64,000 bases of DNA from Candidatus Eiseniibacteriota bacterium. Its GTDB lineage: Bacteria > Eisenbacteria > RBG-16-71-46 > CAVPCR01. Of the stretch, positions 1-64,000 are shown in pieces. A program made the position numbers and the translations under genes. How positions within the stretch are numbered: the first letter of the stretch is position 1; each line of letters opens with the position of its first letter. The notes below the pieces were generated by a model that did no database searches, had not been told where the DNA came from, and saw only the letters and a list, made by a program, of their open reading frames with translations. The stretch is taken from positions 160,001-224,000 of the forward strand of contig CAWGMA010000001.1 in the NCBI GenBank assembly GCA_963823555.1, read 5' to 3'.

Positions 1-1223
1 GGCGGGTGCGTCGCATTCCAGAATACGAGGAAGGGGTGCGGCAGCAGATTCGAGCGGTTGCTCCGCGCCATCTCCACCTTCATGGCGATGAAGGTGGCGG
101 GGTCGCCGGTGAGCTCGAGCGAAACGCGGTCCGACTGCCGCTCGAAGTGCCGGCTCACGGCGTTGCCGATCGGAGCCACGGCGATCGTGGCGGCCGAGAC
201 CAGCGCCAGGAGCACGGGCACGAGAGCCGGATCGGCCGGTCCGGTGAGGCGGGCTGCGGCGAGCAGGGAGGGGCTTGCCAGGAGCCGCCACAGGAGCATG
301 AATCCGATCGCCATACCGGCAACACTCAGCGCCCATCCCTTGAGCACGTGCTGGCGTTGCCAGTGCCCGATCTCGTGGGCGACCACCGCCAGAACCTGCC
401 GCACGTCGTGCTGCTCGCTCAACGTGTCGTAGAGGTAGATCTCGCGGCGGTCCCCGATGCCCGTGAAGAAGGCGTTGGTGTGCGCCGAGATGCGGCTCTG
501 ATCGATGACGCGGATCTCCTTGACGGGGACTCCGGCACGCGCGGCGAGCTCGGTCACGCCGTCGCGAAGCGGTCCAGGTTCGAGGGGGGACACGGTGTAG
601 AAGAGGGGCAGGATGAGCGTATGCCACGCGATCGCGAACACGAAGGTGGCCACAGCAGCGACCGGTGTGATGACCGCGGGCCATGAACGCGGGAATCGGC
701 GCAGGACCGCGAAAAATACCGCGAACAGGAAGAGCTCGATGAGGAGGGAAACGGCATGCCCCTTGGCGAGGCGCAGCAGCCAGGGACCGAAGGCAAGCCG
801 GCGGAAGCCGAATCGTCCCTCCAGCACGTAGCCGTGGTAGTAGTCGATGGGCAACTGCAGAAGGCGGAGCCCTGCACCCAGGATGAGCGCGACCAGGATC
901 GCCGCGAGAAGCGGTTGGCCGCCGGAGAGGGCGAGGCTCCTGTCCGCCAGCCAGCGCCCGCCGCCCGCCAGGAGACAGAGGGCCAGGACCCCGAAGAAGA
1001 TGCAGTCGCGCGCCACCCCGCCCGGGATGAACGACTGCCGGTACTGGCGGCCGGTCTCGATGTCCTCGCTCGTGAAGTAGCGAAGGACCCGCTCTTGCCA
1101 CCCGGGATCGCGGTTGCCGCGTGCGGCCAGGCCGGCCTCCAGGAAGGACCAGAGAATCGGCAGCGCGACGATGAGAACAAGGAGCAGGCGGGCGGTGTCC
1201 AGGCCACGTGGTCGGGCGTCCAT
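1..1223 (-). CDS. M48 (Ste24-like) membrane zinc metalloprotease, 3' end runs off the window
   Basis: Not in the ORF track. Manual translation from ATG at 1223 (MDARPRGLDTARLLLVL...) gives TM segments, NAFFTG, the HEIGH zinc motif (about 363-377) and a C-terminal THP motif. Confidence 0.85.
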   Translation of the reverse strand, partial: MDARPRGLDTARLLLVLIVALPILWSFLEAGLAARGNRDPGWQERVLRYFTSEDIETGRQYRQSFIPGGVARDCIFFGVLALCLLAGGGRWLADRSLALSGGQPLLAAILVALILGAGLRLLQLPIDYYHGYVLEGRFGFRRLAFGPWLLRLAKGHAVSLLIELFLFAVFFAVLRRFPRSWPAVITPVAAVATFVFAIAWHTLILPLFYTVSPLEPGPLRDGVTELAARAGVPVKEIRVIDQSRISAHTNAFFTGIGDRREIYLYDTLSEQHDVRQVLAVVAHEIGHWQRQHVLKGWALSVAGMAIGFMLLWRLLASPSLLAAARLTGPADPALVPVLLALVSAATIAVAPIGNAVSRHFERQSDRVSLELTGDPATFIAMKVEMARSNRSNLLPHPFLVFWNATHP

Positions 1224-1276
1224 GACGGAAGTCTAGCGCACGGGCCGCGGGGGCGGGAATCCCGTTGCGCAGGGGG

Positions 1277-2284
1277 CTACTTCCGGGAGCCCGAACCGAT
1301 CCGCTCGCGGGCGATGAGCCCGGCTCCCAGCGCCACGGCGTCATCGCCGAGGCGCGCCAAGGTGATGCGCACCCGGCGCTCCCGGTCGGGAAGAAGGAAT
1401 CTCTCCCGGGCGCTCCGGCGGATGCCGACCACGAAACGCGGGCCCAGCGCTTCGATGAGCCCACCGCCGAAGACGACGACACCCGGGTCGAGCAGGTTGA
1501 CGAGGTTCCCGGCGAGTACGCCGAGGGCCTTCTGGGCGCGGGTCAGCACCTCCATGGTGAGGGCGTCACGCGCCCGGTAGGCGTCAGCAATAGCGCTCGA
1601 GCGTAGGATCTGGCGGGTATCATCACCAGCCATGAAGAACGGTGAAAGCTGAGTCTCGCGTCCGGCCTCGACCGCGGCGTGAATGGCGCGGACGACCCCG
1701 CTCCGGCTGGCGATCGCCTCGATGCAACCGCGGCGCCCGCAGCCGCACAGACGATCATCCGCCACGATCGCCATGTGGCCGATCTCCCCGGCAGCCTGGC
1801 GCATCCCTTCATGGATCCGGCCGCCGAGGACGATTCCGCCGCCGATTCCGGTGCCGACGAAGATGCCGATGAGATCGCCTCTGCCCCGTCCCGCCCCCAG
1901 GCGATGTTCGGCGAAGGCTCCGGCATTGGCGTCGTTCTCGAGCGCGAAGGGAATGTCGAGTTCCTTGCCGAGCAGCTCGGGTAGCGGCACCTCATCGAAA
2001 CCGCGCAGGTTCGGGGCGGTCCGGACGATGCCGGATTCCGGGTCGATCACGCCGGGAGCGGCGATGCCCGCGGCTCCGATCCGGCGGCGTGGAACGCGCG
2101 CCCGGCGTATCGCCAGGCGGGCCGTGTGGGCGATGCGCGCGACCACCCGCTCCACACCCTCATCACCGCCGGTTCGCGCGCGGGCGCGGCCGAGCAGCCG
2201 GCCCCGGCGGTCGGTGACGAGGGCGAGGATCTTGGTGCCCCCGAGGTCGATGCCCAGCGTGAGCTTCCCGCGCTGTGGCTTCAC
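1277..2284 (-). CDS. ROK family sugar kinase (glucokinase-like)
   Basis: GIDLGGT, ENDANA, GTGIGGG, GEIGH and CGCGRRGCIE motifs. Confidence 0.9.
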   Translation of the reverse strand: MKPQRGKLTLGIDLGGTKILALVTDRRGRLLGRARARTGGDEGVERVVARIAHTARLAIRRARVPRRRIGAAGIAAPGVIDPESGIVRTAPNLRGFDEVPLPELLGKELDIPFALENDANAGAFAEHRLGAGRGRGDLIGIFVGTGIGGGIVLGGRIHEGMRQAAGEIGHMAIVADDRLCGCGRRGCIEAIASRSGVVRAIHAAVEAGRETQLSPFFMAGDDTRQILRSSAIADAYRARDALTMEVLTRAQKALGVLAGNLVNLLDPGVVVFGGGLIEALGPRFVVGIRRSARERFLLPDRERRVRITLARLGDDAVALGAGLIARERIGSGSRK

Positions 2285-2407
2285 GGCCGCTCCTCAATCA
2301 TGATCTTTCCTCTCAGATGGAATGGGTCGCCGCGCGTCTTGCCGTGAGATTGCCAGTCGCCAATCCCACCCTTGCCCCTGGCGGCCGGGTCCACGTAGGC
2401 TCAAGCG

Positions 2408-2863
2408 ATGACCCCAGCCGAGACGCACTCGCAGCAGGACGGCGGTGAGCGCCAGCACCGGAACCTGCAGGCCTGCGCCATTCCGTATCGTATCGAAGCC
2501 GGCACCATACAGTATCTCCTGGTCACGACCTCGAGTGGAGACCACTGGATCTTTCCCAAGGGTATCGTGGATCCTGGATTCACGCCGGCCGAGGCCGCCT
2601 TGCAGGAGGCCTTCGAGGAGGCCGGTGTGCGCGGCGAGCTCTCTCCTCGACCGCTGGCCTCTTTCGAGCGGCACAAGTGGGGACGCCAGTGGGAGGTCCA
2701 CGTGTTCAGCTTGAGCTGCGAGATCTTGGCCGAGGACTGGCTCGAGAACTGGCGCCAGCGACGCTGGGCGAACTACGACGAGGCGAGAAAGCTGCTCGAG
2801 AAGCCCATGGCCCGAGCCCTCCGTGAGGTCCATCGCACTCTGACCGGGGAGAGCGGCGAGTGA
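2408..2863 (+). CDS. NUDIX hydrolase
   Basis: Nudix box WIFPKG...AALQEAFEEAGV. Confidence 0.85.
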   Translation: MTPAETHSQQDGGERQHRNLQACAIPYRIEAGTIQYLLVTTSSGDHWIFPKGIVDPGFTPAEAALQEAFEEAGVRGELSPRPLASFERHKWGRQWEVHVFSLSCEILAEDWLENWRQRRWANYDEARKLLEKPMARALREVHRTLTGESGE

Positions 2864-2932
2864 CCGGCCGGAGGCACTCTGGAGCCCAGCACTCATGCCC
2901 ACCATCATGACCGCCTCGGCAACCGTAGCCGA

Positions 2933-3646
2933 TCAGGCGTTGCCGTAGACGGGGATCGCGGCTCCGTGGATCACGCGCGCTGCATCAGAGCACAGGAAGA
3001 CGATGACGCTCGCGATCTCCTCCGGTCGCGGCCAGCGCGTATGATCGGCCTCCGGCATCGCGGCGCGGTTTGCGGCAGTATCGAAGATGCTCGGCACCAC
3101 CGAGTTGACGTTGATCCCGCTCCCCTTGACTTCCTCGGCGAGTGAATCGAAGAGCGCAAGCGCTGCCGCCTTGGAGGCCGCATACGCGGCGGCTCCGGGC
3201 GCGCGAGCATGGCCCGCCCGCGCGGCGACCTGGACGATCGATCCGCGCCCCGCTTCAAGCATGACGGGTACCGTGGCGCGAGCGAGGAGGAAACCGGGAG
3301 TCAGGTTGAGCGCCAGCATGCGATCGAGGACCCGCGAATCCGCCGCCCAGAGGTTCTCCCCTCCCGCGTAGCCGCCGGCTGCATTGACCAGGGCATCGAG
3401 ACGGCCCTCGCGGGCCACGAGGTCGCGGACCAGCGAACGGACCGCATCGGCATCGGTCAGGTCCACGTTGGCTGCGGTGAGGCATGCGGCGTCTGGTCCC
3501 GCCGCTTCACGCAATGCGGCAACATCCTCCATCCGGCGTGTCGTGACGGTGACGCGCGCCCCGCGCGCGAGGAAGGCAAGGCTGACCGCTCTGCCGAGGG
3601 CCCCTGTCCCTCCAGCCACAAGCACGATCTGGCCCTTGGTGGACAT
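2933..3646 (-). CDS. SDR family oxidoreductase
   Basis: GGTGALG Rossmann motif, NAAG and YAASK; ATG at 3646 with GGAGGTG RBS. Confidence 0.9.
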   Translation of the reverse strand: MSTKGQIVLVAGGTGALGRAVSLAFLARGARVTVTTRRMEDVAALREAAGPDAACLTAANVDLTDADAVRSLVRDLVAREGRLDALVNAAGGYAGGENLWAADSRVLDRMLALNLTPGFLLARATVPVMLEAGRGSIVQVAARAGHARAPGAAAYAASKAAALALFDSLAEEVKGSGINVNSVVPSIFDTAANRAAMPEADHTRWPRPEEIASVIVFLCSDAARVIHGAAIPVYGNA

Positions 3647-3701
3647 GGTTTTCACCTCCGGGGCGAGAGTTCCCTGCCCCCCCCTCAGGGTCGCCGATCG
3701 C

Positions 3702-6179
3702 CTAGCTGCCGCCCAGCCCGCGGGGCCCGCCACCCCTCATCTGGGCGGCGCTGCCCCCGAGCGGCCGCGCGATGTACTGATCGAAGATCCGGTTGTCGCA
3801 GAGTCGGCGCAGGTAGGCGGCTTCCAGCTCGGGAAACTGGCGGAAGATCTCGCCGACCAGGAGCTCGGTCTCCTGATCGATGGCCTTGCGGACATGTTCT
3901 GGAAGCGCCGGTGCTCCGGGCCCCGCTCCCGGTGAGCGGACGTTGGCCAGGTACTCGATATAGATGAAATCGCCCTGACGCACCAGCCCGACGACTCGAT
4001 CGAGGGCATCGGCGCGGAGCCCGTTGTTGACCGCAGTCAGTCGCTGTGCCAGTCGAGTCTGGAGCTGGGCGTCGACTTCGAGCCGAAGCTCGCGTCCAAC
4101 GCGAGGGGGAGCCAGAGCCAAGGTCTTGATCAGCGGCGTCCAGGGATCGTCCCAGGTCGGATGCTCGCTGGCCTGGTAGAAGACGGTGTAGCGCGGACTG
4201 CGTCCGAGCAAGAAAGAGGGTGGAGGCTCCCCGTAGTAGTCCGACTCATCCATGACTCCAGACCAGTCGGAGGGGCAGAAGAAGAGCTTGATGAAGGGGT
4301 GGTAGAGATATCCATCGGGGTGATGGATATTCACTGCCGCATTCTCGAGGCGGAAGTAGAGAGCAACTTGAGCGCCCTCCCATCGGCTCGGTGCGCGAGC
4401 GGCGCTCTGCGCCGCGATCGTCCATCCCGGAGGCATCACGGCGGCGAGGGTGGTGGCGATGGGGTCGGCACCGGTTGCCGCTGTCGGTACCCTCTCATCG
4501 GCCCCGGCGGGATGACGCACCAGCAGCATCGACGCGCAGCATGCCGTGACGAGCCAGAAGAGGATGCTCGGAGTGGTCCGTCTGGCGGCCGATCGGGATG
4601 CGGGTTGGTGGCTGGTACGAGCCGGATCCGGCTGGGACCGCGGATCCGAGCCGACCGGCAGCACGAGGCGCGCCAGAGCTCCGCCCTGGGGCCGGTTCCT
4701 GAGCTCGAACTGGCCATGGTGGTCATGCACGATCTTCGTGACCACGGCGACCCCGAGTCCGCTGCCACCCTTCTTCGTGGACACGTACGGTTCGCCCACA
4801 TGGTCCAGGATCTCGGGAGGCAGTCCAGGACCGGTGTCGGCGATCTCGACCACCACGGCGCGTTCCCCTTCACCGCGAGGAGCGACCTCACCGCGAACGA
4901 GGAGCTCGCCGCCGTCCGGCATCGCTTCGACCGCATTCTTGAACAGGTTGTTGAACACCTGGCGCAGGAGGCGGGCATCGCCTTCGACCGGAGGCAGATC
5001 GGGCGCCAGTTCGAGCCGGCAGCGGATGCTGGCATTGCAGTACAGCTCGATCGCCTCGCCGAGGAGCGGTGCCAGCTGGACAGGACCGAGCTCGGGAGCC
5101 GGCAGCTTGGCCAGTCGAGAGAACTCATCCGCCATGTGGCGCAAGCTCTCCACTTCGCCGAGGATCGCATCGAGCGACTCATGAAGGCGGGTCTGCCCCT
5201 CACGACCGACGTCCGCGTCAGGGACCGGGGTCGATCCCAGCTCCTGCTTCAGGCGATGGATGGCAAACTGGATCGGCGTTAGCGGGTTCTTTATTTCGTG
5301 CGCAACTCTTCGTGCCACGTCCTGCCACGCCGCGAGGCGCTCGGCGCGTCTCAGATCGCGCCGCGAGCGCTCGAGCTCAGCGGCCATGCGGTTGAAGGAG
5401 TTGACGAGGTACGCCATCTCTTGATCGCCGGAAGGCGCGAGGGCGGGCGTCTGTTCGCCGCGCCCCAGTCGCTCCATGGCCAGGACCAGATCCTCGATCG
5501 GACGTGTCAGGCCGCGCGCCATGAAGCGGGCGAGAACGATGGCGGTGACCAGCACCATGAGGGCCACGAACCCGGTCGAGATCCATACCCATCCTTTCGA
5601 CACGGCCAGGTATAGCTTGAGCCGGTCGAAGAGGCTTGCGCCACGGCGCGCCTCGGCAATCTGCGCGAAGAACTCGGGAGGAATGGCGTAACCGCCGACG
5701 ATGACGCGCAGTGCCGCCGAGTCAGCAGCGGCGATGGCGATGAGGAAGCCCTCCGGCTTCTCGATCAAGCGGCTGGCATCGAGAGCGGCCGCGATCTCTT
5801 CCGAGGTCAACAGGAGGCCCGTGGCCGAAGCCTCGGCCTGGCGCAGCGCATAGCGACCGTCCTCGCGCTCGTAGACCCGGAGGATATCGAGACCCCCGGG
5901 TGCGGCCTGGCCCTCGGCCATGCCCTCGACGGCTTCCAGCAGGTGTTCCTTGAGTGCGCGGAGCGCAACGCGCGCCGCTCCCATCGAGCTGTCCACCGTG
6001 CGCTCGACGCCTGGATTGCCCCAGAACTCGATCGAGCGCGAGAGTCGCTGCGAGATGACGAGGGTGAGCGTGAGGCAGGGGATGACGGCCAGGGCAATGA
6101 AGGCGGCAAGGAGCCGTGTGCGCAAGGAGATGGGTGGCAACCACCTCCGCCTGTGACGTGCCGGTCGCTGTCCGGACAT
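3702..6179 (-). CDS. NtrY-like HAMP sensor histidine kinase with an in-frame C-terminal extension of unknown function
   Basis: Two TM segments, HAMP, AHEIKNPLTPIQ H-box, NLFKNA, DTGPG and GSGLG; about 300 extra residues follow the HATPase domain. Confidence 0.8.
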   Translation of the reverse strand: MSGQRPARHRRRWLPPISLRTRLLAAFIALAVIPCLTLTLVISQRLSRSIEFWGNPGVERTVDSSMGAARVALRALKEHLLEAVEGMAEGQAAPGGLDILRVYEREDGRYALRQAEASATGLLLTSEEIAAALDASRLIEKPEGFLIAIAAADSAALRVIVGGYAIPPEFFAQIAEARRGASLFDRLKLYLAVSKGWVWISTGFVALMVLVTAIVLARFMARGLTRPIEDLVLAMERLGRGEQTPALAPSGDQEMAYLVNSFNRMAAELERSRRDLRRAERLAAWQDVARRVAHEIKNPLTPIQFAIHRLKQELGSTPVPDADVGREGQTRLHESLDAILGEVESLRHMADEFSRLAKLPAPELGPVQLAPLLGEAIELYCNASIRCRLELAPDLPPVEGDARLLRQVFNNLFKNAVEAMPDGGELLVRGEVAPRGEGERAVVVEIADTGPGLPPEILDHVGEPYVSTKKGGSGLGVAVVTKIVHDHHGQFELRNRPQGGALARLVLPVGSDPRSQPDPARTSHQPASRSAARRTTPSILFWLVTACCASMLLVRHPAGADERVPTAATGADPIATTLAAVMPPGWTIAAQSAARAPSRWEGAQVALYFRLENAAVNIHHPDGYLYHPFIKLFFCPSDWSGVMDESDYYGEPPPSFLLGRSPRYTVFYQASEHPTWDDPWTPLIKTLALAPPRVGRELRLEVDAQLQTRLAQRLTAVNNGLRADALDRVVGLVRQGDFIYIEYLANVRSPGAGPGAPALPEHVRKAIDQETELLVGEIFRQFPELEAAYLRRLCDNRIFDQYIARPLGGSAAQMRGGGPRGLGGS

Positions 6180-6182
6180 CGT

Positions 6183-7343
6183 CTAGGTCTCCGCCTGCTT
6201 CGCCTGGGCTCGCCGGCTGCGTCGTGGCCTGCGGGGAACGGACTGCGCGAGCTGGCCGCACGCCGCGAAGATATCCTTGCCCTGACTACGCCGCAAGGTG
6301 ACCGCCACCACTCGCGGCTCGAGAAGGTGGGCGAAGTGCTCCATGCTCTCGGTGCTCGCTCGCTCGAAGTCAGGAAGCCCGGTGGGATTGTAGGGGATCA
6401 GATTGATCTTGCTCGCAGTACGGTTGGCGAAGCGAGCGAGCCGCCGGGCGTCGTCGGCCGAGTCGTTGACTCCGGCGAGGAGCACGTACTCGATCGTGGA
6501 CCGTTCACCGCTGCGTTCGGCATGCTCGCGCATCGCCGTGGCGAGCGCTTCCATCGCGTAGCGACGGTTCACCGGCATGAGCTCGTTGCGCTGGGGATCG
6601 GTCGTTGCTCCCAGGGACACGGCCAGTCGGACCTTCGGCCGCTCGCGGGCCAGGCGTCTGATCCCGGGGACGACACCAACCGTCGACAAGGTGATGCGCC
6701 TTGCGCTCAAGGCCAGACCTTCCTTGTGCGTGAGAATGTCGATGGCCCGGATCACCGCATCGAGATTGGCCATGGGCTCGCCCATGCCCATGAACACGAT
6801 GTTGAACCGCTCGGGGAGGGGCGCGATCGCGTCCAGGCCATAGACCTGGTCCACGATCTCGGCGGGGCTCAGGTTGCGCACGAATCCCATCTGTGCGGTG
6901 CGACAGAACCGGCAGCCAAATCCACACCCGACCTGGGACGAGAGACAGAGCGTGAGTCGGCCTGGCGTTGCGATCCGAACCGTCTCGATGCGGGCCCCGT
7001 CCGCCGCGACCAGGACGAACTTGCGGGTCTCGGTCTCCTGCGATCGTTGCTCTTCGACCACGGTGAGCGCCGGGATCGAGAACTCGCTGGCGAGGCGCTC
7101 GCGGAGGAGCGCGGGTAGATTCGTCATCGAAGCGAAGTCGCGGGCGCGCCGGGCATGCAGCCAGCCGAAGAGCTGGCGGGCGCGGAAAGGGCGGTCGCCG
7201 GCGGGAAGCGGGGCGATGGCGCGCACGAGGTCATCAGGCAGCGCCCCGAGCAGGCTGGGTCGTGTCTGAGAACCAGCCGCGGCCAGCGGCTCGATCGATA
7301 CCGCAGGCGAGTCTGATGCCGGCAGTGGCGGGCGATGGATCAC
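6183..7343 (-). CDS. rlmN: 23S rRNA (adenine2503-C2)-methyltransferase RlmN (radical SAM)
   Basis: CLSSQVGCGFGCRFC, MGMGEP and AACGQL motifs; start uncertain (GTG 7343 chosen). Confidence 0.9.
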   Translation of the reverse strand: MIHRPPLPASDSPAVSIEPLAAAGSQTRPSLLGALPDDLVRAIAPLPAGDRPFRARQLFGWLHARRARDFASMTNLPALLRERLASEFSIPALTVVEEQRSQETETRKFVLVAADGARIETVRIATPGRLTLCLSSQVGCGFGCRFCRTAQMGFVRNLSPAEIVDQVYGLDAIAPLPERFNIVFMGMGEPMANLDAVIRAIDILTHKEGLALSARRITLSTVGVVPGIRRLARERPKVRLAVSLGATTDPQRNELMPVNRRYAMEALATAMREHAERSGERSTIEYVLLAGVNDSADDARRLARFANRTASKINLIPYNPTGLPDFERASTESMEHFAHLLEPRVVAVTLRRSQGKDIFAACGQLAQSVPRRPRRSRRAQAKQAET

Positions 7344-7534
7344 GTGAACGTCTGGTTCGAGGTCGGCGCCCGAATGGGGAGCACGGGCGCGATGATGGAT
7401 GATGGATGCGGAAAGGACCACCTCACTCGCAACGCCAAAGGATATCACACCTTGTCAAAGCTGGCCGGTTCCGCCGGCCGGCCTGATCGCCTTGGAAGGG
7501 ACCCGCCTCTTTGCCCAGGGCCAGGAAGGTCCTG

Positions 7535-7550
7535 TTACAGGCAGGTATAA
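7535..7550. promoter_or_regulatory. Quasi-palindromic candidate operator TTACA-N6-TATAA
   Basis: ttacaggcaggtataa is 13/16 identical to taacagtcagatataa at 11270-11285. Confidence 0.45.
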
Positions 7551-7568
7551 AAAAGCTTGCGAACCCCG

Positions 7569-7596
7569 TTGACCCCCTCCGTTCCTGGGCTATGCT
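7569..7596 (+). promoter_or_regulatory. Sigma70-type promoter for the peptide/activator genes
   Basis: TTGACC-16nt-TATGCT. Confidence 0.55.
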
Positions 7597-7732
7597 GGTG
7601 CTGAGGGAGAAGTTCGCTCACTGACGGCGAGTGACTCCTCCGCGAGGTCCCCACATCCTCTCGAGGTTGTTCCCGGTGGTGCCGTCGAGCGAAAGCCGCA
7701 GTTCGCTGCGGGCGAAGGAGTTGACTTACCCC

Positions 7733-8068
7733 ATGTGTCGCCGAACGAGGTACTTGCTAATCCCTGCGTGCCTCCTCCTTCTCACGGCCGTGGTGCCCCC
7801 TCAGCCGGCCTTGGGCAATGGTGATCCAGACGAGGTCATCGAAAAGACCGAACCGTTTCCGCCGCTTCCACCCTTCCAGATTCCACCCTCGTCACCACCC
7901 GCGCACGGGTTCCAGGGAGACCCGGACGAGCTACCGGACGGGGGCTACGACGATGAGGGGGGCTCCGGAGGGCCGACGCTCCCCGGAGACAGCGGTATGC
8001 GCGGAACCGGAGACTGGATCTTCATGATGCTCAACGTGATGAGGCTCGCATTCTCGGCCGCGTATTGA
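7733..8068 (+). CDS. Small secreted protein / putative signalling pro-peptide (111 aa)
   Basis: AAGGAG upstream; signal peptide MCRRTRYLLIPACLLLLTAVVPPQPALG; GDPDE occurs twice; hydrophobic C-terminal helix. Confidence 0.65.
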   Translation: MCRRTRYLLIPACLLLLTAVVPPQPALGNGDPDEVIEKTEPFPPLPPFQIPPSSPPAHGFQGDPDELPDGGYDDEGGSGGPTLPGDSGMRGTGDWIFMMLNVMRLAFSAAY

Positions 8069-8123
8069 TCTCGTCGCTGTTCCACGACCCCGTGGCTAGC
8101 TCCCAGAGGTGCATGGGCACCGA

Positions 8124-11100
8124 ATGTCGGAGATCAAGGTGAGGAAGGGGAAACCCGCCGCCCCAGAGGTCGCAGCCTGCGCCCCCGGCTCCCGGGCCGA
8201 GTTCGAGAAGCTTCTCCAGCTCGGCAATGGGCAGTTCGAGTGTGATAACCGCAAGGAGGCGCTTGCCTTCTATGCCCAGGCCTGGGAACTCCTGTTAGCG
8301 GCGGACCGGGCAGCAACTTCCGACCCCGGAGACCTCCCGGGGATGGCCGGAGAGGCCGTCTTCCTGTGCCGCCGGATGGGCGAGGTCCATCAGCTGCGCG
8401 GCGACTTCGAGGCTGCCCGCCATGTCCTCGCCGAGGCCGAGCGCCGGCTCGAGGAGCATCCTGACGACCATGAGCTGGGACAAGTTCTCGCCATCCGGGG
8501 CTCGATCGCGATCGACCTCGGCCGGTTCTCCCAGGCTCAACGCCTTCTGAAGCGGGCATATGAGCTCCTCAAGAGCTCGCCCGACCATCACGCCTTCGGC
8601 GCCCTCGAGCGCCGCCTCGGCAAGCTGTACCTGCGCATGGGACGGCCACAGGAGGCCCGGACCTACTTCGAGAGTGCGCTCGCCACCTTCCGTCGCATCG
8701 GCGACCAGCGCGGCATCGCCGGCACGCTCAATAACCTCGGCCTCATCCACAAGCTCGCCTGCGAGTGGATGGAGGCGGTCCGGGTCATGGAGAAGGGCCT
8801 CGTTCTGAACGAGATCCTCGCTGACGAGGCTCAGATCGGCGCCCTGTGCATCAACCTCGGTGTCGTGCACATGAAGATCGGCCAGTGGCAGCGGGCTGAG
8901 GAACGCCTCGACCGGGCCATCGCCTGCAATGCGCGCATCGGCAACCGCCGTGGCCTTGCCAACGCGTACATCGCCCGGGCCAATCTGGCGCTCCGCCTTC
9001 GTCAGTGGCGGGATGCCGAGCGCTGGCTCGAGCAGGCGCTCGAGATCGCGCACCCCCTCGGCCTCGTGCGGGCCGAGGGCTTGGCCCTCGAATCCCTGGG
9101 CGATCTTGCCGCCGATCGCGGCGACTTCGCACGTGCCGAGGAGCATCTGCGCGCCGGCCTCGAGCTTGCCCGCCCGCTGGGCGCGGACAACGAGCTCATC
9201 GGGGAGCTCGGGCGGCGTCTGGGGGAAGTGTGCGCTTCCACGGATCGTCCCGACGAAGCGCTGGCCCTCGTTGAGGAAGCCATCCATATCGCGCGCAAGG
9301 TCGGTGATCTCTACGAGGAGGCACTCTGTCATCGCCTCTTCGCGCGGATCCACGGTCTCCGGGGAGAGATCAAGCTGTTCCGCGAGCATGCGGCTCAGAT
9401 CATCGGTCGTCTCTCGCATATGGGGGAGAGGCGCGAGCAAGCGCGCACCTTCCTGGCCCTCGGCGATGTCTGGATGGCCCAGCGCTCCGCCCTTGCCGAG
9501 TCATGGCTCGAGGAAGCGCAGGTTTCCTATCAGCGGGCCGAGACCCTGGCGCTCGGCCTCGAGCTGCGCGGGGAGGCGGCGCTCGCCTCGCTCCGACTCG
9601 CCGAGCTCGAGCGCGAGCAGGGGCGGCTCGACCAGGCGCTTGTACGCATCGGGAGCGCGCTGCACCAGGCCGGGGAAGGAGAGCCGGCGATCCGTGAGGA
9701 GCTCGTTCGCCTCCGGGGCGAGGTCGAGGACGCCATGGCGGCCGGCTACGGGCCGAAGGCGGCCGAGCGCGAGGCCTTCCAGGAAGTCACGAAGCTCTAT
9801 TCGGGTCGCGCCGATGTCGATGCTGTGCTCGAGAACCTGATTCGTCTGATCGAGGAGCGGTCGGGGTCCGACCGGGCCTTCTGCGCCTGGGCTCCCAAGG
9901 AAGCGCCGCCAGCGGTCTGCGCGACCACCGGTTTCCGGCGGAGCGAGGCCACACGGATCCTGAACGGGCTCGGGCGCGGGCTCGTGGCCGAGCTCATCGC
10001 CGATGATCGTCCGCTCATTGCCACCGATCCCGAGGATGATCCCCGACTCCAATTCATCGGCCATCGCGATGGCAGCTCCGCTCTCTCCATAGCCGTCATG
10101 CCCTTCCAGATCCCGGATCAGGTACAGGGCATCGTCTATGTGGAGCGCTCACCGGGCAATCATGCCGGCCCCTATCGCGCCGCCGATATCGCTCTGCTCT
10201 CGATGCTCACGAACGTCGTAGCCATCGCCGCCGTCGAGGCAGAACGCGCGCGCCGGCTCACCGAGGGGGTAGCGGCCGCCGACCGTCCGCCGGCCCTGGC
10301 AAGCATCATCACCGGCAACTCGGAGATGCTGCGCATCCTGAACCTGCTCGAGCGTGTCGCATCGACGCCGGCGAGAGTCCTCTTGCTGGGCGAGACCGGA
10401 ACCGGCAAGGGGCTTCTCGCCAGCGCATTGCATCACTTGAGCCCACGGGCGCAGGAGCCGTTTCTGCAGATCAACTGCGCGGCGTTGCCGGAGCCGCTCC
10501 TCGAGAGCGAGCTCTTCGGGCACGTGCAGGGAGCGTTCACCGGCGCCATCCGGGAGAAGCTCGGGCTGTTCGCGGAAGCAGGGGCCGGTACCATCTTCCT
10601 CGATGAAATCGACAAGATGACGCCTTCCATGCAGGCGAAGCTCTTGCACGTTCTCGACCGCCAGGAAGTGCGGCTCGTCGGCGACACCAAGTGGCGCCAG
10701 ATCCACTGTCGAGTGGTGAGCGCTGCCAACGTCGACCTCCGCGAGCTCATTCGCAAGGGCGAATTCCTGGAGGATCTCTACTACCGGCTGAATGAGTTCT
10801 CGGTGCTGGTGCCCCCGCTTCGCGATCGCCCGGATGATGTTCTGCTCCTGGCGCGGCACTTCATCGAGAAATCAGCGGTTCGGATGGGGCGTCATCCGCG
10901 CGGCATGGATCCGGAGGTCGAGCGCCTGCTCGTGAGCTACGAATGGCCGGGTAACGTGCGCGAGCTCGAGAAGACCGTCGAGCGTATGGTCGTACTTGCG
11001 ATGGACGATGCCCCGCTCGGGCTCGACCTCCTGCCCGAGGGTCTTGTCAGCCCGTCCTCATCGCTCAAGGCGGGCACGACGTTGCGCGAGGAGATCCGTC

Positions 11101-11285
11101 GACTCGAAGCCCGGATGATCGGCCAGTCGCTCCGCGAGAACGGATGGAACAAGCTGCGCACGGCGCGCGCGCTCAAGCTGTCCTATCCCGCTCTGCTCAA
11201 GAAGATCCGCGAGTATGATCTCGATCGTCGCCGAAACGGCGGCAGCGCTCCCTCCCGACGCAAGAGCGTTAACAGTCAGATATAA
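8124..11285 (+). CDS. Sigma54-dependent enhancer-binding protein with N-terminal TPR array, GAF, AAA+ and Fis-type HTH
   Basis: Many TPR-like repeats (e.g. AGTLNNLGLIH, INLGVVHMKIGQW); GAF-like segment; GETGTGK, ESELFGHVQGAFTGA, FLDEID, WPGNVREL and a C-terminal HTH; start 8109 or 8124. Confidence 0.9.
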   Translation: MSEIKVRKGKPAAPEVAACAPGSRAEFEKLLQLGNGQFECDNRKEALAFYAQAWELLLAADRAATSDPGDLPGMAGEAVFLCRRMGEVHQLRGDFEAARHVLAEAERRLEEHPDDHELGQVLAIRGSIAIDLGRFSQAQRLLKRAYELLKSSPDHHAFGALERRLGKLYLRMGRPQEARTYFESALATFRRIGDQRGIAGTLNNLGLIHKLACEWMEAVRVMEKGLVLNEILADEAQIGALCINLGVVHMKIGQWQRAEERLDRAIACNARIGNRRGLANAYIARANLALRLRQWRDAERWLEQALEIAHPLGLVRAEGLALESLGDLAADRGDFARAEEHLRAGLELARPLGADNELIGELGRRLGEVCASTDRPDEALALVEEAIHIARKVGDLYEEALCHRLFARIHGLRGEIKLFREHAAQIIGRLSHMGERREQARTFLALGDVWMAQRSALAESWLEEAQVSYQRAETLALGLELRGEAALASLRLAELEREQGRLDQALVRIGSALHQAGEGEPAIREELVRLRGEVEDAMAAGYGPKAAEREAFQEVTKLYSGRADVDAVLENLIRLIEERSGSDRAFCAWAPKEAPPAVCATTGFRRSEATRILNGLGRGLVAELIADDRPLIATDPEDDPRLQFIGHRDGSSALSIAVMPFQIPDQVQGIVYVERSPGNHAGPYRAADIALLSMLTNVVAIAAVEAERARRLTEGVAAADRPPALASIITGNSEMLRILNLLERVASTPARVLLLGETGTGKGLLASALHHLSPRAQEPFLQINCAALPEPLLESELFGHVQGAFTGAIREKLGLFAEAGAGTIFLDEIDKMTPSMQAKLLHVLDRQEVRLVGDTKWRQIHCRVVSAANVDLRELIRKGEFLEDLYYRLNEFSVLVPPLRDRPDDVLLLARHFIEKSAVRMGRHPRGMDPEVERLLVSYEWPGNVRELEKTVERMVVLAMDDAPLGLDLLPEGLVSPSSSLKAGTTLREEIRRLEARMIGQSLRENGWNKLRTARALKLSYPALLKKIREYDLDRRRNGGSAPSRRKSVNSQI

Positions 11286-11445
11286 CTCGGATTGCCATTC
11301 CCAGTTTCTTTGAACACAACTGGTTGTGGCTGTCGTTTCGTTTCGATGGAAATTAAGTTGATAGTTTGCGGCCGGTACTTGAAGACAAGGTCCACCCGCA
11401 GCAGCCGCCCCACATGCTCAACTCGTTACAAAGGATAGAGTTGAG
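11270..11445. promoter_or_regulatory. AT-rich enhancer region with candidate UAS and IHF-like sites
   Basis: Motif at 11270-11285; inverted repeat ctcaactc-N13-gagttgag at 11417-11445; TCAA-N4-TTA IHF-like site at about 11418-11428. Confidence 0.45.
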
Positions 11446-11471
11446 GCTCAGGACGCAATCCCCAATCGGAT

Positions 11472-11487
11472 TGGCATGCTTCTGGCT
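11472..11487 (+). promoter_or_regulatory. Sigma54 (-24/-12) promoter
   Basis: TGGCATGCTTCTGGCT: GG(11473-74)-N10-GC(11485-86). Confidence 0.7.
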
Positions 11488-11496
11488 GAGGACAAT

Positions 11497-11783
11497 GCGT
11501 GGAGTGGGGACCTCCTAGGACTCCCTGGGGTATTCGGAGTCTCGAGGCCTCCGGACAGATCTCTTCCTCAACTGCAGCCTGGGCTGTCCGGAGTATCTCG
11601 AACCCGAATACCTCGGGGGTCCGAATTCATCATCTTGGTGTGGATGAGCTGAACCGCCTGCTCATCCGATCACCTCTGAATTCGCCACTCCCCGCATGGC
11701 CAAGGCTCCGGCGGTTCAACAAGCGTCTTGGCATCGGGGGGTGTGACGCGGCCTCGGGTTCGTCGACCCGAGGCCGTTTTCTT
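11497..11783 (+). ncRNA. Putative novel structured non-coding RNA (~285 nt)
   Basis: Starts at the predicted sigma54 TSS. Stems: P1 11495-11507/11685-11697, long P2 11518-11622, P3 11623-11683, P4 11699-11732. A 9-bp loop-loop complementarity is present and the RNA ends in an intrinsic terminator. Confidence 0.7.
11748..11783 (+). terminator. Intrinsic terminator
   Basis: gcggcctcgggtt-cgtc-gacccgaggccgt followed by a T-rich tail. Confidence 0.8.
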
Positions 11784-11963
11784 CTGGATTCTCCAATCCT
11801 CCTGCTCTGCCCACCCCAGTGGTTTCGTGTGGCGAGCGCGCTACGTGGCGTGACCTCGCTGCCGCGCTGATTCCTCGCCTGCCTGTCTCTCCAGGTTCCA
11901 TGTCCTTCCCGTATCCATTGTCCCGATAATGAGTTGAGTCTGTCCATCGGCCCTTCGGGAGGC

Positions 11964-11979
11964 TGGCATTCGAAATGCG
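11964..11979 (+). promoter_or_regulatory. Second sigma54 promoter
   Basis: TGGCATTCGAAATGCG: GG-N10-GC, 125 nt upstream of the lipoprotein gene. Confidence 0.65.
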
Positions 11980-12103
11980 TTGGGGGATCGGTGCGGGTGG
12001 CCGCAGGGCCACCCGACCGCACCGGCAAGGTGCCGCGCGGGGAAGGGCAAGCATCGCCTGCGGGCGGCCCGTTCAGGCCCGTCCGCGAAGGGAGGTGACC
12101 CCG

Positions 12104-12937
12104 ATGGCGATCCGCCAGGAACCTGAGAAGATCGGCGACACCGCTCGCGGCCGCGCCCGGCTCGTGCTCGCGGCGCCTCTCGTCGCCGTCCTCCTCCTTC
12201 TGAGTTCGGGTTGTGGGCTCGACCTCGACGATGACCCGGTCGTCGGTCCCCGCGACGTGACGCCGCCGGCGATCCCGACCGGAGTCCGTTCCGTCACCGG
12301 TGACAGCCAGGTGCAGCTCGTGTGGAACCCCAATGTCGAAGAGGATCTCGCCTGCTACCGCATCTACTGGAGTCCGGCGCCGGCAGGTCCCTACGAGTTC
12401 ATGGCCGAGACCGACATCCCCCGCTTCGTCGATCGCGATGTCGACAACGGCGTGACTTACTTCTACGCGGTGACGGCCGTCGATGTCGCAGGGAATGAGA
12501 GCGAGCTTTCGCTGGAGCTGATTCATGACACCCCTCGCCCTGCGGGGACCGATCTCGTCCTCTGGCGCGCGTCCGGCCCGAGCTGGGAGCTCTCCGGCTA
12601 CGACTTCAGCAGTTACGTGCGGCGTCCGTGGAGCTCGGTCGACGCCGACATGTACTTCAACCTGGAGAGCGGGCGTCCGGCCATGGTGGCCTCGGATCCT
12701 GCTACCGATCTGCAGGATGCCGGCTATGCCCAGCTCGATGATCTCGACTGGGCACCCCCCGCGGGCTGGACGGGCGAAGACCGCGTGACCCTCATCGAAG
12801 GCCACTGCTACTACGTCTGGACCCGCGACGACCACTACGCCAAGTTCCGTGTCACCGATCTGAATCTCGAGCGGGTGGTCATCGACTGGGCTTACCAGAT
12901 CGACAAGTCGAACCCCGAGCTCGTGAGAGGTAGGTGA
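12104..12937 (+). CDS. Lipoprotein with a fibronectin type III domain
   Basis: GGAGGTGA RBS; lipobox LLLLSSGC; Fn3 signatures PAIPTG...VQLVW...YRIY...YFYAVTAVD..GNES. Confidence 0.8.
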   Translation: MAIRQEPEKIGDTARGRARLVLAAPLVAVLLLLSSGCGLDLDDDPVVGPRDVTPPAIPTGVRSVTGDSQVQLVWNPNVEEDLACYRIYWSPAPAGPYEFMAETDIPRFVDRDVDNGVTYFYAVTAVDVAGNESELSLELIHDTPRPAGTDLVLWRASGPSWELSGYDFSSYVRRPWSSVDADMYFNLESGRPAMVASDPATDLQDAGYAQLDDLDWAPPAGWTGEDRVTLIEGHCYYVWTRDDHYAKFRVTDLNLERVVIDWAYQIDKSNPELVRGR

Positions 12938-12942
12938 TTGCC

Positions 12943-14316
12943 ATGCGCGCGCGACTTTCTCAGCTCGCGGCCGCCACTCGTGTCCTCGCCATCACGACGA
13001 TGTTCGCAGCCGCGGCCGGTGCCGCTGCCGCCGGTCCCCTCGGACCGGAGGCGCTGACGGCGGTCCCCGCCGGGTCCATCCAGGGTCCTCCGCTCAGGGT
13101 CAAGCTGTGGGTCGATCGCGGTGCCGAGGCGGTCTACTACCCGGGTGATCCGGTGTGGGTGACCTTCACGGTCAATCACGATGCCCATGTCTGCATCTAC
13201 AACATCGATACGGGGGGCAGCGTGCAGGTCCTCTTCCCGCCGCCCGGGGATCCGGGATTCGTCCGTGCCCACGAGGTCGTGGAACTGCCACGCATCGACA
13301 GCGATTTCGAGTACGTCGTCTCCGGACCGCCAGGCATCGAGACCATCGAGGCGATTGCCAGCCGGGCCCGTCTTGCGCCCTGGGATGAGGGCTGGGGTTG
13401 GGAGTGGGAGACCGAAGATTGGGACGAGCGCGACTGGGAGAACGGCCGGCACAGCGAGGACCCTGAATGCGATGACTGCGATCCTGAGCTCGAGGAGTGG
13501 GAGGAGGACTGGGATGACGGGGAAGGCTGGGGCGAGGGGGTCGGCGGGCGCAGTACTCGGCTCGATGCCCGCCCCATCGCGCCGCCGCGCCCGACGGGCA
13601 TCACGGTGTCCGGTGATCCGTTCGTGGCCATTCGTCGCGTGAACCGGCGGTTGCTTCCAGCTCCCTGCCCGGCGCGCGATTACGATACGGCGGTCCTGAC
13701 CTTCTACGTCGGGCGCCGGGTGCACTACCCCCGCTACGCCTGCAATGACTGCCATGGGCCCGTCCATGGGTTCGATCCCTACGGGGACCGGTGCTCGGTG
13801 TTCTCAGTGCGGGTGAACGTCGGCTGGGTGTACACGCCACACCACGTCGTCGTGCGCGATGTGCACGTCATCGAGCCGCGCTACGTCTACGTGCGGCATC
13901 CCGTGGTCCCGCCTCGCTACAAGCACCTGAAGCGAGCCTGGCCATCGCACGATCGCTACAAGCTGAAGAAGGAGTTCGCCGGCACCCCGACCTGGAAGGC
14001 CGTGCCGAAGCCGCCCACGACCAAGGGAATGCCGGCTACCTGGCCGGAAAAGGGGGGCTCCGAGCGGACCGGTCTCCTGTGGAAGGGGAAGGTGCGGGTC
14101 GAGCATCCGATCGAGAACGGGACCATGATCCGCGAATCAGGTGGCAAGTCGCCCCCCGCGGCGACCAAGAAGGTCAGGGGATCCGGTTCGACCAAGTCAT
14201 CCGGTGGAGACAAGGCGGCCGCCAAGTCGCAGAAGTCCGGTGCCAAGAAGAGAGCGGTCGACACGTCGGCGCAGCAGCAGAAGAAGACGGGCGGATATTC
14301 GGACAAGAAGCGCTGA
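12943..14316 (+). CDS. Secreted DUF4384-like protein with a CxxCH motif and a Lys-rich tail
   Basis: Signal peptide; KLWVDRG..AVYYPGDPV...IYNIDTGGSVQVLFP...GPPGIETIEAIAS; CNDCH at 13741-13755; start 12934 or 12943. Confidence 0.7.
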   Translation: MRARLSQLAAATRVLAITTMFAAAAGAAAAGPLGPEALTAVPAGSIQGPPLRVKLWVDRGAEAVYYPGDPVWVTFTVNHDAHVCIYNIDTGGSVQVLFPPPGDPGFVRAHEVVELPRIDSDFEYVVSGPPGIETIEAIASRARLAPWDEGWGWEWETEDWDERDWENGRHSEDPECDDCDPELEEWEEDWDDGEGWGEGVGGRSTRLDARPIAPPRPTGITVSGDPFVAIRRVNRRLLPAPCPARDYDTAVLTFYVGRRVHYPRYACNDCHGPVHGFDPYGDRCSVFSVRVNVGWVYTPHHVVVRDVHVIEPRYVYVRHPVVPPRYKHLKRAWPSHDRYKLKKEFAGTPTWKAVPKPPTTKGMPATWPEKGGSERTGLLWKGKVRVEHPIENGTMIRESGGKSPPAATKKVRGSGSTKSSGGDKAAAKSQKSGAKKRAVDTSAQQQKKTGGYSDKKR

Positions 14317-14359
14317 TGTCTCGCCTGAGCGAGAACGGGCCGCTCGTTCCCGGCGGCCC

Positions 14360-15322
14360 TCACCTGGCGCGCACGGCGTCCGGGGCGGCGGCGATGAGCG
14401 CCGCCCCGAACACTCCGGCGGCGTCGCCCAGGGCCGGGCGGAGAATCGGGGTCGTGAGCTCATCGGAAAAGAGATGCGCCGCCACGCATGCGGGTCCCTC
14501 GCGGTACAGGCGCTCGATCCGGGAGAGCCCACCCCCGACGACGACGCTGTCGGGATCGAGCATGTTCATGATCGCGGCGATCCCGCGGCCGAACCACTCC
14601 AGGTAGTCGTTGCAGGCCGCGGCAGCCGCCCGCTGGAGCGGGTGCCCGGCATCCTCCGCAATCGACCAGATCCCGATGGCGTCGAGCTCGTGCCCGCTCC
14701 GGGCGGCGAAGCGGCGGGCCATGCCCGGGCCGGAGAGGAAGGTCTCGAGACACCCGCGCCGCCCGCAGTAGCAGGGCGGTCCCTGGGGATCGAGGACGAC
14801 GTGACCCCACTCGCCCGCGATGCCCTGCGGCCCCTCATGGACGCGTCCATCGATCACGATCCCACCGCCCATGCCGGTGCCGAGGATGATCCCGGCCACG
14901 ACCGACGCCCCGCGTCCGGCGCCGAAGCGCGCCTCGGCCAGTGCGAAGCAGTTGGCGTCATTGGCCATTGCCAGGGGCCGTCCCAGCTCGCCCGCGACGT
15001 CCTCGTAGAGCGGCATGCCGTTGAGCACCGTCGAATTGCAGTTCTTCATGCAACCCGTCGCCCGCGAGCGTGCCCCTGGTGTCCCGAGGCCGATCGCGAG
15101 CACGTCGGCTCCCGGCAGGGCCGCCATGGCCTCGCGCGCCAGGGAGGCAACGAGCGTCACGGTGCCTCGGTAATCCCCGGCCGGAGTGGCGGCGCGTTTG
15201 CGGAAGATGGGCGAAGGCAGTTCGTCGCCAGCGAGGTCATGAGCTCGAACGACGACGACCTCGGTCTTGGTCCCGCCGAGATCGATGCCGACGTAGGCCC
15301 GTGTGCCTGGTTCGGATGTCAT
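14360..15322 (-). CDS. ROK family kinase (Mak/fructokinase-like)
   Basis: GIDLGGTK, ANDANCFALAE, GEWGH, CYCGRRGCLE and GDAAGVFGAA motifs. Confidence 0.9.
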   Translation of the reverse strand: MTSEPGTRAYVGIDLGGTKTEVVVVRAHDLAGDELPSPIFRKRAATPAGDYRGTVTLVASLAREAMAALPGADVLAIGLGTPGARSRATGCMKNCNSTVLNGMPLYEDVAGELGRPLAMANDANCFALAEARFGAGRGASVVAGIILGTGMGGGIVIDGRVHEGPQGIAGEWGHVVLDPQGPPCYCGRRGCLETFLSGPGMARRFAARSGHELDAIGIWSIAEDAGHPLQRAAAAACNDYLEWFGRGIAAIMNMLDPDSVVVGGGLSRIERLYREGPACVAAHLFSDELTTPILRPALGDAAGVFGAALIAAAPDAVRAR

Positions 15323-15332
15323 GCCGGTTCCG

Positions 15333-16163
15333 TCAGCGCGGCCCGAAGGCGATGGGGCCGATCGTCACCACCGAGAGCACGACTGCGCCGAGCGAGGCCA
15401 CGGCCAGGACGACGGCGAAGATCTGCGCGCCGGGACCTTCGGCTCCCTTGACCCCTCCGCCGAGCACCATCGCCGCGGCGTAGCCCCCCGCGAAACCGCC
15501 GCCGTGGGCGAAGTTGTTGATGCCGGGCATCATGAATCCGAAGAGGAACAGGATAACTGCCCAGGTCCAGACCTGGGCGGTCATGTGCGAGCGCCCGGCC
15601 CGCCGCCCGTGGACGATGAGGGCGGCCAGGAGGCCGAAGATCGCGCCCGAGGCGCCGATCGTCGGAGCGTTCCCCATGAGGTTCGACACCAGGAACCCCA
15701 CCGCGCCGGCGACGATGAAGATGATGAAGGCCCGGGCCGGGCCGTAGAGCTCCTCGACGGCGGGGCCCAGGTTCCGGATCCACATCACGTTGAAGAAGAT
15801 GTGGAGGAGACCGCCGTGCAGGAAGGTGGCGGAGAGGATGGTCCAGAAGTGTCCCTGAGCCCAGACGATCCCCCCCGTCATGCCGAGAGTATAGAGAGCG
15901 CGCGAACTCGGCGAGAGGAAGCTCATGATCCCACGTGACGCGAAGGCCCCGCGCAGATCGATGGCGAGCGAGAGGACATACAGCACGATGCACGCTGCAG
16001 CGATCAGGCTCGTCGGGTCGATGCCGCCAAGGAGGCGCGAGAGTCCCGGGCCGAAGCCCCAGAGCCCGGGCTGGATCCGGCCGCAGTAGGGGCAGCGCGG
16101 CTCCGAAATCGAGATCAGCTTGCGGCAGCCGGGGCAAATGATGGCTCCGGACGTCTGGCGCAT
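15333..16163 (-). CDS. Rhomboid intramembrane serine protease with an N-terminal Zn-ribbon
   Basis: CPGC..CPYC, FLHGGLLHIFFN, GASG and AHGGG; AGGAGG RBS before ATG 16163. Confidence 0.9.
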   Translation of the reverse strand: MRQTSGAIICPGCRKLISISEPRCPYCGRIQPGLWGFGPGLSRLLGGIDPTSLIAAACIVLYVLSLAIDLRGAFASRGIMSFLSPSSRALYTLGMTGGIVWAQGHFWTILSATFLHGGLLHIFFNVMWIRNLGPAVEELYGPARAFIIFIVAGAVGFLVSNLMGNAPTIGASGAIFGLLAALIVHGRRAGRSHMTAQVWTWAVILFLFGFMMPGINNFAHGGGFAGGYAAAMVLGGGVKGAEGPGAQIFAVVLAVASLGAVVLSVVTIGPIAFGPR

Positions 16164-16472
16164 GGTGGTGATCCTCCTGGATCCTCTCTTGACCCTCGAG
16201 TCCATCCCGCCGGGGGATGCCTGGAGGTCCGTCCCGCGGGCCGGGTGAATGGCGGCGTCTGGACGATTCCGGGGGAACCTGAGCCCACGCCGGCGGTTTA
16301 ATGGACAGCGGACTCCTGGCGTGGGGGTGAAGATCCCCGGTCGGGTCATCCGCAATCCGGCGCATCATAAGGCTTGGCGGCGCCTGAACGGTTGGAGGTT
16401 CTTAGGGGGATTGAGCCTCCCGCCGGGAAGGCGCCGCCAAGCCACTCCTCGATCCTCCGCGGGACAAGTCGA

Positions 16473-16501
16473 TTGACCCGACGAGGGCTCTTCCCTAAGC
16501 T
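16473..16501 (+). promoter_or_regulatory. Sigma70-type promoter upstream of the M6 protease operon
   Basis: TTGACC-17nt-TAAGCT. Confidence 0.5.
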
Positions 16502-16633
16502 TCAACCTTCGACTTTGCAATTGATTGCGTGCCTCAGCATGGAGCCTGCTGCGACCAGTCGATCCTGGCGGCTCACGGTGCATGCCGCAAGTTGCCACTC
16601 GCTATCCATTCCAAGCCGAGCCCTATCGAGCCC

Positions 16634-19600
16634 ATGATTCGATCCCATTCGTCGCCTCGCCGGCTGTCCGCCTTCCTGGCGGCCGCGTCATTGCTCGTTC
16701 TTCTCCTGGTCCTGGGCCGGCCTGCCGAGCACTCGGCCCCGCCCCGGCACCCGGATCGAGAGGATGGACTCTCCGCCGAGACCGGCTTCTGTGCCGTGCC
16801 GCCGGTACCCATGAAGGCCGGCTTCCGGGCCGCGAGTCGATATGCTCCGGCGCGCTCCGAGCGTCCGCTGCGCCTGGCGGGGGAGCCGGCGGCCCGGAGC
16901 GCGGTGCCCGACACGCTCGAGGTCCTGGCCATCCGCACCGATTTCGAAGACCAGCCCATGGATTCGACCCTGGTCTATTTCGAGCGCGCCTTCCTGTTCA
17001 TGGAGCAGTACTGGGAACAGGTGAGCGTCGGCCAGCTGGTCGTCCACACGACCGTGAGCGATTCGGTCTACCGCTTGCCGGAGACCATGGCTTACTACGG
17101 CTACGATCCCCTGTTCGAGGAACGGCAGACACTCTTCATCCGTGATGCCATTCTCGCCGCGGACGATGACATCGACATGTCTGCCTTCGATGCGCACATC
17201 TGCGTCCATGCCGGTGCCGGGCAGGAGTCGGACGTGCTGGGCAACAGCCCCGAGCAGCTGTGGTCCGTGTTCGCGCCCTTCGAAGTGCTGTCGGCCTATC
17301 TGCCCGACTCGACAGGCGTCAACGGCATCCTCACCAATGATCGGACGCCGGAGGGGGATCCGTACTACGTCAAGTTCGCGCTGGTGCTGCCCGAGGTCGA
17401 GTCCCAGGACGAAACCCCATCGGGGCAGCCCTTCGTGTTCGGCATGACCGGGGTCTATGCCCACGAGTTCGGACACGTGGTGGGCCTGCCCGATCTCTAT
17501 GACACGACCCCGGCCGATTTTCCGGATTCGCAAGGTCTTGGGGCCTTCGACATCATGGCGGCCGGCACCTGGAACGCCAACGGTTTCGTGCCGGCACGGC
17601 CATCCGCGTGGTGTCTCTACGATCTCGGTTACCTCGATGCCGAAGTGGTGACGCGCTCGCAGCGGGTCGAGCTGGGGGCGGTGGCGGGCGACGCCGGCGC
17701 GCCGGCCGGTTTGCCTAGACTGGCGGCCATTCCCCTCGGCGGCGACGAGTATTTCCTGGTCGAGAACCGAGTGCAGGATCCGAACGAGAACGGGCTCTTC
17801 GACTGGAACGACGTCAACGGGGACTCGCTGTTCGATTACTACATCGATGACTACGAGGGTGCGGAGTTCGATTTCTTCCTGCCCGGGGACGGCGCGGGCT
17901 CGGGACTCCTCATCTTCCATGTCGATCCCTCGGTGATCGCGGCCAACTTCGTCGCCAACACGGTAGTGGGAGACCCCAAGCACAAGGGCGTCGATCTGGA
18001 AGAGGCCGACGGCATCGAGGACCTGGACGGCTACCCGCGCTCGATCGAGAGCTTCGGCAGCCCCAATGATGCCTTCCGCGCGGGCAACCGCGTTCGCTTC
18101 GCGCCCGATACCGTGCCTTCCACGGTATCGAGCTTCGGCGTACCGACCTTCGTCACCATCGACTCCGTGAGCGCTGCCGGTCCCGTGATGTCCTTCACGG
18201 TGGCCTTCGATCGGCGCAAGGGTGGAAGCTGGCCGGCCGTGATCACGGGGCCGTTGGGCGGGAACCATCCGGTGGCCGTCGATCTCGACCCCGAGATCGA
18301 AGGCCTCGAAACCGTGGTCGTCGACACCACCGGGGGTGTCTGGATCATCGCTGCGGACGGCACGATGCCTCACGGGGCTCCGTTTGCCCGGATCGGTCCC
18401 GACGCCGATACCACGCCCGCCATCGGTGACGTGGACGGCGACGGGGCGGCTGATCTCGTCGTGGTCGCCGCGGACGGCACCATCTACGCCTGGCATGGGG
18501 ACGGGACCGAAGTGGTGGACGGGGACATGGATCCGGCGACCACCGGGGTCTTTGCCCGCGTCGGCCGCTCGCTCAAGGACGCGGTCCCCGTGCTGGCCCG
18601 GCTCGGAGGGCCGGTCGATGCGGTGATCGCCGGTACGCCGGCCGATGCGGACGGGATGGGAGAAGTGGTGTGGGCCGAGCTTGTGGGCGACGACCCGGCG
18701 CATCCGGTGCGCCTGGGGCGGGCCGAGGTGCCTGGAGACGCCACCGCGCCGGCTCTCGTCTTCGCGACCACCGAACCCACGATTCTCGTGCCGGCGGTCG
18801 CCGCCGGCCGGACCCGGTTCTTCGCCGTCCGGCCCGATCCGCTCGGCGGCCCGGCGTCATCGACCGAGCTTCCGCGCGAGCGCGCCGAGCTCCAGTACGC
18901 GGTGCGCTCCGTGGTCGCCGGCGATCTGGACGGCAATGGCCGGCTCGATGTCGCGGCCTCCGATGACCACGGGCAAATCGAGCTCTACTCGACGGACGTC
19001 CCGCTCGCCGGGGGCGGCGAGCTCACCACGCTGTCCGCGCTTCCAGGCTGGCCGCTCCAGCTCGGCCTCGGGGTGGCGCACGATCTCGCGCTTGCCGATA
19101 TGGATCATGATGGCCGTGTCGAGGTGCTGGTCTCCGCCTTCGACGGTCGTCTCTATGCCGTCAATTTCAACGGTACGCCGCAGCTTTCGTTCCCGCACCC
19201 GACCGGAAGCCCGGATCGATCGATCCCCCGTCTGGTGCCCTCGCCGCTGGCGGTGGATCTCGAAGGGGACGAGCGCCCCGAGATCCTCTTCATGGCGGGC
19301 GACGGCCGCGCCTTCGCCGTCGGTGCCGACGGGCGCGTGCTCGATGGCTGGCCGCTGCCGGGACCGGCGGGCAAGGGGGCGCTCGCCATCCTCGCCGATC
19401 TCGAGGGTGACGGGCGCCTCGACTGGGTGGTGCCGAGCGAGATCGGGGCGTCGACCAGCCTCGTGGCCTATGATCTGGGTCCGGGCACCCTGGCCGGAGC
19501 CTGGACCGGATACCGGGGTGGCCCCACGAACAGCGGGATCCTGACTGTCCCGGCCCCGCCCTCGATGCCGCAGGAGTTCTTGCGTGAGTTCTATGTCTAT

Positions 19601-19858
19601 CCCAACCCTGTCGCCGGAGGTCGGGCCACGATCCACTTCTCGCTCGGAGATCCGGCCACCGTGGACGTGGAGATCCTGGATGCGACCGGCCGCGTCGTCG
19701 CGCGGCCGGCGGCCGGCGAGGCCTTGCCCGGCCGTACCGATCATGAGGTAAGATGGGACGTCCGCGATGCGGCCAGCGGCGTCTACCTCGCGCGCCTGAG
19801 CGTGAAGGGCGATGGCGCCGAGGTGGTGCAATTGAAGCCGTTTGCCGTCACCCGCTAG
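16634..19858 (+). CDS. M6 (immune inhibitor A-like) metalloprotease with FG-GAP/VCBS repeats and a T9SS/FlgD-like C-terminal domain
   Basis: HAGAG, HEFGHVVGLPDLY, EYFLVENR, GLLIFHVD; DxDGDG repeats; YPNP...SGVYLARL. Confidence 0.85.
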   Translation: MIRSHSSPRRLSAFLAAASLLVLLLVLGRPAEHSAPPRHPDREDGLSAETGFCAVPPVPMKAGFRAASRYAPARSERPLRLAGEPAARSAVPDTLEVLAIRTDFEDQPMDSTLVYFERAFLFMEQYWEQVSVGQLVVHTTVSDSVYRLPETMAYYGYDPLFEERQTLFIRDAILAADDDIDMSAFDAHICVHAGAGQESDVLGNSPEQLWSVFAPFEVLSAYLPDSTGVNGILTNDRTPEGDPYYVKFALVLPEVESQDETPSGQPFVFGMTGVYAHEFGHVVGLPDLYDTTPADFPDSQGLGAFDIMAAGTWNANGFVPARPSAWCLYDLGYLDAEVVTRSQRVELGAVAGDAGAPAGLPRLAAIPLGGDEYFLVENRVQDPNENGLFDWNDVNGDSLFDYYIDDYEGAEFDFFLPGDGAGSGLLIFHVDPSVIAANFVANTVVGDPKHKGVDLEEADGIEDLDGYPRSIESFGSPNDAFRAGNRVRFAPDTVPSTVSSFGVPTFVTIDSVSAAGPVMSFTVAFDRRKGGSWPAVITGPLGGNHPVAVDLDPEIEGLETVVVDTTGGVWIIAADGTMPHGAPFARIGPDADTTPAIGDVDGDGAADLVVVAADGTIYAWHGDGTEVVDGDMDPATTGVFARVGRSLKDAVPVLARLGGPVDAVIAGTPADADGMGEVVWAELVGDDPAHPVRLGRAEVPGDATAPALVFATTEPTILVPAVAAGRTRFFAVRPDPLGGPASSTELPRERAELQYAVRSVVAGDLDGNGRLDVAASDDHGQIELYSTDVPLAGGGELTTLSALPGWPLQLGLGVAHDLALADMDHDGRVEVLVSAFDGRLYAVNFNGTPQLSFPHPTGSPDRSIPRLVPSPLAVDLEGDERPEILFMAGDGRAFAVGADGRVLDGWPLPGPAGKGALAILADLEGDGRLDWVVPSEIGASTSLVAYDLGPGTLAGAWTGYRGGPTNSGILTVPAPPSMPQEFLREFYVYPNPVAGGRATIHFSLGDPATVDVEILDATGRVVARPAAGEALPGRTDHEVRWDVRDAASGVYLARLSVKGDGAEVVQLKPFAVTR

Positions 19859-19869
19859 GAGACCTGAGG

Positions 19870-20811
19870 ATGCTGACCACCTGCCACGCTCTCTGCCGCT
19901 CATCGGCCACGATCATCCTCGCCGCCGCACTCGTCGCGGCCGGCCTGGTCCCGGCGGCAACGGCTGCCGAGCGGCCGGGGATCGTCTCGCTCGAGCTCCC
20001 GATCGGCCCGCGCGCCGCCGGAATGGGCAGCGCCTACGTCTCGGTGGTGGACGATCCGACGGCCATGCACTGGAATCCGGCGGGGCTCTCGCGCCTCGAC
20101 GTGGCCGAGAAGCACTTCGCCATCCTCTTCCAGCACAACGAGTGGATCTCCGACTTCCGCCAGGAGTACGTGGGGGGCGGCACGCGTTTCGGCAAGCATG
20201 CGGTCGGCGGGAGCTTCTCCGGCTTCTACATCAACGACATCGATGGCCGCGACGAGTTCGGGCAGCCGACCGTCACCTTCGGCGCCTACGATGTGGTGGT
20301 CACCGGGTCCTATGCCTACGCGCTGACCGATCGCGCTTCGCTCGGGGGTTCGCTCAAGTACATCGTCGCCAACATCGACAACCTCTCCCGCTTCGCCTTT
20401 GCCGGCGATATCGGAGCCCAGTACGAGATCTACCCCGACCTGCACGTGGGCGGCGCCGTGACCAATCTGGGAAGCGGGCTCACGTTCGTCAGCGAACAGG
20501 ACGATCTGCCGACCGCGGTCCAGGTCGGCGGCTCCTATGTCTTGCCCTGGCGACTCGGCAACGGGTCGATCCTCACCGCACTCGATGTACGCAAGGCGCG
20601 CGGTGACGACACGCATGTCCTCTTCGGCGGTGAGTACGACTATGCCGGCGTGGCTCAGGCGCAGATCGGGTACGGCACGGGTTATGATAACGCGGGTGTG
20701 AGCTTCGGTCTCGGCGCCAACGTCTCCGGCTGGCGGGTCGGCTACGCCATCGTGCCCTTCGATTCGGACCTCGGCTCCACGCATCGCATCGCCCTCGGCT
20801 TCCACCTCTAG
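19870..20811 (+). CDS. PorV/PorQ-like outer-membrane beta-barrel protein
   Basis: Signal peptide; GPRAAGMGSAYV..DDPTAMHWNPAGL; C-terminal DLGSTHRIALGF. Confidence 0.8.
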   Translation: MLTTCHALCRSSATIILAAALVAAGLVPAATAAERPGIVSLELPIGPRAAGMGSAYVSVVDDPTAMHWNPAGLSRLDVAEKHFAILFQHNEWISDFRQEYVGGGTRFGKHAVGGSFSGFYINDIDGRDEFGQPTVTFGAYDVVVTGSYAYALTDRASLGGSLKYIVANIDNLSRFAFAGDIGAQYEIYPDLHVGGAVTNLGSGLTFVSEQDDLPTAVQVGGSYVLPWRLGNGSILTALDVRKARGDDTHVLFGGEYDYAGVAQAQIGYGTGYDNAGVSFGLGANVSGWRVGYAIVPFDSDLGSTHRIALGFHL

Positions 20812-20821
20812 GAGCCCGAAG

Positions 20822-23800
20822 ATGGGCGGAGCCCCTGCGCGCCGCTCGCGGCCAGGCCGCGCCGGATGCGCGATAGGGCTTGTCGCTCTCCTCCTCGGCA
20901 GCGCCCTGGTCCCATCCGCGGCCCACGCCGGTCCAGGCGAGCTCCTGATCCGGCTCCGGCCGCCGGCTCGCCCCGAGGGTGCAGCCAAGGAGGGAGGCCG
21001 CCTCGTTCCCCTCCTCGAATCTTCACGTCTCATCGCCGAAATCAGCGCCGAGCTTCCGGATGCCGTCGCGGCCACGCTCGTCGGCGCGGAGCCTCTGCTC
21101 GCCGCCCGCCGGGTGCCAGAAGGGTTTTCGGCAGCGGCCGAGAACGCTCGTGAACCGCTGGCTCGCACCTTCGTCCTGCGCCTTGAGGCAGGGACGGATC
21201 CAGAACCAGTGGCCGCCGCGATCGCCGGTCTGGCGGCCATCGAGATCGCGATCCCCAACCGTGCGATCCCGGTGGATGATGCGCGCCAGGCAGCCGCGGA
21301 TTCCGACCCTCGCCGTAACGAGCAGTGGTACCTGGATCGCGTCGGGGTGGCGGAGGCATGGGCCGTGACCCGCGGCGATGCTTCGGTCCTGGTCGCGGTC
21401 ATCGATACCGGCATCGATCCGCATGGCGACCTTGCCGCCAACCTGTGGCGGAACGATGACGCGCCAGGCAATGCCAGTCCCCTCGACGATGGATTCGACC
21501 AGGATGGAAGCGGGATCGTCGAGGACTGGGAGAAGGATGACGACGACGACAACGGTTATGTCGATGACGAACGCGGCTATGATTTCGTCGATGCCCCGCG
21601 AATCGGCGGGCCCGGGGATGCGGTCGACCGGGATACCGATCCCAGCGACGATTCGGGCCATGGGACGGCCGTGGCCGGAGTCATCGGAGCGGTGGCGGAC
21701 AACGGCATCGGCATCGCCGGCCTCGCCCCCGGATGCACGCTGATGCCGGTGCGGGCCGGCTTCAACCCCGGCCTCGGCGCCTTTGCCGGGGTCCTCGAGG
21801 AGGACGACGCAGCGGCCGCCATCGTCTATGCCGCAGAGAACGGTGCCCGCGTCATCAACATGAGCTTCGGCGACACGCTCAGCTCGCCGATCCTCGCCGA
21901 CGCCATTGCCTACGCGCAGTCGCTGGGCGCCGTGCTCGTGGCCTCGGCCGGGAACTCCGGCACCATGGGTATGCACTATCCCTCCGGGCTCGCGGGAGTG
22001 CTCGCGGTCGGGGCCAGCGATTTCACCGAGCGGCGCGCGGCCTTCTCGAGCCATGGCGCCACCCTCGATCTCCTGGCGCCGGGAGAGGGAATCCTCACCA
22101 CCGCGCGAATCGGTGGCGGCGATGACTATGTGCGACTTTCCGGCACGTCATTTGCGGCGCCGCTCGCGGCCGCCGCCGCAGCCCTCTTGCTCTCTCATGC
22201 TCCCGAACTCACCGCCGAGGATGTCGTCGCCAGTCTCACCGGCAGCACGGCCGATCTGGGAGCCCCGGGCTTCGATCTCGACACCGGGCACGGGCGGCTC
22301 GATGCGGGGCGGGCGCTCACGCTATCGCGCTCGGCCTCGGTCGCCATTCACTCCCCGGCTGCCGGCAGCGGGATCGACCGCACCGTTCCGCTCGTCGTCA
22401 CCGCGGAGGGTCTCAGGCTCCGCGAGTTCGTGGTCGAGGTGGGGGAGGGGCGCGAGCCCGCGAGCTTCGAGGAGGTGGTCCGGGCGAGCGGCCGCCAGGT
22501 TGTGGCTGACACGGTCGCGATCTGGGATGCCACGGGGCTTCCGGCCGGCGAGTACCAGCTCAGGCTCCGTGCCCTCGATGCGGTCGAAGGCTGGCGTGAG
22601 ACGCGCGCGCTCGTGACCGTGGATCACACGGCGCCGTCCATCCTGCATGCGGGTGCGGTGCCGCTGTGGGTCGAGGATCGAGTCCAGCCTTTCATCTTCT
22701 TCACCACGGATGATCTGGCCCGCGGGGTCGTGGATCTCGTACGAGCGGGCGGGGCGGAGCGGCGGATCGACGAGGCCTTCTTCACGCAGGACCATGTCCT
22801 GCGCGTTCCCGAGGATGTGAGCCCGGGGGCGCTGACGGCCACCGTCGGGGCGGCGAACGCCGCCGGCCTCAGGAGCACCGGACCCGAGCTCGCGTTCTAT
22901 CTGGGAGCCGAGCGTGCGCGGACCCACGCTCTCACCGACACCGGGGCCCGACTCCCGCCGGGCGAGACGGCCCCGGCGATCGCCGATCTCGACGCCGATG
23001 GCGCCGGCGATCTCGTCATGATGCTGCCACCCGCCGACCCGGGCTCGATCTTCGGGCCGCTCGCGATCTTCGAGCAGGAAGAGGGTGCTGCCTGGGTCGA
23101 GCGCCTGGTGCTGCCCTACGATCTCCTGCCGCGCGCAGTCGGCGACGCGGATGGTGACGGCCGCATGGAGATCCTGGCCAGTGCGGCGGGCACCTCCTGG
23201 CTCCTCGAGAGCTCGCACCCCGGCGGCTATCCCGATCGGGTGGTGTGGGCGGATACGACCGCGAGCGCCGGGTTCGCCATCGGGTTCGCCGCGCTCGGCG
23301 ATCCGGCGGGGCCGGCGCTCCTCGCCATTCGCGGCGATTCCCTGCTCGTCCACCGACCGACGGGGGACTCCGGTTCCTGGCGGCGTACCGCAGTCGGCAA
23401 TTTCAGCGGTCAGCCATGGAGTCTTGCGCCGACGTTCTTCGCCGGAGACGTGGACGGGGATGGGGTGGTCGAGCTCGTCATCGGCGACGCCGGCGGCAAT
23501 GTGCTCGCCTATCGAGCAGGGGCCGACACGCCGAGCGGTCTCATTCCGGCCTACTCATTCGCCTTGCCCGCGCGGGCCAACCCGCGTCTGGCGGGGGGCG
23601 ATGTGACCGGTGACGGGCGCCCGGAGATCGCGGTCGATCAGGGGCTCGATCTCGAGATCTCCTCGGAGGCGCTGCTCGAGCGGCGGCGGCACCTGCTCCT
23701 GGTGCTGGCTGCCGAGCCGATCTCCGGCTTCACCGTCGTCGAATCGATCGGGATCGCCGGCGCCGAAGCCGGCGGCAATGCGCTGCGCATGGCCTCGATC

Positions 23801-25150
23801 GATGAGGACCCCGAGGCGGAGATCCTCCTCGTCGCCGCTCCCGACCTGTACGTCTTCGACGCGGGAGAGGAGTGGTATCCCGTCTACTACCAGGGCGGTG
23901 TACGCAGCACGAGCCTCGCGCTGGGGGACGGAAACAACGATGGCCGCGTCGAGGTCGTGGTGCGGTCGGGAGAAGAGACCATCGTTCTCTCGGCCCGGGA
24001 TGCGTCGGTCCCGGGGCCCGTGCCGCCCTCCGGCCTGCGCGCCCGAATCGCCGCCGACGGCGCCGTCGAGCTGGCCTGGAATGCCAGCGCCGAGCGCTTC
24101 CGTGTCTACCGTCGTGCCGGGCCCACAGTCGATTGCGCTGAAACGCCGTTTATTGCGGAGGTGCCAGGACCCGCTTTCCGCGACACCGCGGTCACTGCCG
24201 TGCCCGAGGTGACCTACCGCGTGAGCGCTCTCGCCGCCGACGCCGAGGGCCCATGTTCTCCCCCGCTCACCGTGGTGCGGAGCGCGGCACCGCGTCTGCT
24301 CGAGGTCGTTCCCGAGCAGGCGCGCCTCCTCAGGCTGGTCTTCTCCGAGCCGATGGATGGGACGGCCGACCGGCTCGAGAGCTATTCCCTTGCCGATGGC
24401 GGTGGCGAGTCGGTCCCGCTGTCGTCGGTGCTCGCGGCGATGGGGGGCCGGGCGCGTCTCCTCGTCACCGCGCGCGACCTGGAGCCGGAGGAAGCCTACG
24501 CGGTCCGCCTGGGGGCGTTGCGTTCGGCATCCGGCGTGCCGCTGGCCGGGAACACGGAGATCGAGTTCACGGTGCCCCGCGAGGTCCGGCGTCTGACTCC
24601 GCTGCATGTGATCTCGGCCACCGGCGTGGCCGGGACCGGGGTCATCCGTCTGGCGCTCTCGGCGCCGCCAGATCCGCTCCTGGGCACCGATCCGGCAAGC
24701 TACCGCGTGGGCGGCGATCTCCGCGTGACCGCCGCCGCCGTCGACGGCAGCGCGGTGCGCCTGGAGCTGGATCCGGCCACGGTGCTCCACCCGGGGATCT
24801 TCGCCGTCGGCCTCGACCCGGCGCTCAGGGGGGTGGGTGGTGAGGTCGTGGTGCCCGGCCAGGGAGACCAGGTCGAGCTCGTGATCGGCGGCGAGATCGT
24901 GGCCTATCCGAACCCCTATTCGAGCGCACGCGCGGCCGCTGGTGGGGTGACCTTCGTCGGCCTCGGTGCCGGCGATCGGGTCATCCTGCTCGATGTCCTG
25001 GGTCGGGAAATATTGCGAGTGGACGCAGCCAACGACGGAACGGCGTTTCTCTCCGTGCGCGGGAACTCGGCCCTGGCCAGCGGCGTCTACGTCTATCGCG
25101 TGGAGGGATCCGGCGGCACACGCACCGGGAAGCTGGCCATCGCCCACTGA
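20822..25150 (+). CDS. S8 subtilase with FG-GAP repeats, Fn3/Ig-like domains and a T9SS-like C-terminal domain
   Basis: Catalytic VIDTG / GHGTAVAG / SGTSFAAP; YPNP...LASGVYVY. Confidence 0.85.
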   Translation: MGGAPARRSRPGRAGCAIGLVALLLGSALVPSAAHAGPGELLIRLRPPARPEGAAKEGGRLVPLLESSRLIAEISAELPDAVAATLVGAEPLLAARRVPEGFSAAAENAREPLARTFVLRLEAGTDPEPVAAAIAGLAAIEIAIPNRAIPVDDARQAAADSDPRRNEQWYLDRVGVAEAWAVTRGDASVLVAVIDTGIDPHGDLAANLWRNDDAPGNASPLDDGFDQDGSGIVEDWEKDDDDDNGYVDDERGYDFVDAPRIGGPGDAVDRDTDPSDDSGHGTAVAGVIGAVADNGIGIAGLAPGCTLMPVRAGFNPGLGAFAGVLEEDDAAAAIVYAAENGARVINMSFGDTLSSPILADAIAYAQSLGAVLVASAGNSGTMGMHYPSGLAGVLAVGASDFTERRAAFSSHGATLDLLAPGEGILTTARIGGGDDYVRLSGTSFAAPLAAAAAALLLSHAPELTAEDVVASLTGSTADLGAPGFDLDTGHGRLDAGRALTLSRSASVAIHSPAAGSGIDRTVPLVVTAEGLRLREFVVEVGEGREPASFEEVVRASGRQVVADTVAIWDATGLPAGEYQLRLRALDAVEGWRETRALVTVDHTAPSILHAGAVPLWVEDRVQPFIFFTTDDLARGVVDLVRAGGAERRIDEAFFTQDHVLRVPEDVSPGALTATVGAANAAGLRSTGPELAFYLGAERARTHALTDTGARLPPGETAPAIADLDADGAGDLVMMLPPADPGSIFGPLAIFEQEEGAAWVERLVLPYDLLPRAVGDADGDGRMEILASAAGTSWLLESSHPGGYPDRVVWADTTASAGFAIGFAALGDPAGPALLAIRGDSLLVHRPTGDSGSWRRTAVGNFSGQPWSLAPTFFAGDVDGDGVVELVIGDAGGNVLAYRAGADTPSGLIPAYSFALPARANPRLAGGDVTGDGRPEIAVDQGLDLEISSEALLERRRHLLLVLAAEPISGFTVVESIGIAGAEAGGNALRMASIDEDPEAEILLVAAPDLYVFDAGEEWYPVYYQGGVRSTSLALGDGNNDGRVEVVVRSGEETIVLSARDASVPGPVPPSGLRARIAADGAVELAWNASAERFRVYRRAGPTVDCAETPFIAEVPGPAFRDTAVTAVPEVTYRVSALAADAEGPCSPPLTVVRSAAPRLLEVVPEQARLLRLVFSEPMDGTADRLESYSLADGGGESVPLSSVLAAMGGRARLLVTARDLEPEEAYAVRLGALRSASGVPLAGNTEIEFTVPREVRRLTPLHVISATGVAGTGVIRLALSAPPDPLLGTDPASYRVGGDLRVTAAAVDGSAVRLELDPATVLHPGIFAVGLDPALRGVGGEVVVPGQGDQVELVIGGEIVAYPNPYSSARAAAGGVTFVGLGAGDRVILLDVLGREILRVDAANDGTAFLSVRGNSALASGVYVYRVEGSGGTRTGKLAIAH

Positions 25151-25198
25151 GCGGAACGCGGGCTTGTCCCGTGGTTCGCTCCCGGCCTAGAATGTCGC

Positions 25199-26317
25199 GT
25201 GGGATTCTCCGATATCCTCGAGCAGGATGGCGCCAAGCGCCAGCTCCAAGCCGCCCTCCGATCCGGCCAGGTTCCCGGGGCGCTCCTCTTCCACGGTCCG
25301 TGGGGCGTGGGCAAGACGCGAACGGCCCTGGTCTTCGCGCGTGCCCTCAACTGCGAAACCGAGACCGGGGACGCCTGCGAGGCCTGCCCCTCCTGTCGGA
25401 AGGCGGCCAAGTTCAGTCACCGCGACTTCCGCTTCGTCTTCCCCTGGCCCGCTTCCGGCAAGCCGGAGGAGATCGAGAGCGAGGAGACCGAGGCCCTCCG
25501 CGGGTGGTCGAGCGATCCCTTCTATCTGCCGCCCGCCGATCGCTTCGCCTCGATCACGATCGACAAGGTGCGTGAGCTCAAGCGACTCGCCGGGTTCAGC
25601 CTGGCGGAGGGCCGCCACAAGATCTTCGTCGTGCGAGAGGCCGATCGCATGCTCGCCGTGCAGCAGAATGCGCTCCTCAAGCTGCTCGAGGAACCGCCAC
25701 CGGATACCCACCTCGTCCTCACCACCTCGCGCCCGCAAGCTCTTCTTTCGACCATTGTCTCCCGCTGTCAGGGCGTGGCCTTCGCGCCGCTTGCGACCGC
25801 GACGATCGCCGCGGTCCTCGGTCGGGAACGAGGGTTGGGTCCGGCGCGAGCCCTGGTGGCGGCGGGGATGGCCGCAGGGAGCCTGGGCCGCGCCCTGCTC
25901 CTGGCAGGGGAGGAGGTCGAGCAGGTGAGGGAGGCCGCGCTCGAGCTCCTGGCAGTTGCTCTCAAGGGCGGACCCCGAGTGGGCGCGCTCGCCCAGGAAC
26001 TGGCCCAGGGGAAGGACCGCGGGCGGCTCCGGCTACTCGCCACCGTGCTCGCCCTCTGGCATGGGGACCTCTTGCGGGTGCGTGCAGGCTTGCCTCCGGA
26101 TCGGCTGACCAACTCCGACCTCGCGCGGCGGCTGGCCCTCGAGGCGGCCGATCTCGATCTCCCGCTCATCCGGCAGCGCGTTCAGCTCTGTGAGGCAATG
26201 ATCGAAGCGGTTGACCAGAGCGCCAACCTGGCGGTAGCGGTCCACTGGTTCCTGGTCGGCCTCGCCGACCCGGCCTCGGCCCGGATCTCGCTGCTCGAGA
26301 TGGGCGTGGGGGGGTGA
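25199..26317 (+). CDS. holB: DNA polymerase III subunit delta'
   Basis: LLFHGPWGVGK, C..CEAC.SC Zn motif, QNALLKLLEEPP and TIVSRC. Confidence 0.85.
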   Translation: MGFSDILEQDGAKRQLQAALRSGQVPGALLFHGPWGVGKTRTALVFARALNCETETGDACEACPSCRKAAKFSHRDFRFVFPWPASGKPEEIESEETEALRGWSSDPFYLPPADRFASITIDKVRELKRLAGFSLAEGRHKIFVVREADRMLAVQQNALLKLLEEPPPDTHLVLTTSRPQALLSTIVSRCQGVAFAPLATATIAAVLGRERGLGPARALVAAGMAAGSLGRALLLAGEEVEQVREAALELLAVALKGGPRVGALAQELAQGKDRGRLRLLATVLALWHGDLLRVRAGLPPDRLTNSDLARRLALEAADLDLPLIRQRVQLCEAMIEAVDQSANLAVAVHWFLVGLADPASARISLLEMGVGG

Positions 26318-26389
26318 GGCGGTCCCGGGGCTCGGTGGCCCTCCGGGATCCCACTGGCCCCCAAGTCTTTGGAACCCGGCCGGTTAGGG

Positions 26390-26418
26390 TTGACGGCGGG
26401 GCGCCCCTATGGTAAATT
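26390..26418 (+). promoter_or_regulatory. Sigma70 promoter with extended -10
   Basis: TTGACG-17nt-TAAATT preceded by TG. Confidence 0.6.
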
Positions 26419-26563
26419 ATCGACCGAGCGGAGGAGCTTTCCCCGAGCGTGGGGCCCCGGCCACTCCGCACCTGCGGCTCAGTCGATGTCGATCCTGGCC
26501 TTGCCTTCGTCGATCCCGGCCGTAGCATCCAGTCCGAAGTCACCAGCATCTAAGGAGACAGCA

Positions 26564-27601
26564 ATGCGCGCTTTGTTTGCGGTTGCCCTGGGCTTGGTCA
26601 TGAGCACCTCGGCCTTCGCAGTCTTCGATGTCCAGAATCCCGGCGATGCCAATCCTGGCACCATGATTCCGGATGCCCTGGTTCCCTGCACCGACGATGT
26701 CTTCTGCTCGAGCTACACGGAGCAGGCTGGCGGCTACGTCGCCGACGGCGAGTGGAACCCGGCCTCCAACTCGAGCGGCTTCATGACGACCGGCGGCATC
26801 CTCGTCATCGTCGACGCGATCTGCCAGCCTCTGGTCGAGATCCCCTGCTCGGGCCCGAACTTCGATCTCAGCGTCCCCCGCGGCTTCGCCTGGGACAAGG
26901 ATGCTGCGAGCGGCAAGTTCTGGGTCGGCAGCTGGGTTGGCGCCACGACGGTCGGTCTCATGCACATGGACGCCCTCGGCAACGAGATCGCTTTCTATCC
27001 GATCCCGGATCCGGGCACCGGGCTCAACATCCAGCCCTCGGGCCTGGCCATGGACTATTCGACCGGGTACCTGTGGGCCATCCTCCGCAACAACCCGGCC
27101 GGAACGGTCTCGCGCTTCATGGTGTTCGATACCAACGTTCCCGATGGCACCCAGCCCGTCGTGCTCGGCGGCCCGTGGGATACGCCATGGAACGGCGGCC
27201 CGAGCGCGGTGAGCTCGGCCGGTCTCGAGTACCGCCAGGAGGACTGCACGATCGTCGCCCTGCGCCAGGATTCGAACAACCTCGGTGTGACCGAGCTCAC
27301 CAACTTCCAGGACGTTGGCATTGCGGCGCCCACGCTCCTTGGCTTCTGCAGCGTCGTGAACACGCCCTGCACGGGTGCCGGCGCTGGTTCGAACCGCCCG
27401 TGGGGGATCTCGCTCTCCGAGGATCCTGCTTTCGGTGCCTACGTGCTGTACTCGGATCTGAACCTCGCCGTGGGGTGCGGAACGATCGATCAGCCGCAGG
27501 ACTTCCACATCATCGCGCTGCCTCCGTTCCCCGGCGAGTGCGGGGCGACGGCGGTCGAGCCTTCGACCTGGGGCAAGATCAAGCACGACTACAACAGGTA
27601 G
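26564..27601 (+). CDS. Secreted Cys-containing hypothetical protein with a C-terminal 'TWGxIK' motif
   Basis: TAAGGAG RBS; signal peptide; ends TAVEPSTWGKIKHDYNR. Confidence 0.8.
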   Translation: MRALFAVALGLVMSTSAFAVFDVQNPGDANPGTMIPDALVPCTDDVFCSSYTEQAGGYVADGEWNPASNSSGFMTTGGILVIVDAICQPLVEIPCSGPNFDLSVPRGFAWDKDAASGKFWVGSWVGATTVGLMHMDALGNEIAFYPIPDPGTGLNIQPSGLAMDYSTGYLWAILRNNPAGTVSRFMVFDTNVPDGTQPVVLGGPWDTPWNGGPSAVSSAGLEYRQEDCTIVALRQDSNNLGVTELTNFQDVGIAAPTLLGFCSVVNTPCTGAGAGSNRPWGISLSEDPAFGAYVLYSDLNLAVGCGTIDQPQDFHIIALPPFPGECGATAVEPSTWGKIKHDYNR

Positions 27602-27640
27602 TCGCCTGAGAGCACGGAGCGAGAGCTCCGGGCGAAATGC

Positions 27641-27672
27641 AGAGCGCGGCGGGGGTGACCCCGCCGCGCTCT
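27641..27672. terminator. Hairpin between convergent genes (probable terminator)
   Basis: agagcgcggcgggg-gtga-ccccgccgcgctct, a perfect 14-bp stem. Confidence 0.7.
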
Positions 27673-27698
27673 TGCTGTTGGCGCTCGCTTGCGATCGG

Positions 27699-29402
27699 TC
27701 AGGCCGGCGCCGTCTCCTCGAGCGCTCCCTCGAGCTCCTCGCCGACCCGCGTCTCGATCTCAGCGGCCGCGTGCTCGGCGCGAGCCAGAGCCTCGTTGGC
27801 CTGGGCCAGTGTTTCCTGTGTCCAGCCCGCGTCGCGAATCGACTTCAGATTGATGAGGACGTTGTAGTAGGCGCCGCGCGCCGCGGCGCGTGCGGCCAGG
27901 GCCGCCACCCCGGCGTCGCTCCGCGCGTTGGGGTTGCCGTGCTCGGCGGCGCGGCGGGCGAGTGCGAGCACGGGGATCGTGCGCTCGAGGACGGAGAGGG
28001 GCACTCGCGTGGCATCCTTCGTTGCCTCCTGGACGGCGCTCTCCCGGGCGGCCTTGTCCTCGGCGCTGGCTCCCGGCAGGCGGAAGGCCGCCATCACGGC
28101 GTTGAACGCATCGGTGTCGCGATCGACGGCAGCCAGGAAGAAATCCTTGTGCTCCTGGCCGGCGACGGCGAGTGCTTTCATCTCCTCCGACACGTCCTCG
28201 TGCCCCTTCTTGCCGACCGTCAGGTTGGCCACCATGGCGGCGAGCGCCGCGGCGAGGCCGCCCATGAGCGCGGCGACACTGCCGCCGCCCGGGGCCGGGG
28301 CGTCGGTCGAGAGCTCATCGACGAAGTCGCCCACGGCCATGGTCACGAGCCGGCCGCGTTCACCGGCCGCGACCTGGTACTCGATGATCTTCTTCGTTGC
28401 ATCGAACGGGCCGAGGTCATCGAGGCCGAGTGACTGGACCGCGACCCGCACGAGTTCGGCCTCCGGCACCCCCGGCGACTTGCCCTGCGCCTCGAGGTAG
28501 AAGCGTCCGGCCATGAGCATGGCCTCCTTCGGGATCAGCCCGACCAGCTCCGATCCGGTGACGCGAAGCCCACGCCGGCGCGCCTCCTTGCGCACCTCCT
28601 CGAAGGCGATGTGCGGCGGCGTGGTCTTGAAGTCGATGAGATTGATCGAGACCTGGGCCAGCTTCTTCTCGGCGATCACCCAGCCCACCGCCTTGACGGC
28701 GCGCAGGGCGCCGGGGACGCGGAGCGCCGCGCCGTTGACGTCGCGGAGAATCTCGCCCTTCTCGTTGCGCTTCACCCGTCCGGTCTCGCGGATGGTGAGC
28801 GCGATGTCATGGGCGAGGGCACGATCCATGGTGTTCAGGTTGACGTTGTAGGCGATCAGAAACTGCCGGGCACCGATCACGGTGGCGCCGCTCCGCGCGT
28901 TCAGGCGTGCCGGCCCGAAGTCGGGCTTCCACTCCGGGCGCTCGAGCTTGGCGGCCAGCCCCTCGTACTCACCCTCGCGAACGACGGCCAGGTTCTGCCG
29001 CCCGGGACGCGACGCGGCGTGCTCGTAGAGATAGACCGGGATTCCGAGCTCTTCGCCGACCCGCTTTCCGAGGCGGCGCGCCAGCTCGGCGCACTCCTCC
29101 ATCGTCACTCCGGAAACCGGCACGAAGGGGCAGACATCGGTCGCTCCCATGCGGGGGTGGGCGCCGCGATGCTTTGTCATGTCGATGAGCTCGGCGGCGG
29201 CGGCGATGCCGCGAAAGGCTGCCTCGAGCACGGCATCCGGTGCGCCGACCAGCGTGACCACGGTGCGGTTGGTATCGGCGCCGGGATCCACGTCCAGGAG
29301 CTTGACCCCCTGAGCCTGGGTTATGGCCCGCGTGATGGCATCGATGATGCCGCGATCGCGACCTTCGGAGAAGTTGGGAACGCACTCGACGAGCTTGAGC
29401 AT
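27699..29402 (-). CDS. ftcD: Glutamate formimidoyltransferase / formiminotetrahydrofolate cyclodeaminase
   Basis: LVECVPNFSEGRD, HPRMGATDVCPF and APAPGGGSVAA motifs. Confidence 0.95.
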   Translation of the reverse strand: MLKLVECVPNFSEGRDRGIIDAITRAITQAQGVKLLDVDPGADTNRTVVTLVGAPDAVLEAAFRGIAAAAELIDMTKHRGAHPRMGATDVCPFVPVSGVTMEECAELARRLGKRVGEELGIPVYLYEHAASRPGRQNLAVVREGEYEGLAAKLERPEWKPDFGPARLNARSGATVIGARQFLIAYNVNLNTMDRALAHDIALTIRETGRVKRNEKGEILRDVNGAALRVPGALRAVKAVGWVIAEKKLAQVSINLIDFKTTPPHIAFEEVRKEARRRGLRVTGSELVGLIPKEAMLMAGRFYLEAQGKSPGVPEAELVRVAVQSLGLDDLGPFDATKKIIEYQVAAGERGRLVTMAVGDFVDELSTDAPAPGGGSVAALMGGLAAALAAMVANLTVGKKGHEDVSEEMKALAVAGQEHKDFFLAAVDRDTDAFNAVMAAFRLPGASAEDKAARESAVQEATKDATRVPLSVLERTIPVLALARRAAEHGNPNARSDAGVAALAARAAARGAYYNVLINLKSIRDAGWTQETLAQANEALARAEHAAAEIETRVGEELEGALEETAPA

Positions 29403-29526
29403 GGGTCTCCTCTGTGCCAGACCGGTCCCCGAATCCTTGGCGCGGCCCGGGTCGACAGGCATGTTACGGAGGCCAAGCGGGATGTCAAGGCGGCGGGAAT
29501 GCGATACCGGCGCCGATCGCGACGCG

Positions 29527-31440
29527 CTAGGCGGTGGCCCGGGCCAGCGTGCGCTCGCGCCCGGCTTCGAACTCTTCGAGGACGAAGATCTTGTACCAGA
29601 CCGCCAGGTTCACCAGCGACCACAGGATGTGGTTGTGGTTGTGGGTGCGAGCCAGATGCTGGCTGATCAGGCGGTTCACCACCTCGACGTTCAGGTGGTT
29701 GCGGATGACCGGTGATCCATTGAGGAGGTCGCGCATGTAGTCGCGAAGCTCCTCGCGCAGCCAGTTCTTGATCGGGAAGCTGTAGCCCTGCTTCTTCCGA
29801 TTCACGATGTTCTCCGGCAATCGGCCCTTGAGCGCTTCGCGCAGGATCGCCTTGGTGGTGAGGCCCTTCAGCTTGTAGCGTCCGGGAATCGAGGCCGCGA
29901 ACTGCACCAGCTCGAAGTCGAGGAGCGGCACGCGCACCTCGAGCGCGACCGACATCGACATCTTGTCCACCTTCATGAGGATCGAGTCGGCCATGGTGAG
30001 GCGGAGGTCGACGTAGATCTCGCGGTCGAGCCGATCCCGCCCGCCGACGTGGGTCAAGCAGCGGGCGACCGGCTCGAACGGGCTCTCGTCGATGACGTCG
30101 AGCACGTGCGGCTGGAAGAGCTTCCTGGCGAGCCCGGGCTCGAGGAAGTACTGCCAGCGCATGTGGCCGCCGGCCGCCGGCATCTCCGCTCCTTGCACGA
30201 AGCGCTTGACGATGTTGATCGGGCCCTTCTTCTGCCGCTGGTCGGGGAGCGCGTGCACCAGCGGCGAGATCAGATAGCGGCGGAGCGCCGCCGGCACCCG
30301 CGAGTAGACCTGCTCGTTGAAGCGTGCCGCCCGGAAGCGATCGTAGCCGACGAAGGACTCGTCGCCGCCCTCTCCGGAAAGGCAGACCGTGACCTCCTCC
30401 CGGGCCCGCCGGCTGATGAGCAGGAAGGGGATGGTCGAGAGGTCGGTCATCGGCTCATCGAGGAAATAGGCGGCGGTCTCGATCAGCGGGATCGAGATCG
30501 GATCGATCATGAGCTCGCGGTGCGTCAGGTTGAACTGGCGAGCCACCTGCCGGGCGAAGGGTAGCTCGGAGAAGGTCGGGTCGGCATAGCCCAGCGAGAA
30601 CGCCTTGAGCTCCCCGGCGATGTACGGGCGCATGAAGGCGACGATGGCGCTCGAGTCGGTGCCGCCGGAGAGAAAGACGCCGAGGGGCACGTCGGCGATC
30701 AGCCGCCGCTTGACCGCAGCATCCAGGTGGGCGGCAAGCCCGTCGCGGTAGTAGGCCTCGTCGTGGCCGTCGCCCTCGAACTCGACATCCCAGTAGCGGA
30801 CGATCTCCGGAGCGGCACCCGGCTTGAGGATGAGGTAGTGGCTTTGCGGCAGCTTGTGGATACCCTCGAACATCGTGCGCGGCGCCGGCACGAACTCGTA
30901 GCCCAGGTAGTCGAATACCGCCTGGGGATCGGGGGTCCGCGGCACCTCCGGCGCGCAGAGGATGGCCTTGATCTCGGAAGCGAACAGGAATCGGCCACCT
31001 TTCCACCAGTAGTAGAGCGGCTTGATGCCCAGGCGGTCCCGAGCGATGAAGATCTCACCCGTGCGCGAGTCGTGGATGGCGAAGGCGAACATGCCGTTCA
31101 GGCGGGCCAGGCAGTCCTTCCCCCACTCCTCGTAGGCCTTGAGAATGACCTCGGTGTCGGTGCGCGAGCGGAAGGTGTGGCCGCGAGCCTCGAGGTCGGC
31201 GCGCACCTCCTGGAAGTTATAGACCTCGCCGTTGTAGATGATGCGGAGGGTTCCCGAGTCGTTGACCATCGGCTGGATTCCGGCAACCGACAGGTCGAGG
31301 ATGGAGAGTCGGCGGTGACCCAGGGAGACACCGCTGCCGACCCAGATCCCATCCTGGTCCGGGCCGCGATGAGCGATGGCATCGGTCATCCGCGCGCACA
31401 GGCCACGATCTTCCCAGTTGAAACCGGCGATTCCACACAT
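29527..31440 (-). CDS. asnB: Asparagine synthase (glutamine-hydrolysing) family amidotransferase
   Basis: MCGIAG, HRGPD, RDRLGIKPLYY, LSGGTDSS and SGEGGDE motifs. Confidence 0.9.
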   Translation of the reverse strand: MCGIAGFNWEDRGLCARMTDAIAHRGPDQDGIWVGSGVSLGHRRLSILDLSVAGIQPMVNDSGTLRIIYNGEVYNFQEVRADLEARGHTFRSRTDTEVILKAYEEWGKDCLARLNGMFAFAIHDSRTGEIFIARDRLGIKPLYYWWKGGRFLFASEIKAILCAPEVPRTPDPQAVFDYLGYEFVPAPRTMFEGIHKLPQSHYLILKPGAAPEIVRYWDVEFEGDGHDEAYYRDGLAAHLDAAVKRRLIADVPLGVFLSGGTDSSAIVAFMRPYIAGELKAFSLGYADPTFSELPFARQVARQFNLTHRELMIDPISIPLIETAAYFLDEPMTDLSTIPFLLISRRAREEVTVCLSGEGGDESFVGYDRFRAARFNEQVYSRVPAALRRYLISPLVHALPDQRQKKGPINIVKRFVQGAEMPAAGGHMRWQYFLEPGLARKLFQPHVLDVIDESPFEPVARCLTHVGGRDRLDREIYVDLRLTMADSILMKVDKMSMSVALEVRVPLLDFELVQFAASIPGRYKLKGLTTKAILREALKGRLPENIVNRKKQGYSFPIKNWLREELRDYMRDLLNGSPVIRNHLNVEVVNRLISQHLARTHNHNHILWSLVNLAVWYKIFVLEEFEAGRERTLARATA

Positions 31441-31450
31441 GATCGAGCGC

Positions 31451-32440
31451 TCAGCGATCCAGGTACTTGTTGTCGCGGTACCAGCGCCCGGTGGCGGCAA
31501 GGCCGGTCGCCAGGTCGACTCGCGGCTCGTAGCCGAGTTCGGCGCGGGCGCGCGCGATGGAGAAGGCGCGGTTCTGGCGGAACCAGTCGACGCGCCGGCG
31601 GAACAGGGGCGGTTCGACGCCGAAGGGCAGGCAAACGCCCTCGCAGGCCAGCGCAGCGAGCCACAGCGGCCGGAACGGGAGCTTGATGATCTTCACCGGC
31701 ACATCGATGGCGACGCCGACGGCCCGCACCAGGTCTTCGAGCGTGTAGTACTTCTCGTCGGCAATGAGATAGGTGCGGCCGCGTGCGCGTGGAGTCTCGG
31801 CGGCAAGCTCGAAGGAGTCGACCAGGTTGTCGATGTAAACCGGGTGATAGTGCGTCTGGCCGTTCCCGAACATGTAGAAGCGGCCCTTGGCTGCTTCCCG
31901 GAAGAGGATCAAGAACCGTCCGGGATCACCGGGGCCATAGATAGCCGTGGGGCGGATCACCGTGGCATCGAGACCCTTGGCGAAGTAATCGACAAGCACC
32001 CGCTCGCCCTCGTACTTCGTGTACTGATAGTAGTCCTCCGGTGCGATCGGGGATTCCTCGTCGCCCGGGCTCTGCTTGACGTCGCCGTGCACGCCCTGGG
32101 TCGAGCAGTAGACGAGCTTCCTCACGCCATGATCGATACAGGCTTCGGCGATATGACGCGTGCCCTCGACGTTCACCTGCCAGTACTCGCTCTTCGGCAG
32201 GTTGATCTTGCGGAAGGCGGCGGCCAGGTGGTGGACGACCTCGCAACCGGCAACCGTGCGGCGGACGAGATCGCGGTCGGCCACGCTCCCGAGGTGGATC
32301 TCGGCCCCTGCCTCCTGGAGCTCGTCATGGAAGAGCCCCGGTGCGTTGTCGAGAACGCGCACCTCATGACCCCGATCGAGGAGCCGCCGCACGAGGTGGC
32401 TCCCGGTGAAACCGGTGCCGCCGGTCACGAGGACTTTCAT
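31451..32440 (-). CDS. NAD-dependent epimerase/dehydratase
   Basis: MKVLVTGGTGFTG and YQYTK. Confidence 0.9.
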   Translation of the reverse strand: MKVLVTGGTGFTGSHLVRRLLDRGHEVRVLDNAPGLFHDELQEAGAEIHLGSVADRDLVRRTVAGCEVVHHLAAAFRKINLPKSEYWQVNVEGTRHIAEACIDHGVRKLVYCSTQGVHGDVKQSPGDEESPIAPEDYYQYTKYEGERVLVDYFAKGLDATVIRPTAIYGPGDPGRFLILFREAAKGRFYMFGNGQTHYHPVYIDNLVDSFELAAETPRARGRTYLIADEKYYTLEDLVRAVGVAIDVPVKIIKLPFRPLWLAALACEGVCLPFGVEPPLFRRRVDWFRQNRAFSIARARAELGYEPRVDLATGLAATGRWYRDNKYLDR

Positions 32441-32978
32441 CCGCACTCCTTCATCGTCATGCCGCTCCCCCTCTTCACCAGGGCCCGCGTGGATACCGGC
32501 CCGACCAGGGAGCCCGAGGGAGGTATCGGCGGTTGGCTCCAGGGCCTTAGCCTTTGGTCGAAAATGACTTAGCCCGCCACGGCGGGCTGCCCGGTGCTGG
32601 CTCTGGTCTCGATATGAGGCTGGGGCCGGTCCGTGGCCGCCGCTCCGAGCCGGTCGGACGCGGAATGCGCGGCCTGGTCCGGGACCCCGCCGCGCGCCGA
32701 GAACGACTCGGACCGATCCTATCACGGGCCCATCCCTTCCGCGATTGGCGCTCCTGGCTCCTGTTCATGCTGCCCGCGGCTCATCTCCGGGAGGACGGAG
32801 GCCGATACCGGGAGTGAGCTCGCCGGCGGCGGGCAAGAGGATGGCCGCCAGCGATCTCTGCATGACACGGCAGTCGTCTCGACACGGCAGTCGGCCAAGA
32901 GACGCCGGGATGAACCCGGCGTCCGGGGGCGAGCCCCCGGGCCTCTCGCCCGGCGCCAATCGCAGAGGAGATCTTCGC

Positions 32979-33743
32979 ATGCTCATCCTGACCCGCAAGC
33001 CGGGCGAGAGCGTGATGATCGAGGAGTCGGTCCGCATCACCGTTCTCGAAGTCCGCGGCAGCCAGGTGAAGCTCGGCATTCAGGCGCCGCTCGATGTGCG
33101 CGTGAACCGGGAAGAAGTGCTCGAGCGCCAGCGTGCCGAGGCGGGGTTGCCGCCCATCGCCGACCTGCCGCTGCCACCGGTCCCGCGCCAGGCCGTCGTC
33201 GCCCGGACCCGCCGGCAAGAGCCGACCGAAAGACCGCTCTCGGCGGGGCGCGGCGAGCTGCGCGCCAGGTCGGGGCGGATGCGGTCCGCGTACGAGGAGC
33301 CATCCCCCGCGAGTTCTCCGCGGGAACTGCGTGCCTCGCGGTCGCAGCGGAGCGAACGATCCCAGCGGGATCTCGCCTCCGGGCCGACCTCTCGCGACCA
33401 CCTCGACGGGCGGCGCGAGCCCGGGCGGGGAGTGGGGCACGATGGCGGCAACTCGGGCGCGATCACTCGCGACCGGGGGCGGCCGCTTGGATCGCGGCCG
33501 GCACATGATCATGATGGCGATGATCTGGCCGAGCCCGTGGTCCGCCGCTACCGGCAACCAGGGGGCCCGCGGGCTCACCGTCCCGGTCGCCTGAGCGAGC
33601 GGAAGCCCAGTCCCAATGGGGCGGGAGAGAGCCACCCCGAGGGGGATCAGGACGATTCGGATCGCGAGGTCTCGAGGCTCGACAAGGCGCCTCCCGGTGA
33701 AGGGAATCGCCGAACCCGTCGCGCTGGCGGCGAAGCGGCCTAG
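32979..33743 (+). CDS. csrA: Carbon storage regulator CsrA with a long disordered C-terminal extension (254 aa)
   Basis: [14 protein letters not shown]...[26 protein letters not shown]. Confidence 0.85.
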
Positions 33744-34031
33744 AAGCGACCCCACGGACGGCTTCCTTGCGGGCGGGGGATCACACCCCCGCCCGCTTTC
33801 CATTTCGTTTCAGGATCGATCCCTGGCCGCCCCCACCCGCCCGGCCGGGACGGGCCTTCCACCCTCCTTCGGCCTCTCCCCCGGCCTCCCGCCCCGGCGC
33901 GCGCCTCTTACGGCCGGAGGCAACTTTCCATTTACCAGGTGCGTAAAGCCACTTGAGTAAGGGGTCCGCCCCAGCGGCGGGTCTAGCCGTCCACCCTCTC
34001 AAGGGTTTCAGCCCTGATCGCGGAGGTTCCC

Positions 34032-35423
34032 GTGTTGCGCCTTCCTCGATCCCGCCGGATTCGGATCGTCCTGCTTCTCCTCCTGGTCGCCGTGCTGGCC
34101 GGGGGGGGGCTCACCCTCAAGTCACGGCAACCGGAAGCGATGGTCGTGCAGACCGAGGAGGTTGAGCGCGGCGAGGTGGTCGAATCGGTCGCGGCCACGG
34201 GGCGCGTGCAGCCGCAATCCGAGGTCAAGATCAGCGCCAATGTCAGCGGTCGCATCGTCAGTCTGGGCGTGGCCGAGAGCGACTCGGTGGTGCCGGGTCA
34301 GCTGCTCGTCGAAATCGATCCGACGCGCTATGCGGCACTCGTTCTCGAGGTAGAGGCGAGCTTGCGCTCGGCACGGGCCGATGAGCGCCTGGCCGCCGCG
34401 AATCTCGAGCAGGCCGACCGGGAGTATCAGCGCATCCTGAGGATGCACGGCGAGGGGCTGACCTCCGCCGGCGAGATGGAGAGCGCGGAGACCGCCCGCA
34501 AGGTGTCCCATGCCCGTCTGGACGCTGCCCGCGAGGCCGTGCATCGGGCCGAGGCTCTGCTCGTCCAGGCTCGCGACGATCGCGCCAAGACCACCATCCT
34601 CTCGCCGATCGCCGGAGTCGTGACCCGTCTCAACGTCGAGGTGGGTGAAATGGTGCTCGGCACCGCGCAGAACATCGGTACCACGATCATGACCCTGGCC
34701 GATCTGAGTCGAATGGAGATCCTGTCGGACGTCGACGAAAGCGAGGTCGTCAAGGTCGCTCTTGGAGACTCGGCATCGATCGAGGTCGACGCTCTGAGCG
34801 GGGAGGTCCTCAAGGGCATCGTATCCGAGATCGCCAACTCAGGCACGACCCGCGGCCGCGGGACCGCCGAAGAGGCCACGAACTTCGAGGTCAAGGTCGC
34901 CATCCTCGGCGATGTGTCCCGGCTCCGGCCGGGGATGAGCGCCAGCGTCGATGTTCTCACCGACCGCCGCGAAGCCGTGCTGCATGTGCCCATCCAGTGC
35001 GTCACGCTCCGCGGCCGGCCGGCCGCGGGCGAAGGCGATGCCGGGCCCGGCGGCGGTCGCCGACCGGGCGAGGTGGCTGAGGCCCAGGCCGGACCGCGCC
35101 CGGAGAGCCCGCCGGAGGGGCGGAGCCACGGGACCGGGCTCGCCTCCAACCTGCGCGAAGTCATCTATGTCGTGCGTGACGGCGTCGCGCGCGAGCTCCC
35201 GGTCGAGACCGGCATCTCGAGCGCCACCCATATCGAGATCCTGGCCGGCGAGATCCAGGAAGGCGACGAGATCGTCTCGGGCAGCTACCGTATCCTCAGC
35301 CGCGAGCTCGAGGATGGCGACGCCGTCAAGATCGACAACGCCTCGATCCGCCGCGGCGGTCCGCGGGATGATCGCGAGAGTCGCGCTGCGAATCGTGGCG
35401 GAGGGAGCCGCGACCATGGTTAG
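34032..35423 (+). CDS. MacA-like periplasmic adaptor (membrane fusion protein)
   Basis: N-terminal TM, lipoyl-like VKISANVSGRI, alpha-hairpin, SPIAGVV and LRPGMSA. Confidence 0.85.
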   Translation: MLRLPRSRRIRIVLLLLLVAVLAGGGLTLKSRQPEAMVVQTEEVERGEVVESVAATGRVQPQSEVKISANVSGRIVSLGVAESDSVVPGQLLVEIDPTRYAALVLEVEASLRSARADERLAAANLEQADREYQRILRMHGEGLTSAGEMESAETARKVSHARLDAAREAVHRAEALLVQARDDRAKTTILSPIAGVVTRLNVEVGEMVLGTAQNIGTTIMTLADLSRMEILSDVDESEVVKVALGDSASIEVDALSGEVLKGIVSEIANSGTTRGRGTAEEATNFEVKVAILGDVSRLRPGMSASVDVLTDRREAVLHVPIQCVTLRGRPAAGEGDAGPGGGRRPGEVAEAQAGPRPESPPEGRSHGTGLASNLREVIYVVRDGVARELPVETGISSATHIEILAGEIQEGDEIVSGSYRILSRELEDGDAVKIDNASIRRGGPRDDRESRAANRGGGSRDHG

Positions 35424-36693
35424 GTGGGCTCGGGATGCGATCCGGCGCCGTCTGAGCATCGCCCGCGAGGGCCTCGTGATCGCCACCGACGCGCTCGTTG
35501 CCAACCGTCTCAGAGCCGTCCTGACGACGCTGGGTATCGTCATCGGCATCGTCACCGTGGTCTTGATGATCACCCTCATCCAGGGCCTCAATCGCGCCTT
35601 CGAGCACGAGATTGCCGGTATCGGATCCCATACCCTCTACGTGCAGAAGTTCCCGTGGATGATGCGCGGCGACTTCTTCCGCTATCGCAATCGCCCCAAC
35701 CTGAACGTGCGCGAGGCGCAGGCCCTGCGCTTGGTGCCGGGAGTGGAAGCGGTCGTCCCCCATGTCTACACGGCGCGCTCGGTCAAGTACGGGGACCGCC
35801 GGGCACCGCGCGTGATCCTCGTCGGTACCACCGAGGATCATCCGCGCATCGCCGATCTCGAACCCGCGCAGGGACGCTTCCTGACCCCGGAGGACGTGCG
35901 CAACCGCCGCCTCCACTGCGTGCTGGGCTCCGAAGTGGCAGAGCGTCTGTTCCCCGATCGCTCACCCCTCGGCATGCGGCTCTCGATCGGTGGCTATCCG
36001 TTTCGCGTGGTGGGTGTTCTGGCGGAACGCGGGCAGATCTTCGGCGAGAGCATGGACAATCAGATCTTCGTGCCCCTGGGAGCTCTCTTCCGGTGCTTCG
36101 GTCGCCATCGCTCGATCGACATCGGGGTCCGCGTGGCGAGCGCCAGCGAGGGGGGCGGTGGTCGGGGAGGGAATGAGATCGAGGAGGCGCGCTACGAGAT
36201 CATCGGGGCCATGCGACGAGCGCGTGGGCTACGGCCCGGCGAACCCGACAATTTCGCCATCAACGAGCAGTCGGCGATCACCGACATGTACCGTCAGGTC
36301 ACCTCCGGCATTTACGCCGCCGGCATCGGCGTTGCGGCCATCTCGCTCCTGGTTGGTGGCATCGGCATCATGAACATCATGATGGTGTCGGTGGTCGAGC
36401 GGACGCGGGAGATCGGCGTGCGCAAGGCGATCGGGGCCACGAGGCGGACCATTCTCAGCCAGTTCATCACCGAGGCCGTCATCCTGTGTCTGGTCGGGGG
36501 CATCATTGGTGTTTCGCTGGCCTTCGGTGCATCGCGGCTCATCGATCGTTTGACCCCGTTACCCATGAGCATGCCGGTGTGGGTCGTCGTCTTCGCGCTC
36601 GGGTTCGCGAGCTGCGTTGGACTCCTGTTCGGTTTTCTCCCGGCATGGCGCGCCGCCCGGGTGGATCCCATCGAAGCGCTGCGCTACGAATGA
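35416..36693 (+). CDS. MacB/FtsX-family ABC permease
   Basis: RAVLTTLGIVIG, GGIGIMNIM..SV.ERTREIGVRKAIGA and PIEALRYE. Confidence 0.9.
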   Translation: MVRWARDAIRRRLSIAREGLVIATDALVANRLRAVLTTLGIVIGIVTVVLMITLIQGLNRAFEHEIAGIGSHTLYVQKFPWMMRGDFFRYRNRPNLNVREAQALRLVPGVEAVVPHVYTARSVKYGDRRAPRVILVGTTEDHPRIADLEPAQGRFLTPEDVRNRRLHCVLGSEVAERLFPDRSPLGMRLSIGGYPFRVVGVLAERGQIFGESMDNQIFVPLGALFRCFGRHRSIDIGVRVASASEGGGGRGGNEIEEARYEIIGAMRRARGLRPGEPDNFAINEQSAITDMYRQVTSGIYAAGIGVAAISLLVGGIGIMNIMMVSVVERTREIGVRKAIGATRRTILSQFITEAVILCLVGGIIGVSLAFGASRLIDRLTPLPMSMPVWVVVFALGFASCVGLLFGFLPAWRAARVDPIEALRYE

Positions 36694-36719
36694 GCATCAC
36701 CTAGGCGAAAGGGACGGTC

Positions 36720-38045
36720 ATGGCGCTCCGAACTCCCAGTCCAGTCGCCATCGCCAACGTGCTCCTGGCGCTCGACTCCCTGCGCGGGCACAAGTTTCGG
36801 GCCTTTCTCACCCTGCTCGGCATCATCATCGGCGTGGCGGCGGTGATCGGCATGATGGCGATCATCCAGGGTGTGCAGCAGAAGACCGAGCGTGAGATGA
36901 CGATTCTCCAGTCGAGCGTCTTCCAGGTGCAGAAGTGGCCCATGATTCGCACCGAGGGCGGGCATGGTGAGGAGCAGCGGCCGCGCCGCGACATCCTGCC
37001 GGAGTATGCCGAGGCGATTCGCGAGCGCTGCTCGGCGGTGACCCTGGTCGGCCCCGAGGTCTGGGAGTTCGGCATCTCGATCGCGGCCAACGGCCGCACC
37101 ACCGAGTCCAGCTTCGTCCTCGCCGGCTCCACTCCCGAGTTCTTTCCCAACAACGGCTACTACATCAACGAGGGGCGTGCCGTTTCCTATGCCGATGTCA
37201 GGGCCAACAGCCGGGTTGCCGTCATCGGCGCGCAGGTGGCCGAGGAGGTCTTCCCGCATATCGATCCCATCGGGCAGGAGATCGTGTTGCGGTTCCAGCC
37301 GTCAGCCTTCGGCGACGACGGGGACTTCACTGAGCTTGCAGCCGCCGAGCCGCCGCGCGCGATCTCGCATCGCTACCGGGTGATCGGCGTGATCGAGGAG
37401 GTCGGCCCCAAGTTCATGGGGCGTAACGAGGACAATCGAGTCGCGATTCCCCTGTCCACCTTCGAGGAGCTGTACGGCGGCCACCGCTCAGTCAACATCA
37501 CGATCCAGGCCCGGTCCCCGGAGCTGGTATCGCTCGCCATGGACCAGGTCACCGAGGTCATGCGCCGCGAGCGCGGCCTGCGCCCGAATGACGAGAACGA
37601 CTTCGAGTTCTATTCAACTCAGATGTCGATCGATTTCTTCAACAACAACACCCGCAATATCAAAGTGGCAGCAATCGCCATCTGCGCGATGAGCCTCCTC
37701 GTCGCCGGGATCGGCATCATGAACATCATGCTGGTGACCGTCCGCGAACGGACTCGCGAGATCGGCGTGCGCAAGGCGATCGGCGCCCGGCGCCGCGATA
37801 TCCTGCTGCAATTCGTGACCGAGGCCGTCGTGCTCTCCGAGGTGGGGGGCGTGATCGGGGTGGCCGCCGGGATCGGCCTGGCCGCGCTGGCGGCCCGCAT
37901 CGTGCCTTCCCTCGAGGCCGCGGTCCCGGTGTGGTCCGTGGTGCTGGGGCTCGTCTTCTGTTCCCTCGTGGGGCTGTTCTTCGGCATCTATCCCGCCGTG
38001 CGGGCGGCGCGGCTGGATCCCATCCTGGCGCTCCGCGACGAGTAG
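36720..38045 (+). CDS. MacB/FtsX-family ABC permease
   Basis: RAFLTLLGIIIG, GIGIMNIML.TV.ERTREIGVRKAIGA and PILALRDE. Confidence 0.9.
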   Translation: MALRTPSPVAIANVLLALDSLRGHKFRAFLTLLGIIIGVAAVIGMMAIIQGVQQKTEREMTILQSSVFQVQKWPMIRTEGGHGEEQRPRRDILPEYAEAIRERCSAVTLVGPEVWEFGISIAANGRTTESSFVLAGSTPEFFPNNGYYINEGRAVSYADVRANSRVAVIGAQVAEEVFPHIDPIGQEIVLRFQPSAFGDDGDFTELAAAEPPRAISHRYRVIGVIEEVGPKFMGRNEDNRVAIPLSTFEELYGGHRSVNITIQARSPELVSLAMDQVTEVMRRERGLRPNDENDFEFYSTQMSIDFFNNNTRNIKVAAIAICAMSLLVAGIGIMNIMLVTVRERTREIGVRKAIGARRRDILLQFVTEAVVLSEVGGVIGVAAGIGLAALAARIVPSLEAAVPVWSVVLGLVFCSLVGLFFGIYPAVRAARLDPILALRDE

Positions 38046-38081
38046 CGCTGGCAGGGGCCGGGGCGTATACTGCCGCCGCCG

Positions 38082-39284
38082 ATGTCCCTGAACCCAAGCC
38101 CGGAAGAGAGAGCAGCCGGCCAGGCGGCTGACTCTGAGGCGCCATCTCCTGGTAGTGCCTCACCCAGCGCCGCCGACGAGCGCAGGGGGAGCGCGCCGAC
38201 CGAGTCGGCGATCTCGGGCGTGGCCTTCTTTCGCCAGCGCGCCTTCGCCTTCGGATTCGGCATCATCTCGCTGCTCCTCCTGGTTCTCCTGCTGTTGATC
38301 CTCAGGCCAGTGGCCCGCCCGATCCTGTGGGCGATCGCCCTGGCGACGCTGTTCTATCCGCTGCACCAGCGCGTGCTCAAGCTGACCGGCGGGCGAACGA
38401 TCCTGGCCGCAGTCATCTCGACCGTTCTCTCCATCGCCATCTTCCTCGTCCCAGCCCTTGCCTTCATCTCGAGCTTTCTCGCCGAGCTCAAGAACCTGTG
38501 GCCTGCCGTGCGCACCCACCTCGGCCCCGAAACCTTCGAGCGCCTCGCCATCTTCCTCGACGGGTCACCGCTGCGGCCAGTGATCCCCTGGTTCTTCCCG
38601 GATCAGCCCTATGTCGGCGCCGAGACCATCGAGGCAGCGCTCCGCGCCCTCCTCTCCAGCTTCTCTGCTTTCGCCATCGACCAGCTCGAGACCCTGGGGC
38701 GCACCGCCCCGGCCGAGGCCGTGTCCTGGATCATGACCGTGATCACCTACTACTTCCTTCTCTGCAATGGGCCCGGCTGGGTGAAGCAGGTCAAGGAGGC
38801 CATGCCGCTCGAGCGCGAGCATGCCGATAACCTCTTCCATATCACGGCTGTCACCATCAACGCGGTCTTTCGCGGCGTGATCCTGACCGCGGCCGTGCAG
38901 GCGTTTCTCGCCGGCATCGGGTTCTGGTTGGCCGGAGCCCCGGCGGCCGTCGTGCTCGCCGGTATCACCTTCATCGCAGCGCTGATTCCCCTCGTCGGCC
39001 CCGTCGCCGTGTGGCTGCCGGTTGGGATCGCGATCCTCGCCTCGGGGCGGCTCGCGGCCGGCGTCGGGCTCTTGCTGTGGGGGGGGCTGGTCGTGAGCAT
39101 GGTCGACAATTTCCTGCGTCCCCTCGTGATCGGTCACGAGACCAAGCTGCCCGTGCTCTGGCTTTTCCTGACCATCCTCGGTGGCCTCAAGGCCTTTGGA
39201 TTCCTCGGTATCCTGCTCGGGCCGATCGCGCTCTCGCTCTTCCTTGCCTGCATCCGCATCTACTCCGAGGGCCGCCGCGCCTGA
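38082..39284 (+). CDS. AI-2E family transporter
   Basis: Multi-TM protein with DNFLRP and FGFLGILLGP. Confidence 0.85.
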   Translation: MSLNPSPEERAAGQAADSEAPSPGSASPSAADERRGSAPTESAISGVAFFRQRAFAFGFGIISLLLLVLLLLILRPVARPILWAIALATLFYPLHQRVLKLTGGRTILAAVISTVLSIAIFLVPALAFISSFLAELKNLWPAVRTHLGPETFERLAIFLDGSPLRPVIPWFFPDQPYVGAETIEAALRALLSSFSAFAIDQLETLGRTAPAEAVSWIMTVITYYFLLCNGPGWVKQVKEAMPLEREHADNLFHITAVTINAVFRGVILTAAVQAFLAGIGFWLAGAPAAVVLAGITFIAALIPLVGPVAVWLPVGIAILASGRLAAGVGLLLWGGLVVSMVDNFLRPLVIGHETKLPVLWLFLTILGGLKAFGFLGILLGPIALSLFLACIRIYSEGRRA

Positions 39285-39347
39285 GCGGGGCGGCGCAGCG
39301 CGGCGGCACCTGATCCTCGTCACTCTGTGGTGCGCGTTCGGCGGGTT

Positions 39348-42300
39348 CTATCTCGCTCCGGCCGCCTGGAGCGCCGGGGGCAGGTCGGCCAGGGGTGTTG
39401 GCGAGTCATCGGCCGGTGGGGCCGGGCTCCCATCGAGGATGAGAGGCGTCAGGGCGGGGCCGAGAATCCTCACGATCTGGGTGGGCAAGGAGCTCGTGAA
39501 GCCGTAATCGGCGGCCTCCGCCCCGGACACGTAGGCGGTCACGACCCCGAAGAAGCGGTTGCCGATGAAGAAGGCGAAGCTCGCCGTCCGGCTCACGACC
39601 CGGGAGTCGATGAGACGGCCGCCGCGCGCAAAGCTCTTCACGCGGTTGTCGCCTGATCCGGTCTTGCCTCCGATCGGGACGATCTCCCCGTCAGCGGTCT
39701 TGATCGCTCCGTGGGCGCGGCGGGCGGTTCCGTTCTCGACCACGTCGAGGAGACAAGGCCGGAGCGCTGCTGCCACCGCGGGCGGCATCACCTGCTCTCC
39801 AGGCGTCAAGTCGCGCGTGAAGTGCGTTTCATAGGGAGTTCCGACCGCGAACTCGAGGCTCTTCATTCGCTGCATCGGCACCCGTTCGCCATCCCGCAAG
39901 ATGATGCCGATCAACTCGGCGAGTGCCGTTGGGCGGTCGGCGGAGCTTCCGATCGCGGTGGCCAGCGAGGGGACGAGGGAGCCGAACGGATAACCGAGCC
40001 GCTGCCAGACTTCATGGATCTGCTCGAAGGACTTGGCCTCGAGCAGGATGCGAATCCGCACATCCTGTGCTCGCTTGGCTCGGCGCGAGTAGAGCCAGGC
40101 ATAGCTCTCCTCTGCGGGTGGTGCGCTGGCCTCGGCGAATTCCGGCCACTCGACCTCCGGCTCCTGGATCATGGTGGCGGCCGTCCATATCTCGAGCGCA
40201 TGGACCTGGGCGAGATAGGCCGCGTCCTGGAGGTTCAGCTGCGATCGCCCATATCGCTGCGCAAGGCGGAGAACAGCGAGGGAATCGGGAGCCGCCTCTC
40301 CGAGCGCGGCCCTGGCCACCGTGGCCAGCGCCGCGGGTGGCGAATCGGGGCCGTTCAGGTAGTAGTGGAAGATGGCAAGGTTGCGGGCCGAGAGGCGGCG
40401 GCCAAAGAGACTCGCCGCCGCTTCGGCTTCAGACTTGCCGCGGTAGCGATGGTAGTACCGCCACAGGAGCTTGTGGCTCTCATGGGCCACGAACTCATCG
40501 AGCAAGGCCTTGCGCACGGGGTCGTTGCGGTCACGGAAGATCGCCTCCTCGTCGTACCCGAGTTTCGCCTGGTGGTACTTGACGATCTCCCGCATGAGTC
40601 GAATGAAGACCAGGTTCACGGAGTTACGCAGGCCCACGCGCAAGGTCATGATGCGGTCGTTGTCGTCCCGGTTGAAGTTGACGAACGTGTGGAGTCCGCC
40701 ACCGGTGAAGAAGCTCTCGTGTGGGCTCGCCGAGAAACGACGGTCGAGGCTCGCTGCGATCACCTCTTCCAGGGTGGCCGCCGGGTGTTCGGCCAGGAAG
40801 CCATTGACCCAGCGGGTCAGGGGATCCTTCGCTTGGGCCGCCCGCTCGGCGAACTCGGCGCTCATCGTGACGCCAGCCGCGGGCTCGGTCGCCGGCACCG
40901 ACTCCCGGGCCGGCGCGGTCCCTTCCGGGAGGTCCGGTACCGCGCTGTACGGAGATAGGGCCTCGCGTGTGGTCTCATCCTCGCTCATCGCGTCGGCGGT
41001 CGCCTCATTGGCCGCTTCCTCCTCCGGGGCCGGGTCCGTGCTCGCGCCGGCTCGGATGGTGTCCAGATCCGTGCTGGCCTGCTCGGTGTCGTGCCCGGCA
41101 CCGACCACGGGGGTCGTGCCGAGGGAATCGAGTCCGGTCTCCGCTCCCAGCCCGACGACCGGCGGCCCGCCCTGCTCGCGGGCATAGATCTCGGCAATGA
41201 CCATCAGGTAGTGGGTGAGGGTTCGCAGCTTCGCTGTCGAACCAAGATCGAGCTTCATCCCATCGTTGACATCGAACGGCTGACCGAGATTGTCGGCCTG
41301 GACGCGAACCACATTGGCTTCCGGCAGGCACTCATAAAGAGTGAAGCTGTAGATGACGCGTGATGGATCGCCGGATTCGAGCAGGCGCGGGGCCCGCAGG
41401 CCTTCGCGCGCCACGACGTCGGGATCGGTGAGTCGAGCGAGTTCCGCAGTCACCTTGCGTTGGGTGTCGCCATCGATGGTCGTACTCGCACTCAGGTCGA
41501 GCCGATCCAGCTTGTAGAAGCTGCTCTCATCGAGGAGAGCCAGTAGTTGAGACCGCACGGCGTTGGCCGCTTTACGTTCGGCAAACGGCGGAGTCGGGAG
41601 CGGTGGAGCCTGTGCATTGAAATCGAGCCGTACGGCACGCGCCGCGTCGCGCGTACCGGGGGAGATCACGCCGGCCGTGGCCATCAGGCCGAGATGAACA
41701 TCGACCAGCCGCTCGAGCTCATCGCGATCCCGCAGGAGATAGTCTGATGGTGCGCGGTTGGCGATGAGTAGAGCGACGATCTCGCGCAGCGTCCGGGCGT
41801 GCCGCTCGCCCCCCGGACCGGCCATGGGCTCGGCCAGATCGGCCTTGATCTGGGCGATGTCCTTCCCGAACCAGCCCCACATGGCTTCGCCGAGACCGTT
41901 GACTTCCCCGTAGCCGGGGACGGCCGCCAGCGGCATCGTGTTCAGATAGTTGAGAACGATGCGCCGGCGCTCCGCGCGCGTGTCCATGCCATTACGATAG
42001 GCGCGAACGCTGGCCGATGTGATTTGCTTCAGCTTCTCCGTCGGCGAGCTGGTCAATCCCGCCGCCGAGTGCCGGTACTTTTCGATCTGCGTGGCCAGGG
42101 TGCTCCCGCCTTGCACCGAGGATGCCACTCCCACTTCCTTGCCCAGGTACATGAACATGACATGGGCCAGACGATCCCACTCCACGGCGGGGTTGCGGTA
42201 GGGAAAGTCGTCGATGAAGAGCTCCCGGTTCTCGACGAACAGGAGCATGGCCACGATTGGATCCGGGATGTCTTCGATCGTGGTGAACTGATGGCGGCGA

Positions 42301-42794
42301 TTGGTCCCGTCGAATGTGATCAATCCATTGCGGTCGACGAGGCGGAGGCCGACGACATGCTTTTCCTCGTAGGGTGGGTTGAGGCCGAGCCCGGCGAAGG
42401 TGAGGAGGGTCGGAGAGAAACGCGCCTGGCGGGTGATACGAAACCCCTTGGCGGTCAGGTTCTTGCTGTAGGTGTCGAGCTGCGTGTAGCCCTGGCGCTG
42501 GTCCGCCGGCCCGTGGGGCAAGATGAGAGAGAAACTGGGGCCTTCAGCCACGACATAGCTGAGTCGACCGGCGAGTCTGGAGAAGAGCAGCGCCTGGAGC
42601 CGCGAAGTACTGGCTTCATAGGCGATGCCGACGGCGAGCAGGACGATGAGGAAGATGGGAATCAAGAGCGCGGAGCCGAGACGCAGGGCGCGTGCCCACC
42701 GCCGGGCGGCCGTGCTCCTTTCGGGAACGGATCCCGCAGGCCGCGGGCGCGGTGCCGGGGCGGCTTCTTCGTGGGCTGTGCGCCAGGACTTCAT
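39348..42794 (-). CDS. Large class A-like penicillin-binding protein (transglycosylase + transpeptidase)
   Basis: TM, GGSTLATQIEK, STAK (SxxK), SVN and KTG; start uncertain (42794 or 42890). Confidence 0.8.
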   Translation of the reverse strand: MKSWRTAHEEAAPAPRPRPAGSVPERSTAARRWARALRLGSALLIPIFLIVLLAVGIAYEASTSRLQALLFSRLAGRLSYVVAEGPSFSLILPHGPADQRQGYTQLDTYSKNLTAKGFRITRQARFSPTLLTFAGLGLNPPYEEKHVVGLRLVDRNGLITFDGTNRRHQFTTIEDIPDPIVAMLLFVENRELFIDDFPYRNPAVEWDRLAHVMFMYLGKEVGVASSVQGGSTLATQIEKYRHSAAGLTSSPTEKLKQITSASVRAYRNGMDTRAERRRIVLNYLNTMPLAAVPGYGEVNGLGEAMWGWFGKDIAQIKADLAEPMAGPGGERHARTLREIVALLIANRAPSDYLLRDRDELERLVDVHLGLMATAGVISPGTRDAARAVRLDFNAQAPPLPTPPFAERKAANAVRSQLLALLDESSFYKLDRLDLSASTTIDGDTQRKVTAELARLTDPDVVAREGLRAPRLLESGDPSRVIYSFTLYECLPEANVVRVQADNLGQPFDVNDGMKLDLGSTAKLRTLTHYLMVIAEIYAREQGGPPVVGLGAETGLDSLGTTPVVGAGHDTEQASTDLDTIRAGASTDPAPEEEAANEATADAMSEDETTREALSPYSAVPDLPEGTAPARESVPATEPAAGVTMSAEFAERAAQAKDPLTRWVNGFLAEHPAATLEEVIAASLDRRFSASPHESFFTGGGLHTFVNFNRDDNDRIMTLRVGLRNSVNLVFIRLMREIVKYHQAKLGYDEEAIFRDRNDPVRKALLDEFVAHESHKLLWRYYHRYRGKSEAEAAASLFGRRLSARNLAIFHYYLNGPDSPPAALATVARAALGEAAPDSLAVLRLAQRYGRSQLNLQDAAYLAQVHALEIWTAATMIQEPEVEWPEFAEASAPPAEESYAWLYSRRAKRAQDVRIRILLEAKSFEQIHEVWQRLGYPFGSLVPSLATAIGSSADRPTALAELIGIILRDGERVPMQRMKSLEFAVGTPYETHFTRDLTPGEQVMPPAVAAALRPCLLDVVENGTARRAHGAIKTADGEIVPIGGKTGSGDNRVKSFARGGRLIDSRVVSRTASFAFFIGNRFFGVVTAYVSGAEAADYGFTSSLPTQIVRILGPALTPLILDGSPAPPADDSPTPLADLPPALQAAGAR

Positions 42795-43263
42795 CGGTTT
42801 CCAGTCGGGTGCGACGATCAGGCTCGACGCTGCTTGAGCAGCCTGACGGCCGTCCGAGCTCTCTCTCTCTCTCCGTCCCCAGTTCGGCATCGGAGGAAGC
42901 ACTGGCGCCGCATGCGCCGCAACCCCCAAGGCTGAGATTCTGGCACGGACGCCCGCCGGGGGAATCCACGGCTTGAGGCTCGCCCCCGATCGGCCCAAGC
43001 TCCCTCTTACTTGCTAGTTATCGGCTTCTGGCGGCGCGAGTATACTCCTCTCCAATGGCGTGGGCTGAGAACTTGGCATGGGTCCAAACGCGGTGCAGCG
43101 ACCGCTCATCCTGGACCGCGACCCCGCCTCACTCGCTATCAGGCCATCCGGTGGCATCCGCAGGCGTCGACCTCAGCCCGGTCGCGCGCCGCGTCCGTGA
43201 TGGGAGACAAGTTGTTGGTCACTGCGGCGCTGTCGAGCAGCTTTGTCGTGGGGCGTTTACTTC

Positions 43264-43292
43264 TTGACAGCGTCAGGCGCCGTACTTAGCCT
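43264..43292 (+). promoter_or_regulatory. Sigma70 promoter
   Basis: TTGACA-17nt-TAGCCT. Confidence 0.55.
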
Positions 43293-43356
43293 TCGACTGT
43301 AGCCACCACACAAGCCTCATGTCGCCCAGTGACAGGCACCTACCAAGGAGATATGG

Positions 43357-43794
43357 ATGTCGACTGCGACCCAGATCGAACAGCTGGCCACCGGTCTCTC
43401 GAGTGAAATCGAGGAGCTCGAGAGGTTGTATGGCAGGTTGCCCGATGTCATCGCCAAGAAACGAGCTCAACTATCGAAATTGCAGGAAGTTGCCAAGATC
43501 ATGGGGGAGGGCGCCGACACCGACGACGACATCTTGGCAAGCCTGATGGGACTTTCCTCGGTCGGCCCACGTGTCGTTGCCAGTCGCAAGTCACGCGGGC
43601 CGACGTTGCCGACCCGTGTCATGACTCTGATCTCGGCAGCCGGTCCACACGGCATGCAGTTCAAGCAGATTCTCGGCAAGCTCGAGGAGGCAACGGGCGG
43701 GGAGATCAACCGCAGCCACCTCACGACAACCCTCAAGAGACTGGTCGACCGGCGAAAGATCGAGAAGATTGCGGACCGGTTCCGCGTCGCGTAA
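43357..43794 (+). CDS. Small protein with an N-terminal coiled coil and a probable C-terminal winged HTH
   Basis: AAGGAG RBS; heptad-like N-terminus; GPHGMQFKQI...LTTTLKRLVDRRKIEK C-terminus. Confidence 0.65.
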   Translation: MSTATQIEQLATGLSSEIEELERLYGRLPDVIAKKRAQLSKLQEVAKIMGEGADTDDDILASLMGLSSVGPRVVASRKSRGPTLPTRVMTLISAAGPHGMQFKQILGKLEEATGGEINRSHLTTTLKRLVDRRKIEKIADRFRVA

Positions 43795-43892
43795 CACCAT
43801 GCCGGCTCCGGCCGGTTTGGATGGTCCCTCGCCGGCAGTCGCCTCTGCGGTTCAGATCGGGAGCGCCGCGTGCCTCGCCGTGAGACACGAGC

Positions 43893-45833
43893 TCAAAGGA
43901 CCGACGACATGCGACGGGCCGGTCGCCTGGCTTCGCTCCCCTCCCAGAAGTCGATGTTCTTCAAGATCTCCTGGATGGCGGCCAGGGGGTCCAGAGGAGA
44001 AACTAGTCTCCTGAGTTCGCGGATGCGCGGCAACTCATCCGCGGTATAGAGTTTCTCTTCCTTTCGGGTCCCGGACAAACGTACATCCACCGCCGGCCAG
44101 ATGCGCATGTCGGCGATCGTCCGGTCGAGGACCATCTCCATGTTCCCGGTGCCCTTGAACTCCTGGAAGATCACCTCGTCCATGCGTGATCCGGTGTCGA
44201 TGAGCGCCGTCGCGATAATGGTGAGACTTCCGCCATGTTCGATATTGCGAGCTGCACCGAAGATGCGCTTGGGGCGTTCCAGGGCCCGCGAGTCGATGCC
44301 GCCGGACAGGGTGCGACCCGAATTCCCCGTCTCGCGATTGTAGGCGCGTCCCAGGCGGGTGAGCGAATCGAGGAAGATGACCACGTCGTGACCGAACTCG
44401 ACCTCGCGGCGGGATTGCTCGAGGACCAACTCGGCGACGCGGACGTGGGCATCCGAATTCATGTCGCTGGAGGATGCCACCACCTCGCCGCGGACGGTAC
44501 GTTTCATGTCGGTCACTTCTTCCGGACGCTCGTCGATGAGCAGCACCTTGAGCACGACCTCGGGATGATTCTCCGAGATGCCATGTGCCATGTGCTGCAG
44601 GAGCACGGTCTTTCCGGTGCGAGGCGGAGCCACGATTAGGGCGCGCTGGCCCTTTCCGATCGGTGTCACCAGATCGACGACGCGTGTGGTCATCGGCTCC
44701 TGGCCGGTGGCGAAGCGCAGGCGCTCGTCGGGATCTGTCGGTGTCAGATCCTCGAGTGGAGTGAGACGCTCGTAGACATCGATCGGATGGCCATTGATCG
44801 CATCGATGCGTGTCAGCTCGAGCCCGCCGTTGCGCGTCGGGCTGACGCCACCTGACAGCCGCAGCCCCTCACGCAGCTTTGCGTCGCGAATGAGGGCGGG
44901 CGGTACGAACACATCATCCGGGGTCGGGTGATACATCCGCCGTGTCAGGCGCAGGAAGCCGAATCCCCGATCAGACAGCTCGAGCACTCCCTCTGCCTCT
45001 CCGGTTATCTCGCGGGGAATGCGCGGGCCTGAGCTGGGAATGCGGCTCGGAGCGCGATCTCGTGGTGCTTGCGAAGACCTGCCTTTCGGCCGTGGCGATG
45101 AACGATCGCCCCTGGCGTCACGCCGCCGGCCATCACGAACGGAGGACTCAGGACCACCGCGTCTCGGCCCGGGTCCCCATAGCTTGTTGCCATAGTCATC
45201 AGGGAACCGGTCGGGGCCATGTTGCCCTCGTCCCGGCGCGGAGTTCGCGTGGCGGCGCAGGTGTCCCGGCGCGGACCGGGTCCCGGGATCGCCGCTCGCG
45301 CCCTGCGGGTGGCGGCGGGGGCGGCCCCGGTTCTGCGTTCCCCGGGGTTCGTTCCAAGGGCGATCGCCTTCGTTCCGTCGGTTGTTGCCGAACCGGGGCG
45401 CGGTGTTGCCGGAGAGTCCGCGGTTGTCGGGCCGTTGCCGTCTTCCCGGGCGTCGTCCAGGTCGTCGATCCGCGCTGCTCTGATCAGGACCTCGACGCGA
45501 GTCACCCGCGGTGTGGTGCGGGGCGCGGCTCGATGGGCGACGGCGGGGTGGACGTTCGTCCGTCCTCGTCCCTGTCGGATGTCGGCCGGCGGCTGGACGG
45601 TGGGGCTCGCCGTCCCGGCTTGTCTTGCGGCGAGTTCTTGACCTCTCCGGTCGGCGCTGGCGCGGCCTCATGTCCGCCTCGGCGCTGGCGCGCGGAGTTG
45701 GGCCGAGTCCGTTCTCTTCATTTCGAGCTTCGGCCGCGTCTTTCTTGAGCGGCCGCGGGTCGGCCGCTTCATCATCGGCCCGGGGTGCTGAGCCACGGGA
45801 GCGGCGCCCCCAGGCACGCGATGCCTTCGTCAT
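43893..45833 (-). CDS. rho: Transcription termination factor Rho with a long Arg-rich N-terminal extension
   Basis: [28 protein letters not shown] and FKGTGN; AAGGAGG RBS. Confidence 0.95.
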
Positions 45834-46587
45834 TCCGAGATTTCCTCCTTGAGCCCGGCCTGGTGCCGACTTGGTCGAGTGCTGCTTCCAGGACGGAACG
45901 ACACGCGATTTCGCGCGGTAGCCGAGCTGCGGCTCCGAGCGGCCGCCATTTCGGCGCATTCAAACAGGCGATGCCTGATATCGACTTGGCCCTCGGGGAT
46001 TCTCGCGTTCCCCGCTCATCTCCTGCCTGCGGTGCTGACGTTGATCAGGGGCGTTGCCGGCGGCCCGTGGTGCGAGCGCCAGCCAGTTGCTAGTCCAGGA
46101 CCCATGACTCCGTGTCGTGCCGCTTCGAGCCTGTCGAAGAAGTGGAGCGCGGACTGGTTCGGTTCTCACTGCCGATGCAACGACGCGGTGGTGCTCAACC
46201 GGCTGATCTGGGGGAGGTGGCTAGCCAGGAGCCGTTAGCTTGCGTCATTCGGGGTTCTTGGTTCCGGCAGGTATGTCCGCTCCCGGACCTTCTTCAGAGA
46301 CGAGTGATCCCTTCGCGGATTCTCCGCTGATCCTACGCCAAAGTCTTCGAGCCTGGCGAGTCGATTCTCGCTGGCCCGGTTCTCCTAGCTCGCCATCCGT
46401 TGACTGGCGGGTTGACCTGCTCGTTCACTCCCGCCTGGATCTGGAAGCCGGGGCCTTCGGTGCTTCTCTCAGACTGGACGCGTCTGGCAGGGGCCAGGTG
46501 CCGCGGCGTCTGCTGCATCGCGCCGGATGGCCGGGGATGCGGGCAAGATCCCGTGGGGCGGATGACAGCCCCGGTGGCGAGGACTTG

Positions 46588-46617
46588 AATGTATCTGCTG
46601 CGACGACGGCTTGTCAA
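46588..46617 (-). promoter_or_regulatory. Sigma70-type promoter about 750 nt upstream of rho
   Basis: TTGACA-18nt-TACATT on the minus strand. Confidence 0.5.
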
Positions 46618-46767
46618 TGACTGATCGGGGAGGCCCTGGCGGCAGGCCGGGTGCCCGTACCTTGACAATCCGGGAGGTGGTCGCGACCATGGCCCTCTGG
46701 ATTCGTCATGTGCCGCCTTGATGATGCGCGCCGGCACGACTTTCCCCGGCTTCGCGGAGACCATTTC

Positions 46768-48135
46768 ATGTCCGGATCGCGCGAGCCCGAGGCTACGTAT
46801 CGTCGCCGGCGTCTCGCCGGGCTGGTCCTGGTGCTCGCTCTCTTGACGCTGGTCGTCAATGGCAGCCAATGGCTGGAGCACCGGCGACTGAGCGAGCGAC
46901 TCGCCGCCGAGCTCGGGGATCACCTCGTCGCCATCGCCCAGGTGGCGGCGGCGGGGGTGGATGGCGACATGCTGCAACGCTGGCGGGACTGGGGAATCAA
47001 CCCCGACGAGGCTGATCGTCTCCGCAGTTACCTGGCCTCGGTGCGAGCCCAGGAGGCGCTATCGGATCTGTTCCTGCTCGATCCGCACGACCCCCTGGGA
47101 CGACCGCTCCTCGATCCCGCTGACGAGGTGGGTACCGAGGAGGCCAACCCGGCGCTGGCGCTCGATCGGGCCACACTCGCCCTGGCGGCGGAGGGAATCG
47201 CCGCGGCCACGCCTCTCTACACCGCACCGGGCGGCGCTTACTTGAAGACCGGCTATGCTCCGATCCTCGCTGACGACGGGCGGGTCACCGGCATTCTTGG
47301 CGTTGAGGGCTCGTCCACTCTGTTCGCCGTACTCGGCGAAGTGCGGCGCACCCTGATTGCCGTTTCGGCTGCGAGCATTCTCGCGGTCGTCGTGCTGGGG
47401 TTTCTCCTGGTCCGCATCGCGGAATCCCTGGCTCGGGCGGAGCGTGAGCTCTTGCGCGCGGAGGCGCTCTCGTCCATGGGACGGATGACGGCCGGCATCG
47501 CCCACGAGATCCGCAATCCGCTTGGCATCATCCGCGCCACCGCGGAGCGTCTGGCCCGGCGCTACGGGCCCAAGGATGCGAGCGATCCTCTCTTCGCCTC
47601 GATCCCGGAAGAGGTGGATCGGCTGAACGCGATCCTCTCCGGCTATCTGAGCTTCGCGGCGGAACGTCCCGGCGAGCTGGTTCCGCTGGACCTGGTCCAG
47701 GTGGTTCGACACACTCTCGAGCTGGATCGAGGCGAACTCGAGCGTTCGGGTGTCGTCGTCGAGACCCACTTCGCCCTCGAATCGGCCGTCATCCGCGGTG
47801 ACGCGGGACGGCTGCGGCAGGTGTTGTTGAACCTGATCCTGAACGCCAGGAATGCGATGGCCCGGGGCGGGCGGCTCGAGATCTCGATTGATCCCGTGTC
47901 CGACCGGCGTGCCGTCCGGCTCTGCGTGACTGACAATGGGAGCGGCATCCCCAAGAACCAGCTCGAGGACGTGTGGCGTCCCTTCTTCACTTCCCGCTCT
48001 GATGGGTCGGGACTCGGGCTCTCCATTGTCCGCCGCATCGTGGTCGAGCACGGAGGCACCATCGACCTCGATTCGGCTGAAGGGCGTGGAACCACGATCA
48101 CCCTGGTCTTCCCGCGCGCCGAGGCCGGGGCGTGA
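46768..48135 (+). CDS. Sensor histidine kinase
   Basis: Two TM segments, AHEIRNPLG, NLILNA, DNGSG and GSGLGL. Confidence 0.9.
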   Translation: MSGSREPEATYRRRRLAGLVLVLALLTLVVNGSQWLEHRRLSERLAAELGDHLVAIAQVAAAGVDGDMLQRWRDWGINPDEADRLRSYLASVRAQEALSDLFLLDPHDPLGRPLLDPADEVGTEEANPALALDRATLALAAEGIAAATPLYTAPGGAYLKTGYAPILADDGRVTGILGVEGSSTLFAVLGEVRRTLIAVSAASILAVVVLGFLLVRIAESLARAERELLRAEALSSMGRMTAGIAHEIRNPLGIIRATAERLARRYGPKDASDPLFASIPEEVDRLNAILSGYLSFAAERPGELVPLDLVQVVRHTLELDRGELERSGVVVETHFALESAVIRGDAGRLRQVLLNLILNARNAMARGGRLEISIDPVSDRRAVRLCVTDNGSGIPKNQLEDVWRPFFTSRSDGSGLGLSIVRRIVVEHGGTIDLDSAEGRGTTITLVFPRAEAGA

Positions 48136-48154
48136 TGTGGCAAGGAGGCTCGCC

Positions 48155-49531
<1,377 letters not shown>

Positions 49532-49710
49532 CCCCGAGCCGGGGCCAGACCCCGAGGGCGGCCCGATGGAGGTGACTTGCTGGCTCCTTGGACTGGCTGA
49601 GATGTGGACGAAGGCGTACACCGGCGTCCCCCTGGGGGCAGACGGCTTTCCTGCCCAATCGGAAGCCGCCGTAACGTGTTGCGGGGAGCGGTCCACTTCC
49701 TTCAACGCCG

Positions 49711-49726
49711 CGGCACTCGGCTTGCT
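49711..49726 (+). promoter_or_regulatory. Sigma54 promoter
   Basis: CGGCACTCGGCTTGCT (GGCAC-N5-TTGC); TGT-N12-ACA at about 49604-49621 upstream. Confidence 0.65.
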
Positions 49727-49788
49727 CTGTCCATGAGCGGGCCGGTATCCGGGCTGGTAGGGGGGCTCGGGGCCCAGGAGTGGAACCC

Positions 49789-50874
49789 ATGCGCCGTAGA
49801 AGCATAGATTGGGCCCGGCTGGCCGCCGGCAGCCTGCTAGCAGGAGCCCTCATCCTGGCCGCCCCCGCCGCAGGTCAAGGCATGGATCCTCGTGACCGGC
49901 TGGCGCGCGAGATCGAGACCACCGACCAGGTCATCGCCGACGCGCGCGCCATCGTCGGAGCATCGGAGAGCTCGCGAGCACGCGAGATCCTGCCCCGGGC
50001 CGTCGAGATGCAGGAGCTGGCCCACCGCCAGTTCATGCGCTGCGGGATGGATAACCTGACCGCCTGCGAGGGAGCGGCGCGCGCCACCACCCGGGCCCGG
50101 CGTGAAGCCCGCCGCGCCATCCAGATCGCGCGCAGCGAGTCCGGGCTCGATGTCGAAGTGGCGCATGCGATCGAACGAGCTGCCGGCGTGATCACGGAAG
50201 CGCAGGTGGTCATCGGTGGCCAGGGCCATGAGGTGGCCGAGCAGCGGCTCGCGGAGGCGCGCACCAAGCTCGAGCGCGCCCGCGAACAACACCGCGCGCG
50301 TCAGTTCCGGATCGCCCTCAATCTCGCTCGTGCGGCCGAGCGCGAGGCGCGTGAGGTCGCCGGCCTCGGTCGCATCGATCGGGTCCGTCCCGAACGCCTC
50401 CAGATCGAACTGGAGCGGACCGACCGCCTGCTCGAGCGCACCGCTCCCGGCATCCGGGAAAGCCAGAACGAGCGCGCGATCCGTGAGCTCGAGCGAGCCA
50501 TCATGCTCCAACAGCGGGGGCGCGCGCACTTCGTGGCCGGCCGGCCGGCGGCTGCCGTTCGCTTCACCCGTGAGGCCCGAGATGCCGTGCACGGAGCGCT
50601 GCTCCTCGTCGAGGAGCCGGTCGATTCCGATCAGGTCGAACGGGCTCTGAGTCAGACCGATGCGCTCATCGAACGCGTCGCCAGCGTGGTGCGCGAGAGT
50701 GGCCGGGACGAGGCCTTTCGCCTCCTCGATGCGGCCCGCGAGCATCAGCGGCGTGCCCGCGAGCTCCTGGGCGCAGGACAGCGCAATATGGCGCTCGCCG
50801 AAACTCGCATCGCTCGCAATCTGGCGCTTGAGGCCGAGGACCTGGTTCAGCTCGAGGGGGAGCTAGGTGGTTAG
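49789..50874 (+). CDS. Secreted alpha-helical repeat protein
   Basis: Signal peptide; four ~75-80-aa helical repeats. Confidence 0.75.
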   Translation: MRRRSIDWARLAAGSLLAGALILAAPAAGQGMDPRDRLAREIETTDQVIADARAIVGASESSRAREILPRAVEMQELAHRQFMRCGMDNLTACEGAARATTRARREARRAIQIARSESGLDVEVAHAIERAAGVITEAQVVIGGQGHEVAEQRLAEARTKLERAREQHRARQFRIALNLARAAEREAREVAGLGRIDRVRPERLQIELERTDRLLERTAPGIRESQNERAIRELERAIMLQQRGRAHFVAGRPAAAVRFTREARDAVHGALLLVEEPVDSDQVERALSQTDALIERVASVVRESGRDEAFRLLDAAREHQRRARELLGAGQRNMALAETRIARNLALEAEDLVQLEGELGG

Positions 50875-50926
50875 TCCGCGGCCAGGCGCGGCAGCGGACA
50901 GGACGCGGGGATTCGGGGTTCTCAGG

Positions 50927-52189
50927 ATGAGGCTCTGCATCGTTGCCGGCTTGCTCGTGCTGCTGGCAGCAGGCGGCGGCACGGGACGAGCGTCCGATCG
51001 ACTCAGCGCCACGCTGGCTGTCGGGTTCGATTCGTTCAGCGAGAAGTACTCGATCGTGGAAGCCGATACTCTCGCTTACGCGAACGAGATCAACTCGACG
51101 CTTGGAGTCTCCTACCGCGCGCCTATCAAGGGGACCGGGGTCCTCCTCGCTGCCGATGAGTTTTCGGCATCGACGGCGGCGCTCCGCAACCGACTCACGC
51201 TTGGTCTCGATCTACCCCGGCGTCAGGATGATCGCCTCACGATGGGCAACACGCTGACCCTGCGCCGCTACTTTGCTCGTGACCGTGATGATGAGCTCGC
51301 CCTGCCGTCCGATCACATCGAAGATGAGGCCGAGGTGCGCTATCGTGCCCGGCTCACGGATCACGTCACGATGGCGGTTCGCGACCGCTTCGACCTGGTG
51401 GACTATCGAACGCAGACTCCGTATGAGCTGGATTCCTACCGCAACCGCATCGGAGGCGAGGCCGTGATCGAGCCAGAGCCCATGTCGCGCCTGGCGATTG
51501 CCTATGACTTCGCCCGGCAAGCCGTCCCCGACTCGAGCGCCATCGATTATGGCGAGCACGACCTGCTCGCCGACTTGTGGCAAGGGCTCGGGTATCGTCA
51601 CGATCTCGAGCTCCACGGCGAGCTTGTCCGCCGGAGCTACCGCGATGAGACTTCTCGGCCGGGCTACTACCTCTTCGGAGCGGGAGGTCGGCTTGCCTCC
51701 CGTCTGGGCGAACGCTGGACGCTGGCGCCCCGCGCCGAGATCGAGGCCACGAGTGTCGACATTCCCAGCGATGTCTATTACAGCGGGCTGTTGACCCGCT
51801 TCGGCATCGACCTCGCCATCGCCGCGACGCCGGAGTTGACGGTCGGCCTCGAGCCGCGGGGCGCTCTGCTGCGCGCGGATGCGGCTGCGGGAGAGGACTA
51901 CGACGAGCTCTCCGTGGCCTGGCACGGAGAGTGGTTTCGCCTCGGGCGAGCTTGGATCCAGGGTGCCCTCGATTTCGGCTATCGAGATTACCGTGCCCTG
52001 ACCACGGCGCCCCTGGACGGGCTCTATTCCGATTACCGGTTCTTCCGCATCAACACGATCGGTGCCATCGAGTTCGACGAGCGCACCACCTTCAACTTCT
52101 ATGTGAGCTTCGAACCCGAGAGGCACGACGTCGAGAGTGACGATGCCACGATCATCCTGGTCTCGACCGATCTCGCCTACCGCTTCTAG
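50927..52189 (+). CDS. Putative outer-membrane beta-barrel protein
   Basis: Signal peptide, alternating beta-strand pattern and C-terminal AYRF; start 50867 or 50927. Confidence 0.7.
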   Translation: MRLCIVAGLLVLLAAGGGTGRASDRLSATLAVGFDSFSEKYSIVEADTLAYANEINSTLGVSYRAPIKGTGVLLAADEFSASTAALRNRLTLGLDLPRRQDDRLTMGNTLTLRRYFARDRDDELALPSDHIEDEAEVRYRARLTDHVTMAVRDRFDLVDYRTQTPYELDSYRNRIGGEAVIEPEPMSRLAIAYDFARQAVPDSSAIDYGEHDLLADLWQGLGYRHDLELHGELVRRSYRDETSRPGYYLFGAGGRLASRLGERWTLAPRAEIEATSVDIPSDVYYSGLLTRFGIDLAIAATPELTVGLEPRGALLRADAAAGEDYDELSVAWHGEWFRLGRAWIQGALDFGYRDYRALTTAPLDGLYSDYRFFRINTIGAIEFDERTTFNFYVSFEPERHDVESDDATIILVSTDLAYRF

Positions 52190-52193
52190 GCTC

Positions 52194-52991
52194 CTAGCGG
52201 GTGAAACGCTCGAGATGGAGTCGGCCGGACTCGACCCGCAAGTAAGTGTGACTGTCCACCCAGTCACCGAGAATGACCATGGCCTTGGCCCCCTCCTCGC
52301 GAAGTGTCGGCAGGTGGACATGCCCGAGCACGACGACGTCGTGTCCGGCCGCGAACGCGGGCCTGGCGACCTCCTCGAACATGCGATCAGCCAGACGAGG
52401 GTCCGTGATCTGGCTTTCCCGTGAGGCGTGTGAGGAGAGGGTGGCCAAGCGGATACCGAGGTCGGGATGAATGAGACGGTAGAGGCCGATGGCGAGGGGA
52501 TTCCTGAGCACCTGCTTGAGTAGCTTGTAGCCACGGTCGCCGGATCCCAGGCCGTCGCCGTGGGCGATGTAGAATCGGCGCCCCTGGACGGTCCGGGTCA
52601 GGGCGCCGTCGGCGACCTCGAGGCCGATCTCCTCGCGGAGGAAGGGCAGCGCCCAGAAGTCGTGGTTTCCCCCGATGAACGTGATCGGCATCCCCTGCCG
52701 CCGCAGAGCATGGAGCGCAGAGAGGACGGCAAATCCGCCTCGGGGAATGGCCCGGCGGTAGGCGAACCAGAAATCGAAGAGGTCGCCCACGATGACGAGG
52801 CTGTCACTGGCCGCGTCGAGGCCGTCGAGGAAGCGGACCACCCGGGCCTCCCGCCTTCGCTCGGTCGGGGTGCCGTCGAGTCCGAGGTGGCAGTCGGACA
52901 TGAAGTAGGCTCTGCGCGCCTCCGTTCCGGATCCGGCTGACAGTCTCGATCCGCCAGGTCGCGTCTCCGCATTTATATTGTTATTTGACAA
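52194..52991 (-). CDS. lpxH: UDP-2,3-diacylglucosamine diphosphatase (LpxH-like metallophosphoesterase)
   Basis: SDCHLG, GDLFDFW, GNHD, HGD and GHVH; start uncertain. Confidence 0.75.
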   Translation of the reverse strand: MSNNNINAETRPGGSRLSAGSGTEARRAYFMSDCHLGLDGTPTERRREARVVRFLDGLDAASDSLVIVGDLFDFWFAYRRAIPRGGFAVLSALHALRRQGMPITFIGGNHDFWALPFLREEIGLEVADGALTRTVQGRRFYIAHGDGLGSGDRGYKLLKQVLRNPLAIGLYRLIHPDLGIRLATLSSHASRESQITDPRLADRMFEEVARPAFAAGHDVVVLGHVHLPTLREEGAKAMVILGDWVDSHTYLRVESGRLHLERFTR

Positions 52992-53318
52992 TGGCTTATA
53001 ATTATCGAGAGAATGGTGAGTGGGTCCGGATGGTCCAACTCAAGTCAGGCCCAGGTTCATCTCCGGATGTGCCGATCATACCGAAGGGAACCTGGAACCG
53101 GCAGGGGGGGTGTTTGGGCTCTCTGCCCCAGCCGCTCGCCAGGTTGACAGGTCCGAGGCAGTCGATTACCGTTCAGAGGTTATCGACTCCCGCTTAAGTC
53201 GGCCTCGGCGCGATGTTTGCTGTATCGGGCGCCCCCGCCCGCAGCTCGGATGACCGGGCTGGAACGTTCGCTCGGCATGGACGCTCGGATGTTCCTGGGT
53301 ATTTCGGAGGTCTGAGTA

Positions 53319-54266
53319 TTGAACAAGCAGCCACCGGAGGAGCAAGGCTTCACCGTCCTCATCGTGCCGGATTCGGGCCAGACCCCCATCCGCAGCATCA
53401 GGCTAAGACCGTCTATCGTGCGCCGTGCGCTCCTCGTGGTGGTGCTCTTCCTCTTCGGGTTCGTGTCCGCCACGCTGCTCTGGCCCTCCGGGCTCGTCCG
53501 GGGCATCGGTCTGGTCAGCCTCGCCAAGGAGAACGCTCTTCTGAAGCAACGAGTCCAGGCTCTCGACGACGACCTCGATCGCTTGCGCCGCCGACTGGGC
53601 GAAAGCGCCCTGCTCGAGGAGCGGCTGCGGGTGCTTGCGGATCTCCCGCCGATCGATCCCGAAATGCGGCAGATGGGCGTCGGAGGACCCGATTTCACGA
53701 CGAACGACCCGCTCCTGGTGGTGGATCCCGAAGGTGCGGCGGTCACCAGCAGGGCGGCACGCAGCGTCGATGAGCTGCTGCGGCAGGCCGAGCTGCATCG
53801 CCACAGTTTCCTCGAGATCGCGGCCAGCCTCGAGCAGAAGAAGGACTACTGGTCGCGAGTGCCGTCGGTTTCTCCCGTGCCGGGCGGTGGCTACACCTCA
53901 GGTTTTGGGATGCGCGTCGATCCGTTCACCGAGGTCGATGCCTTCCACCGCGGCCTCGATGTCTCGGCGCCCCGCGGCACGCCCATTCATTCCACGGCCG
54001 CCGGCCGCGTGGTCTTCGCCGGAAGCCGATCCGGATACGGGCGTACCGTGCGCATCGACCATGGTCATGGCCTCGAGACCGTGTACGCTCATGTCCTGGA
54101 CATCAAGGTGAAGACCGGACAACGGGTCACCCGCGGCCAGGAGATTGCGCACGTCGGCACCAGTGGACGCGCCACAGCTCCGCACGTGCACTACGAGGTG
54201 TGGGTGAACGGCCGCCCGGTCAATCCAAGGACCTACATTCTTCCAGTCGGGGAGGTCGTCGACTAG
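53319..54266 (+). CDS. M23 family metallopeptidase with TM and coiled coil
   Basis: FHRGLD, YAH and GRATAPHVHYEV; GGAGGT + TTG start. Confidence 0.9.
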   Translation: MNKQPPEEQGFTVLIVPDSGQTPIRSIRLRPSIVRRALLVVVLFLFGFVSATLLWPSGLVRGIGLVSLAKENALLKQRVQALDDDLDRLRRRLGESALLEERLRVLADLPPIDPEMRQMGVGGPDFTTNDPLLVVDPEGAAVTSRAARSVDELLRQAELHRHSFLEIAASLEQKKDYWSRVPSVSPVPGGGYTSGFGMRVDPFTEVDAFHRGLDVSAPRGTPIHSTAAGRVVFAGSRSGYGRTVRIDHGHGLETVYAHVLDIKVKTGQRVTRGQEIAHVGTSGRATAPHVHYEVWVNGRPVNPRTYILPVGEVVD

Positions 54267-54403
54267 CCGGTCGGCGCCGGCCCGGGGTGCGAAGGCGCTC
54301 CGGCCGACCAGAGATCGATCCACCTTTCAGCCGGGCTGCCCCACCGGCTCACCAGACGGTGACCATGCTTCTCCCCACGGTCCAGCCGGTCCGCCTGAGC
54401 GCC

Positions 54404-55798
54404 ATGTCGCTCGAGCATCCCCTGTCTTTGCGGCTTGCGCTCGTCCTGATCGTGGTCGTCATGCTCGCCCCGCCGCCGGCGCACGCCGGAGGGCTGACGG
54501 TCGAGGCTATCCGGTCATGGAGCGGTCCGGATCACACCCGTGTTGTCCTCGACATCAGCGGGGCTCCTGCGTTCCGCAAGTCGGAGACCGAGGAACCCCC
54601 TTGTCTCATTCTCGAGCTCGTGGGGACGCGTTTCGGACCCAAGGTCGCAACGGACGGCATTGCCGATGCGCGTATCCTGGCCGTGCGGTTGCTCCCCGCC
54701 GACAAGCTGCCCGCCCAGGTCGTGTTCGATCTGGCCGGTCGCCGGGCGGTCAAGGTGTTCACGCTACCACCGGGCGGAGGGAAGCCACACCGCGTGGTCA
54801 TCGATGTCCTCGGTCCTTTGCCCAGGTCCGTGGCCGGGACGTCGGCGGCAAGGGACGGCGCGAAGCCTTCTCCTGAACGGCAGGATGAGAAGCCGGCCCC
54901 GGCGGCACCGGCTCGCACGGTCACCGAGAAGCCGGCGAAGCAACCTCCTTTGGTCTCTGCTCCCGACGTGAAGCCGGCTCCGCCCGCGACCGCCGCCGCT
55001 CCCGAGGCGAAGCCGGCCGTCCCTGACCGCCCCTGGGTGATCGTCCTGGATCCAGGGCACGGCGGGCACGATCCGGGGGCGAGGGGGCCCGGGGGGTTGC
55101 GCGAGAAGGACATCTGCCTTGCCCTGGCGAAAGTACTGGCCGCCGATCTCAACCGCCGCCCGGGCTACACGGTTCATTTGACGCGCGACAAGGATGTCTT
55201 CCTCCACCTTCGCGAGCGGACGCGAATCGCCGCCGAGAAGAAGGCCGATCTCTTCGTATCGATCCACTGCAACTCGAGCCCGTCGAAGAAAGCGCGGGGG
55301 ACCGAGGTCTTCTTCCTCTCGCTCAGGGGAGCGAGTGACGAGTCGGCGCGGGAAGTGGCTATGAGAGAGAACGCCGCCGACCACATCGAGGGCGTGCCGG
55401 TGGAATCCCAGGAGGAGATCGAGGACATCCTGGTGGATCTGCTCCAGACGTCGGCCCTGGAGCGATCCAGCGAGCTTGCGGCGACCATCGTAGAGAGGCT
55501 CCGCGAGGACAAGAACCTCGAGCTTCGTGGCGTCAAGCAGGCGGGGTTCGATGTCCTCAAGACGGCAGGGATGCCGTCCGTCCTGGTCGAAGCCGCCTTC
55601 ATCTCCCATCAGAAAGAATCGAAGCTGCTGAAGAGCAGCGACTTCCAGCGCCGGTTCGCTCGTCTCGTGAGCAGCGGTATCGCCGAGTTCCTGGATCGGG
55701 CGGCGGCTACCGAAGCTCCTGCTTCGGCAGCGAGAGGCGCTGGTGGCCTGCCGGCCGCCGTCACGCCGACGGCGGCTCGCGCGCCGGCCGGAAGCTAG
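54404..55798 (+). CDS. N-acetylmuramoyl-L-alanine amidase (AMIN + Amidase_3, AmiC-like)
   Basis: TRVVLD, DPGHGGHDPGA, EKDICL, SIHCN and PSVLVE; start 54365 or 54404. Confidence 0.9.
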   Translation: MSLEHPLSLRLALVLIVVVMLAPPPAHAGGLTVEAIRSWSGPDHTRVVLDISGAPAFRKSETEEPPCLILELVGTRFGPKVATDGIADARILAVRLLPADKLPAQVVFDLAGRRAVKVFTLPPGGGKPHRVVIDVLGPLPRSVAGTSAARDGAKPSPERQDEKPAPAAPARTVTEKPAKQPPLVSAPDVKPAPPATAAAPEAKPAVPDRPWVIVLDPGHGGHDPGARGPGGLREKDICLALAKVLAADLNRRPGYTVHLTRDKDVFLHLRERTRIAAEKKADLFVSIHCNSSPSKKARGTEVFFLSLRGASDESAREVAMRENAADHIEGVPVESQEEIEDILVDLLQTSALERSSELAATIVERLREDKNLELRGVKQAGFDVLKTAGMPSVLVEAAFISHQKESKLLKSSDFQRRFARLVSSGIAEFLDRAAATEAPASAARGAGGLPAAVTPTAARAPAGS

Positions 55799-55841
55799 AA
55801 AGGAACTCCCCGCCCGGATCGGGGCGGAGCGATGACCTGCC

Positions 55842-56393
55842 ATGGAGTGGCTCCTCGATCTCGACACCGCGCTCTTCCTTGCCCTGAACGGTGCCGTGGT
55901 CGCCCCATGGTACGAGGCCGTCATGCGCTTCCTGTCGGACGGCAATCTCGGGCGCTTTCTCTTCCTCTTCCTGGCTGCGGCCCTCGTGGTGCGTGATCGC
56001 AAGCGGGGTCTCTGGCTCCTGCTCGGCGCGGCCCTGACCATCACGTTCTCCGACCAGCTCTCCTCCCACCTCATCAAACCGTGGATCGAGCGCATCCGGC
56101 CCTGCAATGCCCTGGCTCCGTCGGACGTGGTGTTGCTCGTCGACCGGACCCGTTCCTTCTCCTTTCCCTCCTCGCATGCGGCGAACGGATTCGCCGGGGC
56201 CCTCTACTTCGCGAAATTCGTGCCGCAGCTCAGGGTCCCCCTCTTTCTTCTCGCCGCACTGATCGCCTTCTCGCGGATCGCCGTCGGCGTGCACTACCCG
56301 CTGGATGCGCTCGCTGGCGCCGCCCTGGGGCTTGGTTGCGCCCAGACCGTCCTCACGCTGATGAAGCGATCCGGAATCGGGACCCGTGGCTAG
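55842..56393 (+). CDS. PAP2 family phosphatase
   Basis: K..RIRP, SFPSSHA and SRIAVGVHYPLD. Confidence 0.9.
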   Translation: MEWLLDLDTALFLALNGAVVAPWYEAVMRFLSDGNLGRFLFLFLAAALVVRDRKRGLWLLLGAALTITFSDQLSSHLIKPWIERIRPCNALAPSDVVLLVDRTRSFSFPSSHAANGFAGALYFAKFVPQLRVPLFLLAALIAFSRIAVGVHYPLDALAGAALGLGCAQTVLTLMKRSGIGTRG

Positions 56394-57130
56394 CTGATGA
56401 GGTGAGCCAGGACCGCGGCCGTTGCTTGCAGGCGCCCGCCGCTGGCGTCGATCAGGCGCAGATGTTGCCTGAGGAATGCAAGATCTTGCGGCCGGTCGAT
56501 GTCGTACCAGGGACGGGTGGCCGTCACCCGAAGCCCGAGTTCGGCCGCACGATTCAGCGTTGCGGCGAGGAGCTCGGGGCTGCTCCACGGCATGCCGGTG
56601 AACAGCCCGGGCTCCGGCCGGGAGAGACCGATCAGGTAGTACCCGCCGTCGAGAGAGGGTCCGACGACGAGATCGGCCTGTTCGAGAGCGGCGAAGGCCG
56701 CCTCGACCTCCGCCCGGGGGAGATCGGGGTGATCGGCGCCGAGGAGGACCACGGGGCTCCCTGGAGGTCCCAGATCGGTGAAGGCGGCGGCCAGCCGCTC
56801 GCCCAGGTCGGCACCGCGCTGGGCGCGGACCGGCCATTCCGGCCACCTCGGCCAGTCCCTGGGGAGAGCCGCTCCGAGACGCCGGGGAGCGTCTGTGGCC
56901 TCGAGGTCGATATCGGGGGGCGCCCCGGCGAAGAGGAGGACGGTCTCGGCGGCAACGCCGGTGAGCTCCCGGCACAGATCCGCGATGAAGGCAGCGTAGA
57001 GCTGGGCCGCCTCCGCTGGCCGCAGAGGAGGGCTGAGCCGCGTCTTGACGCGACCCGCTGCCGGCCACTTCGCCATGAGGCCGAGAAAGCTGTCCGGACG
57101 CGACTGGACGGGCGATGAATGGACGACCAT
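56390..57130 (-). CDS. DUF2064 / TIGR04282-type CofC-like glycosyltransferase
   Basis: MAKWP.AGRVKTRL, QRGADLGERL, GPSLDGGYYLIG and DID. Confidence 0.8.
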   Translation of the reverse strand: MVVHSSPVQSRPDSFLGLMAKWPAAGRVKTRLSPPLRPAEAAQLYAAFIADLCRELTGVAAETVLLFAGAPPDIDLEATDAPRRLGAALPRDWPRWPEWPVRAQRGADLGERLAAAFTDLGPPGSPVVLLGADHPDLPRAEVEAAFAALEQADLVVGPSLDGGYYLIGLSRPEPGLFTGMPWSSPELLAATLNRAAELGLRVTATRPWYDIDRPQDLAFLRQHLRLIDASGGRLQATAAVLAHLIS

Positions 57131-57364
57131 CCAGCCGAGCCTAGCACGCTCATCTCAACCTGCATGGACACCTGGCCCATGTGATTGCTAGTCTTTCCTT
57201 GAATGTCGTGGATCCCCCCTGCCGATCTCCATCGCCCTTCGAATCCGCGCTCCACGGGTGCCATGGCCCAAGCTCCATATCGCTCCGATCCCGCCCAGAG
57301 TCATCGGCTGCGGCGGTCCTCCCGCACGCGGGCAAGGCCTGGCCGCGTGCAGAGATACCCTCGC

Positions 57365-60300
57365 GTGAGGCTCCACCTCTGGCTGCTTGCCATCGCTTTC
57401 GCCGGCGCGCCGCGGGCTCTAGCCGCCGGGTCCGGGGCGGACGATCCCGGGCTCATCGTGCGTTTCCGGGCTGCGGCCCAGCGGGACGCCGGGAGCCCCT
57501 CCAGCGCGAAGCCGCGAATCGACCGCCTCGTCGAGCGCATGGCCGAGCTCGCACCGCGTGCGGCCCCGGCCTTCCCCGGCGTGCGTGCAGCGCTCGACGC
57601 CGGGCGCACCGGAGCGCGGGGGGGGGCCTTCCCGGCTCCCGTGGTTCTGGCCCGGGCGGCCGATCTGGCGGACATCTTCGTCCTCCGTTTCACCGATGCG
57701 CGGGCGCGCGATGATGCTGCCGATCGTCTCGCTCACGATCCGGACGTGCTCTATGTGGAACCGCTGTTTGCCATCGCCGTCACACGTCCCGGCTCCCTTG
57801 CGGGTGATCGCCGTGATCTCGATGCCGAGGTGCAAGGTGGAGCGGGAGTCGTTCCCGAGGACAGTCTCTATGCCGAGCAATGGGCTCTGCCCCAGATCGG
57901 CATGCCGGAGGTCTGGGCTGGTGGCACCGGAACACCAGGCATCCTGGTCGGCATCGTCGACACGGGCATCGAGGCTGACCATCCCGACCTGTCTCCCAAC
58001 CTGGCCGAGAACGCCCTTGAGGCACAAGGCCTCCCTGGTATCGATGATGATGAGAACGGCTTTGTCGACGACATCCGCGGCTGGAACTTCCTTGCCGGGA
58101 ACTCCGATGTCGAAGATGGGTTCGGCCATGGTTCCCACATCGCGGGGTTGATCGGCGCCGCCGCCGATGGCCGCGGCACGGTCGGCGTGACCTGGCAGGT
58201 TGGACTGCTCCCTGTACGGATGTTCGATGATGCCGGGCGCGGTACGAACCTGGCCGGGGCCCAGGGCATCACCTACGCGGCCGATCGCGGCGCTCACATC
58301 ATCAACATGAGCTGGGGGACGAGCCGGTTGTCGCGCGTGATCGAGGATGCCGTGGCCTATGCCTCGGCGGCGGGGGCGGTGCTGGTCGCGTCGGCGGGAA
58401 ACTCGGGAGACCGCATCACGGAGAACTTCCCCGCAGCCTTCGATCAGGTGATCGCCGTCGGTGCCACCACCGCCACCGATGCCGTGGCCGGTTTCTCGAA
58501 CCGCGGGCCACGACTCGATCTGGTGGCCCCAGGCGTGGACATCCTGAGCACACAGCGCGGCGGCTACTCCGTGCTCTCCGGAACATCCCAGTCGGCCGCG
58601 CTGGTGAGCGGTGTGCTGGCTCATCTCCGTTATCGCCATCCCGAACTGGAGGCGGAGGAACTCCGCTCCGTTCTGCGCCTGGCCGCCCTCGATCTCGGTC
58701 GTCCGGGCTGGGACCCGGCCTTCGGTGCCGGCCGCCTCGATGCCGCGAGCGCCCTCGCCATGCCCTCCGCACCGGTGGCCGCCATTTCCACTCCGCGCAC
58801 TCTGGACGCCGTGGCGGGAGATTGGCTCGACGTGGTCGCCGATGCGCTGCCGGGATCCGGCGTCGCCGGCGTGGCGAGCTACGGGCTCGACATCGGCGAC
58901 AACGATGATCCGCTCGTCTTCATGACGGTGGCGGAGGGGAGCGGCGGATCCAGCCGATGGCTCGGCCGGATCCCGCTCGCATCGCGGGCGGAAGGGGAAC
59001 TGACCGTGCGGCTCCGGGTTCGCGATGCCACGCAGCGCGAAGCCGAAGACCGCGTGCTCATTCGGATCGATCGGTCCGCCCCTACGCTGCTCAAGCACGA
59101 GCACGTCGATCGCCTGGCCGGGAGGAGTCTCGAACAGCTCATCCGTTACGTGGCCGACGAGCCTGTCACGGGCCATGTCCACCTGCGCGAGGCGGGCACG
59201 GACGGCGAGTTCATCAGCATTTCCTCCTTCGATGGCGCCCCGGATCACGTCGCCCTCCTCTCCAATCTGTACCCGGGCGGCTACGAGTATGTGATCGATC
59301 TCGATGATTACGCCGGCTTCACGACCCGGGTCGATGCCGGAGATGGCGCGTTCTTCGTGCGCGACGTGATCCCGCTCATCGACATCCCGGAGCAAGGGTA
59401 CGTGCCCTGGGCGCGCATCCCGGGTTTCGAACTCGGCGCCGTAGCCGATCTGGATCAGAGCGGCGTGCCTGAGCTCCTCGGAGAGGCCCGCGGCCAGGGG
59501 GGCGCGGCGCAGCTCACCGTGCTTGCGATCAGCGGACTTCATCCGGATGCTCCCGAGTTCGATGTCATCTATCGAGGCGATTCGGGCCTGCCGGTCGCGG
59601 TGCGCGATGTGGACGGCGACGGCCGCCCGGAGGTACTGGTGGCCGACGATGATCTGTCGCTATGGAGTGACCTGATCGCTCCGGGAGGGCCCCAGGTTCT
59701 CTGGCGAAGCCCGCTCGGAGACCGGCGCGCAGGCGGGGTGCTCAGCGATGTCGATGGCGATCAGGCGATCGAGGTCATCTTCGCTACCGTGCAGGGCGCT
59801 CGCCTGACTGCGTTCGAATGGAATGGGAGCGCGTTCGATTCGCTGGATCTCGGCTTCACGCGGCCCACGCGGGCCGCCGGATTCGCCGCTGCGGACTACG
59901 ATGGCGATGGCCAGGGCGAGATCGTGCTCGGCAGCCTGGCCGGGGAGCTGGTGGCCGTCGAGGCTCGCTCCGGCCGATACGTGGAGACGGTGCGGGAGCC
60001 GTTCCTCGGTGGTGTCGCCAATGCCATCACGGCGACTCATGTCGGCGACGGCGATGGCGACGGTCGGATCGAGTTCGCCATTTCAGCTGTCGGCGCCCTC
60101 CTCGACCGCGAGCAACGACCGGCCATCGCGGTCTTCGAGGCTTCAGGCGACGATACCTACGTCCCGGTCTCGCGCCACGAGTTCCGCGACAAGAACACGC
60201 CCTACGACAACGCGCTCGCGGCCGGTGATGCGGACGGTGACGACCGGCCGGAGATCGTCGTTGCTCAGGCGGGGAACGTCTATCTGCTGGATGCCGATCG

Positions 60301-61057
60301 CGACGATCGGTTTCTTCCCGTGTGGGCGGCGCCCCGGGCCCAGGGCGGGCGGGTCTTCCTGGCCGATCTCGATGGGGACGCGGTGGCCGAGATCCTGGTC
60401 ACCGAGCGAATCGCCGAGATGCCGGTGACGACGATCTACTCGCGCGCGGTTGCGCAGGAAGCGGGTCTGGTCTGGGAGGCGGTGCAGCACCCCCTGGGCA
60501 ACGAGATTCGATGGGAGGCTCCTCCTCTGGACGTGGAAATCGATGATCTGGCTCTGTACCGTCTCCCCGAAGGCTCCGGGTCCGGGCTCGAGAGCGATCT
60601 GGCTCCCTACCGCATCTATACGCAGCCCGGCGAGTTGATGGCCGCTGCCAGCTTCCGGGACGAGGATGTTCCCCCGGCTCCGTTGCCGTATCTTCTTGCC
60701 TATACCATCGATGATGGCGAGGTCCGCCTCCGTGTGCTCGAGGGGCCGCAGGCGGCTCAAGCGCAGCCCGGCGCTCCCTCGATCCTCTTCCTCGCCCCCC
60801 ACCCCAACCCGGCGCCCAGTGCGATCACGATTCCCATCGCCCTGGCCGAGCCTGGCGAGGTGGTCATCGGCGTCTATGACGTCGCCGGTCGCCTGCGGCG
60901 CGACCTCTATCAAGGATCCCTTCCTGCCGGGCGAACGAGCCTCATCTGGGACGGGCGTGACGATCAGGGTCATCGCCTGGCCCGGGGGGTCTATTTCGTG
61001 CGCACGAGATCGCCCCTCGGCGAGCCTTCCGTGCGCGTCGTGCTCCTCGGCTCGTGA
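57365..61057 (+). CDS. S8 subtilase with FG-GAP repeats and an FlgD-Ig C-terminal domain
   Basis: IVDTG / GHGSH / SGTSQ; DxDGDG repeats; PNP...YDVAGRLRR...WDGRDDQG...GVYF; start uncertain. Confidence 0.85.
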   Translation: MRLHLWLLAIAFAGAPRALAAGSGADDPGLIVRFRAAAQRDAGSPSSAKPRIDRLVERMAELAPRAAPAFPGVRAALDAGRTGARGGAFPAPVVLARAADLADIFVLRFTDARARDDAADRLAHDPDVLYVEPLFAIAVTRPGSLAGDRRDLDAEVQGGAGVVPEDSLYAEQWALPQIGMPEVWAGGTGTPGILVGIVDTGIEADHPDLSPNLAENALEAQGLPGIDDDENGFVDDIRGWNFLAGNSDVEDGFGHGSHIAGLIGAAADGRGTVGVTWQVGLLPVRMFDDAGRGTNLAGAQGITYAADRGAHIINMSWGTSRLSRVIEDAVAYASAAGAVLVASAGNSGDRITENFPAAFDQVIAVGATTATDAVAGFSNRGPRLDLVAPGVDILSTQRGGYSVLSGTSQSAALVSGVLAHLRYRHPELEAEELRSVLRLAALDLGRPGWDPAFGAGRLDAASALAMPSAPVAAISTPRTLDAVAGDWLDVVADALPGSGVAGVASYGLDIGDNDDPLVFMTVAEGSGGSSRWLGRIPLASRAEGELTVRLRVRDATQREAEDRVLIRIDRSAPTLLKHEHVDRLAGRSLEQLIRYVADEPVTGHVHLREAGTDGEFISISSFDGAPDHVALLSNLYPGGYEYVIDLDDYAGFTTRVDAGDGAFFVRDVIPLIDIPEQGYVPWARIPGFELGAVADLDQSGVPELLGEARGQGGAAQLTVLAISGLHPDAPEFDVIYRGDSGLPVAVRDVDGDGRPEVLVADDDLSLWSDLIAPGGPQVLWRSPLGDRRAGGVLSDVDGDQAIEVIFATVQGARLTAFEWNGSAFDSLDLGFTRPTRAAGFAAADYDGDGQGEIVLGSLAGELVAVEARSGRYVETVREPFLGGVANAITATHVGDGDGDGRIEFAISAVGALLDREQRPAIAVFEASGDDTYVPVSRHEFRDKNTPYDNALAAGDADGDDRPEIVVAQAGNVYLLDADRDDRFLPVWAAPRAQGGRVFLADLDGDAVAEILVTERIAEMPVTTIYSRAVAQEAGLVWEAVQHPLGNEIRWEAPPLDVEIDDLALYRLPEGSGSGLESDLAPYRIYTQPGELMAAASFRDEDVPPAPLPYLLAYTIDDGEVRLRVLEGPQAAQAQPGAPSILFLAPHPNPAPSAITIPIALAEPGEVVIGVYDVAGRLRRDLYQGSLPAGRTSLIWDGRDDQGHRLARGVYFVRTRSPLGEPSVRVVLLGS

Positions 61058-61088
61058 CCACCGAGACCCCTTCGTGCCGGGCAAATCG

Positions 61089-61187
61089 TTGTCAAATCTC
61101 GCACAACGCCTTCATTCCGGACATCCGGGATCAGGTCCGCGGGGGGCACGGAAGTGGGTCCTGATCGTCTTGTGACATCTTCCACGG
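61089..61187. promoter_or_regulatory. Two Rex-box-like sites upstream of the nuo operon
   Basis: TTGTCAAATCTCGCACAA (61089-61106) and TTGTGACATCTTCCACGG (61170-61187) versus consensus TTGTGAA-N4-TTCACAA; -10 TAGACT at 61194. Confidence 0.5.
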
Positions 61188-61324
61188 CCGTGGTAGACTC
61201 GCGCGCTCGTTGGTGAGTTTCCGGCGCCGGCTCCGGTCGCAGGCCGGGTGAGGTGCCTGGAACCCAGGCGAGCTTGAGGCCCCCAGGGGGGCGGGTGGTT
61301 CAGGGCCGTGGGGGGGGAGTCGCG

Positions 61325-61783
61325 ATGCTCTTCGACTTCGCCAACGTTCTCGTCTTCTTCGCACTCGGCGCGATCTTCGTGTTTGGCGCGCTCGTGGTGT
61401 CCCGCCTGGTTCATCCCGTCTACCGCACTCCCGAGAAGCTCATGAACTACGAGTGCGGTGAAGATCCCGTCGGCTCTCCCTGGGTCAAGTTCAACATCCG
61501 TTTCTACATGGTGGCCCTCGGCTTCATCATCTTCGATGTCGAGACCGTGTTCCTCTTCCCGTGGGCGGTGGTCTTCAAGGAGCTCGGTCTCTTTGCCTTC
61601 GTCGAGATGATGATCTTCGTGGCGATCCTGCTCGTCGGTCTGGCCTACATCTGGGCCAAGGGGGACATCGAGTGGGTCAAGCCGCGTCCGCCATGGATCG
61701 AGGGCAAGGGGACGGCTGAGCCCGAGGGGGCCATGCCGGATGCAGTCGTGGGCCGCGAGCGAGAGATGAGCTATGCCGAATGA
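61325..61783 (+). CDS. nuoA: NADH-quinone oxidoreductase subunit A
   Basis: YECGEDP, FIIFDVE and WAKG. Confidence 0.95.
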
Positions 61784-62333
61784 GACCGCGGCCCCGGGGC
61801 TCGTCGCCATCAGTCGCGATGGGGGGCCGAAGAGCCTGATCGACAATCGATTCGAAGAGAACGTGATCGTCACCTCAGCCGATTGGCTCATGAACTGGGG
61901 ACGACTCTCTTCGCTGTGGCCGATGCTCTTCGGGCTGGCTTGCTGCGCCATCGAGATGATGGCGACCGGTGCCGGCCGCTACGACCTCGACCGCTTCGGG
62001 GCGGGAGCCTTTCGCGCCACCCCCCGCCAGGCCGATCTCATGATCGTGGCGGGAACGGTGACCCACAAGATGGCCGTGCGCATCAAGCGCCTCTACGAGC
62101 AGATGGCCGAACCGAAGTACGTCATTGCCATGGGCAGCTGCGCTTCCGGCGGCGGGCCGTATTTCAAGTACGGCTACCATGTGGTCAAGGGCGTGGACCT
62201 CGTGGTCCCGGTGGATGTTTATGTCCCCGGCTGCCCGCCGCGTCCGGAGCAGCTCCTGGAGGGGCTCCTCTGCTTGCAGCAGAAGATTCGCGAGAAGTCG
62301 ATCGCCAAGACCAACTCGACGCCAGCGAGGTAA
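61773..62333 (+). CDS. nuoB: NADH-quinone oxidoreductase subunit B
   Basis: [15 protein letters not shown] and PGCPPRPE. Confidence 0.95.
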
Positions 62334-62377
62334 GGTCGGGGAGAGGGGCAGGGAGGAGCGCCTGGGTGCGCCGAGGG

Positions 62378-62857
62378 ATGGAGATGGAGCCAGGTCAGAT
62401 CGCAGAACTCCTGACGGCACGATTCGGCGACGCGATTCGCGAAGTCAAGATCGACGTGCCCGATCCCGGCGTCATGGTCGACCCGTCTCGCGTCGTCGAG
62501 ATCGGTCTCTTCCTCAGGGACACGCCGGAGATCGATTTGAAGAGCCTCATGTGTCTCTCTGGCGTCGACTACGGCGACCGTCTGGGTGTGGCCTATCACC
62601 TGCACTCGTTCACCCGGCGCCATCGCTTCTGCATGAAGGTCGATCTGCCCCACGAGCCCGGAGCGGCGCGACTGCCGAGCGTCGCCGCGGTGTGGCCGGC
62701 AGCCAACTGGCATGAGCGCGAGGCCTACGACCTCGTGGGGATCATCTTCGAAGGCCACCCCGATCTCCGGCGGATCCTCCTTCCCGACGACTGGGAAGGG
62801 CATCCGTTACGCAAGGACTACCAGTTTCCGCGAACCTGGCGGGAAATCCCCATCTGA
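62378..62857 (+). CDS. nuoC: NADH-quinone oxidoreductase subunit C
   Basis: ANWHEREAYDLVGI.FEGHPDLRRIL...GHPLRKDY. Confidence 0.93.
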   Translation: MEMEPGQIAELLTARFGDAIREVKIDVPDPGVMVDPSRVVEIGLFLRDTPEIDLKSLMCLSGVDYGDRLGVAYHLHSFTRRHRFCMKVDLPHEPGAARLPSVAAVWPAANWHEREAYDLVGIIFEGHPDLRRILLPDDWEGHPLRKDYQFPRTWREIPI

Positions 62858-62865
62858 GGCGGCGC

Positions 62866-64000
62866 ATGACGACGACGGGCCCGAGCAGCTTGCAGAGCGG
62901 ACTCCGCACCGAGGAAATGGTGCTCAACATGGGGCCGCAGCACCCTTCGACCCACGGTGTGCTCCGGCTCCAGCTTGTTACCGATGGCGAGGTGGTGACT
63001 GAGGCCGAGCCGCACATCGGCTATCTGCATCGCTGCGCCGAGAAGATCGGCGAGAACGTCAACTACCAGCAGTTCACTCCCTACACCGACCGCATGGACT
63101 ACCTGGCGGGGATGAACTGCAATCACTCCTATGTGCACGCCGTCGAGCGTCTGATGGGGCTCAAGATCCCGGAGCGCGCCGAGACCATTCGCATCCTCGT
63201 CCTCGAGCTGAACCGGATCGCGAGTCACCTCGTTGCCTGGGGAACCTATGGGCTCGACATGGGAGCCTTCACCCCGTTCTTCTACTCCTTCCGGGAGCGA
63301 GAGCGGGTGCTCGACCTGTTCGAGGAGCTGTGCGGGGCTCGCCTCACCTACAACTACGTGCGCATCGGTGGGGTGATGGCGGATCTCACCCCGGGCTGGC
63401 TCGGCAAGGTCGAGCAATTCCTCGATTACTTCTCCCCCAAGATCGACGAGTACGACGAGCTCCTCTCCTACAACAAGATCTTCATCAAACGCACGGCCAA
63501 TGTCGGTGTGCTTCCGGCCGATCTGGCCATCGCCTACGGCGTCACGGGGCCCAATCTGCGCGGCTCCGGCGTCAAGTGGGATGTGCGCAAGGACGAGCCC
63601 TACTCGATCTACGATCGCTTCGATTTCGATGTCCCGGTGGGTCGCGGGGCGATGGGGACCGTCGGCGATTGCTGGGATCGATACATGGTGCGCATCCACG
63701 AGATGCGCGAATCCGTGAAGATCCTGCGACAGGCCATGGTCGGAATCCCCGAGGGACCCGTGATCGCGGAGGAAGTCGGCAAGACCATCAAGGTGCCGGC
63801 CGGAGAACTCTACACTCGCGTCGAGAATCCGCGCGGTGAGATGGGTGTCTGGATCGTGGCCGGGGGGAAGGACACGGCGATCCGCTGCAAGGTGCGAGCG
63901 CCGTCCTTCTGCTCGATGAGCGTTTTCAAGGAGATCTCGCGCGGTGCGATGCTCGCTGACCTGGTCGCGATCGTCGGCAGCTTCGACATCGTGCTCGGTG
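62866..64000 (+). CDS. nuoD: NADH-quinone oxidoreductase subunit D (3' partial)
   Basis: Manual translation gives LNMGPQHPSTHGVLRL...GYLHR..EK; runs off the window. Confidence 0.95.
   Translation, partial: MTTTGPSSLQSGLRTEEMVLNMGPQHPSTHGVLRLQLVTDGEVVTEAEPHIGYLHRCAEKIGENVNYQQFTPYTDRMDYLAGMNCNHSYVHAVERLMGLKIPERAETIRILVLELNRIASHLVAWGTYGLDMGAFTPFFYSFRERERVLDLFEELCGARLTYNYVRIGGVMADLTPGWLGKVEQFLDYFSPKIDEYDELLSYNKIFIKRTANVGVLPADLAIAYGVTGPNLRGSGVKWDVRKDEPYSIYDRFDFDVPVGRGAMGTVGDCWDRYMVRIHEMRESVKILRQAMVGIPEGPVIAEEVGKTIKVPAGELYTRVENPRGEMGVWIVAGGKDTAIRCKVRAPSFCSMSVFKEISRGAMLADLVAIVGSFDIVLG

Follow-up and report, generated by a model that had tools for sequence, protein, structure and literature searches.

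A near-core Eisenbacteria cassette joining a small predicted-exported protein, a TPR-containing sigma54 activator and a structured RNA

Throughout the uncultured phylum Eisenbacteria, a small, putatively exported protein, a sigma54 activator with a TPR array and a structured RNA follow one another in a fixed order, and the small ORF, the activator, an enhancer, a sigma54 promoter and the RNA travel together phylum-wide, in what is close to a core trait. The window, that is the whole stretch of DNA analysed, is 64,000 nt long; the cassette and its neighbour genes span 7535..14316, with genes, promoters, RNA elements and leader element all on the + strand. From this layout we infer a chain of events. 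The small protein would be exported, then cleaved to leave an acidic peptide bearing G[DE]xD; this peptide would re-enter the cytoplasm via Opp/Dpp-type uptake and bind the TPR groove of the activator, which would use the adjacent enhancer and promoter, P1, to express a single structured small RNA; the 5' seed of the RNA might then pair with the operon's own leader as feedback. We regard the whole chain, from export to leader feedback, as tentative, a little short of evenly balanced.

Layout and spread of the cassette

When loci were picked by promoter and RNA motif alone, a TPR-GAF-AAA+-HTH activator lay directly 5' in 75 of 78, and all 60 of those with enough DNA had a small signal-peptide ORF, with G[DE]xD in 59. 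Among loci found through the protein, the small ORF adjoins the activator in 29 of 30, the 30th having just 21 nt upstream, and it is present in 27 of 28 additional loci, second-copy activators among them. Most of these second copies are devoid of RNA and promoter and still come with a small protein of their own that carries a related motif, which argues that the small protein tracks the activator, not the output. The TPR domain is found in 146 of 151 genomes of the phylum; being so close to a core trait, the cassette probably governs something central. All the features listed by the original prediction were located where it had placed them, and the synteny that it proposed to look for around homologues of the activator is there: peptide and RNA neighbours are kept phylum-wide, and the lack of such neighbours, which it named as counter-evidence, was not seen. 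A search of the ESM Atlas returned matches to unnamed Eisenbacteria clusters only, at 0.89.

The operon of small protein and activator is preceded by a sigma70-type promoter (7569..7596, TTGACC-16-TATGCT), as had been predicted. Taken alone, a match of this kind is near chance (2 found vs 0.7 expected); many relatives have a similar promoter, TTGAC..GATACT, ahead of their small ORF. Just 5' of it lies an enhancer-like dyad (7544..7564, + strand, PWM 15.7), weakly conserved, which is a possible site of autoregulation here. Such a dyad stands upstream of the small ORF in 6 of 60 relatives (0.3 expected), and autoregulation via an upstream enhancer was rejected as a general feature on that count.

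The small protein and what the activator may sense

The 111-aa protein (7733..8068) carries a predicted signal peptide (residues ~1-28), called by a hydrophobicity scan and not by SignalP, and has no Pfam or NCBIfam match. Its translation contains GDPDE twice, at residues 30-34 and 62-66; the remainder is a low-complexity linker and then an amphipathic, Trp-containing C-terminal helix. The original description, a secreted protein with a repeated motif, thus stands as regards the ORF and both copies, while 'secreted' amounts to a hydrophobicity prediction and a second copy of the motif occurs in 12 of 85 small proteins. Basic N-terminus and hydrophobic core are found in all 85 small proteins, a set selected on that feature, and the motif in 84 of them, against 6.9% after shuffling; their median length is 106 aa (<=100 aa in 18). 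Coding changes in 13 pairs comprised 242 synonymous vs 147 non-synonymous single changes, and at the level of the sequence the small ORF is under purifying selection; an indel-frame test, at 21/39, did not discriminate. The genome holds 73 small signal-peptide ORFs, two of which combine motif and C-terminal helix, each directly before a TPR activator. Sorting of the PEP-CTERM/GlyGly-CTERM type, marked by a C-terminal TM helix, was rejected: the helix is amphipathic, mean hydropathy over 17 residues exceeds 1.6 in only 7 of the 85 proteins, and there is no NCBIfam match.

The activator (8124..11285, 1053 aa, TPR-GAF-Sigma54_activat-HTH_8) begins with an ATG 55 nt after the stop of the small ORF. 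Domain search bore out the architecture originally proposed: GAFTGA, Walker A and Walker B are intact in the AAA+ domain (PF00158, E 1e-60), followed by a Fis HTH (PF02954); given that the genome contains rpoN and that a dyad precedes a -24/-12 promoter, the protein has the marks of a sigma54 enhancer-binding protein. Its TPR array consists of 25 helices (residues 21-539; model pLDDT 91.4). Of the bacterial structures, a phage Rap in complex with peptide (8rte; Z 27.9, rmsd 3.9, 339 aligned) comes closest in fold, ahead of RapI, NprR-NprX and AimR, and the top Foldseek matches are the peptide-binding TONSOKU and LGN/Pins. Residues N203, N244, R171, K210, R316 and R365 are invariant or nearly so; these conserved Asn, Arg and Lys, at their presumed positions in the groove, would suit an acidic ligand. 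The TPR domain probably binds the acidic motif of the neighbouring small protein.

Several other readings deserve attention. In one of them, which we consider unlikely, the small protein monitors export: when Sec export stalls, the uncleaved precursor would bind the TPR array in the cytoplasm, so that secretion stress is sensed without any re-import. This would need neither importer nor protease, and among 50 loci no dedicated one is linked (rhomboid 1/50, M6 peptidase 9/50); SBP_bac_5 genes, for Opp/Dpp-type binding proteins, are present in the genome. It would also account for an invariant motif throughout the phylum and for co-transcription just before the activator, and it suits the setting, the surrounding genes forming a T9SS-like secretion cluster, with the PorV family at 37 of 50 loci. 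Yet it leaves unexplained the conserved C-terminal helix, and the placement of the motif exactly after the predicted cleavage site in the window protein and its four closest relatives. In most families the motif lies mid-protein, where release would need two cuts; this, like the lack of a linked protease or importer, weighs against the reading that we prefer.

Another reading has the TPR or the GAF domain sense a small molecule in the way of MalT, the small protein being co-transcribed as an accessory or an output and not binding the activator. MalT is a sigma70 STAND ATPase, a sensor of maltotriose, and its domain III (PDB 1hz4) scores on a par with Rap when folds are compared (Z 27.0, rmsd 3.7, 357 aligned): the fold alone does not discriminate between types of ligand. 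The GAF domain is a possible input for a small molecule, and Asn residues at such positions are common to many TPRs. Against this stand the second-copy activators that keep a small protein in the absence of RNA and promoter, and we find the proposal rather doubtful.

If, as we prefer, the activator binds a peptide that has returned from outside the cytoplasm, that peptide is more likely to inform the cell about the state of its own envelope or proteases than about cell density, because Sec export in a double-membrane cell ends in the periplasm. We favour self-monitoring over a cell-to-cell signal by about two to one. The motif is near-invariant across the phylum and common to both paralogous pairs, unlike strain-specific pheromones, so that 'quorum sensing' is one interpretation among several. 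An intercellular circuit of peptide re-import, from G[DE]xD through the TPR-sigma54 activator to an Hfq-independent RNA with leader feedback, with two paralogous channels per genome, seems to us an outside prospect.

Enhancer, RNA and downstream genes

Upstream of P1, a dyad at 11345..11365 (T[AG]T[CA]AA-N5-TT[GT]A[TC]A; PWM 17.3) is the predicted binding site of the activator. A weaker distal site (11279..11299; PWM 8.3) lies 66 nt away, at a position conserved in relatives; neither was assigned a strand, and enhancer sites show two position peaks among loci. The proximal type is found in 90 of 98 loci, a count that is not fully independent because the dyad was defined by eye from these same loci, unseeded EM having converged on AT-rich DNA. 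The spacer is specific, with 152 sites at 5, 76 at 3 and 11-49 at others (shuffles 14-28), and of 29 genome matches to the PWM only that at 11345..11365 is near a sigma54 site. P1 itself (11472..11486) has one mismatch to the -24/-12 consensus, and its spacing to the RNA is fixed in the 119 loci found with the pattern. Two sigma54 promoters had been predicted, and the sites at 11472 and 11964 have one mismatch each, both being conserved; it is this conservation that supports them, since sites with two mismatches are at chance level in the window (80 found vs 73.6 expected).

The RNA opens with a near-invariant hairpin, GGAGUGGGGACCUCC (11501..11515), a candidate seed, whose stem shows one compensatory change (in locus L214). 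A long rod follows (11518..11622), conserved in structure and variable in sequence: 14 of 34 pairs are compensatory among the four closest relatives, and 15 of 37 pairs covary in another family. A crude alignment-free test of the rod found a hairpin in 109 of 125, z < -2 in 77 and a U tail in 21. The hairpins of the 3' part (11623..11785) vary with lineage, several families having extra ones, and they include an intrinsic terminator (11748-11777), kept in one same-genus genome, the sole comparison for this half. The structured RNA of ~285 nt originally proposed therefore holds for its fold (11495-11785, z = -6.66; 0/200 shuffles) and its terminator, while phylum-wide sharing is confined to a core of ~120 nt (11501-11622), the 5' hairpin and the rod. 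Against Rfam covariance models, neither the window nor any of 20 loci reached the gathering score (0 matches), and the best E, 0.099, falls well short of the cut-off, so that identity with Pxr, Qrr, CrcZ or GlmY was rejected; as far as its sequence can be compared, this is an uncatalogued new family. The genome has no second copy and no long complement, viral contigs have 0 copies of the motif, and a 123-aa ORF overlying the RNA (11499-11870) was dismissed, since the same-genus genome does not conserve it.

In the leader of the operon, GAGGTCCCCAC (7644..7654) is the exact complement of the 5' seed. Of 84 loci, 40 have a seed complement between -120 and -60 relative to the start codon, against 5, 4 and 2 in three other 60-nt windows, and opposite the variable base of the seed stands a purine in 3/3 U-variant loci, which form one clade, and a pyrimidine in 31/37 G-variant loci. 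The remaining 44 loci have no such complement, and among second-copy and other leaders it is missing from 25 of 27; the complement sits ~100 nt before the start codon, off the ribosome site, and the seed is paired within its own hairpin. We regard the element as a candidate feedback target. A ribosome-site target pattern is present in 64 of 81 genomes, with no recurring target family: a narrow test of 30 loci gave one related pair of downstream proteins, and neither an anti-sigma nor any other shared target was found by it. The lipoprotein leader ranks 1296 of 4914 for pairing with the RNA.

A CsrA sponge, or some other protein-binding RNA, is the competing account of how the RNA would act, base-pairing playing no role. 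The 5' loop contains GGA, csrA is present in 28 of 41 genomes (at 32979 in the window), a family lacking it (f12, 0/5) has lost the GGA of the loop, and Hfq was not found in this genome, which is 92.5% complete. Csr/Rsm sponge RNAs carry many GGA loops, whereas there is a single one here, and three families in which no csrA was found (f8, 0/4; f3; f5) still have the canonical hairpin. Moreover, predicted functional CsrA is given as infrequent in Eisenbacteria (PMC13443453). A sponge is, in our estimation, unlikely, and we keep base-pairing as the working reading.

Beyond the RNA, P2 (11964..11978) precedes a predicted lipoprotein (12104..12937; lipobox LSSGC by eye, no Pfam family) and a DUF4384 protein (12943..14316) with an N-terminal hydrophobic stretch, neighbours conserved in 65 and 52 of 66 loci, respectively. 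P2 has a dyad of another kind, TGTGGC-N6-GCYACR (11826..11847, no strand assigned; window score 9.8), and is likely to be served by another activator, which would leave the RNA as the likely sole output of the TPR activator. The fullest version of the original prediction, a cell-density circuit in which the same activator also drives these envelope genes, is quite improbable: in 65 of 66 loci the lipoprotein lies downstream and has a sigma54 site to itself, and enhancers can work across several hundred bases, but that other dyad stands at P2 in 51 of 57 loci and the activator's in 0/57, and the distance from P1 to P2 varies from ~310 to 800 nt, exceeding 3 kb in two loci.

Relation to known systems

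By analogy, the cassette is likely to work as an RRNPP system joined to Pxr. RRNPP systems (Rap-Phr, NprR-NprX, PlcR-PapR, AimR-AimP), reported in Firmicutes and in the mobile elements that they carry, are delineated by a Sec-secreted propeptide of 10-100 aa and an adjacent receptor gene of 250-500 aa, with C-terminal TPRs and no foreign domains (PMC10075063). The likeness lies in a small signal-peptide gene adjoining a cytoplasmic TPR regulator (direct adjacency in 29/30 and 60/60 loci), in paralogous cognate pairs and in a TPR fold near Rap, NprR and AimR. Here, however, the propeptide has 111 aa (mostly >100 in relatives), with an internal acidic motif and a C-terminal amphipathic helix; the receptor has 1053 aa, with its TPRs N-terminal and a GAF-AAA+-HTH sigma54 output; the host has a T9SS-like outer-membrane system, and the cassette is close to core in the phylum, with no RNA motif in viral contigs. 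Membership was set aside on propeptide length and on receptor size and domains; by the last two, the detector of PMC10075063 would miss this activator.

MalT likewise is a bacterial activator with a TPR-like superhelical sensor, unlike the cassette in having no partner peptide gene. In the Vibrio Qrr circuit, small-molecule autoinducers act via a phosphorelay, and Qrr needs Hfq. The LuxO/SypG-sigma54-Qrr1 circuit of Vibrio fischeri similarly has a sigma54 activator driving an sRNA in signalling (PMC10162802), whereas our activator is devoid of a receiver domain and its genome of a detectable Hfq. Closest in layout is pxrK-pxrR-pxr of myxobacteria, as presented in PMC5684412: a sigma54 activator gene immediately 5', ~260 bp with enhancer and sigma54 promoter, a stem-loop sRNA 3' whose first loop matters, and a host described as without Hfq. 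PxrR, by contrast, belongs to the NtrC-like response regulators and has a partner kinase (PMC5684412), where the cassette has as input a TPR array and a small protein predicted as exported. Gating by a peptide would, if true, be a new mode of input for sigma54 AAA+ activators and make this a peptide-sensing circuit of a kind not yet described, in a bacterium with two membranes. The parts are small enough to be rebuilt in E. coli, and the peptide question is therefore testable without culture. The catalogue of regulatory elements gains from the cassette one new RNA family and two enhancer motifs, these being predicted.

Conservation of the cassette

Each feature that the original prediction had read in the window was recovered by ORF, domain, promoter and folding checks. 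All lie on the forward strand. A small protein of 111 aa (7733-8068), whose N-terminus is basic and hydrophobic and which carries GDPDE twice, precedes an activator of 1053 aa (8124-11285), which comprises TPR, GAF, Sigma54_activat and HTH_8 domains and keeps its GAFTGA and Walker motifs intact. Matches to the sigma54 promoter pattern at 11472 (P1) and 11964 (P2) frame an RNA region with a folding z of -6.66 against shuffles and a terminator at its end. Further downstream, ORF reading and a domain match give a lipoprotein-like gene, then a DUF4384 gene. Observed and expected promoter matches, compared window-wide, were not above chance by themselves, so that the case rests on comparison between loci. 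Divergent from the cassette is rlmN (6183-7448, minus strand), found upstream in 23/55 loci.

Scanning 47 of the 64 parts of GTDB with a DNA pattern that joins the sigma54 promoter to the first hairpin of the RNA returned 119 loci, by our count 81 labelled Eisenbacteria, 22 unlabelled and 16 from other taxa. Eighty motif-found loci had flanks, two of them too short. The activator lies directly upstream in 75 of the 78 assessed, its stop codon a median of 211 nt from the promoter; the other three, labelled Arthrobacter, Roseibacillus and Enterobacterales, are probably chance hits. The small ORF is present in all 60 motif-found loci with enough DNA, 59 times with the acidic motif G[DE]xD, and the synteny anticipated in the original prediction is thus borne out. 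Loci found through the protein tell the same: 29 of 30 have, just upstream of the activator, an ORF of 90-126 aa with a signal peptide (the thirtieth is without upstream DNA). On the RNA side, a sigma54 site followed by the canonical 5′ hairpin occurs in 24 of them and a family variant in four, the remaining two being truncated. Among 13 best-match loci, chosen for wider family coverage, promoter and hairpin occur in 11 and the small ORF in 12 at first pass, that of the thirteenth appearing in a separate look. These three sets partly overlap, and kin are not independent. A TPR profile matched 146 of the 151 genomes of the window's phylum (genome G053 included in the tally), usually twice in each. 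The cassette is a real, phylum-wide regulatory unit made of known kinds of parts; its signal path is a proposal.

Its activator-enhancer-sRNA layout is that of pxrR-pxr (PMC5684412) and recalls LuxO-Qrr (PMC10162802). Compared with the RRNPP criteria of PMC10075063, the receptor differs in length and architecture and the propeptide in length; because of these two departures, the cassette is not an RRNPP member, though it likely works like one. It is apparently undescribed: no description was found in open-access PMC and bioRxiv, and subscription papers or supplementary motif tables of RNA surveys could hold the RNA.

The small protein and its putative sensor

G[DE]xD is found in 84/85 distinct small proteins, as against 6.9% after shuffling, and more than once in 12/85. 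The helix at the C-terminus is of the amphipathic rather than the transmembrane kind (hydropathy >1.6 in just 7/85), and 74/85 have a Trp within the last 30 residues. Close pairs show 390 third-position changes versus 221 and 194 at the other positions, and 242 synonymous versus 147 non-synonymous changes; on these counts the ORF is under protein-level selection. Second-copy activators are mostly without promoter and RNA, yet of 28 further loci, in which best matches are mixed with second copies, 27 keep the activator's own small protein, 25 with a related motif. Exactly two of the 73 small signal-peptide ORFs of the window's genome pass a motif-plus-helix filter, each preceding a TPR activator. 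The small protein thus tracks the activator, not the RNA. The second copy of that genome (L150; G000:C1:1722323-1719571, minus strand) comes with a 100-aa signal-peptide ORF of its own, in which the motif reads DDPD. Its leader contains a complement of the RNA seed, an enhancer-like dyad lies at 1722420, and no sigma54 promoter adjoins it. In genome G003 (L151), a sigma54-like site lies ~215 nt past the second-copy activator, and the hairpin after that site has no relation to the main RNA.

The TPR region is predicted to form 25 helices (pLDDT 91.4). Among bacterial structures it comes closest to a phage Rap with bound peptide (Z 27.9, rmsd 3.9, 339 aligned), tied with MalT domain III (Z 27.0); other Raps, NprR and AimR come next. 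Foldseek and sequence searches placed LGN/Pins, TONSOKU and kinesin light chain at the top. Conserved Asn, Arg and Lys residues would suit an acidic peptide ligand, but having a fold in common shows no function by itself.

We tentatively favour, at slightly below an even chance, a path inferred from sequence for all its signal steps and its target. The precursor would be exported and trimmed; an acidic peptide would return to the cytoplasm and bind the TPR domain, which, so loaded, would control ATP-driven transcription of the RNA from its sigma54 promoter; and the RNA would in turn act back on the small-protein operon. Opp/Dpp-type binding proteins are encoded in the window's genome, and the neighbourhoods of 50 loci revealed no dedicated protease or importer linked to the cassette. 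An export monitor, where the cytoplasmic precursor itself acts on the activator, is unlikely, and to the same degree so is a small-molecule sensor to which the small protein would be an accessory. As for the purpose of the peptide path, Sec delivers its cargo no further than the periplasm and the motif hardly varies, which makes self-monitoring of the envelope more likely than cell counting.

A separate enhancer-like dyad at each predicted sigma54 promoter

P1 is preceded in 90/98 loci, at distances of ~190 and ~120 nt, by the dyad T[AG]T[CA]AA-N5-TT[GT]A[TC]A, and among the 29 genome-wide matches of this dyad 11345 alone is near a sigma54 site. The lipoprotein is downstream in 65/66 loci, and its promoter P2 has a different dyad, TGTGGC-N6-GCCACA. 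When both matrices were run on 57 loci, that of the first dyad gave a hit at P1 52 times and at P2 never, that of the second a hit at P2 51 times and at P1 twice; self-scores are circular, cross-scores are not. The RNA is thus likely the single output of the TPR activator, and another activator likely controls the envelope genes. This argues against the original claim that the TPR activator also drives the lipoprotein and DUF4384 genes, and the full two-output quorum circuit is quite improbable.

The envelope genes head a T9SS-like cluster, with the PorV family in 37/50 loci. In the window (16529-25150) it holds an M6-type metalloprotease that ends in a Por secretion tail, a protein of the PorV family and, judged by eye, a large subtilisin-like protein. 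ROK and rhomboid genes on the reverse strand, each at this place in only 1/50 loci, separate it from DUF4384. Since PorV-family and T9SS-tail genes are present, the host would have two membranes. The best genome match of the second dyad, at G000:C1:2112220, precedes a sigma54 promoter close to consensus and a gene that looks to encode a signal peptide, likely a second member of the P2 regulon. AT-rich elements 30-60 nt before P1 and P2 (11417-11445 and 11926-11943) resemble IHF sites.

The structured RNA and its possible target

The RNA would start ~15 nt past the -12 box with GGAG(G/U)GGGGACCUCC, and its 5′ end has 12 invariant columns in 20 aligned loci; one relative (L214) shows a compensatory change in the 5′ stem. 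The long rod behind this hairpin differs in sequence among families and covaries inside them, in 15/37 pairs for 15 sequences of one family (0/500 shuffles) and in 14/34 pairs for the window's four closest loci. Rfam had no match for the RNA of the window or of relatives' loci. A same-genus genome retains the terminator, which makes the length first proposed, ~285 nt, plausible for the window's genus; the shared core is just ~120 nt.

Feedback on the operon leader draws on several observations. GGTCCC occurs 60-120 nt before the small-protein start codon in 40/84 operon leaders, versus 2-5 in other stretches of that length; the leader at 7644-7654 is an 11-nt exact complement of the RNA seed; among 4914 crude leaders the pairing of this one ranks 31 and that of the paralog 9; and the leader base facing the variable seed position tracks the seed variant (3/3 for U, 31/37 for G). 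Against it, 44/84 loci are without the complement, which occurs in just 2/27 second-copy or other leaders and sits far from the ribosome site, and the U-variant loci are one clade. That the RNA is instead a CsrA sponge is a weakened alternative: csrA is in the window (32979-33128), and in at least four genomes a distance of 14-23 kb separates it from the activator. The genomes searched of families f3, f5, f8 and f12 gave no CsrA match, and the RNA persists where csrA was not found. A search of the window's genome did not find Hfq.

In the window, the loops of two 3′ hairpins (11650-11658 and 11710-11718) are exact 9-nt complements, a possible kissing loop, not in register in the same-genus genome. 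Past the core, five loci (L019, L026, L027, L029, L059) carry one more conserved hairpin ahead of P2, with GGGGGAUG in its loop and a U tail, and four (L012, L014, L017, L021) a different one; a 3′ domain or a second RNA is possible in these loci. In families f8 and f14 (L006, L007, L008, L010), a different conserved ORF follows just past the RNA with no terminator between, so that there the RNA may be the leader of that ORF.

Follow-up and report, generated by a model that had tools for sequence, protein, structure and literature searches.

A sigma54-driven non-coding RNA of Candidatus Eisenbacteria with a predicted pairing site in the leader of the adjacent peptide/activator operon

What is the function of a structured RNA that lies directly downstream of a sigma54 activator gene in an uncultured bacterial phylum? 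The window, i.e. the whole stretch of 64,000 nucleotides of a Candidatus Eiseniibacteriota genome (assembly GCA_963823555.1, here G000) that was analysed, carries such an RNA at 11495-11783. A first-pass annotation, made from the window alone, described it as an unannotated sigma54-driven RNA with a kissing loop and a possible second pseudoknot, and proposed a ribozyme, a scaffold or a ligand-binding RNA. Two things therefore have to be decided, whether the RNA is real and whether its conserved parts point to this kind of function. The elements of the RNA are the following.

11472..11486, + strand: sigma54 -24/-12 promoter of the RNA (13-15 nt between the GC of its -12 box and SL1 in 127 of 132 distinct loci)
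11501..11515, + strand: SL1, a 4-bp GGAG/CUCC stem with a G-rich loop, conserved seed (173 of 206 genomes; pair probability 0.93)
11518..11622, + strand: P2, a long irregular hairpin with a pyrimidine-rich apex (covariation among order members)
11623..11683, + strand: P3, a hairpin in the window species only, with the 9-nt loop 11650-58 (comparison with order relatives)
11686..11743, + strand: P4 (extended), loop 11707-24 with the kiss partner (fold and relatives)
11748..11783, + strand: intrinsic terminator (common to G001 and L186)

The window RNA is real: it is sigma54-driven, structured and non-coding, and it ends in an intrinsic terminator. In this respect the first-pass annotation is supported. 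The -24/-12 site is present at 11472-86, and the 3' end consists of a hairpin (11748-77) plus a U-run; a similar terminator hairpin is found further downstream in L180, L182 and L185. The region folds far better than its shuffles (z -7.4, 0 of 200 shuffles). No Rfam family scored over its gathering score in the window or in the region, and Rfam covariance models on 20 homologous loci reached 19-31 bits at best, all below cut-off. An Rfam ribozyme or riboswitch was matched neither in the window nor in these 20 loci. The RNA is not a tmRNA, RNase P, SRP or 6S RNA, as Rfam gave no such match here and the true genes are located elsewhere in G000.

All helices proposed earlier are found in the sequence, P1 with 12 of 13 pairs and the P3 and P4 segments as drawn, and the loops of P3 and P4 are exactly complementary over 9 nt (11650-58/11710-18). 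The favoured fold looks different in part. P1 has a pair probability of 0.001, and a fold forced to contain it is 4.8 kcal/mol worse (-147.9 vs -152.7). The second pseudoknot, 11510-16 with 11736-42, does consist of seven possible pairs (two of them G-U), but in a folding model without pseudoknots its pair probability is 0.000, because SL1 (0.93) and the helix 11686-94/11735-43 (0.95-0.99) already occupy its two strands. SL1 (11501-15) was absent from the earlier pairings, yet it is the most conserved part of the RNA. The 5' strand of P4 is an internal complement of SL1 and corresponds to the proposed P1. A 7-nt SL1 complement just 3' of P2 is present in five of nine order members, compared to 0-10% of shuffles per sequence and 3/116 in other families, in a test conceived once the data had been seen. 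Comparison with relatives thus lends some support to P1 as an alternative fold.

Exact contigs inside the RNA, 11561-11757 and 11515-11698, are present in two sediment metatranscriptomes, each from a different study. Elsewhere in 10900-12500 no exact contig was found, and uncovered stretches prove nothing. The depth of the RNA contigs was 2.6-2.8 vs 97-464 for the exact main tmRNA contigs of the same runs; outside the tmRNA in that 20 kb, the pieces among the matches listed were short and inexact. Both contigs extend past P2, are unstranded and lack transcript ends, and so they are weak support for a transcript running past P2.

The combination of sigma54 promoter and SL1 was found in 173 of 206 genomes of Ca. 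Eisenbacteria, and the reversed-pattern control gave 0. A genome scan across all species yielded 119 stretches, the total being estimated at about 170; most of them carry the label Ca. Eisenbacteria. Relatives were located by DNA and by the lipoprotein gene. The phylum tallies, the 132 loci and the 22 lipoprotein leaders mentioned below include the unpublished genome G053, on which no conclusion hinges. Families f6, f11 and f12, which the pattern missed, carry diverged SL1 forms at the same place; an SL1 search allowing one mismatch beyond the window's order returned matches at control level. Some pattern matches are labelled as other phyla (L072, L092, L102, L109, L146, L147, L150, L156, L160 and L174). 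The printed records among them resemble f9, f10 or f18 copies, and the labels may be wrong.

P2 is a conserved helix as well. Among eight order members, 15 of its pairs show changes on both sides (0 of 500 shuffles). The structure used for this count was shifted slightly at three pairs, an error that reduces the counts and does not inflate them. In the other P2 type (68 loci) the basal 14 pairs hold, six of them with double changes, and the covariance model R1, built from the order alignment, also recovers RNAs of several other families. In f10 and f17 the P2 apex (A6 columns 38-56, e.g. L042, L043) forms a small hairpin with a loop that we take to be T-loop-like; the C-run of this apex is invariant even where the local partner is lost (f12, f3).

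Many families have a further 3' hairpin, here called module B, with an invariant GGGGAUG loop core. It was counted in at least 69 of 132 loci, a lower bound as some flanks are short. Its genome pattern is noisy away from the locus, and RNAalifold gave a poor consensus with families mixed. The bases for a possible kiss of the P2 apex with SL1 or with module B are nearly invariant. A profile of module B recovers no match in G000 (best E 4.3) or in the loci of the order; P4 is therefore not demonstrated to be a degenerate copy of it. In f8 and f14 (L189 G047, L192 G023, L190 G017) a gene for a winged-helix AAA ATPase is located between SL1-P2 and module B; the sequence 5' of its start in G017 resembles module B, as if the gene had been inserted into the RNA. 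The f12 loci L200 and L201 combine a degenerate SL1 with the absence of a leader site and of a CsrA match; where other families have module B, they have another conserved 3' hairpin. In f13 (L084, L093, L141) a C-rich loop about 220 nt 3' of SL1 complements SL1 and is a possible internal catch.

The RNA belongs to a cassette with the gene order peptide, activator, RNA and lipoprotein, the last with its own sigma54-like site.

7569..7596, + strand: sigma70-like promoter of the peptide/activator operon, spacer 16 (by eye, putative)
7644..7658, + strand: predicted target site in the peptide/activator operon leader (SL1 complement, conserved and covarying in relatives)
7733..8068, + strand: 111-aa protein, candidate signal precursor (sequence features)
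8109..11285, + strand: TPR-GAF-AAA-HTH sigma54 activator, 1058 aa (Pfam)
11260..11370, + strand: AT-rich candidate enhancer region (inference from common 6-mers)
11964..11978, + strand: second sigma54-like promoter, before the lipoprotein gene (also in G001 and in f6, f11 and f12 loci)
12104..12937, + strand: FN3-like lipoprotein gene (ESM Atlas FN3-type clusters)
12943-14316: DUF4384 gene, 3' of the lipoprotein gene (Pfam)

The small protein is probably secreted, judging from its signal-peptide-like N-terminus (by eye); it further contains two GDPDE repeats and a hydrophobic tail and matches no Pfam or NCBIfam family. Its orthologues have a median length of 106 aa, and the motif G[DE]P[DG] is present in 67 of 88. 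The activator is encoded by a single full-length copy in G000 (tblastn), and the lipoprotein gene has a match in 193 of 206 genomes. Sigma70-like elements similar to that of the window are also visible upstream of the relatives' leaders. Among AT-rich 6-mers about 180-200 nt 5' of the promoter of the RNA, TATAAA, TATCAA and TTGATA are the most frequent (33-41 of 130 loci), and the candidate enhancer region of the window has only half-sites of them. Apart from the cassette, csrA is located at 32979-33128 of the window, with no recognisable flagellar genes among the four neighbours scanned, and two near-identical intergenic stretches of G000, each starting with a sigma54-like site, lie near 668971 and 696036 of C2.

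The leader of the peptide/activator operon contains an exact 11-nt complement of SL1 (7644-54), extending to 14 pairs with one bulge, within a predicted C-rich hairpin loop that mirrors SL1. None of the other 3196 leaders called in G000 reaches an 11-nt SL1 match, and eight match at 9-10 nt; the 11-mer itself occurs six times in the genome, SL1 included. When the start regions of G000 were ranked by duplex across the genome, the result was not informative. Near position 2048503 of C1 in G000, on the minus strand, a sigma54-like site is followed by a run of ten C and an 8-nt complement of the SL1 loop, a possible second target.

When leaders were compared with the SL1 of their own locus, 58 of 88 loci had an exact match of at least 7 nt. 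The controls gave 9 of 88 (antisense strand), 10 of 88 (neighbouring upstream window), 23 of 880 (activator coding windows) and 2 of 22 (lipoprotein leaders), and shuffles led us to expect 16.8. Exact matches of at least 9 nt were found in 23 of 88 leaders vs 0 of 880 coding windows. This test was devised once the match in the window was known and covers 88 of 101 loci; of the 13 left out, 11 had no peptide or SL1 call or were near a contig end, and two had no activator hit. The complement occurs in 10 of 17 families, and 35 of 44 GGTCCC sites are located 93-113 nt 5' of the start codon.

Moreover, where SL1 is altered, the leader site is altered too, as seen in two f6 genomes, four genomes of the window's order and one f16 genome. 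Both f6 RNAs carry GGAA-type loops, and each SL1 is matched by the leader of its own locus; in L306 the match is 11 nt exact, compared to 4-5 nt with other SL1s, and L221 has 11 of 12 pairs. In the window's order, the leader has an A opposite the U-variant of SL1 in three genomes (G000, G003, G004) and a G in the fourth (G001). In the f16 genome (L246) an extra A in SL1 faces an extra U. Module B matches the leader too, with 14 nt in G007 and 9 nt in L240 and L241, including their own variant base. As judged from these comparisons, the conserved loop-loop complementarity of this RNA is intermolecular, between SL1 and the operon leader. At the sequence level the RNA thereby shows features of a trans-acting base-pairing sRNA, namely its own promoter and terminator, no coding function, and a conserved seed with a predicted, covarying mRNA complement.

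The pairing is not uniform across the phylum. The match is shorter than 7 nt in 30 of 88 leaders. Family f10 dominates the counts with 33 loci, and such kin are not independent. Only 2 of 15 f9 leaders reach 7 nt, and f2, f18, f15, f3, f4, f5 and f12 together give 0 of 10 by the exact test, with SL1 intact in most. G003 and G004 form 11-12 pairs with one mismatch or bulge despite failing the exact test. Because many loci with a weak site keep SL1 intact, SL1 must have other partners or roles.

On comparative grounds we consider it probable that the RNA is an Hfq-independent sRNA whose 5' G-rich hairpin pairs with the leader of the upstream peptide/activator operon as feedback. The TPR-GAF activator, probably sensing the GDPD peptide, would fire the sigma54 promoter. 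The G-loop of SL1 would then kiss the C-loop of the leader, and the weak 4-bp stems would open into a duplex of 11-15 bp. Expression of peptide and activator would change in consequence, slightly more probably upwards, by freeing of the ribosome-binding region. We favour activation slightly, as several printed folds show the site paired with a purine-rich stretch before the start codon. In a fold model of the blocked site the opening cost of the start region had a median of 0.0, with 17 of 58 leaders easier and 6 of 58 harder to open and -0.4 kcal/mol for the window; start sites were guessed in 50 of these 58 leaders. In many families module B may provide a second G-loop contact, which the window's order, having no module B, would do without. 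P2-P4 and the species-specific kiss may contribute to stability or processing, and the long form may be silenced by the internal SL1 complement. Hfq was found in 0 of 61 genomes, which fits seeding by G-C rich loops as in RosA.

A more far-reaching version, in which we have clearly less confidence, is a phylum-wide circuit. Here a secreted GDPD peptide would activate the TPR-sigma54 protein, the Hfq-free sRNA would kiss and open the leader of peptide and receptor, and lineage-specific 3' domains, among them the kissing hairpins and the internal SL1 complement of the window RNA, would act as a processing-dependent safety catch. If true, this would be peptide communication outside Firmicutes with an autoinduction closed by an sRNA and not by a promoter.

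Of the other explanations, one that does without RNA pairing keeps most weight, even though we judge it unlikely. SL1 and the leader site could be two copies, inverted relative to each other, of a single DNA operator to which a regulator binds just 3' of both promoters, the RNA having its function elsewhere. Both sites do lie shortly 3' of a promoter, and a joint change of SL1 and leader would also fit a shared DNA site, that in f6 an altered protein specificity. An operator does not explain why the SL1 stem is kept though the spacer ranges from 7 to 9 nt, nor why, in G000 and G001, the two sites are each predicted to form a hairpin loop. It also leaves aside that module B, far from the promoters, matches the leader in three genomes. 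In addition, where the leader deviates, U tends to stand opposite G. Of 44 letters that face a G beyond the C-run, 29 are U (background 32%), and 23 of these wobble cases come from f10.

Slightly lower we place a protein sponge of the CsrB/RsmZ kind, whose G-loops ending in GGA would titrate CsrA or another RNA-binding protein. The gene layout, which we take to be CrcZ-like, would suit it. CsrA is present in 179 of 206 genomes; f6 has retained the loop GGA, and f12, a family without CsrA, has not. Against this, f8 has SL1 in 8 of 8 genomes and CsrA in 0 of 8, module B being kept in both full f8 loci printed, and unpaired GGA average only about 1.2 per RNA (first 300 nt, 60 of 132 loci). Neither many loop GGA nor co-occurrence with CsrA, the marks of CsrB/RsmZ, was thus found, and the covarying leader site would be left unexplained. 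The accessible text of one report predicts low frequencies of CsrAs functional in the hag assay for Eisenbacteria (PMC13443453), a point on the side of the sponge.

We give the same low rank to a RosA-like sponge, with G-rich loops soaking up C-rich sRNAs from elsewhere in the genome. RosA, as described in the accessible part of its report, binds C-rich sRNAs via single-stranded G-rich regions (PMC8216469), and such a role would agree with the conservation of SL1 even where the leader site is weak. The partner that was found is an mRNA leader, though; a Pxr-like C-rich RNA exceeded the cut-off in 0 of 5 genomes, and the 23 intergenic sigma54 sites of G000 revealed, by eye, no obvious C-loop RNA.

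The ribozyme, scaffold or ligand-binding RNA of the first-pass annotation, dependent on the P3-P4 kiss and the second pseudoknot, appears very improbable. The kiss is unlikely by chance within one RNA: 9 bp arise in 0 of 600 whole-sequence shuffles and in 4 of 20000 shuffles of the loop letters, with a duplex energy of -15.4 kcal/mol. P3 and P4 are adjacent and similar in length, both metatranscriptome contigs reach beyond P2, and G001 keeps six of the seven pseudoknot pairs (by eye). As a conserved helix the kiss nevertheless fails, since the P3 loop sequence is missing in 8 of 8 order-level relatives, the closest ones G001 and L186 included, whose best loop-loop match is 4-6 bp (n=8). The P4 loop core CGGCGGU is common to G000, G001 and L186; in G003, G004 and L185 a U-rich run lies directly 3' of P2 (by eye). 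RNA length and 3' parts moreover differ widely among families, and the Rfam ribozyme and riboswitch models found no match. The P3-P4 kiss is, in the genomes compared, seen in the window species only. A conspicuous kissing loop in a single genome can accordingly be a private addition to what is otherwise a simple regulatory RNA.

A coding RNA for ORF 11499-11870 can practically be dismissed: its 123-codon frame is open in the window and in two relatives for all 133 codons read, but six of the eight relatives run into a stop after 9-89 codons (9-133 codons in nine order members, 3 of 9 without a start codon there), G-run lengths vary by indels across the phylum, and Pfam gives no match.

The sRNA pairing with the operon leader, which we prefer to these explanations, belongs to an undescribed sRNA family with a predicted feedback target. 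In the literature on non-coding or structured RNA of Eisenbacteria, quorum sensing, and RRNPP with sigma54 we found no description of it, subscription journals and supplements being outside the scope of this search. This supplies an uncultured phylum with a defined regulatory RNA for which a specific, covarying target is predicted, something seldom available for sRNAs known from genomes only. The pairing of SL1 with the leader is testable in vitro or in E. coli, with no need to grow the host.

The closest known system is Pxr of Myxococcus xanthus (RF01812). According to the accessible parts of three reports, it is encoded directly 3' of the sigma54 activator PxrR (Nla19), has a predicted sigma54 promoter about 260 bp after the activator gene and an essential first stem-loop, and is processed from a long precursor to short forms (PMC5684412, PMC5568312, PMC10217877). 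The sigma54 promoter of the window RNA likewise lies directly downstream of a sigma54 activator gene. Identity with Pxr was rejected, as the covariance model gave no match and the first loop is G-rich here vs C-rich in Pxr, the latter as read from a primer in the accessible text (PMC5568312). Furthermore, PxrR is a two-component regulator, whereas the activator here has a TPR-GAF input.

The Qrr RNAs of Vibrio are driven by a sigma54 activator and need Hfq, which the genomes studied here appear to lack. Their main target is the luxR mRNA and their input consists of small-molecule autoinducers acting via a phosphorelay, both unlike the window RNA. In LuxO-Qrr, as far as the accessible text goes, quorum-sensing sRNAs are wired into feedback loops (PMC2680268). 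The csRNAs of Streptococcus pneumoniae target comC, the mRNA of a peptide-signal precursor, in the part of the report available (PMC4507080). They are driven by CiaRH, a separate system, whereas the window RNA shares a cassette with its predicted target and is under sigma54; its predicted pairing is also about 90 nt 5' of the start codon, unlike that of the csRNAs on comC. RosA of Bacillus subtilis, likened here by description and not by sequence, shares G-rich single-stranded seeds, a C-rich partner, independence of Hfq and a similar length, but it binds sRNAs and has a sigma A promoter in the accessible account (PMC8216469).

A small protein with a signal-peptide-like start that adjoins a TPR protein recalls the RRNPP pairs, for which the accessible definition sets limits of 250-500 aa for the receptor and 10-100 aa for the precursor (PMC10075063). 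With 1058 aa and 111 aa (median 106) both partners lie outside these limits, and the receptor here differs by its GAF and sigma54 AAA domains, its occurrence outside Firmicutes and its sRNA output. The cassette of the window RNA is a member of none of the PxrR-Pxr, Qrr, csRNA and RRNPP families. If the peptide is a signal, it would join a Firmicutes-like peptide/TPR input to a LuxO/Pxr-like sigma54 sRNA output, with the feedback at the RNA level.
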